Assembly (NCBI GenBank): GCA_046350815.1
Contig: JAXLZO010000001.1
Coordinates: forward strand, 1,140,001-1,172,000
Source of the DNA: Candidatus Saccharimonadota bacterium
GTDB lineage: Bacteria > Patescibacteriota > Gracilibacteria > BD1-5 > UBA2023
Reading direction: 5' to 3'
DNA: 32,000 bases
This document shows, one piece after another, positions 1 to 32,000 of this stretch. Made by a program: the position numbers and the translations under genes. A model generated the notes under the pieces. The model had not been told where the DNA came from and ran no database searches. It was given only the letters and a program-made list of their open reading frames with translations. The first letter of the stretch is position 1. Each line of letters starts with the position of its first letter.

Positions 1-2104
1 TCACAATAGTGAGCACCACTGAGTACTCGCCTGGGCGATCATAGATATACGTTTGAACTGCTTTCGACTCATCAACAGGTGGTTTATTTTCGCCAAAATC
101 AAAGAGATATTTTGCTATACGACCAGATCGAACATTCGAGGCAGATGCATCAACAGTAAGAGTCACGGGGGCAAAATCACTCGAAACATGGAGCTCCATT
201 ATAGGATTCATCGCTTGAGCACTACTCTCAATAATAATTTTTTGAACTACGGCATCTTTATCTCATCGATTCGTCTCAATAAGATACTTGAAATAAATAT
301 TGTACTTTGCTGATTGTGGAATCAAAAATTCTCAACTGATACCATTTGTAACACGTTGATCATCAAAATAAACCTCAACATCTTTGAGAGTAACACTCTC
401 ACCCGGAAGACCATCGATACGAACTTCTTCAGCATTGTAGCTCAATCTCGTACCCGCAGTAATACCTCGAATAACCGATGCGCCAAGCTCACGATTATAA
501 TTAAACGGGAGAAGATTCGGTTGAATAGATCCATCATCTGAGGCACGTCTAAGATCAAGCAAGCTTTGTGAATTATTTCCAGACCTAAGTACACGTGGTT
601 GTTTTATATTGAGAGCTTGTGTGAGAGTCACACTTTCATTGTTTCCATCTACCATACGAAGACCGATTTCATAATCACCATATTGATTGAATGTATAAGT
701 AAACTCTTTTCCATTTCATTTTTTCACACCATCAATGAGCCATTCATAGGTTTGAATTTCACCTCATTTTTTCGTCTTTGGATCTTGTACTTTTAAATCA
801 TAAGCAAGTCAACCTTTCTCAGATGGCTGGATAACAAGTTCTCATGTGATAGGAGCACGATCTTTCCCGGGGATTACAATGAATTTATTACACGGTGCAC
901 TATAGAAAGCTCCTCCAGCAAAAGGGTACTTATTATTTACCTTTACAGCAAGACATACACCATAATCAGTATTCTCGATAGGTGCAGTAAACTTTGCACC
1001 ATCACCTACCTTTTTGCCATCACGATACCATTCAATATCTCCTTGAGGCAAGAGAGTATCAGCATTGAGACTTATAACATTTTGTTTTGATTCGAGAGTT
1101 ACCACTTTGTTCATAGTAAAAGCTGGAAGAACCATCTCAATACGAATCGTCTTTTTGGTTACTCGATCAATTCCTTCATAAAATCCAGTTGGTCTATAGG
1201 TAATATCAGGCCTTGTATACGTAGCAATCAAAGTATCGTCGGTGCGTGGATCTTTTCAGGTTTTTCGACTCTTTTGATCATTATTATCAAAATTGATTTC
1301 AAAACTCGTTATATTCATTACCTGAGAGACTTTCTTTGCATTTGCTTTAATATCATAACGTATCGTCACAGGACCTATGAGAGTGAGGTCTGTGTTGATC
1401 ATGGCTGATCGGTTATTTGGAAGCTTTCGGTTGATAGAATCAAGATATTTATCATTATCATAGAGTATAATGCCACCATTCGGATTAGCAAAGTCTACAT
1501 CGCCGATTTGACGAAAGAGTGCAGCCCACGCAGCTACTACACCAAAAAGGAGAATAAACACGATCATCGTACCAACACCATAGAGAAGTTTTTGTTTCTT
1601 TTGCTCAGGATTCTTAAACGAAAGAAATTTATAGAGACAAATAATCGCAATGATCGACAATGTCAATGTCGTAATCGAAAATGTTGCAGAAATCAACTGT
1701 TTCAATACTTGAGCAATATTCTCAGGATCAATACCGAGAGAATTGAAGAATCAAGCATCTTCTGGATGAAACACAACATAACCAAGTACTACCGAGGCAA
1801 AAATCGTGATGGAAAGAGTGAGAAATGCAAGTGCGCGAAAAGCATCAGCAGGACTCAGAGATTTTTTTGGCTTCTTTGGTGGCATGCTGCCACCGGTAGC
1901 CCCTATAGCATTCGTTGCTCCAGGATTTGTTCCACCTTCAGGTGTCGCCTCAACAGCTGCTTTTTGTGAGTCAGAAAGCGATGCTTGAACAAGGTCAGCA
2001 AGGCTTTGTGGTTGCGCTGATACAGGATTCGAAGGAACATCTCACGTGAGAGGAAGACTACCACTAGTTGAGGACGATTCTGAAGGAGAGTTATTAGTTT
2101 GCAT
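1..2104 (-). CDS. Large membrane-anchored surface protein with PKD/Ig-like repeats (partial; 3' end runs off the left edge)
   Basis: One frame is open from ATG at 2104 to position 1 once TGA is sense. It joins track ORFs 1256-1705, 842-1231 and 332-655. I checked codon by codon across 656-841 and found only TGA interruptions. N-terminus is a Ser/Pro/Gly-rich segment followed by three hydrophobic helices. PKD-like signatures follow (IEWYRDGK, YEWLIDGV, KYLFDFGEN...GEYSVVLTI). Confidence 0.7.
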
Positions 2105-2151
2105 ACAGATTAACTAAATCATGAAACAAGGCTAAAAAATGAAAACAGATA

Positions 2152-5100
2152 TTACGATCGGAGCCATTCAGGAAGATCACTATTTGGGACAGAAGCATTC
2201 GGACTCGCTGCTGTAGTACCATCGGAAACAACCTGACCAGGAGCATTAAGAGAGAATCCGGAAGATACATCTCATTGTTCTTCTTGGAGTTGTACCTTTG
2301 ATTTTCTGCGTGGCTTCCTTGGTTTTGACTCGGTTGTGTCAGTAGTAGTATCAGTCGATGGATTCTCAGATGATTGCTGCTCTCAAGCAGTATTAATTAC
2401 AGAAGTGTCTTGAGATGTAACTCCAAGGGATACATCCATAGGTGATAGACTGAATGGAGATGTTTCTTGTATAGACTCTTCAATAACATCTGGATGAGTA
2501 GCACTTTCATTCTCAGCAACAGATACATCACCTTGAAGCCAATCTGGGATTTCCGATGAAGGAAGAACTATTTCTTGTTTTTCTGATGAAGGAGTTGATT
2601 CGCCTCATTCTACTTTTTGATTCTCTGAAGTTGTAAGATCTTCTTGAGCAACTGTAGCATTCAGAGTCTCAACTGAATCATTCGCATCACTCGTACCAGT
2701 CAACCAAGATGGCAGCTCGCTCGATGGTACATTATTTGATGAGTTTTGTGTATCTAATCCTTCATTAATACTCTTTGAAATTGGCATCGAAGGAAGAACT
2801 GATTCCTCTGTTGGAGATGGAGAACTAATCGACTTGAGCCAGTCCGGTATCTCAGGTGGTGTTGTTGATTCAACAGGAATATCCTTCTGAACTACTGTTT
2901 CTGGCATAAGGGAATCGGAGGAGGCAAGAGGATCACTAGGAGGAATTGTTGGTGTTGGGTTAAAATCAACAGCATTCTTGAGCCAAGACGGCAATGATTC
3001 GGTGGATGCTGACTGAGTTTCAGAGACTCATGATGGCGATGGAACACTCGATACCTGAGCTAGAGGATCAACCGTATTTTGAGGCACAACTGAGTCTCAA
3101 GAAACCAAGGGGGTTATGGATGTTTCAGGTAAGGATTTCTCAGGTATTGATTCAAGCTTTACTGTAGAAGTCACCGGGGATGGAGTACTCGGTTTTACCG
3201 GTGTCCCAGGCAAGCCATCATCGTGACCATGTTGGAAGAGCTTTTCAATAATCCAATCTTGAAATCAAATCGCATCATTTTTATTCGTAATCTTGAAGAA
3301 AACAAGAAGCATGAGAATAAGTCCTACAACGACTCAGAAGAGAATGCCTAATACTTGACCAATCAGAATAATTGTCCCCATAAATCATCCACTCGATGAT
3401 GATTCTCGAGGTGTTTCAGTTGATGGATCAATATCGCTTGATGGGATATTCTCAGATCCATGATAGATGATAATCTTGAGCTGACTCTTGAGAATATTTT
3501 TATTCTCAACTGTAATCTGAGGATCATCTTTAACATAAGAGAGAATCTTGAGTGCTTTTGCTTTATTCTCCTCAAGATTATTTGGTGCATCAATAATTTC
3601 CTTGAGAAGACCTCCATTACCATCTTTTCACATCACTTCTTCAGCATATGAACTCGTAGGTGGTATGAGTCCACGTATGGTATTCAGCGCTGTTGAAACC
3701 TCCTTACCAAGAGCATCGTCAGTCGCAAGAAAACTCTCAAGAATCGTATTCATATCAGTCACAAGTTTTGGATCAAGACCCGCACTTGCAATTGCTTTTT
3801 CAAATTCGATAATCGTTGTTGTTTTTTGGTTTTGATCGTACCATTCATCCTTAAGTTTACCAAAATAACTCATGAATGTTGCTCGAGATGCTTCAGGTAC
3901 CTGGGACTGGATCATCTCACGAAGTGCCTCAAGATTCGCTCGATCTTGCTCTCGAATCTCTGTAATCTCCTGATTTGGTTCAGGATCAACAGCTACAGCC
4001 GAAACAAAACTGGATTTAATAACAATTTCTTTACTATCAATTTTTTGATTGTTCGAGTCATAGAATGTCACACGAACCGTGCGACTTGCATCACGGTCAT
4101 TGAATCACTTTACTACATAAACTCAACCATTTCTATACGTCGGGGAATTGCGATTATCTTCATCATCCGCTGCATCACCGTTCAGATTCGAGTCAACATT
4201 GAGATTATCATCAATCGCATACTTCGCAACATTTCCTTGGGAAGAAATATAGAGTGTTACTTTATCATCAGGATAGTCGATCGTGACAGAGTTATTCACA
4301 GCTCGTGGTTGACTCAGAAGAATAGTACCATTGCTCGATGCAGCTGTCTTTATATTTCGAGTATCAACATGCACACTATCAGTTGCTGTAACTTCTTTAT
4401 CACCATCAGAAACTCTCATCGTAATATCCGCCTGGTCCTTTCACTCTGGAAGAATCATAGTAATACTATCAAGCTCATTTGAAGTAGCACCGTCTGGAAG
4501 TTCCCAAGTTACATTATTGTAAACACCACGGGTCGAGTTCACAAGAACAATCATTCGACCGATAGCAATATAGTCAAAGCTTGGTTTGAGATCATTTGTT
4601 ACCGTGATGGTAATGGTTCGAGTATTTGATACACCCTTGTAGAGCGCCTTCACCTTCGCTCGGTAAATACCTGGTCTTTGATATGTATAAGTAGCCGTTG
4701 ATCATGTAGCGTTCTTATCATAGAACCCATCGCCATCGAAATCCCATTTAAATATGGTACGATCCGTGATATTATCATCAAGGAGATTTGTAGTGTTTGT
4801 AGTAAATGTAACCTGCTTTCAAGCTATCACCGTATTTGCCGGTGCTGCAAGTGACGATTTAAGTGTAATCAAAGGGGTATTGCTATTGTCACTCTGGAGA
4901 GTGATCGCTGCATCTTGTGACAAAAGATCAACACTTTTTGATTTTACCCCATTTGAGTCCTCAAGAATGACTCCAAAATAATATGTATCATCAATGCGTG
5001 GGAGGACAAAGGTTGTCTGTGGAGCGCGTGTCACTCGAAGTCATTGTGGTTCACTATCTGTCTTGGTCCAATACGACCAAATATATGAGGTAATAACTCC

Positions 5101-7851
5101 ATCTGGATCCTGTGCATTAATCGCATTCACATTCACAATTACTGGATCTTTCGTGGTGTCAGCGCTTGTCACACTCAAACCAGACAGTGTTGGTGGAATA
5201 TTATCAACTTTCACCCATATTTCACGAGATGCACTTGCACCAGACTGATTTGATCGAACGGAAAGTCGTATAGGGAAACAACCAAGCTCATCAAAAGAAT
5301 ATGGAAATGTTTGAAGACTCGAAGTTTTTCCATTTGCTTTCCAAGAGTAAGAGAGATTTTGAGTTGTACCATCAACATTGAGACTATCCCGAGCAGATAT
5401 ATCAATACTCGATAGTCGAGAAATGGTATATCCTTCCTTCCCAACCCCACAAACACCTACTTCAGGAATAACGGTCTCACCAGCTTGAGATATACTGATA
5501 AGTGGAACTGGCGTATCCGAATCACCAACATAGACCACTCGCGAAACCGTATTCGCAATTCCAGTATTATCAGCACGTATAGTCAAGCGAACCGTATAGA
5601 TACCAGATCGATTATACACATGCGACATTTTACTATCTGGAACAGGGTTCGTTGTAACACCGTCACCAAAATTCCAAACAAATATTTTCGCTTCAGGCGC
5701 ATTTGCAACAAACAACATTGGATCACCAACTCGCACAATTTTTTGAGCTATTTTAAGATCAGCACCAAGGAGAGAATCAATGGTAATTTTCTTGCTCGTT
5801 GTAGTACTGAGCCCATTTGGACTGATCACCTCAAGGTCTACTGTATGTTCGCCTATTTCGGAAAGTTTATAAACACCAATGGCACCATTTCTCTGTGTAT
5901 CTATGAGCTCTCGTGGTTGTCCGTCAATTTTCCATCGATATTTGAGCTGATCTGCCGAATTAGTATCAGGATCTATGCTTTGAGTCGCATTGAGACGAAG
6001 AACATTTGGCTGTTCACTTGAAAATTTGGAGAGTGCAAAATTAGCAACTGGTGGCCGCGGATCAATAGTAATGACAACAAAATCTGTATCGGTTTTATTA
6101 TCAACAGTAGTAGCATTCAGTTTTACTGTATATTCTCAGACTTTCTTAAATCGATAATTAAGAGTTCCTCATTTGATTCTTGCAATGTCACGATTATCTT
6201 TGTTATCAATAATAATCCAATCATAAACCAGATTGAGACGAGAATTTGCAGTTGTTGTAGTGAATCTAAAATCATCTTGAAGAGATCCAGAAGTTTTTGG
6301 GGTAACAATACTCGCAATAGGATCACGAACCTTGAGAGTAATAGTTTTTCTTGTTACTTCACTTGAGTTATTCTTAAGAGCAAGTGATATATTATAATCA
6401 CCTTCTCGCGCATAAATTTGACGCTCAAGACGAGGTCATTGAAAATATGAAGTAGATCGTCAATTCCCAAAATCCCATTCTGTAGAGACAAATTGTGCGC
6501 CATCTTTTGAAGTTGATGCAGTCGCATCAATAACAAGTCCATTTCTTGCTTGTCCTGGAGTCACTTTCAACTCACTCAAATTATTAACGTTAATACCATT
6601 AATAAAAAGAGAAATATTTGCAAGCTTTGGGAGAACATTGATATCCGTACGGATATGTAGCGGAAGCACGTCAGTTTTTCCATTTACATTCTTACTATCA
6701 GAAGTGACATCAAGAAATACCGTATAGATTTTTTCATCTGGAAACGAATAAAGAAAAGACACGCCTCGTCCAATGATAACTTTTTCATTACGTGATCACT
6801 TAAACCACCAAACATAATTTTCATTTGGAATTTTCTTTCCAGAAGGATCTTTTACGTTATTAGCACGAAATGTAACCGTCAATGGGGCATTACCAGAATT
6901 TACACTCGAACCAATCTCTCAAGATATCCGACCAATATTTACTCATTCTTTAAATCCATTTATGAGACCTTCGAGTCCGGATGCTTCATCTTTGCTCTTT
7001 GGATTCGCAAGAACCTTTGAGAGAGCTACTTTAATCTTTGCAATTTTTGCAGCATTTACTGTTTTGACATCGTCAGGAAGTGTAAGACTCGATTGATCGA
7101 TAAGATTAGTGAGTTCTTGTACGGTTTCAGATTTTACACCCGTACTATTTTGTTCAAGAAATACCTTGATCATCAAGCGATCAAAATGAAACTTGTACTC
7201 ATCAAAAGTGCCAAGCATTACATCAGGAATTTCAGGATCTTGGAGAGCTTGAGCTGTGTCCACACCAATCACTGATCCGATTTGACGCTCGATAGTACTA
7301 CGAAAAGAAGTTGCTCATGCTTGAAGAATACCACCTTTTCCATCTTTATCACCGATCACAAATATTGTAATAGAGTATGCAAGAAAAATAAGTATGACTC
7401 CAAGAAAAGCATAAACAATGGTTTTCTTTGCGTTTTTCACCACCTCTTCATTTCATCATGAAACCATAATCTTACCACCTTGATAAATAATAAGGAGTAC
7501 ACATATAAGAGCTACGAAACCAAGAAGATAAACCACAATCGACTGAATATAATCAGTAAAAGTTCATCCAGTTGCTACTTTATTTTTAAGAGCTCATTCA
7601 AGCTCAGTTTTAGCAATTCCAGAAGTACATGCATCACCTACACACTGATTAATAATGGTCGCACCACAATCAGCATCCGTATAGAGTGAATCTGCAGTAC
7701 ATGCTGCGTAAGTAGTATTCACAAATCAAAGAGGTGATACTCAAGAATTCCCATGGATGAATGGAAAAAGGAAAGAAACGAGTGAAAAGAGACTCAAGAT
7801 AAGTCACACGAGTGGAACGCTCAGGCGCGTAGAATGAGATATTCGGTGCAT
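2152..7851 (-). CDS. Giant (about 1899 aa) surface protein: N-terminal TrbC/VirB2-like pilin domain, PKD repeat array, C-terminal TM helix and repeat-bearing tail
   Basis: A single frame runs from ATG 7851 to TAA 2152-2154 with TGA as sense. It joins track ORFs 6943-7272, 6460-6762, 5041-5829, 4819-5034, 4441-4653, 4123-4419, 3628-4071 and 2605-2994. N-terminus has a signal/TM segment, a 4-Cys stretch, and two TM helices flanking GGKIMVSGGNEEVVKNAKKT. At least eight PKD-type repeats are visible (TEWDFGNG, YRWKIDGQ, FVWNFGDGV, YSWKANGK, FKWDFDGDG, VTWELPDG). A TM helix (GTIILIGQVLGILFGVVVGLILMLLVFF) precedes an S/P/T/E-rich tail. Confidence 0.8.
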
Positions 7852-7892
7852 AGAAAGAAATTTGTCTTCACTACTCTACCCTATCTTGCCGC

Positions 7893-7928
7893 GTAAAGCA
7901 AAAGACGCTCTTGCAGAAGATCGTCTTT
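7893..7928 (-). terminator. Rho-independent terminator after the solute-binding protein gene
   Basis: Minus-strand reading is AAAGACGATCTT-CTGC-AAGAGCGTCTTT (6+4 bp stem with one A/G mismatch) followed by TGCTTT. It lies just downstream of the TAA at 7935-7937. Confidence 0.5.
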
Positions 7929-7934
7929 ATGTTA

Positions 7935-9431
7935 TTACTCTTGAATATCAAGACTACATACCTTGTCAAAGGCTGATTGGGAAAGGAGTTGTGCACGCTG
8001 ACAATTTATATATCAAACCAGTTGATTGAGTCATCATGAAATATCGCTCGATTTGATAACTTTTGTAAGTCACATGGTATACTCTAGATACAATCATGGA
8101 TTAAATGATACAATATTATTATCCTTTGGTATAAATGCAGCAAATCATGTACGTGGATAATTCGTTGTGAGATTACTGGTTGCTTGGGAATTCGCGATAT
8201 TTCTATTCGCTGAAATCATCATTGGCTCTCATACAGAATAGAGTTTTTGAGCTTCGGGAGTGGAGAGAAACGCAAGAAATGCAACTGCTCCAGATGGATT
8301 ATCCGTGTCTCGAGAGAGAGCAAGATACGAATAAAAAATAACACTCTGATTCTGAGTCCCAAACTGAGGAAGGGGTGCTGTTGCAAAATTTCATTTCATC
8401 AAAACATTGCTTGTGCCCACTCGTTTTGTCGCAAGCTGAATACTATCTATAAGCCTTGGCGTACCAATGATTGATGCGACTTTTCCCATAGCAAAGAGAT
8501 CAACGAGTTGATTCATTTTAGAATTACCCGATTTGATTGTCTCAAGCAAGCTTGATCCAGCACTTTGATTGGTAGAGGTGTTATTGAGGGAGCTATCTCA
8601 GTTATTACCCTGAGATCACTCTTCCACAAAATCTGATGGTATGGATGAGGTATTATCCGATGAATTCTGTATTGTAAGCTGTGATTTCTCAAACACTTCA
8701 AAACGTTTAATTGCTTGTAGTGCATTCGCATTAGTCAGTCCAGAGAATGAGTTGACTCATACGCTTACAAGTGATTGAGTCAATATCTCATTGATCTGGG
8801 GAGTAGATGGGGATAATACAAATCCGAGCGGGAAAGCATCTTCCGAACCATTCTTTGCAAGAGTTTCCATCTCTCAAAGAGTTTTTGGTGGCACTGGCAT
8901 CAAACTGGAGTTAAAGTACAATCCAAGTGATTCATAACCCATCGCTATGCCCTTAAGAGCAAGAACAACAATATTTCTTCCTTCGGCATCCAGTCCATTT
9001 CATGAAATAGTTAGATCTTTAAGAATAGTTGGATTATATGTTTGGGACAATTCTCCAACATTTACAACATCAGGTGGTATGGCTGTTACCTTATTTTCAA
9101 GATATTCTCCACCAACCGATGGGACCATAAGGATATCAGGACCTCGATTATCCGAAAAAGCACTGATAAGATTTTTCTCATAATCCGCCTGAGAAAGAAA
9201 CTTGGTAATAACAATGTCCGTATTTGCAAACTGTGGACGCACCTGTTTAAATCGCTCAATAATAGCATTGTATCAAGCACTATTTTCACCAACAATCCAC
9301 ATATCAATACGACCACCAACGAGTGGTGTTTTATTCTTTGCAGTATATGCCTTAATAGCGAACCAACCCAGAGCAATACTGATTATAGCAATGACAATAG
9401 CAACGAGGAAAATAGTTTTACGCGGAGACAT
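7935..9431 (-). CDS. Extracellular solute-binding protein (ABC transporter SBP family 1-like), membrane-anchored
   Basis: ATG at 9431, TAA at 7935-7937, checked codon by codon with only TGA interruptions. N-terminal TM anchor is [21 protein letters not shown]-like motifs include [32 protein letters not shown] and [17 protein letters not shown]. It carries a low-complexity N/S/T-rich insertion. Confidence 0.55.
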
Positions 9432-9825
9432 GAGAGAGCTGATTTATGATTTTTGTACGGAGTAATTCAAGTTCAGTCGATTCTGGTTTGGGATTTTGTG
9501 GAATATGGTTCAACTCAACATCTGATGGAATCAGATGAATATGTGTATGTGGTACTTCAAAACCCTGAATTGCAAAAATAATACGTTTCCTAGGAAAAAT
9601 AGCAAGCAACGCCTCTGATAGAGATTGAGATATTATCATAAGATGGGATAATACATCACTTGGCACATCCACCCATTGATCTATCTCCACCTTTGGAATA
9701 AGAAGTGTATGACCCGGCGCCTTTGCAAATATATCAAGGATGGCAATGCATATTTCATCTTCATAGACAATATATGCAGGGATATCACGTGAAATGATAC
9801 GCGAAAAAATGGATGTACCTGACAT
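9418..9825 (-). CDS. HIT-family (histidine triad) nucleotide hydrolase
   Basis: ATG at 9823-9825 gives [24 protein letters not shown]. The histidine triad motif HTHIHLIP is present. Stop is TAA at 9418-9420. The gene overlaps the downstream SBP start by 14 nt. Confidence 0.85.
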
Positions 9826-9926
9826 AAGGAAAATACTATAAAACATCAAAAGTATACTCAAAAAAAGAGATTGTCACGAAAAGTAGAAGAGATATAATAG
9901 CCATCGTATCTCTCTTCAATATCCCT

Positions 9927-10175
9927 ATGTGAACTTCCTGTACTAAAAACTCCTGTGAAAGTTGCCTTATGCCTTTTAGCAAAGATCTTGGAAAAAGAGA
10001 ATCAGAAAAATACTGTAGTTATTGTTTTAAAAATGGTGAACTCTGTTACAAAGGAAATAACCTGAAAGAATTCCAGAAAATATGTTATAATTCAATGATT
10101 AAAATGTGAATCAACTCAATTCTCGCAAAGTTCTATACGTTCTGCATTCGTTTTGCACCAAGATGGAAAAAATAG
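9927..10175 (+). CDS. Putative zinc-ribbon domain protein (Zn_ribbon_2/PF12674-like), 82 aa
   Basis: Sequence is ATG 9927, TGA(Gly) ... TAG 10173-10175. Pattern C-x2-C ... YCSYCFKNGEL ... FAPRWKK matches this small zinc-ribbon family as I remember it. It contains two in-frame TGA codons. Confidence 0.6.
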
Positions 10176-10176
10176 T

Positions 10177-10208
10177 AAAAATCCTAATTCTTAAAGAATT
10201 AGGATTTT
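10177..10208. terminator. Bidirectional intrinsic terminator between the convergent zinc-ribbon gene and dnaE
   Basis: Perfect hairpin AAAATCCTAATTC-TTAAA-GAATTAGGATTTT. T-rich tracts follow it in both orientations. Confidence 0.7.
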
Positions 10209-10381
10209 ATTTGCTGCCTCCCCTTCAGCAAAAGAGATTACAAAGAATGAAAGTTGAAACTGTTAACCTTCAGATACAACATTTGAGGATAGCCCTAAGG
10301 CATCAGATGCTCGATAATATAAATCACAATTGATTACATTTGTAAACACTGATGATTCAGAGGCTACAAGATTAGAAGATT

Positions 10382-13300
10382 TTAATGATATGAATTCGCC
10401 CATAATTTCCCTATAAATTCTTTCAACGATACCGTATCCTGAAGAGAAATTTTTGTCGAGACCAGAGATCAAGCTATTGAGAGAGTTATGAGGATTTCTC
10501 CTGAGGGGAGACTCTGAAGAAAAGATTTTAATGTTATGAGGTCTTCTTTTTTTGCAGATGGAGGAACATATATGGTATATGTCGACTCTCACTGTTCCAT
10601 GCGTTTTGATTCACGCTCCGATTGTTCATGTGCGATGATTCGCTCATTTCGAGCACGAAAATCCCTGAGGCTTTGTGCAAGCACTTTTTTTGGCAAGATT
10701 TGCACACGATTATTTTCCACATCTATCTTGAGATCTCCATCGATGAAGAGCACTTTTCATTCCACAAGATATTGCTCGAACTGATCATAATCCTTTGGGA
10801 ATACTACCATTTCAAATTCAAATCATACGCTTGAAAGCATTGCTACACCCATCAGTTTTCCAGTTTTTGTTGGCATTTTTCGAATACTCTCAACATAGCC
10901 AATGAGTCGTGCTGATGGAAGTTTTTGTCGATAATTTTTCTTTGAATCATCCAAAGTATCTGATGATGGAATTGGAAGAGGAGATTCATCCATTTGATCT
11001 ATATCCTCAATGGAATTCTGCGCATCCTTCATCTCATCAATCAAATCAAGTCATTTCATCTGAGATCGTATCACCTCTTCAAGGTAGCGAAATGGTCATC
11101 AAGAAGCTGGATATCACATCACCATAATCTCATTATTCATCTTATCAACGTAATCAAACTCGTCAAAACGCCGTATGGAAAAATCATGTTCTTTCAAGCT
11201 TTCATCATCGAACATATCAAAAAGCCCAACCTGTGAATTTGATTGTTTTTTCTGATGCTCCTTATGATAGGCAAGTATTTGAGGCATTGCTTCAATGAGC
11301 GTTCGACGATTCTCAAAACGATCAAGACATCAGGAGTGAATCAATGCTTCAAGTGATTTTTTATTGATAACATCACCTGAAAGACGAGCAATCATATCAT
11401 GAATTCCCTCGAAATCTTTCTCCTTTCGATGTTCGATAATATCTTGGATGGGAGTATCTCAGAGTCACTTCAATGCCTTCAGACCAAAGCGAATTTCACC
11501 AGCATTCAAAAAGGTAAAATGTTTACGGGATTCATTAATATCTGGGGGGAGGACTTCGATCTTTTTGGATCGACATTCCTCGATCTCCATACGAATACGA
11601 TCTGTATCTTCCTCATCACTACACATAAGCGCTGTCATGAATTCTGTCGGATAGTACGCCTTGAGATAAGCAGTCTGGTAAGCAATGAGAGAATAACATG
11701 CGGCATGGGATTTATTGAAACCGTAATCAGCAAATGGCAGGATAATATCATCAAAGATATACACAGCAAGATCTTCCGGATGTCATTCTTTTTTAGCAGC
11801 ATTGATAAAAATTTGCTTCTGCTCCATAAGAACTTCAAGAAGTTTCTTTCATATAGCACGCCTCAAGATATCCGCCTGAGCAAGGGAAAATCATGCAAAT
11901 GCTTGTACGAGTGCCATGATTTGCTCTTGGTATACAGCAATACCATAGGTTGGCGCGAGGATGGCTTCTAATGAGGGATGAGGATATTTCACTATTTCCT
12001 TGCCATGTTTACGAGCGATAAATGTTGGGATATACTTGAGTGGACCAGGACGATAGAGAGAAACCATAGCGATGACATCTTCGAATACACTTGGTTTGAG
12101 TTCACGCAGATACTTACGCATACCGGTGGACTCAAATTGAAATACTCAAGTTGTATCTCCATTCGCAAATACTTCAAATACCTTTGGGTCTTCAAAGGAA
12201 ATCTTGAGGAGATCAACATCAACATCGTGTACATCTTTGATAATAGCAAGTGCTCGCTTCATGATCGAGAGATTGCGGAGACCGAGAAAGTCCATCTTGA
12301 GAAGACCTAGATCCTCCAAAGGTTTTTGCGAGAATTGTGTCACAATGCCTTCACTATCTTTTGGTGGATGTTGAAGAGGACAGTAATTTGTCATCGGCTC
12401 AGGCGCAATAATCACCGCACAGGCATGTACACCAAGCTGACGAACGGTACCCTCAAGTATTCGAGCCGTATCAACAACCTTATGAATCTGAACATCCTCA
12501 TCATAGAGTGTCTTAAACTCGGGTGAGTCATTGAGTGCTGATTCAATCGTTGTTCCGGGTTTTGCAGGGATGAGTTTTGCATGAGTATTCATTTGAGCAA
12601 AAGGAATACCAAGGGCCTTCCCTACATCCTTAAATGCTGCTTTTGCAGCCATCGTACCAAAGGTACAGACCTGAGCTACATGATCCGCTCCATATTTTTT
12701 ACTCACATATTCGAGTACTCGCTCACGCTCATCATCAGCAAAATCCACATCAATATCCGGCATAGACACACGTGCAGGATTGAGAAATCGCTCAAAGAGA
12801 AGACCGTATCGAATCGGCTCAACATCGGTAATTTTAGATACATAAGCAAGTACCGCTCACGCAGCTGATCCTCGACCTGGACCGACAGGGATATCATGAT
12901 CTTTTGCCCACTGAATATAGTCAGAAACAATATTAAAATATCCGTTAAATCCCATGAGATTCACCACCGTTAATTCATATTCCAAGCGTTCAAATATTTT
13001 TTGTTCACGTTCTCCAAGTCTATCAAAAATCTCACGCTTGCGAGGAAGAAAGCTCTGATGTGCAATTTGAATCAGCTCTTCTACCGGGATATCTTTGAGT
13101 TTCTTTTCTGGTGGTGATGTGAGTTTTTTACGGATACAAATATCAATCTCCGCAGGACTAAGAGTAAATTCATATCGTTCAAGCATACCCGAGATACACA
13201 CTGATCGAAGAAGCCACTCTTCACTATCGAGCACAACTTCCTCAGAAGTGCAGGTAATGCGAAATTTCTCATACTCGGCACGCTGATCATCCGAGAGAGG

Positions 13301-14158
13301 AAACTGCGGAATGAGTGTGAGTCCGTAGGGAATATTGATATCGATACGATCAACAATCTCCTGAGTCCGATCAAGAAGCTCTGGATGTTGCACCCAAAGA
13401 GATTTCATCTCATCTTCGGATAGGAGCGCGTGATTACCCTCCAACTTCGACGGCCGATCCGGATCATCAATCGATCGACCAGAAGCAATCGCCTGAAGAT
13501 AATCCTGTGGCTCTGAAAGATCTATCTTAGAATAAAAGACATTATGGGTCGCAACGATAGGAATCGAATATTTTGCAGCGATACGAATAAGCTCATCATT
13601 GATATGTCCTTGATAAGCAATATCACCCTGACTCATCACCTCAAGATAATAATTCTCACGACCAAATATATCTTGATATTCACGAATTCTCTCGAGGATA
13701 AACTCCTCACTACGACCAGTGGTAATATGCTGTGCAATCTCTCAGAGATGATTACCAGAAAGCGCGATAATATCAGAATGATACTTTCGAAGCAGATCAA
13801 GATCAACACGAGGACGATCAATATAATATCATTCCAATTGCGAAATAGTCACAATCTGAATCAGGTTACGATATCATTCAATGCTCGTAGCGAGAAGAAC
13901 AATTTGGTAGAGATCATTTGATTTTTCCTTCGATGCTCGACCAAGTCGAGAGATACTGCATTCCACTCAGATAATTGGCTTTATTTCTTGCTTCTTACAT
14001 GCCTTGTAGAATTCAAATGCTCCGTGAAGATTGCCAGAATCCGTCATAGCAATTGCCTGCATACCGAGAGATTTTGCTGTTTTTGCAAGCTTATCAGGAG
14101 TACCAAGTCACTGAAGAAATGAATAATGCGAATGAGTATGGAGATGAGTAAAAGCCAT
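10382..14158 (-). CDS. dnaE: DNA polymerase III alpha subunit
   Basis: ATG at 14158, TAA at 10382-10384, one frame. It joins track ORFs 12857-13639, 12146-12769, 11891-12121, 11465-11764 and 10823-11044. PHP-domain N-terminus is [30 protein letters not shown] and GLKALK-G-LGDTP align with E. coli DnaE HSDYSMIDGLAKT, IKPIVGADF and GLGAIKGVGEGP. An OB-fold-like C-terminus is present ([34 protein letters not shown]). Confidence 0.95.
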
Positions 14159-14204
14159 GGAAAAATTTTGGAGAGATTATATTGAAGAATCTCAATTATG
14201 CACA

Positions 14205-14234
14205 CAACAAAAGAAAAAGCCCCATTGCTGGGGC
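14205..14234 (-). terminator. Intrinsic terminator downstream of paralog 1
   Basis: Minus-strand GCCCCA-GCAA-TGGGGC (14219-14234) followed by CTTTTTCTTTTGTTG. The same hairpin recurs at 15067-15082. Confidence 0.8.
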
Positions 14235-14259
14235 ATGTGGAATGGAAATATACAAAAGA

Positions 14260-14937
14260 TCAGAATTTGTGATCTTCGATATATTTTTGTATGATTTGTG
14301 ATGATGATTCATTCATATGCATTGCATACAAATGACCGTTTTGATCAAATACTAGACATGCTGAATGATATTCAGGAGAATAAGAGAAAGGAGAGATAGG
14401 ATATCTCTCACTAACCCAATCTTCCACCTTTACATCGCCAGTATTGGTAATATAAATTGCTCGATGAGCTTTATCAAACCAATCTTGTACTTGTACAACA
14501 CCAGTATTGGTAATATAAATTGCTCGGAACCACCCTGATATCCTCATCCCAAATTCATGAATTGGATTAAAGAGATTGTTGTGTCGTGTAAAAAATGCAG
14601 CACGCTTCTGAAAATCTATAATCTGATCTACAGTTAAGCTGGAACTAATTTGCTCACCAAGCTTATCACAAAACAATACCTGCTCGTTTTCTAACATCAT
14701 TTTTATATCATCAAATGTAAGATGATGTGGATAATGTAAACGATTTCGAACTCCAATAATACGAGCCGTATGAATTGATATATACCCTTCCTGATGGTAT
14801 TGAATTACCCTCACCAAAGGCAGCATAATATCTGCATTGTCAGGATCTGTTTCTTTAGGAATTAAAATATTGTTCTCCCAGCCAATATCTGTTAATCTAC
14901 ATCCTAAAGCTAAATCTATCTCATTATCTTTATCCAT
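14260..14937 (-). CDS. Unknown-function protein, tandem paralog 1 (225 aa if TGA 14260-14262 terminates)
   Basis: ATG at 14935-14937 is preceded by AAAGAGGTAAGTGTT (SD-like). There is no internal TGA. The C-terminus ...MNESSSQIIQKYIEDHKF is homologous to paralog 2 and ends at TGA. I recognise no domain. It contains an internal 63-bp tandem duplication (RAIYITNTG twice). Confidence 0.7.
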   Translation of the reverse strand: MDKDNEIDLALGCRLTDIGWENNILIPKETDPDNADIMLPLVRVIQYHQEGYISIHTARIIGVRNRLHYPHHLTFDDIKMMLENEQVLFCDKLGEQISSSLTVDQIIDFQKRAAFFTRHNNLFNPIHEFGMRISGWFRAIYITNTGVVQVQDWFDKAHRAIYITNTGDVKVEDWVSERYPISPFSYSPEYHSACLVFDQNGHLYAMHMNESSSQIIQKYIEDHKF

Positions 14938-15006
14938 AACACTTACCTCTTTCAAAGATTACCTATGCTGCGCCGATAAGCTACAGACCAGAGAGTAATC
15001 ATTGAT

Positions 15007-15033
15007 ATGATATCAATATTACAATTATGTCAA
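15007..15033 (-). promoter_or_regulatory. Sigma70-like promoter of paralog 1 (TTGACA-N15-TATCAT)
   Basis: Minus-strand TTGACA is at 15028-15033 and TATCAT at 15007-12. The same architecture and near-identical sequence lie upstream of paralog 2. Confidence 0.55.
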
Positions 15034-15055
15034 AAACTTGTTATCATTATTTCAG

Positions 15056-15082
15056 AGAAAGAAAAAGCCCCATTGCTGGGGC
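15056..15082 (-). terminator. Intrinsic terminator downstream of paralog 2
   Basis: Same GCCCCA-GCAA-TGGGGC hairpin (15067-15082), followed on the minus strand by TTTTTCTTTCT. Confidence 0.8.
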
Positions 15083-15100
15083 TAGCTGAAGGGATGAAGA

Positions 15101-15850
15101 TCAGAATTCGTGATCTTCGATATATTTTTGTATCACTTGCGATGACTCATCGTTCATGCAAGCTCTACAGAGATGACCTTGATCATCATATACCACAAAT
15201 GCTTTTAAAGCTTTTGCATCTATAATATTTTGATACTCATTAAGTGGGTACACTTTATATCTATCTTCGCCAAAGAAATCATATATCAAAACTTGATTCT
15301 CATTGGTGACACCAATTAAACGATACTTTGCAATAAGGTTTACATGGGGTTGATTGAGTGGAGTGAACCAAGTACACGGCTTCGCAAAGAAAGACATGGT
15401 TTTGATAATTTGCTCATATTGATCTCGTGTGAGATCAGAGCAGATTTTACTACCATCTTTGTTACAAAACAATACGCTTTCTCGATTAACCACTTTTTGC
15501 TCAAGTAAGTGATACATAGCAAAATGATCAGTAAGATAATGTTTTTTTTCTATGCGAATATTTCGCATGTTTACATATCCATCTACGTACTGTACCATAC
15601 GAACACACGAAACGTGGTATATTATTTTAGTACCATCTTTCGATTTCGACGTATGGTGCTTGTAGTGATTATTTTCCCAAGTTCTATGCTTTGGGTCAAC
15701 AAAACATTTGGAAAATAGAAGCCACTCAAAATCACTTATCTCGTCTACATAAAATATATGTTTGGGCACGAATAAATTATTCACCCAAGCATCAGTTTTT
15801 AAAGACTGCACTAGCGCCTTCACGCTAGGATCAGTTTTATTTTCGGTCAT
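15101..15850 (-). CDS. Unknown-function protein, tandem paralog 2 (249 aa if TGA 15101-15103 terminates)
   Basis: ATG at 15848-15850 is preceded by AAAGAGGTAGATGTT. There is no internal TGA. The C-terminus ...MNDESSQVIQKYIEDHEF ends at TGA. Full-length but divergent homology to paralog 1 (VRMVQYVDGY vs VRVIQYHQEGY; ESVLFCNKDG vs EQVLFCDKLG). Confidence 0.7.
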   Translation of the reverse strand: MTENKTDPSVKALVQSLKTDAWVNNLFVPKHIFYVDEISDFEWLLFSKCFVDPKHRTWENNHYKHHTSKSKDGTKIIYHVSCVRMVQYVDGYVNMRNIRIEKKHYLTDHFAMYHLLEQKVVNRESVLFCNKDGSKICSDLTRDQYEQIIKTMSFFAKPCTWFTPLNQPHVNLIAKYRLIGVTNENQVLIYDFFGEDRYKVYPLNEYQNIIDAKALKAFVVYDDQGHLCRACMNDESSQVIQKYIEDHEF

Positions 15851-15921
15851 AACATCTACCTCTTTCACAAATTACCCATGCTGCATACCGATAAGTAACA
15901 GACCATAAGATAATCATTGAT

Positions 15922-15948
15922 ATGATAAAAATAATAGCATTATGTCAA
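15922..15948 (-). promoter_or_regulatory. Sigma70-like promoter of paralog 2 (TTGACA-N15-TATCAT)
   Basis: Minus-strand TTGACA is at 15943-15948 and TATCAT at 15922-15927. This duplicates the paralog 1 promoter. Confidence 0.55.
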
Positions 15949-16029
15949 GTACTTTTTCAAGGCTCTCTCCAGATTATGATTTGACGAGAAAAATAAGAAC
16001 ACTACCATGAGGCAATAATCAATCAAGAT

Positions 16030-16515
16030 ATGTATTTTCTCTCGGGACAAGATGAAATCATCGGACAAAAGTGGCTCAATCAAGCCGCAAAAATAGCTCT
16101 CCGAGCAACCTGCGAACGATCAAAATGTGGATGTGTTATTGTCTCAAACAACGAATGTATCGGAATATGATGCAATACTCCACCAAAAAGCCATGAATCA
16201 CAAAGAAGATGTAGCTGCTCAAAAGACGGATATCATAAAAAAGTAACGGATAAAACGTGTTGTATACATGCGGAACAGCGAGCTATTCTCGATGCTCTCC
16301 GAAACCATCCAGACAAAATCAATGGATCACGACTCTATTTTATCCGTCTCGATGAAGAGAATAAGCCATCTTTTGCTGGAAAACCCTATTGTACGATCTG
16401 TAGTAAGATGGCACTTGATGTGGGTATAGCCGAATTTGTACTCTCTCATCAAGAAGGTATTTGTGTCTATAATACAGAAGAATACAACGATCTCTCTTAT
16501 CAATATAGCGAATAA
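16030..16515 (+). CDS. Cytidine/deoxycytidylate (dCMP) deaminase-family zinc enzyme, 161 aa
   Basis: ATG 16030, TAA 16513-16515. HAEQRAI (H-A-E zinc/catalytic motif) and PYCTICSKM (PCxxC) are present. One in-frame TGA falls in IGI-G-CNTPP, where the family has Gly. Confidence 0.75.
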
Positions 16516-16521
16516 AAAAAC

Positions 16522-17442
16522 ATGTTCCACTCATCACCACAATCATGAATCCGTTTTGCGCTCATTATCTCGGGTATTATTGCAGCGATTAAACTCGTCA
16601 TTGGGCTCCTCTCATGAAGTCTCGCACTCCTTGGGTCTGCGCTTGATTCACTCCTTGATATGTTTGTATCAGGAGTCAATCATGCCACGATCAAGATTTC
16701 TGAAAGGTCACGCAACAAGCGATATACCTATGGATTTGGGAAAACACAATGATTTGCTGCTATCTTTGAATGACTCATTGTATTATCGTCTGGGGTATTT
16801 CTTCTCGTGAGTGGTATACAATCACTCCTCAATCATCATACTCCCGAAATCGATATACCGATCATACTTGCCATGGTTATCGCGAGTATTGGTACAGGGC
16901 TCATTGTCTGGAATTTCAAAATGATTCTGCGATCGCATAACTCGCTCATCGTCCGATCGGATATGCTTCACTATACCTCCGATCTCTTTATGAATGTGGG
17001 AATTCTCAGTGCCCTCTGTTTGAATATATTTTTCTCTTCATTGTGGTGGATCGATGCAGTACTCGGAATCATCATAGGACTCTGGATACTCGTGAGTAGC
17101 TCAAAAATTATTTGGAGCGGTGTTTCGATGCTCCTCGATCGATCACTTCCAGAGGAAGAAGTACAAAAAATCGAATCCCTTTTTCAGAATCACCCATCAC
17201 TCGAATGATACCACTTCCTCAAGACTCGCATGTCCGGTGATGATGTATTTATCGAGAGTCATATCGTCTTTCGTGAAAAAGATATTTCCCTAAAAGAAGC
17301 CCACACAATATCTGATCAGATCGAAAATCAACTCATGAATATCTTTCCAAGTGCCACTATTACACTTCATCTCGATATTGATCCTGTTCCTGAGACATGT
17401 CTTCTTCGAGAAAGAGAGAATATTATTAATGAGCGAATTTAG
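16522..17442 (+). CDS. Cation diffusion facilitator (CDF) family metal efflux transporter, 306 aa
   Basis: ATG 16522, TAG 17440-17442; joins track ORFs 16807-17208 and 17230-17442. Motifs are LLS-G-SLALLGSALDSLLD, YGFGKTQ-G-FAAIFE-G, HYTSDLFMN and a C-terminal cytoplasmic domain -G-YHFLKTRMSGDDVFIESHIVF. Five in-frame TGA codons. Confidence 0.85.
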
Positions 17443-17520
17443 TTTGACAAAATATTGACATATATAGAATGGCTCAAGAATATATCGAGAGCCAACAAAA
17501 GTAAGGGATTACACCAACCA

Positions 17521-17546
17521 AAAAACCACCCAATTGGGTGGTTTAA
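17521..17546 (-). terminator. Intrinsic terminator of tig (possibly bidirectional for the CDF gene)
   Basis: Palindromic hairpin AAACCACCC-AATT-GGGTGGTTT. On the minus strand it is followed by TTTTGGTTGG. Confidence 0.75.
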
Positions 17547-17563
17547 ACATGACTCAGCTCTCC

Positions 17564-18895
17564 CTATTTCGTCATAAAAGTATCAAGAATTTTTCGTGAT
17601 TTGATACGAGATTTGAGGTCTTCGTAGTAGGCATCACCGGGAACAAGTTTCTCTCGAAGTCGAGTTTTCACAGTCTCATTCTGATATTCCGCGATTACCA
17701 TATCGATCTCTTTTGCTACTTCTTCATCAGTGATAGGAGCCTCAACGATAGATTCAAGCGCTCGAAGAATTGCCTGAGTTTCGAGACGGTTCTTGGCAAT
17801 TGGTGAGAGTGTTTCAGACTTGAAATCTTCAACCGACTTTCCTGTATGATTGAGGTAATCCTTGAGTTGATATCCTTGTTCAGACATACGAGCATTTTCT
17901 TGCTTGTAGGTGTCCTCAATCATAGCCTCAGTGGCTTTTGGTCCGATATGAATCTCACCAGTTGCCTTGAGAGCATCAATAATCGCAATCTCTGTATCGA
18001 GACGAGCTTCTGACTCTTTTTTCTTATAGATTTCTTGCTTGATAATATCACGGAATCCCTTCATATCTGTCTTGACTCCACGAAGTTGTTCGATAAATTC
18101 TTCATTCCATTCAGGTCGGTGTGGCTTTTCGATTTGTTCAATACTTACCTCAAAATAAACCTTTCTTCCCTTATACTCATCAGAATGATATTCTTGTGGA
18201 AATACAATATCAAATCCAAATTTGTCTCCAACAGCGTGAGCAACAAGATTCTCTTCGAATCCAGGTATAAATGAATTGCTACCAATGACAAGAGGAAAAT
18301 GATCTACCTTTGTCTCAGTAAGGGCCTTGCCATCTTTTGCCTCATATCCTTGGCACGAAAGGGTAACACGATCCCCTTGTTCTGCAACCTCTGATGAAGC
18401 CTCAAAACCATCTTCAGAATGACCATGAGCATCATGAAAATGAGTAAATCGATCTTCAATTGCCTTGATCTCTGCATCGATATCCGCATCAGTCACATCA
18501 ACAGACTTCATTTCTACTTTCACCGCCTTTACTTTGTCAGCGTCAAGGAGAGCAACAGGAGTCGTCTCAACAACGAGCTTGATTTCGAGTGGATCGATCG
18601 ATACAACAGCCTGAATTTCACCAGCTGCAGATGGAGTTACATCTGCCTTACGAAGTGCCTTCTGATATTCCTTATCGAGGAAAATATTGAGAGCTTCACT
18701 CTGAATAGTCTGAGCACCGACCTGAGCGAGAACGACATCATCAGGAATATGTGATCCTTTGCGAAAACCCTTAATAGAAGCATTTGTACGAGCTGCATCG
18801 ATAGCTTTTTTGATATATTCACCAAAAGCTTTGCTATTTTCCTTGATAGTGAGCTCCACTTCAACAGGAGAAAGTTGTTTCTTTTCGACAATCAT
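17564..18895 (-). CDS. tig: Trigger factor (ribosome-associated chaperone/PPIase)
   Basis: Intact 443-aa ORF ending in TAG. N-terminal ribosome-binding motif GFRKGSHIP matches the trigger-factor signature GFRxGxxP. An FKBP-like middle follows (VIGSNSFIPGFEENLVAH). No in-frame TGA. Confidence 0.9.
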   Translation of the reverse strand: MIVEKKQLSPVEVELTIKENSKAFGEYIKKAIDAARTNASIKGFRKGSHIPDDVVLAQVGAQTIQSEALNIFLDKEYQKALRKADVTPSAAGEIQAVVSIDPLEIKLVVETTPVALLDADKVKAVKVEMKSVDVTDADIDAEIKAIEDRFTHFHDAHGHSEDGFEASSEVAEQGDRVTLSCQGYEAKDGKALTETKVDHFPLVIGSNSFIPGFEENLVAHAVGDKFGFDIVFPQEYHSDEYKGRKVYFEVSIEQIEKPHRPEWNEEFIEQLRGVKTDMKGFRDIIKQEIYKKKESEARLDTEIAIIDALKATGEIHIGPKATEAMIEDTYKQENARMSEQGYQLKDYLNHTGKSVEDFKSETLSPIAKNRLETQAILRALESIVEAPITDEEVAKEIDMVIAEYQNETVKTRLREKLVPGDAYYEDLKSRIKSRKILDTFMTK

Positions 18896-19022
18896 AGAGT
18901 TATATTTGAGAGTAAAAACGGTGAGAGTATAGAGAAAATTTCATTTTTCCCAAATTTTGATATACAATTCACAGAGAATTTGCATTTTGAATTTTGACTG
19001 TCTTCTATATCATCTCTCCAAT

Positions 19023-19096
19023 CTCCCTGTAGTTTAGTGGAAGAACAAGGCACTCCTAAGGCTTAGACACAAGTTCGATCCTTGTCGGGGAGACCA
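19023..19096 (+). tRNA. tRNA-Arg (anticodon CCU), CCA encoded
   Basis: Hand-folded cloverleaf. Acceptor is CTCCCTG/CGGGGAG and D arm is GTTT-AGTGGAA-GAAC. Anticodon arm is AGGCA-CTCCTAA-GGCTT, with U33, CCT, A37 and a 31:39 A/G mismatch. Variable loop is 4 nt, T arm is ACAAG-TTCGATC-CTTGT, discriminator is A, then CCA. Confidence 0.8.
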
Positions 19097-20553
19097 AATG
19101 AAAAATCCATGTTTTTTATCTCAGAAAAGAGTTTGTTTTCCTGAATTACAAGCTCTTTTTTCGTGTTTATAAAAAGTTCGATTTCTAGTTTTGCATGGAT
19201 GATAGCTTTTTCAGAGGAATTACCCATTTCGTAGCGTTCAGAAAGGCTTTCTATGAGTTCGAACATTTCTCATACCCTCTTCTCAATATCGTACTTATTT
19301 TTGCTCTGAAGTTCGCGTTTTTGAGCGAGTAAAATAACAATCTTTTCAGAAAAATTTGCTTTTTGAGCTTTGTAATCTTCGTTACTTATAACTCATTCTA
19401 GATATCCATCCATGAGCCTTTTTTCTTTGATTCGAATTTCTCAAATTTCCAGATCAATTCCCTTTGCTTGCTCCGCATGACTTGCTACTCTTTCAGATAA
19501 TAATTCTTTGGCAATTTGAACAAATAACGGATACATGTCCTTAGGAATATAGAACTCCTTAAGACGTTGAATAATAGCTTCTTGAACCTTCTTTTGACTA
19601 ATATTTGCACGAGCTGAAGATCTCAAGTTTTGAGAGCGATAATATATGTATTTATCCTTCTTGATCTCACTGGTCAAAGTAATACCAAATTCATCTTTGA
19701 TCATTCATTTATAGAGATAATCAATCTTAATTTCCTTGTTATACGAATAGAATCCTCTTTCTAAATTTGCAACCTTCTGAAACAAAGAAGATGATATTAT
19801 TGGCTCATGCTCCCCTTGATATATTTTCCCAGAGTAACGCATCATTCCAATATAAAATGGATTCTTAAACGTACGATCAAGTGCTTGATAAGAAAAGGTA
19901 AATCACTTGAGGGATCCATATTTATTCTGAAAATATGTAGATATATCAGGTGTACTTCTTTTTTGTTCTCACCGCATTTGAAACATCTCCTTCACAATAT
20001 TGGAAGTTTCCTTATCTATCTCAACTCATCGTCCAACTATTTTGCCATCTTGAACTTTTGTGACATTTTGGTATCCAAAAGGAGCCTTATAAACACACTT
20101 CCCTTTCTCTACACAAGTAATCATTCTTGCTTTTACATTTCTAGCACGAGTATCATTATCAAATTTTGCCATTCAAAAATTCAGAAGAAGCATAAAGAGT
20201 TCACTCACCTGCTCTCAAAAATATTTTTGAGATGATGTATAAATACCCTTAATATATCCCTCTTCCAGTAAGCCAAGAACTTTGGCACTATCAGTATTAT
20301 TACGAGAAAGACGACTCACTTCATCCACAATGATGAAATCTACTTTTCATTTTTTACAAAGCGATACCATGGAGTCAAAAATTGGTCTCGTTCCACTCTT
20401 CTTCGCACTTGCAGATTCAAAAAGTGTATCAATGAGAGAGCATCACTCTTGTTCTAAAACTCGAGTACAAGCAGACAGCTGAGATTCAATAGAGTTTTGT
20501 TGTTTATCATCCCTATCCGTAGACTTTCTACAGTATATAATAGCCCTATTCAT
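19063..20553 (-). CDS. Large serine recombinase / integrase (496 aa)
   Basis: ATG at 20553, TAA at 19063-19065; joins track ORFs 19441-19704 and 19063-19266. N-terminal resolvase catalytic domain is MNRAIIYCRKSTDRDDKQQNSIESQ (YxRxST serine) ... FIIVDEVSRLSRN. Recombinase domain shows KAPFGY and NPFYIGMMRY. The C-terminus is long and coiled-coil-like. The last 34 nt overlap the 3' part of tRNA-Arg. Confidence 0.85.
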
Positions 20554-20696
20554 ATCCTCAAAATTATTTTTATAAATATATCATAAATTATTCTTGTGAA
20601 TTTTCAATTATATCCAGCAATCATTCGATAAAATTAGTAATTATTTCTTCTGATTCAATGATTTGATCATCCGACCAATCTGTAGGGAAATATTTC

Positions 20697-21734
20697 CTAC
20701 ATTCTTCAATCGACATCATGATCAGAGATTTTAATTTTCTCAAGTATTTGAGTCCAGTGCTCAGCATCTTCTTTCATATCTTTCATAAGTGTCAGGAACT
20801 CTCAGGAGTTCTTCAGTACATTCTTAGTATGTGCATGAATAATCTCCTTATAGAGAAGTGCATACACAGGACAGATGCCACGTTCTACTAATCACCGTGC
20901 GTGTCCAAGAAATATATGAACTCTCATCATACTCTTGCTGTATTCTTGAATGAGAGAGAATTCTACTTCTTCAGGTTTTCTATAGAGTGTTATAGCTTGA
21001 GCAACTAACTTCTCAAAGAGTGAAGTATGATTACTAAGATAGTTCTTCATGAGACCAAGAAGGTTATCTTCTACGAAGAGCTCATCTATTGTGTAATTTT
21101 GAGCCAATTCACGTCTTATTTCGAGTTCGACTCGTGTTATATCATCTTGAAGAAGATAATCTTGATAAAGGCGATTCTTTCACTTTTTGAGAATATCTTC
21201 TTTCTTGTTATAAATACGAATAAGACTACGTTTATTCTCAGAGGATTTTTTATTGCCAATATAGTATGTTTCAGTTATTCCACCTCTTCCAAAGAAGATA
21301 GCTCCTTTTTGAGTAAGCTTTGAGAAACTTTTCAAGATGGTGGATATAGGTGAGAGAATATCGATACAGATATCAAAACGCCTGAGGGGTTTGTTTCCAA
21401 GTGGTGAAAAATGAGATAGGAGTATATCGTAGCATCATTCTTTTCCTTCCGTTCGAAAACAAGAAGAATAGAGAGCAACATAATCTCTCGTGGGGATATT
21501 TCCTTTTTGTGCTCACTTGAAGTACGAAAAAAGAGTAACTCAATTCTTTGCAAAGATGATTTGGTAAGCAAATTTGGGATTTTCAGCTTTCGTACAATGA
21601 TATTCTCCATATGTGAAAGAATTAGAGTTATCAAAGTCGACACCTTCAAAAATTTCTTCAGAGAGAAACGAGGTATATATTTCTAGATGATCGATACCAA
21701 AATGGTAGATCTGATGAGTTTTTACATATTTCAT
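20697..21734 (-). CDS. Rep_trans-like (PF02486-type) replication initiation protein, 345 aa
   Basis: ATG at 21734, TAG at 20697-20699, checked codon by codon. It joins track ORFs 21540-21734 and 20892-21107. The core TYYIGNKKSSENKRSLIRIYNKKEDILKKGKNRLYQDY...ITRVELEIRRELA resembles the (Y)IGsr-S-...-riYdK...tRvElq pattern of rolling-circle/conjugative-transposon initiators. Confidence 0.6.
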
Positions 21735-21789
21735 AATGTTAAGAGAGAAAAGCGCATTGCAATGCCAAAAATAAAGGCATATCTAGATA

Positions 21790-22075
21790 TTTACTGATCC
21801 GACGTTATTCTGTCGGATCGAAGAAGGGTAATTACTCCTGAGAAGAACTTCTTTTTCTTTGATGCTCAATTGTGTTGAAAGTTTGCATCCGCGTACAAGT
21901 CGAACGGTTGAACCGTCTCGACTTGTGAGTCGCGGACATGCAAACGAGCAACCGCGACTTGACCCAGATACAAACTTTCGAATACCAGCATCTAACAAAG
22001 AAAAAGAGAGCTTGTGTGCGGCACAAACTCCCATTATGGATCTTTTGATGTGAAATCGAGTTTTCCCCCGGGATG
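21790..22075. other. GC-richer non-coding cluster of nested perfect hairpins (candidate replication/transfer origin or structured RNA)
   Basis: Hairpin 21796-21803/21812-21819. Nested helices GATGCT 21861-66/AGCATC 21987-92 and GAAAGTTTG 21877-85/CAAACTTTC 21971-79 enclose a 14-bp hairpin (21895-21908/21912-21926) and an 8-bp hairpin (21928-35/21952-59). A further hairpin lies at 22008-22030. Stop-free junk ORFs appear on both strands here. Confidence 0.55.
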
Positions 22076-22080
22076 AAAAA

Positions 22081-23121
22081 TTATCCTTGGGCTTCCCAAT
22101 GAAGGAAGATCATGTCTTTTTTTATCTCGAATATATCTCAATTTTGATATTTTTTCCGAAGATTTTTCCGAATAGTTCGAAGGAGCGAAGTTCTAATATT
22201 TTCTCCTTGAATATCATTTGCACTCAAATATTTAAATGTGCTTCTACTGCATTGATCCCAAAAATTGACCAATTCTCAAACAGTTATCTTCTTGGTATCT
22301 GGAAAGCATGTAAAATATTGAGCAAGAAAAGAGAGAAATTCACTAGCCTTACTTTTTTTAAGAATAAAAATATGGTTATTAATGAAAAGCTTTCAATCCC
22401 TAAAGGAAACCTGAGAGACATATTCTTTTGATTCTGATCTCTTTAAGTCATCGATAAGATTTTGTATAGTTTCACTATCGGCATGAAATGAACAAGTTGC
22501 ATGATATGATTTATCAAGATTGAGTTGCCTATTGAGTTCATCTTCACCAATATCATCCTCAATCTTTTCTTTTATCAAGTCTAATATTTCTGAGACTTCT
22601 GTTTGAGAAATAGAAGTCTCCATAATTGGTGGCAGGGTTGTAGGTATGGGTTTTATGAACTTCTCAAAAGAGAGCTGAATTTGTCTTTTCCCTTGTTTAT
22701 CGACGGTAAAATACCCTTCTTTTTCTCCCATTTGAAGGATATTTTCTGATATATTTTTATGAACTATTTCTATGACACCAATATTGTGAAGTTCTTTGAT
22801 GGTATTACGTCTTTCCCCCGCTATTCGTGCAAATGCGGTTGCATCTGGAAAAAACTGATTACTAAAAATATTTTCAGAATAGTGATTTGTTTTCTTATAG
22901 GTTAATAAGCAGCATCCATCGAGCATATCTTGTTCAGGCAATGGCATATCTTCACCATTCTCCTCCTCGTATATTTTCCGAAGCTTCTGAATCTCCACTT
23001 TTATTCAATAAGATGTCTTTATAGCCAATAAAATATCTTGAAATAGATCTCGTATTATCATCTTTTCAAGGGAAGATTTTGTATTGTAATATTTAAGGAA
23101 TTTTGTGAAGTGTTGGTTCAT
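22081..23121 (-). CDS. Hypothetical protein (up to 346 aa; start uncertain: ATG 23121, ATG 23061 or GTG 22998)
   Basis: The frame of track ORF 22393-22998 continues through two TGA codons to TAA 22081-22083, checked codon by codon. It starts 43 nt downstream of res on the same strand. I recognise no domain with confidence. Confidence 0.5.
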
Positions 23122-23164
23122 GATTAAATTTTCTATACCAAATATTAATCTCTAAAGTTTTTTC

Positions 23165-26100
23165 TTAAATAAGAATCTTCTGAACCAGATCATCGAAACT
23201 TCGTATCACATCATACTTCACATCAGTGTGGCAGAGAGACTCAAAATGTTTTTTTGCATATCGAATTTTCAGATCTTCTGTACCTTTGAGATCAAGTGAA
23301 CTCAAACTTCACTTTGTCTCAGCTATGAAGTATATGTACTTCACATCAGACCTATCAAATACGATTGCCCAGTCAGGATTATAATTCCCTACAGGAGTAG
23401 ATATCTTAAATCCACTCGGGAGCTTCGCATATACAAGTACTTGCTCAGTCTCTAGTTCTGAGGCAAAACTTCTTTCTACTTGCGAATCAGTTTTTACATA
23501 GTCATAGATATGCTTATTCACTCGGAGGATATTTTCCTTGAGAGATCCTCTAAAATTCTTAAGTGTAAAAATATCAGTCGAATACTTCTGATCCGTTTTT
23601 GTATAAGTGATATTACTGATAAGTGTGGATGCTTTTTGTTCTTCGATAAGTCGAGAAACTTTTTTGATAAAGTCTTCAGGATTCTCACGGAAAAGTGAGA
23701 ACTTCAGTTCGTGTATCCGCCTCAGGATTTCTGCAATAGTTCATCTGCGAAGGTTGGTATTCTTTGCAATCTCTCACACGAGATCATAGCGAATATTACC
23801 GAGGATATTTGAAGTAAGATTGGTTTGCCTTTCGAGCTTTGTGAGACTTGTATGTGATCTTAAGCTTTCTTCATCGATAGTGTCATTTTGTGTTGCAATT
23901 GTAACACTAACCGTAACTCGATTAACTTCTAAGTGAGCATTCAAACTCTCGACACTTTTCTCTATGAGTTCTTTACTATCAAAGTCTACTTCATATGCAG
24001 TGATGGTATTGATTTTGGACCAGAGATCTTGGAACTCTTTCTTCGAGAAGTTATCATTTGGTTTTAGTATTGCTTCATTCACATTGTCTTCCCGACCATC
24101 ATCTACCGCCTTATAGTTATCTGTCGAGTATACATCTTGAACTATCTTCACGATCTCAGGAGTGAATGAAGAAAACTCTGTCGGGACTGCAAATATTTTC
24201 GATTCGATATCTGCGATACATTTCTCTGTAACCTTATAATCAGAATCAAGATATCCCTTCATCTTCATATCGAAGATAAGGTTCATAGAACTCGAGTCAT
24301 CAAATATAAATTTCTCTCCGAGATCATTTTTGAGTACTCGACCCTTAAAGACATCGGTTGTCAGTTTTCTCGGACGATTCGAGAGAGTGTCTAGGATCTC
24401 TTTCTGTAGCTCACTCGCAAACGTCTCATACGATTCGCTCGCAACTACCGTGAGAGTGTTATAGTCAAAGAACTCATTCTCGAGAGTATGATGATCCATT
24501 CGATCACCGTTTGCATTGACACAAATTCGGAGTCATCGTCCTATCTCTTGTCTCTTACTGATAGTAGACTGTGACATCTTGAGTGTACATATCTGGAATA
24601 CATTCGGATTGTCCCATCATTCACGAAGTGCAGAATGAGAAAAAATAAACCTGGTCGGCTCCTCAAAACCAAGGAGAACTTCCTTCTTTTTCATAATGAG
24701 ATCGTAGGCTGAGATATCATCACTTCCGCCTTCTCATTTTTTCTCACTCGAATCTATGAATTTTCACTTCTTGTCTACTGAGAAGTATCCATTATGAACA
24801 TCACTCGCCTTGAATCTCTCAAGATATTTTCGATAGTCTCATTCAAAAAGAGTTTGCTCACGAAGTATATCCTCGTATTCCTCTTCAAAAATCTGAGCAT
24901 ATTCTCCTGGTATAGGATTTCCTGATTCATCATACCCACGATACTTTGCCACTTCATCTATGAAGAAAAGTGAGAGTACCTTGATCCCTTTATGGAACAT
25001 AGTACGCTCTTTCTCGATATGGGACTTGATCGTCTCTCGTATCTGGATACGTCGGATATGCTTATCATCCACATTTCCCATAGCTTGTCAGACTCGGATA
25101 GTGACGCCATTGGTGAATGATACTGTGTTCGTAATTCCGTTGATCTCCTTCACGATGAATCCTCTATACTGTTCGAGTTCACCTGATAGCTCATAGAGAT
25201 TGTCTCATTCTTCTACTTTTTTGAGTACTTTCTTGATCCCTGAATCTTGCTTTATTTCCATCTCCATCTTGATATGTGCGGATGGAAAACTCTTGGTGCT
25301 GATATTGATACGGTCAAGGAAGAGGAAACTATTTGTCCCCACATTTCCGACTACTTCGATTCATTTCACATTGATTTTCTTTACGAGCTTTTGATTATAT
25401 GCATCGATAGCATCGAGCCTGTATATTTTATTGAAGTCTTGTTTGTGTGTCGCTGAATACCTTAGGGTGAAAAGTGGATGAAATTCATGAAGGGTATTCT
25501 CAGCCTTATCTCAGAATCTTTGAGGCTCATCGATAATGAGTATTGGATGAGTTCACTTGATTATATCGATAGGCTTTTGTGATCCGAGACTATCAAGAGT
25601 TTGGTATATCTTTTTTGATTCTTTACTGGTTGTCGCAAATGCCTGATAGTTCATGACGATCACTTCGATATTGGCACTCGATGAAAAGTTCTTGATGTTT
25701 ACGAGATTGGATTTGTTCCCAGTATCATAGATAAAAAATCGAATCTTCTTTCCATAGAGTTCCTGGAAGTGCTCGGCGGTGATCTCGAGTGACTTATTCA
25801 CTCATTCACGGATAGCAATCGATGGTACCATGATAATGAACTTACTCCACCCATATTGCTTGTTGAGTTCGAATATCGTCTTCGTATAGACATAGGTCTT
25901 ACCTGTTCCTGTCTCCATCTCGATAGTAAAATTCTTTCCTCACTCGAGCTTCTTCGAGACAGGGAGTCATGATTCATTTTGGATGTTATTGATATTGGAA
26001 AGGAGAGTTTCTTCGGATATCTCGAGTGGCTTATTCGAAAACATCTCTTCTATTTCGATTCTTTTTCCGAAAAGATTATCATCTATCACTCTTCGATCTG

Positions 26101-26200
26101 CGATATCCTTTCGGAATCCTTTGGTTTGTCATACAAAACAATTCACCACCGCATTGGTAGCATCGTTTTGATATCATTGTTGTTTGAATTTGAGTTTCAT
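23165..26200 (-). CDS. res: Type III restriction-modification system, restriction/helicase subunit (1011 aa)
   Basis: ATG at 26200, TAA at 23165-23167; joins track ORFs 25553-25801, 24839-25081, 23774-24499 and 23309-23521. Motifs: [11 protein letters not shown] (Walker A), LIIDEPQRF (DEPx motif II), [34 protein letters not shown] (motif VI). C-terminal PD-(D/E)xK nuclease is YNPDWAIVF...YFIAETK. About 18 in-frame TGA. Confidence 0.92.
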
Positions 26201-26218
26201 AGATTCTGTATGGTGCGA

Positions 26219-28171
26219 TTATATAACTCGGATATCTGTTTCAGGTGAGAGCTTCGAGAATCTTGTCTCGAAATTGATACGATCGGCATCACTCTGAAAA
26301 CTCGAATCCCTAAATACGACTCGCAGTGGACGGAGTGAGGCAATCTCATCGACGAGTGCGAAGTCTACGTGATCATCGAAACATGCTATGAGAGAGTCAC
26401 AAGCCACGGAGTATATCGTAGCACCATGAGACACTCGCTTCTCTATCGGGAGATCGAGCGTGAGACCGAGGTCGAGCATCACCTGAGTGAGGAGATCATC
26501 TCCAGTTCTATCTTCACGGATATTGCTCTCCATCTCGAAGAGTCTATCCTGAGTCACCTCTGTTGGATGATAGTAGACATCCTTCATATTCGATGTATCG
26601 AGACGATACACACGGAATCCGATATCCAGATTTTCGATACCCTCTTTATCTTTATTCTCTTCGACTATCTTCTTCCCGGCTCTGCGTATGCGCTCCTTGC
26701 CGATCTCACAGATATTACTATATCCTGCCTTATATGCCTCACTCTCCTTATCTGTTTCCTCTGGTATCTGCACCATGATGAACTTCCTATTCCCTTCATC
26801 TTCAGCATTAAGCTGTATCACTGCATGGGCTGTAGTAGCTGAGCCTGAAAAGAAGTCGAGAATGATATCTCATTTTTGACATAACGAATCGATCATTTTA
26901 TTTACTACATTTACTGGTTTAGGATTGTCAAATGGTAATCCAAGAGCATCATCACTACCTCAAAAATATAATAGAGATGATACATTCTCAAATAGGTTCT
27001 CTTCAAGAAAGTACATTCTTCTGGGTTGGACAGTATTATCATTTCCAAAATATATTTGATTTTGTTTTAATAATGCATCCATAGAACTATCAGTAAATCT
27101 CCATCATTTTTCAGGAGTTGGACATGGTAATTTTGTTATAGGGTGGACTAATGGTCTATGTGAACGTGTCTCGGGTTTATCTGGAGCTGCCATAGATACA
27201 GATTGAAACACTCTTCAACTATCGGATATCAAATTGTATGCCTTTTCTCATTCGCTAAAGTTTTGCATAGATATCCAATCTTTAAATTCAAATCTAACTA
27301 AATCCGAAATTCATCAATGTTTAGATATAAGTTGCTTAGCTTTTTTTATTATCTTCTCAGCATTTTCTTTCTTTCTTTTAAAATCATTTCAATTTTTGAA
27401 ACTTTCTTTGTTTTTACAATAAAATAAAATGGATTCATGTTGTTGTGCAATTCCGACAACTTCTCATTTTGGATTTCTTTTATCCCATATTATTGTTCAA
27501 AGGTTATTCTCTTCACCAAATATCTCACTTAATATTTTATCGAGATTTGTATATTCATTCTCATCCATATGTATAACAATAGCTCCGTTATCGGAAAGTA
27601 AGTCTCTCGCTACTACGAGTCGCTCATACATCATCGAGAGCCAGTCACTATGGAATCGACCATTGGTATCTGTATTTTTCACGAGTCGTCCTCACTCCTC
27701 ATCTACTATCTCGAGTCACTCCTCATATTCATCTTTCGATACTTTGAAGTTATCGGTATAGACGAAATCCTTTCCAGTATTGTACGGAGGATCGATATAG
27801 ATCATCTTCACTTTCCCGAGATAGGATTCCTGGAGGACCTTCAGGACTTCGAAATTATCTCACTCGATATAGAGATTCTCTGTCGTATCCCAGTTCACAC
27901 TGTCCGCGACTACTGGACGGAGAGTCTTAGAGATCGGGGTATTTGCCTTTAGGATACTCGCTCGCTTTCCTGGCCAGTCGAGACGATATCGTTCTTCTCC
28001 TCACTCTACGAGTGTTGACGAGAACATCTGACGGAAGAGATCATAGTCGATAGCTTTCGTGATAGTGCCATCAGCGTTCTCAGTCTCGGTGATGATATTC
28101 GGGAAGAGTTTGGCGAGAGCTTCGATATTTGCCTGTATGATATCAGGAGTGAGCATGTCGAGTTTTTGCAT
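26219..28171 (-). CDS. mod: Type III R-M Mod subunit, N6-adenine DNA methyltransferase (650 aa)
   Basis: ATG at 28171, TAA at 26219-26221; joins track ORFs 27497-27682 and 26219-26821. Motifs: [12 protein letters not shown] (DPPY motif IV), [48 protein letters not shown] (FxGxG SAM motif). The central segment (about 26900-27450) is AT-rich and presumably the target-recognition domain. Confidence 0.92.
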
Positions 28172-28182
28172 AGGGAGAGAGG

Positions 28183-28809
28183 TTATGAGATGGTGAGATT
28201 TGAGAGTTCTTTTTCTTTTTCCTTTAGGAGGACATTCAGGGATACTTTTTTCTTGAACTGTTTCTCGGTGGATATCTTATTCTGGAGTGCTTGGATTTCG
28301 TTTTTGAGTGTCGTAATCTTTCGTTCTGTGGCAACTATCTCTTCGAAGTCATGCGAGTCTATCGGTGCTTCTCGGATAAATTTCTTGATAATATTTTGGT
28401 AGACTTTCTCGAGTGTGATACCATGGAAATCGAAATCGATTTGCTCGTCCCATTCGGAGAAATAGTAGGATTTATTTGGATCATTCTTCAGAGTGATACC
28501 ATACGCTCTACTATCCGCATAGGTGAAGAGATAGAGTATCGGATATGGTATGAGTGTATCTATGACCTTCAGGACGGATATAGGTATCTTTTTTTCCTTG
28601 AGTTCTATCTCGAAAATCTGGAGTTCTTCGACCAGTGGAGTCGGAGGGATAGAGAGTGTCTCGTGTGAGAGTTTATATTTCCAAGTGATCTTTGCGATAG
28701 CATCAGTGAACTCGTCTTTTATCCTCGTTCAAAGAGAACCTTTTCTGAAAAATGTAATTTTCGGAATAGGCTTATCTACTTTGCAAGATGGAGGGAGAAG
28801 GAGTTCCAT
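28183..28809 (-). CDS. DUF4391-like protein (208 aa), unknown function
   Basis: ATG 28807-28809 overlaps the SNF2 stop (TAATG). TAA at 28183-28185 lies 11 nt before the mod ATG. Sequence features: IPKITFFRKG..., ITWKYKLSHETLSI, VEELQIFEIELKEKKIPISVLKVIDTLIPYPILYLF, and a C-terminal coiled coil. The DUF4391 (PF14335) call is from memory of that family and its usual position between an SNF2 helicase and a methylase. Confidence 0.55.
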
Positions 28810-31800
28810 TATCGTATGATAACAAAGGTAATGAGTTCGAAGTCTTTGAGTCACTTTATCGTACCGAGGAGTGCAGTCGTGCCACCAGGAGTGAAGAGAC
28901 TATCGATATCTGATTCATCTTTCACATGGATGATAGACTCGATCGATGCTGAGAGTAGAGCCGAGTATTCGTCCATATTCTTTCCGTCATTGGTTTCTTC
29001 ATTGAAGATTTCAAATACTTCTCGTATCGGTTCAGAATGTCACTTCGAGAGAACCTTGAGGATATCGAGTGTTGCTTTTACATTCAGATGATTCGATAGG
29101 ACTTCACCATTTCGACTGATATAGACTATGTAGAAAGGATGGAGCTGATTCGTATTCTCGATATTTATATCTTTGTTGATATTCTTTAGGACGAATATCG
29201 CACCCTCTTCGATACCACGAGCAGGATCTTTTTTGCAGACCGTGTGCATACCGTTTGGGACTCATTCGAAAGTTCACTTTTCATTTATGTAGTTGATGAG
29301 ATCCATGCGGAAATCATTGAGTCCGAGATCCATGATCGAGATACCACTATCCATGTCTTCGATATCTACGACTTCTTCTTGGAGCTTCTCGAGTTGTTTT
29401 TTACGGAAGAGGAGATCACTCGATTCATTTGTCAGGACATTATCTTCACCTGTAGCGGTTGCATCTACGATATACATGCGATTCTCGACTCGAGACTTGA
29501 GGTTGATATAGTCATCGAGAGAGAGTTGTGGCCAGAAGTTCACGAGCTGTATATCTGTATTCTTCGAGCCTATTCGATCAACTCGTCAGAATCTCTGGAT
29601 GATACGTACAGGATTCCAGTGGATATCATAGTTCACGAGCATATCACAGTCTTGGAGATTTTGTCACTCCGAGATACAGTCAGTTGCTATGAGGATATCG
29701 AGTTCCTGCTTATGAGCTTCACTTTCTCTGCGTTGTTTTGATATTGGTGAGAAGTGTATGAGGAGATTGTTGAACTGTTTATCGAGCGGGATACTACATT
29801 CATTGGTACCACTTCCTGTGATCTTCGCCGATGCGAGTCAGAGTGAGGTCGTAAATGGTGTAAGATGCTTGAAGAGGTAGTTCGCTGTGTCTGCAAAGGC
29901 TGTAAATATCAGAACCTTTTTATTTCCTAGATTTATAGGATTCTTGAGTTTGTGAGCTATCAGGTCTTTCAGATCATTCAGTTTGCTATCATGTGCAGGT
30001 GTGACTTTTTCCATCTCTTCGAGGATTTCCCGAGCAACGATAAGATCCTGCAAGAGGTCTTGCTTCCACCCGAGAGTATTCATATCTGCGAGATTGATTT
30101 TAACTTTATCTCAGATACTGAAGTCATCGCTGAGCCAATCATCATTCTCTTCATCGAGATTCGCATCATCGACTTGGACAAATTCTGTCTGCACTTGTAT
30201 GCCATCTCTCTCGAAGTCATCGATACTCTTGATGATTCACTCGACACTCGTGATAAACTTCGTGAGTGTGATACGAAATGAATCCACTGAACTCTCGAGA
30301 CGCTTCAGAAGATTGATTTTCATGAGCTTCTGGAGACTTTTTTCTCGGGTTGTCTGCTTGAGTGTACTATTCTCAGTGATGTTGGTATCATAGAGTTCGC
30401 TATAAAAAGATCTCTTCGTCGGAAGTAGATAATCAAATGGCGTGTATACTGCCATGTTGAGACGAGAGAGTTCTCCATAGAGTTCCTTGATCTCCATGAA
30501 GCCTGCAATATCTGTGATACCAGAACGGATTGTTTTCGGAGGGAGTCGATTCGGGAACTTTCCTATCTTCTCAGTTTCATAGTATTTTTCTATATGCCTG
30601 CGACTTCTCGCTATCGTTATAGAATCAAGAAGCTTGAAGAAATCAAAATTGGTATTGAGTCTTCGAAGTAATTCCGCTGGAGTTCTTTCATCGATATCGA
30701 GCTTAGACCACTCATTGAATGTCTTTTGTGCATTGGCGAGTATGGTATTGATAGATTTTGTCACATCCATCTTCTCATCGACCATATCTGTATGCCCCTC
30801 ATAGGCCAGAGCGATTTGATTTTTGAGATCAGTAAATCGATTATTTACAGGTGTTGCTGAGAGCATCAGCACTTTTGTCTTCACTCAAGCCCTCATTACA
30901 TCTTGGAGGAGTTTTTGGTATCGTGTGACTTTATCTTTTCTCGGTGAGTTATTACGAAAGTTATGAGACTCATCGATCACGACAAGATCATAATTTCCCC
31001 AGTTTACACGAGAGAGGTCTATACCATTGGATTCTCAGCGTGTCCTTCAGAGGTCTGTATGATACAGAACATCATAATTGAAGCGGTCTTTTACGAGCGG
31101 ATTGTCTTCATAGTTATTCAGAAACGTGAGCCAATTATCTCCGAGCTTCTTTGGACAGAGGACGAGGATGCTCTTATTTCTTTCTTGATAATATTTTATC
31201 ACACCAAGTGCTGAGAAGGTCTTTCAGAGTCAGACACTATCGGCAAGGATACAACCATTAAATCTCTCGAGCTTGTTGATAACCCCGAGTACCGCGTCCT
31301 TCTGAAAATCATAGAGCTTATTCCAAATAACAGACTCCTTAAATCCAGTTCTCTCATTAGCAAGCTCATCTTCAGTAATGTCTTCCAGAAACTCATCGAA
31401 GATATTGTAGAGAGTCAGATAGTATATAAACTCAGGAGAGTTTTCTTTATAGAGATTTGATATATATTCCTCAACTTCCTTCGTGATATCCTGAAGAGTA
31501 TCTTTATCATTCCATACTTGCTCGAAAGTATCGAGAAAACTTTTTGTCATCTCGTATTCGTCTATCTTCATCACATTTCTGATAAGAGAGTTATCGTTCT
31601 CAAATCCAAAACCTGCACTACTAAACTCATCGATTCACTGATACGCTGTAATATCATTCTCATTTTCCACGAGAAACTGAGTCTGCATGTATCTATTTGA
31701 TACATTGGATCTAAATTCTACCTTTCACTCAATCCATTTTTTACACTCTTTTGCGATAGCTCGTCACTTAAGCTCATTCTTGAGATTGATTTCGAACTCT

Positions 31801-32000
31801 GAACCACTTACAGCTTTCTTAATATTGTTTGCATAGATCTCGAACATCCTCTGCTCCTTTTTAATCGACTCTCTCTCAATAAAGGCTGAATCAGTAAATA
31901 TAAATTTCATCCTCTCTACACTTTGTAGCTCTGTCCTGAGGCTATCGAATCCATATATGGAAAATATTGAAGCTGCAATATTGAGTCTGGAGCCTTTTTT
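28809..32000 (-). CDS. SNF2-family helicase-related protein (partial; 5' end beyond the right edge, more than 1060 aa in window)
   Basis: One frame is open from 32000 to TAA 28809-28811; joins track ORFs 31230-31574, 30237-30884, 29838-30083, 29274-29543 and 29040-29249. Motifs: ILADSV-G-LGKTFSA (motif I), DLVVIDESHNFRN (DExH), MLSATPVNN (III), IATDCISEGQNLQDCDMLVNYDIHWNP (V), IQRFGRVDRIGS (VI). An N-terminal extension upstream of the helicase core is unassigned. Confidence 0.88.

Follow-up and report, generated by a model that had tools for sequence, protein, structure and literature searches.

Codons that serve as both stop and sense signals are found in Condylostoma, karyorelict ciliates and Blastocrithidia, where the ambiguity is resolved by nearness to the mRNA 3′ end. 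These systems are eukaryotic and genome-wide, and they combine eRF1 with poly(A)-proximal cues. In bacteria, arfA of E. coli and brfA of B. subtilis are expressed from non-stop mRNAs and regulated by trans-translation, and encode ArfA and BrfA, small ribosome-rescue proteins (about 55-72 aa) that act by recruiting RF2. The non-stop mRNA of arfA is generated by a hairpin/terminator located inside the ORF, whose tail is hydrophobic and unconserved (PMC8012679). In recoded E. coli lacking RF1, genes ending in UAG are read through, frameshifted or tmRNA-tagged, and the UAG-ending ORFs undergo tmRNA/ArfA/ArfB rescue with degradation (PMC6207430, Ma et al. 2018, eLife). Code-11-compatible phages of Gracilibacteria, in turn, avoid in-frame TGA (PMC10746230, Liu et al. 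2023, mBio). A family of chromosomal gene cassettes that shares features with each of these systems is described here.

The family is represented by two tandem paralogs in a window of 32,000 nt, the whole stretch of DNA that was analysed. In the other genes of this window UGA is read as glycine, with TGA accounting for 152 of the 551 Gly codons (27.6%) and reaching an in-frame density of 5-7 per kb in host genes. Invariant Gly positions are occupied by it, as in the DnaE motif GRGSAA#A and helicase motif I, DSV#L#KT (# = TGA), and reading TAA and TAG as the sole stops yields long ORFs, including dnaE (1259 aa) and a 1900-aa gene. The 14 other complete genes stop at TAA or TAG, and g1 leaves the window edge. 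A TGA ending is thus confined to the two cassettes (2/17 window genes), and the pattern of a genome-wide ambiguous stop/sense code is not seen within the window. To our knowledge, no UGA release factor is known in this group.

Each cassette forms a self-contained unit (Table 1). It has a sigma-70-type promoter, about 70 nt of structured 5′ UTR, a Shine-Dalgarno (SD) sequence, a TGA-free ORF, a hairpin termed H1 and a terminator. The main features of this anatomy had been described in the original prediction and were confirmed in full. None of the 16 Gly codons of the paralogs (10 in paralog 1, 6 in paralog 2) is TGA (P about 0.006). The homologous C-termini, QIIQKYIEDHKF and QVIQKYIEDHEF, are each followed directly by TGA, beyond which spacers of 25 and 18 nt, respectively, lead to an identical GCCCCA-GCAA-TGGGGC hairpin and T-run, a combination of which the window contains two occurrences, with 0 expected. 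Under code 25, the frame of paralog 2 would continue for 17 codons and that of paralog 1 for 92. Both paralogs carry the TTGACA-N15-TATCAT promoter, and among 16 window gene starts they alone have the canonical SD 7 nt ahead of ATG. This 5′ module is kept in all alleles.

The paralogs are 31% identical to each other (E 5e-24), while orthologs of paralog 2 at the same locus are 67-100% identical to it; dN/dS values of 0.2-0.6 are consistent with a real coding gene. Proteins of the family are 212-249 aa long, and searches of Pfam, PHROGs, PADLOC and NCBIfam, as well as a profile search of PDB, returned no match. Of two AlphaFold models, the first was too poor to use (pLDDT 43); the second, of paralog 1, reached pLDDT 69.5 and pTM 0.68, and Foldseek searches with the paralog 1 model against PDB and BFVD gave no match (TM below 0.2).

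Table 1. Features of the two tandem cassettes (window coordinates).
Feature	Position	Strand	Description
Paralog 2 5′ module	15851-15948	-	promoter, 5′ UTR of about 70 nt, SD
Paralog 2 -35 element	15943-15948	-	TTGACA; 15-nt spacer to -10
Paralog 2 -10 element	15922-15927	-	TATCAT
Paralog 2 SD	15858-15865	-	AAAGAGGT; 7 nt before ATG
Paralog 2 CDS, par2-type allele	15104-15850	-	249 aa, MTENK...QKYIEDHEF; no in-frame TGA (translation)
Paralog 2 hairpin H1	15096-15118	-	inner 8 bp only: GAAGAUCA / loop CGAAUUC / UGAUCUUC
Paralog 2 terminal TGA	15101-15103	-	code 25: Gly and 17 unselected codons to TAA 15047
Paralog 2 intrinsic terminator	15056-15083	-	AGCCCCA-GCAA-UGGGGCU and U-run; begins 18 nt past TGA, ahead of next in-frame stop
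Paralog 1 5′ module	14938-15033	-	promoter, 5′ UTR, SD
Paralog 1 -35 element	15028-15033	-	TTGACA
Paralog 1 -10 element	15007-15012	-	TATCAT, TG upstream
17-bp palindrome	15001-15017	-	ATTGATAT-C-ATATCAAT; spans paralog 1 -10
Paralog 1 SD	14945-14952	-	AAAGAGGT
Paralog 1 CDS, par1-type allele	14263-14937	-	225 aa, MDKDNE...QKYIEDHKF; no in-frame TGA (translation)
Internal 63-nt tandem duplication, paralog 1	14413-14526	-	
Paralog 1 hairpin H1	14246-14286	-	8+8 bp, 1x1 internal loop, loop CAAAUUC
Paralog 1 terminal TGA	14260-14262	-	code 25: Gly and 92 unselected codons across dnaE start to TAA 13981
Paralog 1 intrinsic terminator	14209-14234	-	GCCCCA-GCAA-UGGGGC and U-run; begins 25 nt past TGA
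Paralog 1 read-through frame	13981-14259	-	overlaps dnaE promoter and start (ATG 14158); hydrophobic

In total, 17 family copies were recovered, drawn from 13 or more independent assemblies; every one lies between the dCMP-deaminase gene and dnaE, and the cassette is found in every related contig that covers this locus. Three truncated database matches, checked for bias from code-11 gene calling, owe their truncation to two causes other than an internal TGA. One copy (L017) carries a T9 homopolymer frameshift and another (L016) lies on a chimeric or rearranged contig; neither contains an internal TGA. TGA avoidance in the family is specific to the reading frame: the terminal TGA is present in 17/17 copies and an internal in-frame TGA in 0/17, with none over 39 Gly alignment columns, while the two other frames contain 78 and 180 TGAs, a normal density. 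Since dnaE orthologs of 93% identity have already exchanged TGA and GGN at 6/49 Gly sites, the TGA-free state must be maintained.

The locus is also polymorphic. Four allele classes, separated by synonymous divergence at saturation (pS 0.65-0.75), share near-identical promoters, 5′ UTRs, SDs and 3′ ends, and one haplotype (L008) contains only the par1-type cassette, directly adjoining the deaminase gene. Fast recent diversification was rejected as the origin of this allele divergence, since synonymous sites are saturated. Two observations likewise led to rejection of an assembly artefact: the recurrence of the locus in those 13 or more independent assemblies, and the junction between par2 and par1, which is a copy of the upstream region that has diverged, not a collapsed repeat. 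An integron gene cassette (attC) does not fit, as promoter, UTR and SD are present in every cassette. No integron integrase was found; the sole recombinase is of the large serine type and is located at a tRNA gene. This recombinase and a tRNA-Arg lie 3-4 kb from the cassettes, beyond tig. No mobility genes flank the cassette, whose neighbours are the dCMP deaminase gene and dnaE.

Among the three explanations put forward in the original prediction was a recent horizontal transfer, with a standard-code bacterium or phage as donor, in which case the promoter, the SD, the terminator and the stop at TGA would all be unameliorated foreign signals. Every one of these features is a textbook standard-code bacterial signal, the GC content of the cassettes is 34-35% versus 39-41% in housekeeping neighbours, and the family is an ORFan. 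However, the cassette occupies the same locus between housekeeping flanks in every related assembly sampled, its four allele classes combine saturated synonymous divergence with common flanks, its GC3 lies inside the host range, and the arrangement recurs in independent assemblies, so that it is no artefact. The search for a standard-code or phage homolog, which the prediction had called for, also gave a negative result: no homolog off this locus was found in 1.84e9 (1.84 billion) protein representatives, no donor in GTDB representatives, IMG/VR, INPHARED, PLSDB or PHROGs, and no mobile-element copy in phage and plasmid collections. An IMG/VR match to the terminator sequence (L018) proved to be an unrelated GC-rich phage terminator located after a TAA stop, and was attributed to chance or convergence. 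Recent acquisition is therefore hardly probable and already largely refuted; the locus is an old polymorphic cassette slot, for which a recent import is not supported.

At the 3′ end, selection on the protein stops exactly at the TGA. Coding constraint holds to the final F, as seen in synonymous ATA/ATC/ATT, CAC/CAT and TTC/TTT variation, and conservation of the protein is highest over its last 8 residues. The distance from TGA to the terminator hairpin is 18, 23, 25 or 26 nt across the 17 copies, which means that no frame is conserved past the TGA and that orthologs enter different frames. This answers in the affirmative the question raised in the prediction of whether conservation ends at the TGA in orthologs. 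At least five distinct tails, in two or more frames, follow the TGA and contain many F, L, I, V and C residues; the long read-through frame of paralog 1 shows no conservation as coding sequence in orthologs. The next TAA or TAG lies 11 codons away in 3 copies, 17 in 1 and 27 in 7; for the remaining 6 it is either more than 50 codons off or past the contig end. Under code 25, the terminator precedes the next in-frame UAA/UAG in 14/17 copies. In the other 3/17, an in-frame UAA lies inside the GUAA terminator loop, so these three copies would terminate normally. Apart from this loop, which is GCAA or GUAA (a GNRA-loop on a GC-rich stem), the terminator is invariant in orthologs.

Hairpin H1, whose 3′ arm opens with the TGA, is new in this analysis. 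In paralog 1 its 5′ arm is formed by the codons K-Y-I-E-D-H, whereas the outer stem of paralog 2 has been lost through a 7-nt spacer deletion. The hairpin, of 16-18 bp, is conserved, and compensatory C-G/U-A and G-C/A-U changes are present in the pair table of 11 unique sequences. On its own, H1 of paralog 1 folds at -12.8 kcal/mol, and the 86-nt 3′ module of this paralog (H1 and terminator) at -25 kcal/mol, with z = -4.8; across the family, 3′ modules of 80-88 nt give fold z values of -3.6 to -6.1. No Rfam match was obtained for positions 13900-16200. Selenocysteine recoding through a SECIS element was rejected, given that the UGA itself is the first triplet of the H1 3′ arm and that no homolog continues past it. 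dnaE carries its own -10 element. This, together with the position of paralog 1 after paralog 2, speaks against a dnaE attenuator acting through ribosome entry into the terminator.

TGA avoidance by itself is not peculiar to the paralogs, as the host gene tig, only 38-39% identical to its counterparts in the nearest GTDB genomes, is also TGA-free: TGA makes up 0/22 of its Gly codons (P about 0.0008), in two orthologs as in the window. Expression-linked codon bias could therefore account for the TGA-free body of the cassette genes. Under this explanation, which is possible but doubtful, the paralogs are highly expressed genes that avoid UGA, like tig, for speed or accuracy, and the terminal TGA is a structural nucleotide triplet kept only for pairing in an mRNA-stabilizing H1, the tail and any non-stop fate being harmless and functionless. 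The near-consensus promoters and the window's only strong SDs, both on the cassettes, agree with high expression. The geometry of H1 also fits: TGA pairs with the C of the His codon and adjacent bases, and TAA or TAG would break this pairing, with no compensation available unless the conserved His were changed. Glycine codon choice nevertheless differs between the two cases, with tig shifted to GGA/GGT and the cassette family enriched in GGC/GGG. Codon bias moreover leaves unexplained why a code-25 ORF ends at TGA in four ancient allele classes, why the terminator is conserved ahead of the next stop, and why a 92-codon hydrophobic read-through frame runs over the dnaE start.

The abrupt end of constraint at the TGA could alternatively reflect genuine UGA termination, either context-dependent or conditional. 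Such termination could be caused by residual or acquired RF2-like activity, or by ribosomes that stall and are rescued under a shortage of tRNA-Gly(UCA), the latter helped by nearness to the mRNA 3′ end. It is suggested by the strong conservation of the C-terminus up to this point, by a TGA that is invariant in 17 copies while adjacent spacer positions vary, and by a TGA-free body, as expected if UGA can stop this mRNA. RF2 is retained in some bacteria labelled "Gracilibacteria", among which standard-code relatives are found (PMC8629427). On the other hand, the 21 sense TGAs of dnaE, an essential gene, and the 30 of the 1900-aa gene imply that general UGA termination must be negligible. T, the base found after the terminal TGA, also follows 22% of sense TGAs, a frequency no different from that after other codons, which provides no simple tetranucleotide rule; a simple +4 context was rejected, as sense TGAs do not avoid T. 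A UGA in the A site would also place the 5′ arm of H1 inside the ribosome, and the terminator, starting 18-26 nt downstream of UGA, is too far away for known recoding stimulators. Finally, BD1-5 genomes have been reported to lack prfB (PMC6851277). The context-dependent termination originally proposed thus finds no support, and genuine termination as a whole is unlikely.

The reading favoured here, with moderate confidence, is that the paralogs represent a polymorphic chromosomal cassette, specific to this lineage and compatible with both codes, of which two alleles lie in tandem, and that translation passes through its terminal UGA into an unselected tail. Since the host reads UGA as glycine and the literature reports the group to be without RF2, the ribosome most likely inserts Gly at this codon and goes on translating the unselected sequence beyond, which would give products such as ...EDHEF-G-SFDIFPFHMPQ..., ...EDHEF-G-SSSLQLAPAMGLFLSLK and ...EDHKF-G-SFVYFH.... 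In most alleles the terminator precedes any UAA/UAG, so a ribosome translating a terminated transcript would come to the end of the message before meeting a stop codon and would require rescue by tmRNA or an alternative system. Neither ssrA nor smpB was found within the 32,000-nt window. The logic would resemble the expression of arfA and brfA from non-stop mRNA. In this respect the original prediction, which had considered the cassette deliberately silenced or rerouted to non-stop rescue, named what appears to be the most plausible consequence of the arrangement, while the deliberate character of such rerouting is a matter of interpretation. Its interpretation as a whole is partly supported. 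Cassette polymorphism, the TGA-containing hairpin, the TGA-free tig and the published code-11-compatible phages (PMC10746230) go beyond what it had covered.

The absence of TGA from the gene body is not accounted for by a non-stop fate alone. The likeliest basis for the upkeep of dual-code compatibility is exchange with a code-agnostic mobile gene pool, or a need for the protein to be produced when UGA is not decoded as Gly. A further reading, which must be considered very unlikely, is that the cassette acts as a sensor or effector of the state of the code: its product would be destroyed in a healthy UGA=Gly cell, through the junk tail or as a non-stop product, and would be stable only if UGA were not read as Gly, a clean UGA stop being provided if an invader supplied RF2 or if tRNA-Gly(UCA) were depleted or cleaved. 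If true, this would cover the TGA-free body, the invariant UGA, the terminator before the stop, the indifference to the tail frame, the unusual SD and the arms-race-like allele diversity. In a variant of this proposal, the cassette would be built for expression in a standard-code partner or prey cell.

Bacteria that reassigned UGA to glycine are thought to have lost UGA termination wholly, yet a conserved, selected chromosomal gene here functionally ends at UGA, and the end of its protein must arise by an uncommon route. The cassettes may show that read-through and ribosome rescue are exploited to control a protein, or that a code-agnostic gene pool, so far known only from phages, reaches into chromosomes; least likely, they may show that UGA still ends translation in special circumstances. 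They also carry a warning for annotation, in that neither table 11 nor table 25 yields the right protein for these genes.

Compared with Condylostoma-type codes, the cassettes share a triplet that is sense inside genes and marks the end of an ORF near the transcript 3′ end, but the pattern is restricted to one cassette family (2/17 window genes). The similarity to RF1-deleted E. coli (PMC6207430) lies in ORFs that end in a codon that is no longer a stop; that system, however, is engineered and its codon unassigned, whereas the cassettes are natural, their codon means Gly, and the arrangement has been conserved over long evolutionary time. As in arfA (PMC8012679), a hairpin/terminator is located inside a formally open frame, before the stop, and the tail is hydrophobic and unconserved; the product would likewise depend on ribosome rescue. 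Unlike ArfA and BrfA, the cassette proteins are 212-249 aa long, unrelated in sequence and polymorphic, and belong to a lineage reported to lack RF2. They do not have the character of a small RF2-recruiting rescue factor, and no similarity was detected in Pfam, NCBIfam or PDB. A further parallel is provided by the code-agnostic phages predicted for Gracilibacteria/Absconditabacteria (PMC10746230), which also combine a UGA=Gly host with the absence of in-frame TGA and compatibility with codes 11 and 25. Genes of these phages can end their ORFs at TGA, as the cassettes do, and the published view attributes this state to upkeep by selection, not to recent arrival. In contrast to these phages, the cassettes are chromosomal, lie between the dCMP deaminase gene and dnaE, and are without phage homologs. 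Where a phage gene stops at TGA, a further stop follows at short distance; in the cassettes the next stop lies 11 to 92 codons away, mostly beyond the terminator. The cassette TGA, finally, sits in a conserved hairpin, and its locus is a polymorphic slot.

The window derives from a UGA-recoded bacterium, in which UGA is read as glycine (code 25) and not as the stop of the standard code (code 11). When only TAA and TAG count as stops, fragmented ORFs join into long genes, among them dnaE (1259 aa), a predicted surface protein of 1900 aa, and the type III restriction and helicase genes. Universally conserved glycines are encoded by in-frame TGA (marked #), as in DnaE 'GRGSAA#A' and helicase motif I 'DSV#L#KT'. 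The density of in-frame TGA in host genes is 5-7 per kb, and dnaE orthologs that are 93% identical have swapped TGA and GGN at 6 of 49 glycine sites. MAGs assigned to Gracilibacteria or Peribacteria come nearest in GTDB, with trigger factors only 38-39% identical, so the lineage of the window is thinly represented; one close relative carries the NCBI label 'Candidatus Peregrinibacteria'. At one end of the window, two very long genes encode predicted surface proteins that are rich in Ser, Thr, and Asn and have N-terminal hydrophobic segments. One, cut by the window edge, exceeds 700 aa and contains 9 in-frame TGAs; the other, of 1900 aa, contains 30. At the other end, a large serine recombinase gene directly adjoins tRNA-Arg(CCT); beyond it come two ORFans, type III restriction res/mod genes, DUF4391, and an SNF2-type helicase. 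This region resembles an integrated defence island, whose many in-frame TGAs mark it as native to code 25. GC content drops to 34% over 19-23.5 kb.

Coordinates of the paralogs and of other features in the window
Feature	Position	Strand	Length
Predicted surface proteins	1-7851	-	
Paralog 1 CDS	14263-14937	-	225 aa
Paralog 1 tandem duplication	14413-14526		
Paralog 1 5' UTR	14938-15000		
Paralog 1 promoter palindrome	15001-15017		17 bp
Paralog 2 CDS	15104-15850	-	249 aa
Paralog 2 5' UTR	15851-15915		
tig	17567-18895	-	
tRNA-Arg(CCT)	19023-19096		
Defence island-like region	19023-32000		
Serine recombinase gene	19066-20553		

Within this genome, two tandem paralogs (31% identity, E 5e-24) depart from the codon usage of their neighbours. 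As the original prediction had noted, none of their glycine codons is TGA, and their homologous C-termini, QxIQKYIEDH(K/E)F, both run directly into a TGA. The count is 0 of 16 combined glycine codons, compared with 152 of 551 (27.6%) in the 15 other genes of the window. Spacers of different length follow (25 nt in paralog 1, 18 nt in paralog 2), after which both copies carry the same hairpin, GCCCCA-GCAA-TGGGGC, and a U-run; this hairpin sequence is found twice in the window against an expectation of zero. Under code 25, paralog 2 would gain 17 codons through its own terminator, ending at TAA 15047, and paralog 1 would gain 92 codons over the dnaE ATG (14158), ending at TAA 13981. Both genes have a TTGACA-N15-TATCAT promoter and, alone among 16 gene starts, a Shine-Dalgarno sequence (AAAGAGGT) 7 nt upstream of ATG. 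All of these predicted features were recovered, and the observation of UGA-ended paralogs is not only real but also stronger than a first reading of the sequence could have known.

Further elements accompany the two genes. The paralog 1 promoter contains a perfect 17-bp palindrome, ATTGATAT-C-ATATCAAT, overlapping the -10 hexamer; it is common to most orthologs and degenerate upstream of paralog 2, and a dimeric repressor may use it as its operator. A ~70-nt 5' UTR, conserved in all allele classes and without an Rfam match, folds as a stem-loop with the outer stem GAUUAY...GUAAUC and keeps the SD free of pairing. Paralog 1 also carries a 63-nt tandem duplication (copies 86% identical), which encodes RAIYITNTG(V/D)V(Q/K)V(Q/E)DW twice and is missing from the other allele classes. 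Neither paralog matched a family or defence system, and a moderately confident structure model of paralog 1 gave no fold neighbour or structural match.

Relatives were sought in 5.8 billion clustered proteins, by metagenome scan, and by running a profile exhaustively against 1.84 billion representatives. The family is very small: with the DNA retrieved, it numbers 17 copies, drawn from at least 13 independent assemblies. Wherever flanks are visible, the copy sits between one and the same pair of genes, dCMP deaminase and dnaE, which identifies a stable chromosomal locus and rules out an assembly artefact. This slot holds one cassette (promoter, 5' UTR, SD, ORF, and terminal hairpins) in relatives and two in tandem in the window; one haplotype (L008) has paralog 1 only. 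Four allele classes occupy it, namely the paralog 2 type, the paralog 1 type, and those of loci L012 and L013. Between classes, protein identity is 27-41% and synonymous sites are saturated (pS 0.65-0.75), whereas promoter, 5' UTR, and SD are ~80-95% identical and the last 12-14 codons, spacer, and terminator are common to all. The slot is thus old and polymorphic, with homogenised or strongly constrained ends. Within the paralog 2 type, dN/dS is 0.2-0.6, compared with 0.04 for dnaE and 0.08 for tig, and this type is a real, relatively fast-evolving protein-coding gene. Synteny, the age of the allele classes, and the absence of any donor from the protein, phage, and plasmid collections searched contradict the recent import from a standard-code source that had been proposed earlier. 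Between the window and loci L001/L010, dS ranges from 1.06 (dnaE) through 0.42 (paralog 2) to 0.27 (deaminase), and this spread between the same two genomes suggests that recombination has left a mosaic around the slot.

TGA closes the ORF in every one of the 17 copies and occurs in frame inside none of them. Concealment of internal TGAs by code-11 gene calling was rejected, as three truncated database entries trace to two disrupted loci. In L017 (about 94-835), the gene is split by a T9 homopolymer frameshift, which may reflect a pseudogene or a sequencing error; in L016 (394-903), unrelated sequence replaces the 3' half of the gene, perhaps through chimeric assembly or rearrangement. Across 39 glycine-containing alignment columns, TGA occurs in 0 of 46 column-codon combinations, with a probability of ~3e-6 at the host TGA frequency; an equilibrium expectation is reasonable here because the allele classes are saturated. 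The two other frames contain TGA trinucleotides at normal density (78 and 180), so the depletion is frame-specific. The TGA-free state needs upkeep, since even the closely related dnaE orthologs already swap TGA and GGN. The cassettes could instead share an expression-linked avoidance of TGA, with the terminal TGA merely a stem nucleotide. Their strong expression signals accord with this explanation, as does tig, which lacks TGA both in the window and in its orthologs at L009 (3192-4640) and L011 (2-1399), with 0 of 22 glycine codons (P about 0.0008). In distant low-GC Gracilibacteria (L014, L015), TGA supplies 15-16 of 21-22 tig glycine codons, suggesting gene-specific, perhaps expression-linked, UGA avoidance in the window lineage. 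However, codon bias leaves unexplained both a glycine codon spectrum unlike that of tig and the ending of the ORF at TGA in all ancient alleles.

Coding constraint stops sharply at the TGA once orthologous loci are aligned beyond it. The last codons vary mostly synonymously (ATA/ATC/ATT, ATC/ATT, CAC/CAT, TTC/TTT), whereas the following spacer measures 18, 23, 25, or 26 nt, placing the tails in different frames and yielding at least five unrelated ones. Conservation immediately 3' of the TGA is non-coding and is explained by a newly recognised hairpin of 16-18 bp, H1, whose 3' arm opens with the TGA triplet; codons K-Y-I-E-D-H form its 5' arm, and its loop reads C(G/A)AAUU(C/U). The folding energy of H1 by itself is -9.1 to -18.8 kcal/mol, and that of the 80-88-nt modules of H1 plus terminator is -23 to -31 kcal/mol (z -3.6 to -6.1 versus shuffles). 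Among 11 unique sequences, pairing is kept at all five variable stem positions, two of which show two-sided changes (C-G/U-G/U-A and G-C/G-U/A-U); in the window's paralog 2, a 7-nt spacer deletion has removed the outer stem. This pairing offers one reason why mutation of TGA to TAA or TAG is hard. From established ribosome geometry, the 5' arm lies inside the ribosome when UGA is in the A site, which makes a role for H1 as a classical downstream stimulator of recoding unlikely. Genuine termination at the cassette UGA, whether constant or conditional, would fit the abrupt loss of constraint and the strong conservation of the C-terminus, but it would proceed without any known factor, clashes with 21 sense TGAs in dnaE, and gains no support from the local +4 context.

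Gly insertion followed by a non-stop fate is the likely course. The release factor gene prfB was found in no BD1-5 genome (PMC6851277), and in RF1-less E. coli, UAG-ending genes are read through, frameshifted, or rescued by tmRNA, ArfA, or ArfB (PMC6207430). A precedent is arfA, normally expressed from non-stop mRNA through a hairpin or terminator inside the ORF, with a hydrophobic, unconserved tail (PMC8012679). Applied to the cassettes, these cases suggest that the ribosome would insert glycine at the UGA and pass into an unselected tail. In 14 of the 17 copies, the terminator lies ahead of the next in-frame stop, which comes after 17 codons in paralog 2, 27 in seven copies, and >50 in the remainder; the other three reach UAA after 11 codons through a GCAA to GUAA change in the terminator loop, both forms being GNRA. 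On terminated transcripts of most alleles, the ribosome would therefore exhaust the message and require rescue, giving the cassette a probable non-stop ending. A role as a code-state sensor, whose product would be stabilised solely in cells not reading UGA as glycine, is improbable.

The closest published parallel to this dual-code design is provided by 'code 11-compatible' phages with predicted Gracilibacteria and Absconditabacteria hosts, in which in-frame TGA is absent and TGA stops are backed up by other stops (PMC10746230). Unlike these phages, the cassettes are chromosomal, lack phage homologs, and follow the TGA with a terminator instead of a nearby stop. They are therefore best filed as a new chromosomal, polymorphic form of dual-code-compatible genes with a conserved UGA-containing hairpin, relevant to both genetic-code evolution and ribosome rescue.

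Follow-up and report, generated by a model that had tools for sequence, protein, structure and literature searches.

The gap of 346 bp between gene X and rep, at positions 21735 to 22080 of the window (the whole 32,000-nucleotide stretch of DNA analyzed here), is best read as an origin region that combines a double-strand origin (dso) or oriT with a probable single-strand origin (sso). We hold this reading, taken as a composite, with somewhat better than even confidence. The initial annotation had suggested an origin or oriT for a Rep_trans-like protein and had placed the emphasis on a nested core of hairpins. A comparison of 48 related loci, which we collected, supported a DNA-level origin but changed the roles of its parts: a small hairpin that flanks the core is universal and covarying, whereas the nested core is more variable.

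Genetic context of the gap and its putative initiator

In the window, TGA is translated as sense (Gracilibacteria; code 25). With this code, a gene encoding 346 amino acids, X (22081 to 23121, minus strand), intervenes between the gap and the restriction-modification operon, and the earlier description of the gap as adjoining that operon had to be abandoned. In about 35 loci, a homologue of X (clusters 2, 4, 5, and 26) immediately precedes the gap, which marks X as a syntenic partner that is conserved on the upstream side of Rep. Searches of X against Pfam, PHROGs, and NCBIfam gave no match, and a Pfam search with six X homologues returned nothing credible. The gene order common to the related loci is X, the gap, Rep, optional defense cargo, a large serine recombinase, and a tRNA gene; the cargo genes in the related loci are anti-phage defense genes. 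In the window, the recombinase (496 amino acids; 19063 to 20553, minus strand; Pfam Resolvase and Recombinase) is the integrase of the element; in 38 loci, a recombinase lies downstream of Rep. A tRNA-Arg(CCU) gene (19023 to 19096, plus strand) overlaps the end of the recombinase gene and is likely the integration target. A convergent tRNA gene occupies the same place in all related loci (Rfam was run on 18 of them). We saw no coupling protein or T4SS genes in the loci. Direct att-type repeats of the tRNA end of at least 12 nt were absent within the window, as is expected with serine recombinases. There were no circular copies among the short related contigs, and IMG/VR held a single distant protein relative; the DNA pattern CAATAATN7GCAGTTA produced only chance matches there, with no Rep nearby. 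Taken as a whole, the locus is most likely a compact integrative, tRNA-gene-targeting element of Gracilibacteria.

Rep (345 amino acids; 20697 to 21734, minus strand) is very divergent. It scored 17.9 bits against Pfam Rep_trans (PF02486), for which the gathering cutoff is 29.6, and 5 of 37 relatives matched this family at an E value of ≤0.1, the distant relatives also failing the threshold. No match to an N-terminal HTH was obtained, and PHROGs and NCBIfam gave nothing for Rep. Because a profile of the Rep alignment did not match RepD among PDB sequences, structure prediction was needed to identify the protein. We employed the AF2 model of an 88%-identical homologue, P0001 (pLDDT 82), standing in for the Rep of the window. 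Foldseek matched this model to RepDE (4cwc; E value, 2e-9), as well as to 4cwe and RepSTK1 (4cij), with a probability of 1.0. The matches to RepDE, RepD, and RepSTK1 spanned E values of 2e-9 to 9e-8, and the next match had an E value of 0.05. Invariant residues among the Rep proteins include R173, Y175, K177, R201, E203, and E205. The Rep_trans identity proposed earlier is thereby upheld by the predicted fold of P0001 but not by Pfam, where the match is below threshold. Judging from the model, Rep is most likely a rolling-circle initiator of the Rep_trans structural family.

Composition, folding, and coding potential of the gap

The gap had been described as visibly GC-richer than its surroundings. 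We confirmed the enrichment but found it to be modest: the GC content is 42.2% in the gap, 44.3% in the core, and 51.5% in the inner part, compared to 38.5% in the window. When the gap was folded as RNA, z scores of -6.35 (plus strand) and -8.14 (minus strand) were obtained, and none of 100 dinucleotide shuffles folded as well. As single-stranded DNA, the core reached -46.4 kcal/mol on the minus strand (z, -9.83) and -41.4 kcal/mol on the plus strand (z, -7.85). All of the helices described previously, together with the palindrome, exist at the positions assigned to them, and the folded architecture outperformed shuffles both as RNA and as single-stranded DNA (z of -6 to -10). Among the related loci, the 220 nt upstream were GC enriched and structured in 38, with a median z of -4.8. 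The stability of the upstream fold displayed no general strand bias, the sense strand being the more stable one in 21 of 38 loci.

In agreement with the earlier failure to match the region to an RNA family, Rfam at the gathering score detected only a tRNA in the whole window and only tRNAs in 18 related loci; at an E value of ≤10, the interval from 20500 to 23500 yielded nothing relevant, with chance snoRNA-like matches. The gap had no blastn match among 72,556 plasmids (PLSDB) and 50,697 phages. Searches of the related loci with the gap sequence (nhmmer and blastn) revealed that the large element is common only to relatives with about 90% Rep identity, and that more distant relatives share only the stretch from the small hairpin to the ATG. 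A scan for sigma-70 promoters found nothing in the gap or beside the large hairpin. Promoter boxes sought by eye in the hairpin stems were inconsistent between loci.

Several open reading frames span the gap once TGA is read as sense, one of them encoding 83 amino acids (21783 to 22034, minus strand). This frame has no Pfam match, it contains two 1-nt indels in loci L020 and L021, and more distant loci carry unrelated sequence at its position. We rejected a small protein on these grounds and consider the chance that this or another stop-free frame is translated to be negligible, in line with the initial annotation, which saw no credible coding sequence.

A universal hairpin upstream of rep is the candidate nick site

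The small hairpin, GATCCGAC-AGAATAAC-GTCGGATC, lies at 21796 to 21819 on the minus strand, with its arms at 21796 to 21803 and 21812 to 21819. It consists of a GC stem and an invariant AATAA loop (AGAATAAC in the window; consensus, (T/A)CAATAAT), and every locus with sufficient sequence contains it, 45 to 118 nt upstream of the Rep start. The stem covaries: 91.4% of the alignment cells are paired, 6 of 7 pairs show compensatory changes, and none of 500 shuffles was as good. Double changes were counted in 34 cells, compared to 9.0 ± 2.4 in the shuffles, and controls in which the stem was slid along the alignment reached a pairing of at most 49.5%. A strict pattern for the hairpin gave 33 matches in 641 kb scanned, all at the hairpin site and none off target. 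The hairpin is not followed by a T-tract.

Rep_trans and MOBT systems are reported to have a GC-rich hairpin with the nic site in its loop and, adjacent to it or downstream, an inverted repeat as the binding site; pT181-type and MOBT origins share a conserved CT'AA nic sequence in that loop (PMC9371924). CT'AA is absent from the loop in the window, and CTAA was found in none of 30 distinct loci. By analogy with these systems, the hairpin at 21796 to 21819 is likely the Rep nick site, and we are fairly confident that the region is the origin of Rep with this structure as its nick hairpin.

Two dyad boxes separate the hairpin from rep. The box P1 (ATATCTAGATAT; 21779 to 21790) is directly 3' of the hairpin. 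Of the 33 loci listed, most have a palindrome here, with symmetry preserved despite differences in sequence, such as ATACCTAGGTAT (L025) and AGTTAACT (many others). The box P2 (GCATTGCAATGC; 21754 to 21765), 19 nt before the Rep ATG, is the 12-bp palindrome of the initial annotation, now recognized as one of two positionally conserved boxes. P2 reads GCATCGCGATGC in L022, a symmetric double change, and ACTCCGGAGT, ACTCGCGAGT, or ACTACCGGTAGT in other loci. P1 and P2 would be protein-binding palindromes, for Rep or possibly for X.

A large hairpin lies 5' of the candidate nick site

The former core is part of a large nested hairpin of 158 nt (21850 to 22007, minus strand), a candidate sso. Its helices are as described earlier, but a perfect 12-bp outer stem, pyrimidine rich on one arm and purine rich on the other (21850 to 21861 and 21996 to 22007), had been missed. 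Inside it lie a helix at 21861 to 21866 and 21987 to 21992 and the inner helix at 21877 to 21894 and 21962 to 21979, which contains the 9-bp helix reported before. In the minimum free energy (MFE) structure of the minus strand, the inner helix reaches 15 bp (21877 to 21891 and 21965 to 21979) and closes a three-way junction with two hairpins, one at 21895 to 21926 (stem, 21895 to 21903 and 21918 to 21926, plus ACGG/CCGT) and one at 21928 to 21959 (stem, 21928 to 21935 and 21952 to 21959). This structure has 69 pairs, 5 of which are G.U, contrary to the claim that all pairs are Watson-Crick. Of the paired substitutions in L020 and L021, five of six give G.U on the minus strand. The initial annotation left the strand undetermined; there is indeed no general bias across the loci, but the G.U pairs and the substitutions in relatives lean to the Rep-sense (minus) strand. 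This evidence from wobble pairs is limited to a single lineage, and a C-to-T mutation bias could explain it.

The segment from 21851 to 22050 differs from L019 at a single position, with flanks that are 76 to 94% identical. We also searched with R1, a covariance model constructed from distant relatives and without window-like sequences. Within the window, its best match was the minus strand of the large hairpin, with 27.1 bits (E value, 8e-4), and L022 scored 40.6 bits. In the window element and in the relatives, R1 matched only the Rep-sense strand, abutting the nick hairpin, and it recovered the large hairpin in Rep clades sharing only about 40% identity. In all matched loci the large hairpin lies 0 to 65 nt 5' of the nick hairpin, in a fixed orientation relative to Rep. 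Two shared helices covary: 92.5% of their alignment cells pair, and compensatory changes occur at 14 of 19 pairs. Across loci, the large hairpin is 130 to 160 nt long, noncoding, and extensively self-complementary, with pairing that is continuous over 47 to 69 bp, bulges included. Both arms contain conserved stem motifs (GTCAA../..TTGAC and GAAAG/CTTTC). The hairpin lacks a T-tract on either strand and is not followed by a terminator. Some loci have only terminator-like hairpins upstream. The ssoA CS-6 motif TAGCGW is absent within 21735 to 22080.

On the X side, a hairpin of 3 plus 5 bp had been drawn at 22008 to 22030. A hairpin is present there, but it is actually an 11-pair stem (22006 to 22032; 5 GC pairs) with a T-rich tail on the minus strand (21996 to 22005; TTTTTCTTTG), detected by a terminator scan 49 nt past the X stop codon. 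From its sequence, this feature (21996 to 22032) looks like an intrinsic terminator of gene X on the minus strand; its stem is kept in relatives, with changes confined to the loop. The terminator tail is also the 5' arm of the outer stem of the large hairpin, so that in the window a sense promoter would have no space between terminator and element. The conserved noncoding block starts with a 36-nt spacer (22033 to 22068, minus strand) that ends in CATAAT. Conservation runs from 22066 onward (34 of the 36 spacer nucleotides) in all five close relatives. In L020 and L021 the upstream gene end differs, and the spacer is still conserved.

Proposed mechanism and alternative explanations

The Rep-sense (minus) strand of the gap carries, from 5' to 3', the terminator-like hairpin of X, the 158-nt self-complementary element, the AATAA hairpin, the two dyad boxes, and the Rep start. 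According to our model, Rep, as a dimeric Rep_trans-fold tyrosine transesterase, would recognize the dyad boxes, extrude the small hairpin, and nick inside its AATAA loop, which would thereby serve as a dso or oriT. Rolling-circle synthesis or transfer would then displace the Rep-sense strand, rep gene first, the displaced strand being assigned by analogy with ICEBs1. The large hairpin, immediately 5' of the nick, would be the last part to turn single stranded, would fold, and would act as an sso at which host RNA polymerase or primase could prime the complementary (lagging) strand. In most rolling-circle plasmids the sso is upstream of the dso, is orientation specific, and forms stem-loops; in ICEBs1, an integrative element of the Rep_trans type, it is downstream of oriT (PMC4595007). 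The assignment of the large hairpin as an sso is tentative, and we give it somewhat less than an even chance.

In pT181-type plasmids, countertranscripts control Rep expression and copy number. The large hairpin could likewise be a structured RNA with such a function, as a rep mRNA leader or as a small or antisense RNA. The stable RNA fold, the covarying helices, the Rep-sense G.U pairs, and the -10-like CATAAT at the end of the upstream spacer all fit this explanation, and Rfam covers only described families, so that a missing match leaves room for a new RNA. The element is, however, directly preceded by the terminator-like hairpin and its T-tract, which overlap its 5' arm, and sense transcription would therefore require read-through; the promoter scan was blank in and beside the element, no terminator follows it, and the conserved primary sequence of both stem arms suits recognition of duplex DNA equally well. 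The proposal of a novel RNA, made in the initial annotation, keeps its lack of an Rfam match but gained no support, and we consider it unlikely. We assign a similarly low probability to the large inverted repeat acting as double-stranded or cruciform DNA, that is, as a relaxosome-like architectural or accessory-protein platform (for X or Rep, for example) that aids origin melting and nicking and is not a priming site. Motifs conserved on both arms, the position beside the nick hairpin in all matched loci, and the synteny of X would be in keeping with it, and MOBT relaxases use binding sites far from nic and may need accessory factors (PMC9371924). A continuous pairing of 47 to 69 bp nevertheless exceeds what protein half-sites need, and the G.U lean is not expected of a purely duplex site.

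An account without any origin function, in which the gap comprises an X terminator or insulator, operator palindromes of rep, and fortuitous hairpins, is very improbable. It would explain the terminator-like hairpin, the related loci in which only such hairpins lie upstream, and the palindromes right before the start codon, which are typical of operators. It does not account for an AATAA-loop hairpin that is universal, covarying, and devoid of a T-tract, nor for a large hairpin that lacks a T-tract on either strand and that a covariance model recovers across clades of only about 40% Rep identity.

Relation to known systems

The proposed origin resembles the dso of the pT181 family and the MOBT oriT (ICEBs1 NicK, ICESt3 RelSt3, and Tn916 Orf20) in the fold of the initiator, in a short, GC-rich hairpin that lies just ahead of the initiator gene and has the putative nick site in its AT-rich loop, and in inverted-repeat boxes that are adjacent and downstream, as are IRIII of pT181 and IR2 of ICESt3 (PMC9371924). 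It differs in the loop, which reads (T/A)CAATAAT (AGAATAAC in the window) instead of CT'AA, in an initiator that falls below the Pfam Rep_trans threshold and lacks an N-terminal HTH match, and in its host, a candidate-phylum bacterium with code 25 and not a Firmicute. Moreover, the pT181 origin lies inside the rep gene, whereas the origin proposed here is intergenic. Like ssoA, ssoT, ssoU, ssoW, palA, and ICEBs1 sso1, the large hairpin is a noncoding, extensively self-complementary element of 130 to 160 nt. It shares with the sso of rolling-circle plasmids the usual position immediately upstream of the putative dso (PMC4595007) and has a fixed orientation to Rep. Unlike known sso, it has no sequence similarity to PLSDB plasmids and no CS-6 motif, and its upstream position departs from that of sso1 in ICEBs1.

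The intergenic region of Ff filamentous phages holds a terminator/packaging hairpin, minus-strand origin hairpins, and a plus-strand origin hairpin, followed by gene II. The order on the sense strand is alike here (terminator hairpin, large hairpin, nick hairpin, initiator gene), but the initiator family is another one, phage structural and morphogenesis genes are absent, Rep and X have no PHROGs match, and the only relative in IMG/VR is the distant one mentioned above. Firmicutes integrative mobilizable elements (IMEs) with Rep_trans/MobT are similar in being small and integrated, with a Rep_trans-type protein, an integrase, cargo, and site-specific insertion, and some use serine recombinases (PMC5704250). 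The loci described here differ from them in the pairing of a large serine recombinase with tRNA gene targets, in their anti-phage defense cargo, and, as noted above, in showing neither coupling protein nor T4SS genes.

Firmicutes machinery of the MPF_FATA type works with MOBT relaxases, which are related to Rep_trans. For the widespread T4SS of Patescibacteria, which is homologous to the monoderm (MPF_FATA) conjugation machinery, a 2025 survey failed to find the "very different relaxases" and the oriT (PMC12102498). It is conceivable, if improbable, that the Rep family and its hairpin origin are the missing relaxases and oriT of these systems, that the elements are mobilizable defense islands transferring as single strands, and that the 130- to 160-nt hairpin represents a new class of single-strand initiation element.

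The mobile elements of the candidate phylum Patescibacteria are almost unstudied. The locus defines a recurrent type of compact element (X, origin, initiator of the Rep_trans fold, defense cargo, serine recombinase, and tRNA target) whose initiator escapes Pfam, NCBIfam, and PHROGs, and it supplies cis-sites that can be tested, namely, the nick hairpin, the two dyad boxes, and the sso-like hairpin. If Rep does nick the AATAA loop, the specificity of Rep_trans proteins would extend beyond CT'AA, the locus would offer a starting point for Gracilibacteria replicons or integrative vectors, and DNA transfer by the T4SS of these bacteria would become directly testable.

Gene context under genetic code 25

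Long ORFs were scarce in the window under the standard bacterial code, and the ORF total rose from 27 kb to 89 kb when TGA was read as a sense codon. Since the homologues come from Candidatus Gracilibacteria/Patescibacteria MAGs, code 25 applies; we take it to be the established assignment for such Gracilibacteria-type genomes. ORF calls made with the standard code are fragmented, including the initial annotation's picture of Rep and an "R-M operon." Read with TGA as sense, the genes around the gap (21735-22080) all lie on the minus strand. An SNF2-like helicase and Type III Mod and Res are encoded upstream of gene X (22081-23121, 346 aa), and the gap separates gene X from Rep (20697-21734). 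The end of the large serine recombinase gene (19063-20553) overlaps a convergent tRNA-Arg(CCU) (19023-19096, plus strand), after which trigger factor is encoded. In alignment columns holding TGA, Gly was common and Trp was absent from the eight commonest residues.

Gene X, which had no match in Pfam, PHROGs, or NCBIfam, encodes a candidate origin-binding or regulatory protein. By eye, its C terminus resembles an OmpR-type winged helix. The gap itself holds no credible coding sequence, as initially annotated: an 83-aa ORF had no Pfam match, has 1-nt indels within it in close relatives, and was rejected as coding.

Rep is a divergent protein encoded on integrative elements

Rep had been described as a Rep_trans protein. 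Its Pfam match to this family is sub-threshold (17.9 bits, where the cutoff is 29.6), weak Rep_trans matches were seen in 5 of 37 relatives, and nothing was detected in PHROGs, in NCBIfam, or by a profile search of PDB sequences. The predicted fold, however, agrees with the assignment. An AlphaFold model of an 88%-identical homologue (36-sequence alignment; pLDDT, 82) matched RepDE (4cwc; E = 2e-9), RepD (4cwe), and RepSTK1 (4cij), each with a probability of 1.0. These three solved Rep_trans initiators were the sole matches, the next one having an E value of 0.05. The invariant residues include R-x-Y-x-K and T-R-x-E-x-E-x-R motifs. Few proteins belong to this family: a set of 1.84 billion yielded 395 representatives at E <= 1e-3, and even distant members fall below the Pfam threshold. 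Rep is therefore a branch of the Rep_trans fold that is very divergent and has gone unannotated.

Our comparative set comprised 18 genome and 29 metagenome loci from protein-guided scans, one locus found by exact-protein look-up, and one distant viral contig. Clustering of code-25 ORFs (gene X being clusters 2, 4, 5, and 26) revealed a conserved order: X, gap, Rep, zero to four cargo genes, and the large serine recombinase. In essentially all loci checked (the window, L003, L010-L012, L014, L015, L017, L018, L021, L027-L029, L032, L036, and L042), a convergent tRNA gene abuts or overlaps the recombinase 3' end. Integration by a serine recombinase at tRNA genes is unusual. The window has Arg-CCU, and the related loci have Cys-GCA, Glu-CUC, Lys-UUU, and Trp-CCA. 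Even close relatives use different tRNAs (Arg in the window, Trp in L021), and two MAGs each contain two different elements (L006 and L017 in CAXHZN01; L007 and L010 in CAZJHB01); these elements are therefore mobile and integrative. What could be identified of the cargo consists of anti-phage defence genes (Shedu SduA_C, SMODS, Abi_alpha, and a protein [Ser/Thr] kinase), located between Rep and the recombinase in L009 (6227-7432), L006 (5894-6877), L036 (2796-3446), and L011 (5710-6786). In the window, by contrast, gene X has the Type III R-M system and the SNF2-like helicase on its upstream side.

A small hairpin is the conserved core of the region

Every locus with enough upstream sequence carries a GC-rich hairpin of 6 to 10 bp, 45 to 118 nt 5' of the Rep start (21796-21819 in the window). 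Its loop holds AATAA, with the consensus (T/A)CAATAAT, and CAGT(T)AAC usually comes next. Among 30 distinct sequences, 91.4% of cells were paired, counting three sequences that MAFFT placed out of register, compared to at most 49.5% in slid controls. Compensatory changes were found in six of the seven pairs. Double-change cells numbered 34, against 9.0 +/- 2.4 in shuffles, none of 500 being as high. A strict search pattern, which required a stem of 7 or more Watson-Crick bp with 4 or more GC pairs and a loop containing AATAA, occurred 33 times in the 641 kb scanned, every time at this site. The small hairpin is the conserved core of the region. Rep_trans plasmids and MOBT relaxase systems have their nic site within the loop of a hairpin rich in GC (PMC9371924). 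The hairpin described here has this design, but its loop lacks their conserved CT'AA motif.

Between this putative nick hairpin and the Rep ATG, 30 of 33 loci contain one or more palindromes with a length of at least 8 nt. In most loci there are two, in fixed positions: P1 directly 3' of the hairpin and P2 about 30 to 45 nt further. P1 (21779-21790) reads ATATCTAGATAT in the window, ATACCTAGGTAT in L025, and AGTTAACT, AGTTATAACT, or AGTTTATAAACT in other loci. P2 (21754-21765), the 12-bp palindrome already noted in the initial annotation, reads GCATTGCAATGC in the window, GCATCGCGATGC in L022, and ACTCCGGAGT, ACTCGCGAGT, or ACTACCGGTAGT elsewhere. Dyad symmetry is kept through these sequence changes. 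Both boxes thereby behave like putative binding sites of a dimeric protein whose recognition is specific to each element, and are paralleled by IRIII of pT181 and IR2 of ICESt3 (PMC9371924). The elements that share a MAG differ from each other in both their hairpin stems and their dyad boxes; such differences would be expected if the specificity of origins prevents cross-talk.

A large covarying hairpin lies upstream

All helices initially described in the gap were recovered at their stated coordinates, together with an overlooked perfect 12-bp outer stem (21850-21861/21996-22007). Gap and core fold far better than dinucleotide shuffles. As RNA, the gap gave z scores of -6.35 (plus strand; MFE, -112.1 kcal/mol) and -8.14 (minus; -122.1 kcal/mol); as ssDNA, the core (21845-22012) gave -7.85 (plus; -41.4 kcal/mol) and -9.83 (minus; -46.4 kcal/mol). 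The reported GC enrichment is real but modest: 42% in the gap, 44% in the core, and 51.5% in its inner part, against 38.5% in the window. No Rfam family matched the gap, nor did anything in a plasmid and phage sequence search.

All four close relatives L019-L022 (about 90% Rep identity) have the same large element. The conserved noncoding block starts at about 22068, also where the upstream gene end differs. L019 shows one difference from the window in 21851-22050, with flanks 76 to 94% identical, in a mosaic comparison that has further 100% patches elsewhere. More distant loci gave no primary-sequence match. Nevertheless, the 220-nt stretch 5' of the nick hairpin is richer in GC than its own locus in 36 of the 38 loci, and it is unusually structured (median z, -4.8; 38 loci). 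A long hairpin is common to six loci. It has 47 consensus pairs, of which 18 are compensatory, with a pyrimidine-rich 5' arm and a purine-rich 3' arm. A covariance model (R1) trained on those six alone found extra members, each of which abuts the nick hairpin and lies on the Rep-sense strand: L045 (E = 1.5e-8), L011 (4.7e-7), L022 (6.4e-6), L020 and L021 (2.6e-4), and L027 (6.9e-4). When filters were switched off, the best match of the model in the whole window was 21851-21999 (minus; 27.1 bits; E = 8e-4). The second best, 10138-10244 (minus; 21.7 bits; E = 0.015), falls on a long hairpin directly 3' of dnaE that is probably an unrelated terminator.

When 12 large elements were aligned by MAFFT, blind to structure, two helices proved common, GAAAG.../...CTTTC and GTCAAG-CGGT/ACCG-CTTGAC. 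They were paired in 92.5% of cells (slid controls, at most 45%) and covary, with compensatory changes in 14 of 19 pairs. The window version is about 30 nt longer, including a partial duplication of CAAGTCG..CGGTT, through which the single long hairpin becomes the three-way junction of the initial annotation.

In L006-L011, L015, and L034 (also L003, L017, and L029), another hairpin recurs in the stretch from gene X to the large hairpin, about 60 to 150 nt 5' of the nick hairpin. It has a conserved GTTTATC loop and covarying stems, precedes a conserved TTTTTTTAAAGCTTTAAA, and may act as a terminator or other cis-site. In the window, TTTTTCTTTG follows the hairpin 22006-22032 on the minus strand, and this hairpin resembles the intrinsic terminator of gene X. 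Directly before the hairpin lies a 36-nt spacer (22033-22068, minus) ending 3' in CATAAT, a -10-like box that is its sole visible feature. All five close relatives share 34 of the 36 nt, those from 22066 onward, without a difference, including relatives whose upstream gene ends differ.

Strand and nature of the large hairpin

The large hairpin leans towards the Rep-sense strand, on evidence from one lineage. The minus-strand fold contains five G.U pairs; in L020/L021, five of six substitutions at paired positions make G.U on the minus strand (A.C on plus), with one change in the opposite direction in L022; and the minus strand is more stable in all five relatives and, for the window core, as ssDNA. 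The wobble pattern could be a C-to-T mutation bias. Each of the five substitutions that create a wobble is C-to-T or A-to-G when read on the Rep-sense strand; they could reflect pairing selection or strand-asymmetric deamination of an often single-stranded strand. Across loci, neither strand is generally favoured: the sense strand is more stable in 21 of 38.

A regulatory RNA appears unlikely. In the window, the terminator T-tract doubles as the 5' arm of the outer stem, leaving no space for a sense-strand RNA to have its own promoter; no promoter-like site was found, and no T-tract follows the large element on either strand. It also seems improbable that the hairpin is an accessory site acting as duplex or cruciform. 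A single-strand origin (sso) is a tentative reading. Lying upstream of the putative double-strand origin (dso), the hairpin would become single stranded last, an sso-like position, and the sso of rolling-circle plasmids usually has this same upstream location (PMC4595007). We infer that the displaced strand would be the Rep-sense strand. In ICEBs1, oriT lies 5' of nicK. Its sso1 follows nicK directly, in a position described as lying downstream of oriT (PMC4595007). This differs from the upstream hairpin here and counts against an sso. So do the lack of similarity to known sso sequences, the absence of the CS-6 motif, and the loci whose upstream hairpins are terminator-like only.

An origin on an integrative element

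The best-supported reading of the region is an origin. It is probably the origin of Rep, with the nick hairpin at 21796-21819, in line with the initially proposed origin or oriT for a Rep_trans protein. The nick hairpin and dyad boxes would form a dso or oriT on which the Rep_trans-fold protein would act. A Rep_trans-type origin on an integrative element is a known kind of system, as in Firmicute IMEs (PMC5704250). Several features of this variant are new: its proteins fall outside every curated model, the loop motif differs, the structured element forms a family of its own, the serine recombinase is combined with tRNA targets, the cargo is defence, and the host is a candidate-phylum bacterium with code 25. 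A 2025 survey could not find the "very different relaxases" of Patescibacteria T4SS (PMC12102498). The Rep family may be a candidate for these missing relaxases.

Follow-up and report, generated by a model that had tools for sequence, protein, structure and literature searches.

A four-gene operon in a code-25 bacterium points to a widespread type III restriction-modification clade with two additional components

The window analyzed here, a 32,000-nucleotide stretch of DNA from a Candidatus Saccharimonadota bacterium, contains a four-gene operon encoding an SNF2-family ATPase, a DUF4391 protein and the Mod and Res subunits of a type III restriction-modification (R-M) system. We assume, with a probability of roughly 0.6, that it represents a widespread and distinct clade of type III R-M systems in which Mod, Res, the SNF2 protein and the DUF4391 protein act together as one restriction machine. 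Judging from its sequence, the operon of the window is a working-looking and ordinary member of this clade. A literature search revealed no paper on this four-component clade or on the role of its two extra genes, which agrees with the statement of the preliminary description that the mechanism has not been worked out. The term DUF4391 was found only in an enrichment table and as an apparent slip for DUF7941, and neither PF14335 nor IPR025503 appeared in the literature searched.

Translation with table 11 breaks up the region 23165-32000 into short open reading frames, whereas reading through TGA yields four long and closely packed open reading frames on the minus strand which fill this region. 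A comparison with code-11 homologues placed 26 of the 50 in-frame TGA codons in columns consisting mostly of glycine and none in mostly tryptophan columns, and several conserved glycines are written as TGA, for example in motifs I (DSVgLgKT) and VI (QRFgRVDRIG) of the SNF2 protein. These alignments indicate that TGA is read as glycine in the operon, which is code 25 as already proposed. Code 4, with TGA as tryptophan, is ruled out, as tryptophan is the majority residue in none of the TGA columns.

All four genes are located on the minus strand. The 5' end of the gene for the SNF2-family ATPase (28809-32000, 17 in-frame TGA codons read as glycine) is cut by the end of the window, so that 1063 amino acids and the stop codon are visible. 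As the 98%-identical homologue of the sister locus L001 has a length of 1083 amino acids, the gene should be short by only 20 codons. It is followed by the genes for the DUF4391 protein (28183-28809, 208 amino acids), the N6-adenine methyltransferase Mod (26219-28171, 650 amino acids) and Res (23165-26200, 1011 amino acids), the latter combining an SF2 ATPase with a C-terminal endonuclease. The SNF2 stop codon and the DUF4391 start codon overlap as TAATG, a gap of 11 nt precedes mod, and mod lies directly upstream of res with a gap of 18 nt. The coordinates of the reading frames agree with all three spacings given before, and the hmmscan search suggested in the preliminary description matched SNF2-rel_dom, Helicase_C, DUF4391, N6_N4_Mtase and ResIII, so that each of the four assigned identities is now backed by profile matches. 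With regard to phase variation of mod, a search for simple-sequence repeats in the operon found none.

In classical type III systems no protein other than Mod and Res is required; they cut in an ATP-dependent manner, provided that two unmethylated sites in inverse orientation are present. Both subunits are well recognizable in the window. Mod matches N6_N4_Mtase (E 1.8e-34), the PADLOC profile MTase_III PDLC03634 over residues 1-650 (E 6e-225) and Mod of EcoP15I over residues 48-628 (E 8.5e-75), and its DPPY motif (127-130) lies ahead of the AdoMet-type (FxGxG) motif FSGS (441-444). Res is matched by ResIII (E 2.2e-16), by RE_endonuc at residues 895-1000 (E 7.9e-34), by PADLOC REase_III PDLC03647 (E 2.7e-299) and by Res of EcoP15I (E 1.8e-75); the motifs TGTGKT, DEPQ, SAT and QEIGRGLR are present together with a C-terminal PD...ExK site (PDW 942-944, ETK 961-963). 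At the level of alignments and motifs, both proteins are homologous to their EcoP15I counterparts over almost the full length and contain the catalytic motifs. The likeness to EcoP15I and EcoP1I includes the order of mod before res, the near end-to-end homology and the same types of methylase, SF2 ATPase and PD-ExK motif, whereas the clade described here has two extra upstream genes and its Res forms a clade of its own. The Res proteins of EcoP1-type plasmids, annotated as plain type III endonucleases, show about 32% identity to Res of the window over only 62% of the length.

One part of Mod stands out by its variability. DNA homology to L001, the closest sister operon, extends over 23177-26836 and 27603-32000 and is interrupted in between. 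The intervening central region of mod (26837-27602, minus strand), presumably the target-recognition domain, has a protein identity of 10-38% compared with 80-94% to either side. This pattern indicates that the specificity region of Mod has been swapped recently. Homology to L001 also stops near the stop codon of res, and the flanks of the two loci differ.

The SNF2 protein had been described as a protein of more than 1060 amino acids with all SNF2 motifs and an unassigned N-terminal extension. Length and motifs are borne out by our analysis, as motifs I (DSVGLGKT), II (DESH), III (LSATP), V (SEGQNLQ) and VI (QRFGRVDRIG) could be located in the visible 1063 residues, and homologues are 1080-1110 amino acids long. 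Pfam profiles for SNF2-rel_dom (E 6.7e-11, 42.2 bits against a cut-off of 24.9) and Helicase_C (E 1.8e-14, 54.3 against 23.5) match, and the PADLOC profile PDLC01075 "HKD+Snf2" covers residues 1-1027 (E 8.7e-127). The ATPase core (29526-31319, minus strand, residues 228-825) has its two RecA-like lobes separated by a long insertion and gave weak, consistent phmmer matches to SMARCA5, ISW1, Snf2 and RapA. It is followed by a strongly conserved C-terminal domain (28812-29525, minus strand, residues 826-1063) with a mean column identity of 71% across phyla, for which neither a Pfam match nor, using a 14-sequence profile, a significant PDB sequence match was obtained. Both end domains are acidic, with a pI of 4.7 for the N-terminal and 4.6 for the C-terminal domain.

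The N-terminal extension (31386-32000, minus strand, residues 1-205 of the window) can be assigned by structure. At the sequence level it matches no Pfam family, no PLDc profile even at E<=10 and nothing meaningful in the PDB; a match of a helical stretch to cullin-3 (E 0.016) was judged spurious. A search with an AlphaFold2 model of a homologue fragment with 63% identity (core pLDDT of about 90) using Foldseek against the PDB yielded 26 matches at E<=1e-3 that include nucleases and other enzymes of the PLD family. SauUSI (E 3.7e-6) and the R subunit of NgoAVII (E 4.8e-6) were followed by NucT, Zucchini, BfiI (just above the threshold) and TrmBL2. Alignments of 16 and 63 sequences of this domain contain no invariant or near-invariant histidine that could serve as the PLD catalytic residue, and the strand taken by eye as the HxK equivalent reads "..IQ.Q/F..". 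The N-terminus is thus predicted to adopt a PLD fold that lacks the catalytic HxK(x)4D motif. As this domain appears to have lost its activity, the system has no evident nuclease other than Res. SauUSI is a single-protein, ATP-dependent and modification-dependent type IV enzyme with a PLD nuclease, including the active site, and an SF2 helicase. The SNF2 protein shares with it the order of PLD domain and helicase in addition to the best structural match, but differs in the lost PLD site, in the SNF2-type motor and in being encoded in a methylase-containing operon.

The assignment of the 208-amino-acid protein to DUF4391 is firm, since residues 4-202 align to positions 2-232 of the 232 positions of PF14335 (E 1.2e-38, 133.8 bits, cut-off 29.9). 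The family comprises 2317 clusters at 50% identity (E<=1e-3) and is mostly basic, with a median pI of 9.2. For a homologue with 91% identity, AlphaFold2 (pLDDT 87, pTM 0.77) predicts an alpha/beta core at residues 1-145 and two long helices at residues 155-207 that form a terminal helical hairpin, which is in line with the earlier view of a small coiled-coil protein. Foldseek found no significant match to this model in the PDB or BFVD (best E 0.13 and 0.05), and a search in PHROGs gave nothing significant. A conserved "E..ELK" strand made us consider a PD-(D/E)xK nuclease. This was not supported, as the order of secondary structures differs and a conserved upstream aspartate is missing; moreover, neither Foldseek nor HMM searches matched nucleases.

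The arrangement had been described as recurring in bacterial genomes, and this can now be put into numbers. Among the 46 genome loci with sufficient flanking sequence, 45 show the four-gene order, as do all 11 plasmid loci checked; of these plasmid loci, five were reached via DUF4391 (22-31% identity) and six via Res (35-49% identity). An order that recurs in almost every locus with room for it is not due to chance, and the linkage of SNF2 with mod and res, on which the first interpretation depended, holds in the relatives. The cassette was found in CPR, DPANN, E. coli, Listeria, Lactococcus and a methanogen, and the genomes and metagenome-assembled genomes (MAGs) concerned include those labelled Saccharibacteria, Peribacteria, Gracilibacteria, Dojkabacteria, Minisyncoccus, Vampirococcus, Woesearchaeota and Nanoarchaeia; several MAGs contain two copies. 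An operon of the same kind is located on an E. coli IncFIB plasmid (CP057716.1, 3234-12562), and another native plasmid operon is that of NZ_CP104619.1. The cassette of Lactococcus cremoris JM1 represents a natural SNF2 knock-out, as the SNF2 gene on its plasmid pJM1D is split by IS712, whereas pUL021B carries an intact cassette. Of 50,697 phage records, only two gave a match, both of them metagenomic contigs with no annotation. The more distant Res of L. crispatus, with an identity of 30%, has only mod beside it, with no SNF2 or DUF4391 gene nearby.

The four genes also diverge together. Pairwise identities correlate with 0.97 for SNF2 and Res, 0.95 for SNF2 and DUF4391 and 0.94 for DUF4391 and Res, and with about 0.8 for comparisons that include Mod. 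These comparisons indicate that the genes are inherited across phyla as one block and that only the target-recognition region of Mod is exchanged among close relatives, although co-divergence would also be expected from simple co-transfer. The SNF2 protein is the most conserved component with a mean pairwise identity of 68%, followed by Res (62%), Mod (54%) and DUF4391 (49%), which fits a role on DNA and on conserved partners and not the sensing of variable phage proteins. Of the 50 complete loci, 42 have no break in any of the four reading frames. Broken genes among these 50 loci are SNF2 in four cases, Mod and Res in two each and DUF4391 in one, which is too few to rank dispensability. In about half of the loci unrelated genes are inserted (RhuM, Bro-N, KilA-N, ORF6N, PDDEXK_3, Fic and others), and all three junctions are affected. 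The system can therefore do without translational coupling, and neighbours in the operon need not be partners.

This last point leads to the possibility that two systems lie side by side, with SNF2 and DUF4391 as a self-contained defence or anti-plasmid module that shares an operon and a mobile cassette with a self-sufficient type III pair, in the way that other defence genes are lodged within R-M operons. In favor of it, the alignments of Mod and Res with EcoP15I extend over almost the entire proteins, foreign genes are tolerated at every junction of the R-M operons of the clade, and in some loci SNF2 is broken while Mod and Res are intact, an observation that also counts directly against a single machine. 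As Mod and Res are as complete as the stand-alone EcoP15I, they may restrict without the other two proteins. Nevertheless, we consider two separate systems unlikely. The order is fixed down to 22% identity, the SNF2-DUF4391 pair is present upstream of every checked plasmid Res of at least 35% identity and no DUF4391 locus was seen with another partner system. Moreover, neither extra protein contains an evident effector, given a PLD domain that lacks the catalytic histidine and a DUF4391 protein that matches no enzyme.

Alternatively, SNF2 and DUF4391 could restrain or time Res and thereby prevent cutting of the host's own DNA, for instance during establishment in a new host or when DNA damage leaves unmethylated sites. 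Both genes come first in the operon, so that their products would precede Mod and Res, a cassette that moves so readily between phyla has to become established safely, and the presence of two copies in several MAGs is compatible with such a control. However, classical type III systems do without a protection module, an ATPase of 1083 amino acids that is also the most conserved part would be a costly regulator, and natural loci with a disrupted SNF2 gene and an intact Res argue against Res being lethal without SNF2, so that we regard host protection as very unlikely.

The SNF2 protein and the methylase also invite a comparison with DISARM and with the Hma or "BREX-related" type-2 systems, in which a motor and methylase core might block replication of unmethylated DNA with Res as an added or back-up nuclease. 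The next-best profile matches of the SNF2 protein are DrmD, BrxHII and HmaA. Class 1 DISARM (DrmD, DrmMI, DrmA, DrmB, DrmC) likewise combines an SNF2-like ATPase and an adenine methylase in a defence operon, whereas the operon described here contains type III Mod and Res, and DUF4391 is not a DISARM component. Membership in DISARM was rejected, as DrmA, DrmB and DrmC are missing and the DrmD match of 153 bits stays far under the NCBIfam cut-off of 610. In tblastn searches, DrmA and DrmB matched neither the window nor any of the 90 related loci; the only match was a B. cereus plasmid itself, on which the cassette follows directly after drmA-drmB in one operon. This hybrid suggests that the SNF2 and methylase part may, by analogy, work with defence helicases in the way of DrmD and DrmMI. 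The Hma/BREX-related type-2 systems consist of an HKD-Swi2/Snf2 helicase, an N6-methylase, a DUF499 ATPase and DUF3780 (PMC12839542, PMC11232893), and the HKD domain has been described as the primary nuclease. The layout of an N-terminal PLD/HKD domain, a Swi2/Snf2 core and C-terminal domains is common to both (PMC12839542), as is the N6-adenine methylase partner. The cassette differs in that the PLD catalytic residues are missing, a separate Res is the nuclease, and DUF4391 and Res take the place of DUF499 and DUF3780; neither of the latter was matched in the four operon proteins or encoded beside the cassette in loci with gene tables. As the four proteins match only SNF2/helicase, DUF4391, methylase and Res/endonuclease families, as loci with gene tables have no recurring PglZ- or BrxC-like neighbour, and as the tightest co-divergence is that of Res and SNF2, which does not resemble an add-on, a DISARM- or BREX-related kind of system is the least probable explanation.

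For the favored reading of one restriction machine, we propose the following division of labor. Mod would recognize a short asymmetric site and methylate the host's own DNA, and Res would use its ATP switch and the PD-ExK site to cut unmethylated foreign DNA. Dimerization or docking of the SNF2 motor probably occurs via its dead, acidic PLD domain, and DUF4391 is likely to link the motor to the complex of Mod and Res. Classical type III enzymes rely on passive sliding. Presumably a double-strand-DNA translocase of the SNF2 family, the motor could contribute an active and directional movement that clears bound proteins ahead of the sliding type III complex or provides the collision which triggers the cut; both roles are inferred by analogy. 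Compared with a two-gene type III system, the expected outcome would be a gain in restriction efficiency or a less strict dependence on two sites in inverse orientation. The most far-reaching form of this proposal, in which an SNF2 translocase held on Mod-Res by a new-fold DUF4391 drives movement or triggers collision and thereby removes the two-site, head-to-head requirement altogether, is quite doubtful in our view. It is by this requirement that some phages can evade type III systems.

The genomic setting corrects part of the preliminary description, in which the operon was placed on a table-25 mobile element. A free element does not fit, as genes for trigger factor, a cation-efflux transporter and DnaE are present in the window to the left of the operon, but the operon does reside on an island. 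Its probable left end (19023-20553) is marked by a tRNA-Arg(CCT) gene (19023-19096, plus strand) which runs into the 3' end of the gene for a large serine recombinase with Resolvase and Recombinase domains (19063-20553, minus strand), and homologues of this recombinase adjoin the cassette in L009 and L027. The window is therefore part of a code-25 chromosome with a tRNA-linked island. An open reading frame of 346 amino acids (22081-23121, minus strand) follows res after 43 nt and may be co-transcribed with the operon, as a terminator-like hairpin is found only after it (22032-22006); it has no Pfam or PHROG match and no homologue in the 90 related loci. It has been reported that CPR bacteria are without CRISPR but dependent on R-M (PMC12455944). 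The cassette was detected in many genomes with CPR and DPANN labels, so that its presence in a CPR lineage is not exceptional and the emphasis first put on it was overstated.

The result for the window itself is thus more modest, namely a code-25 bacterium with an ordinary clade member on a tRNA-linked island. The clade has wider implications. Type III R-M is treated in textbooks as a system of two genes, and here a large cross-phylum clade keeps two more under strong purifying selection. As PADLOC has no DUF4391 model, such loci are probably reported as plain type III R-M, and tools for defence annotation are likely to under-call four-gene loci of this kind. The clade is directly testable, since close analogues are available on E. 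coli IncFIB plasmids and require no recoding. If the translocase proposal were true, the clade would represent a mechanistic bridge from type III R-M to systems with SNF2 and methylase such as DISARM and the Hma/BREX-related ones. With a distribution that spans CPR, DPANN archaea, methanogens, Firmicutes and E. coli plasmids, a part of type III biology has so far been undescribed.

Read with the standard bacterial code (code 11), the region 23165-32000 of the window contains short ORFs only, and reading through TGA yields four long ORFs on the minus strand, namely genes for an SNF2-like protein (32000..28809, running off the window end), a DUF4391 protein of 208 aa (28809..28183), Mod (28171..26219) and Res (26200..23165). 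The tight packing reported in the preliminary description, a TAATG overlap between SNF2 and DUF4391 followed by spacers of 11 nt and 18 nt, is exact in the re-read sequence. The 5' end of the SNF2 gene lies outside the window and only the first 20 codons are missing, since the 98%-identical homologue in the closest sister operon (locus L001) has 1083 aa. In alignments with code-11 homologues, 26 of the 50 in-frame TGA codons of the four genes fall at columns with a Gly majority, and TGA occupies glycines of the classic SNF2 motifs I (DSVgLgKT) and VI (QRFgRVDRIG). TGA therefore encodes Gly in all four genes (code 25). A reading as Trp was ruled out, as none of the 50 codons falls at a Trp-majority column. 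Across the whole window, TGA as sense also opens many long ORFs opposite real genes, for example 17549-19066 (plus strand) opposite trigger factor, and naive longest-ORF calling gives wrong strands in this code.

All four protein assignments were recovered by Pfam, with SNF2-rel_dom and Helicase_C in the large protein, DUF4391 over the full length of the 208-aa protein (E 1.2e-38), N6_N4_Mtase in Mod and ResIII together with RE_endonuc in Res. The four-gene operon first described is real and was correctly read. The type III methylase and endonuclease models of PADLOC cover the whole length of Mod (E 6e-225) and of Res (E 2.7e-299), and a search against solved structures identified EcoP15I Mod and Res as clear homologues (E 8.5e-75 and 1.8e-75). 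Catalytic and ATPase motifs were found in all three enzymes (SNF2 protein, Mod and Res). Judged by the EcoP15I homology and these motifs, Mod and Res match a classical two-gene type III enzyme in completeness; the SNF2 and DUF4391 genes do not stand in for a missing part of either. On sequence, the cassette qualifies as type III restriction-modification (R-M) in every respect, two-gene sufficiency not being among the sequence-level criteria.

The N-terminal extension of the SNF2 protein had been called unassigned, which holds at the sequence level: the domain has no Pfam family and no meaningful PDB match by sequence, and its sole label is the PADLOC family name "HKD+Snf2". At the structural level it can be assigned. 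A 263-aa homologous fragment, 63% identical to the window protein, was modelled from a 63-sequence alignment with a confident core and one disordered loop, and Foldseek matched this model in the PDB to the PLD-superfamily proteins SauUSI (E 3.7e-6) and NgoAVII R (E 4.8e-6) as well as to NucT, Zucchini, phosphatidylserine synthase, BfiI and TrmBL2. The domain is thus predicted to have a phospholipase-D (PLD) fold. PLD nucleases require a catalytic His as nucleophile, and no invariant or near-invariant His is present in the domain in alignments of 16 and 63 homologues; the strand equivalent to the HxK motif, inspected by eye, reads "..IQ.Q/F..". Because the nucleophile is not conserved, we read the PLD domain as catalytically dead, which leaves Res as the only evident nuclease. 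With a pI of 4.7 the domain is acidic, and in PLD nucleases it forms the dimer interface; we therefore infer that it docks or dimerises. Conservation within the protein is highest in the C-terminal 240 residues (71% mean column identity), which gave no sequence match in Pfam or the PDB.

PADLOC holds no DUF4391 model. The model of a 91%-identical homologue is confident (pLDDT 87, pTM 0.77); it begins with an alpha/beta core and ends in two long helices, which a conserved EKQFNKK turn connects. Compared by fold with the PDB, it gave nothing significant (best E 0.13, TM <0.25), and no significant match was obtained in BFVD or, by profile, in the PDB. Clustered at 50% identity, the family falls into 2317 clusters (E<=1e-3). 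Nearly all members stand alone, with lengths of about 205-230 aa; the family is mostly basic (median pI 9.2) and almost absent from phage genomes.

To follow the linkage of the four genes, a scan from the DUF4391 side with one genome per species yielded 80 loci, against which the four window proteins were used as tblastn queries. The order SNF2, DUF4391, Mod, Res on one strand was found at 45 of the 46 loci with enough flanking DNA, the exception being L085, a decayed locus that lacks Res and retains Mod as a fragment; a further locus (L070) holds a truncated DUF4391 only, with no SNF2 upstream. The same order is kept at five plasmid loci (Acinetobacter, E. coli IncFIB, Methylotuvimicrobium, Aeromonas and Photobacterium) with DUF4391 only 22-31% identical. 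Furthermore, the SNF2 and DUF4391 pair lies upstream at 6/6 plasmid loci with Res 35-49% identical (Listeria, two Lactococcus, B. cereus, Aeromonas hydrophila and the archaeon Methanomethylovorans); the Listeria gene that takes the place of DUF4391 bears only the annotation hypothetical protein. The recurrence in bacterial genomes stated in the preliminary description is borne out by these neighbourhoods. At 30% identity, the Res of Lactobacillus crispatus has Mod as its only companion, and EcoP1-type Res aligns over only 62% of its length. This gradation indicates that the four-gene systems form a distinct Res clade with a close to obligate association.

Among 44 operons (43 loci and the window), pairwise protein identities correlate at 0.97 for SNF2-Res, 0.95 for SNF2-DUF4391 and 0.94 for DUF4391-Res, and at about 0.8 for Mod with the other components. 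All four ORFs are intact at 42 of 50 complete loci. The four genes are inherited as a block and under purifying selection. We assume, with a probability of roughly 60%, that they constitute a single functional unit with type III R-M as its basis; that SNF2 and DUF4391 are an independent module which happens to lie next to Mod and Res is unlikely.

Within such a unit, Mod would mark self DNA and Res would cut. The SNF2 motor would be docked via the acidic domains at its two ends and via DUF4391, which is basic, and its driven movement along DNA might clear obstacles for the sliding type III complex or supply the collision that triggers cleavage; this specific motor role is proposed with much lower confidence than the unit itself. 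SNF2 is the most conserved component (mean pairwise identity 68%, compared with 62% for Res and 49% for DUF4391), which argues for a protein that would act on DNA and conserved partners, not as a sensor of variable phage proteins. A host-protection or timing module formed by SNF2 and DUF4391 is still less probable than an independent neighbour.

Additional same-strand genes sit at one, two or all three junctions in about half of the related operons (L004, L009, L011, L016, L021, L022, L044, L060, L069 and about 25 other loci); the window operon has none. RhuM is the largest insert cluster (15 loci, always between Mod and Res), and the other main families are Bro-N, KilA-N, ORF6N, PDDEXK_3, 23S-rRNA-intervening-sequence protein, DUF1016/YhcG and Fic, the same set of hitch-hikers that is known from type I R-M operons. 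On Aeromonas media pE31A (L088), a 900-aa ATP-binding protein lies between DUF4391 and Mod and an AAA ATPase with DUF4276 between Mod and Res, so that further candidate defence genes are nested in this operon. On Lactococcus cremoris JM1 plasmid pJM1D (L091), IS712 splits SNF2 and leaves DUF4391, Mod and Res intact, a natural SNF2 knock-out. Two separate copies of the cassette on different contigs occur in single MAGs of an uncultured bacterium, Scalindua, an Elusimicrobia, a Bathymodiolus symbiont and Vampirococcus (L018/L019, L026/L067, L045/L074, L055/L059, L013/L041).

DISARM membership was ruled out, as neither the window nor the 90 related loci contain DrmA or DrmB and the DrmD score of the SNF2 protein is far under threshold. 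On a B. cereus plasmid (NZ_AP022904.1, 66240-79982; L092/L093), drmA-drmB (DUF1998) lies directly upstream of the cassette in a six-gene hybrid operon with overlapping or tight junctions; drmA/drmB was found at no other examined locus. In architecture, the SNF2 protein comes closest to the HKD-Swi2/Snf2 helicase of published type-2 BREX-related systems, whose HKD is taken to be the nuclease (PMC12839542), whereas the HKD of the cassette is predicted to be inactive and a separate Res is present. A DISARM- or BREX-like core with Res as an add-on is the least probable explanation. Hma, an SNF2 with C-terminal nuclease plus methylase and ATPase (PMC11232893), is a different system.

Compared with its nearest relative L001, the window operon is 98% identical in SNF2, 94% in Res, 89% in DUF4391 and only 66% in Mod. 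DNA homology covers 23177-26836 and 27603-32000 at 85-90% identity, with a gap in mid-mod (26837-27602); Mod protein identity is only 10-38% in the central part. This points to a recent swap of the presumed target-recognition region, because of which the two operons should recognise different sites. Homology ends near the stop codon of Res, and the flanking regions are different. A 346-aa minus-strand ORF starts 43 nt after Res at 23121 (22006-23121 with the hairpin), without a homologue in the 90 related loci or a match in Pfam or PHROG. The only terminator-like hairpin found (22032-22006) lies past this ORF, which may add a fifth, lineage-specific gene to the transcript. A weak Rep_trans-like ORF after the operon scores under the Pfam cut-off.

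At 19023-20553, downstream of the operon, a large serine recombinase gene (minus strand) overlaps at its 3' end with a tRNA-Arg(CCT) gene (plus strand), the classic mark of integration at a tRNA gene; the far end of the island is outside the window. To the left lie trigger factor and a cation-efflux transporter (both Pfam-confirmed) and deaminase-like, HIT-like and DnaE genes read from translations. The supposed table-25 mobile element is therefore part of a chromosome that uses code 25, in which the operon occupies an island linked to the tRNA. Relatives of the recombinase adjoin the cassette in two other lineages. At 2-7851, two very large minus-strand ORFs, one of 700 aa that runs off the window start and one of 1899 aa, resemble on inspection by eye secreted or membrane-anchored proteins that are rich in repeats and have Ser/Thr/Pro-rich tails.

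MAGs or genomes that carry the cassette are labelled Gracilibacteria, Peribacteria, Saccharibacteria, Dojkabacteria, Minisyncoccus and Vampirococcus; DPANN archaea carry it as well. Archaeal carriers (L021, L036, L071, L097) are MAGs with the labels Woesearchaeota and Nanoarchaeia and a Methanomethylovorans hollandica plasmid. DUF4391 of these CPR and DPANN genomes is about 50% identical to that of Bacteroidota or Desulfobacterota, which points to horizontal spread. CPR are described as CRISPR-poor yet dependent on R-M (PMC12455944); presence in this lineage, previously considered notable, is therefore expected.

In the searchable literature, with most subscription journals outside its scope, we found no description of the four-gene combination, in line with the preliminary description, according to which its mechanism is not known to have been worked out. 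New here are the dead-PLD assignment, a DUF4391 for which no structural relative was found, a clade boundary that separates four genes (Res identity of at least 35%) from two (30%), the values for co-divergence, the exchanged specificity region of Mod and the B. cereus DISARM hybrid. The window operon is an ordinary member of a widespread, annotated and uncharacterised four-component type III R-M clade.
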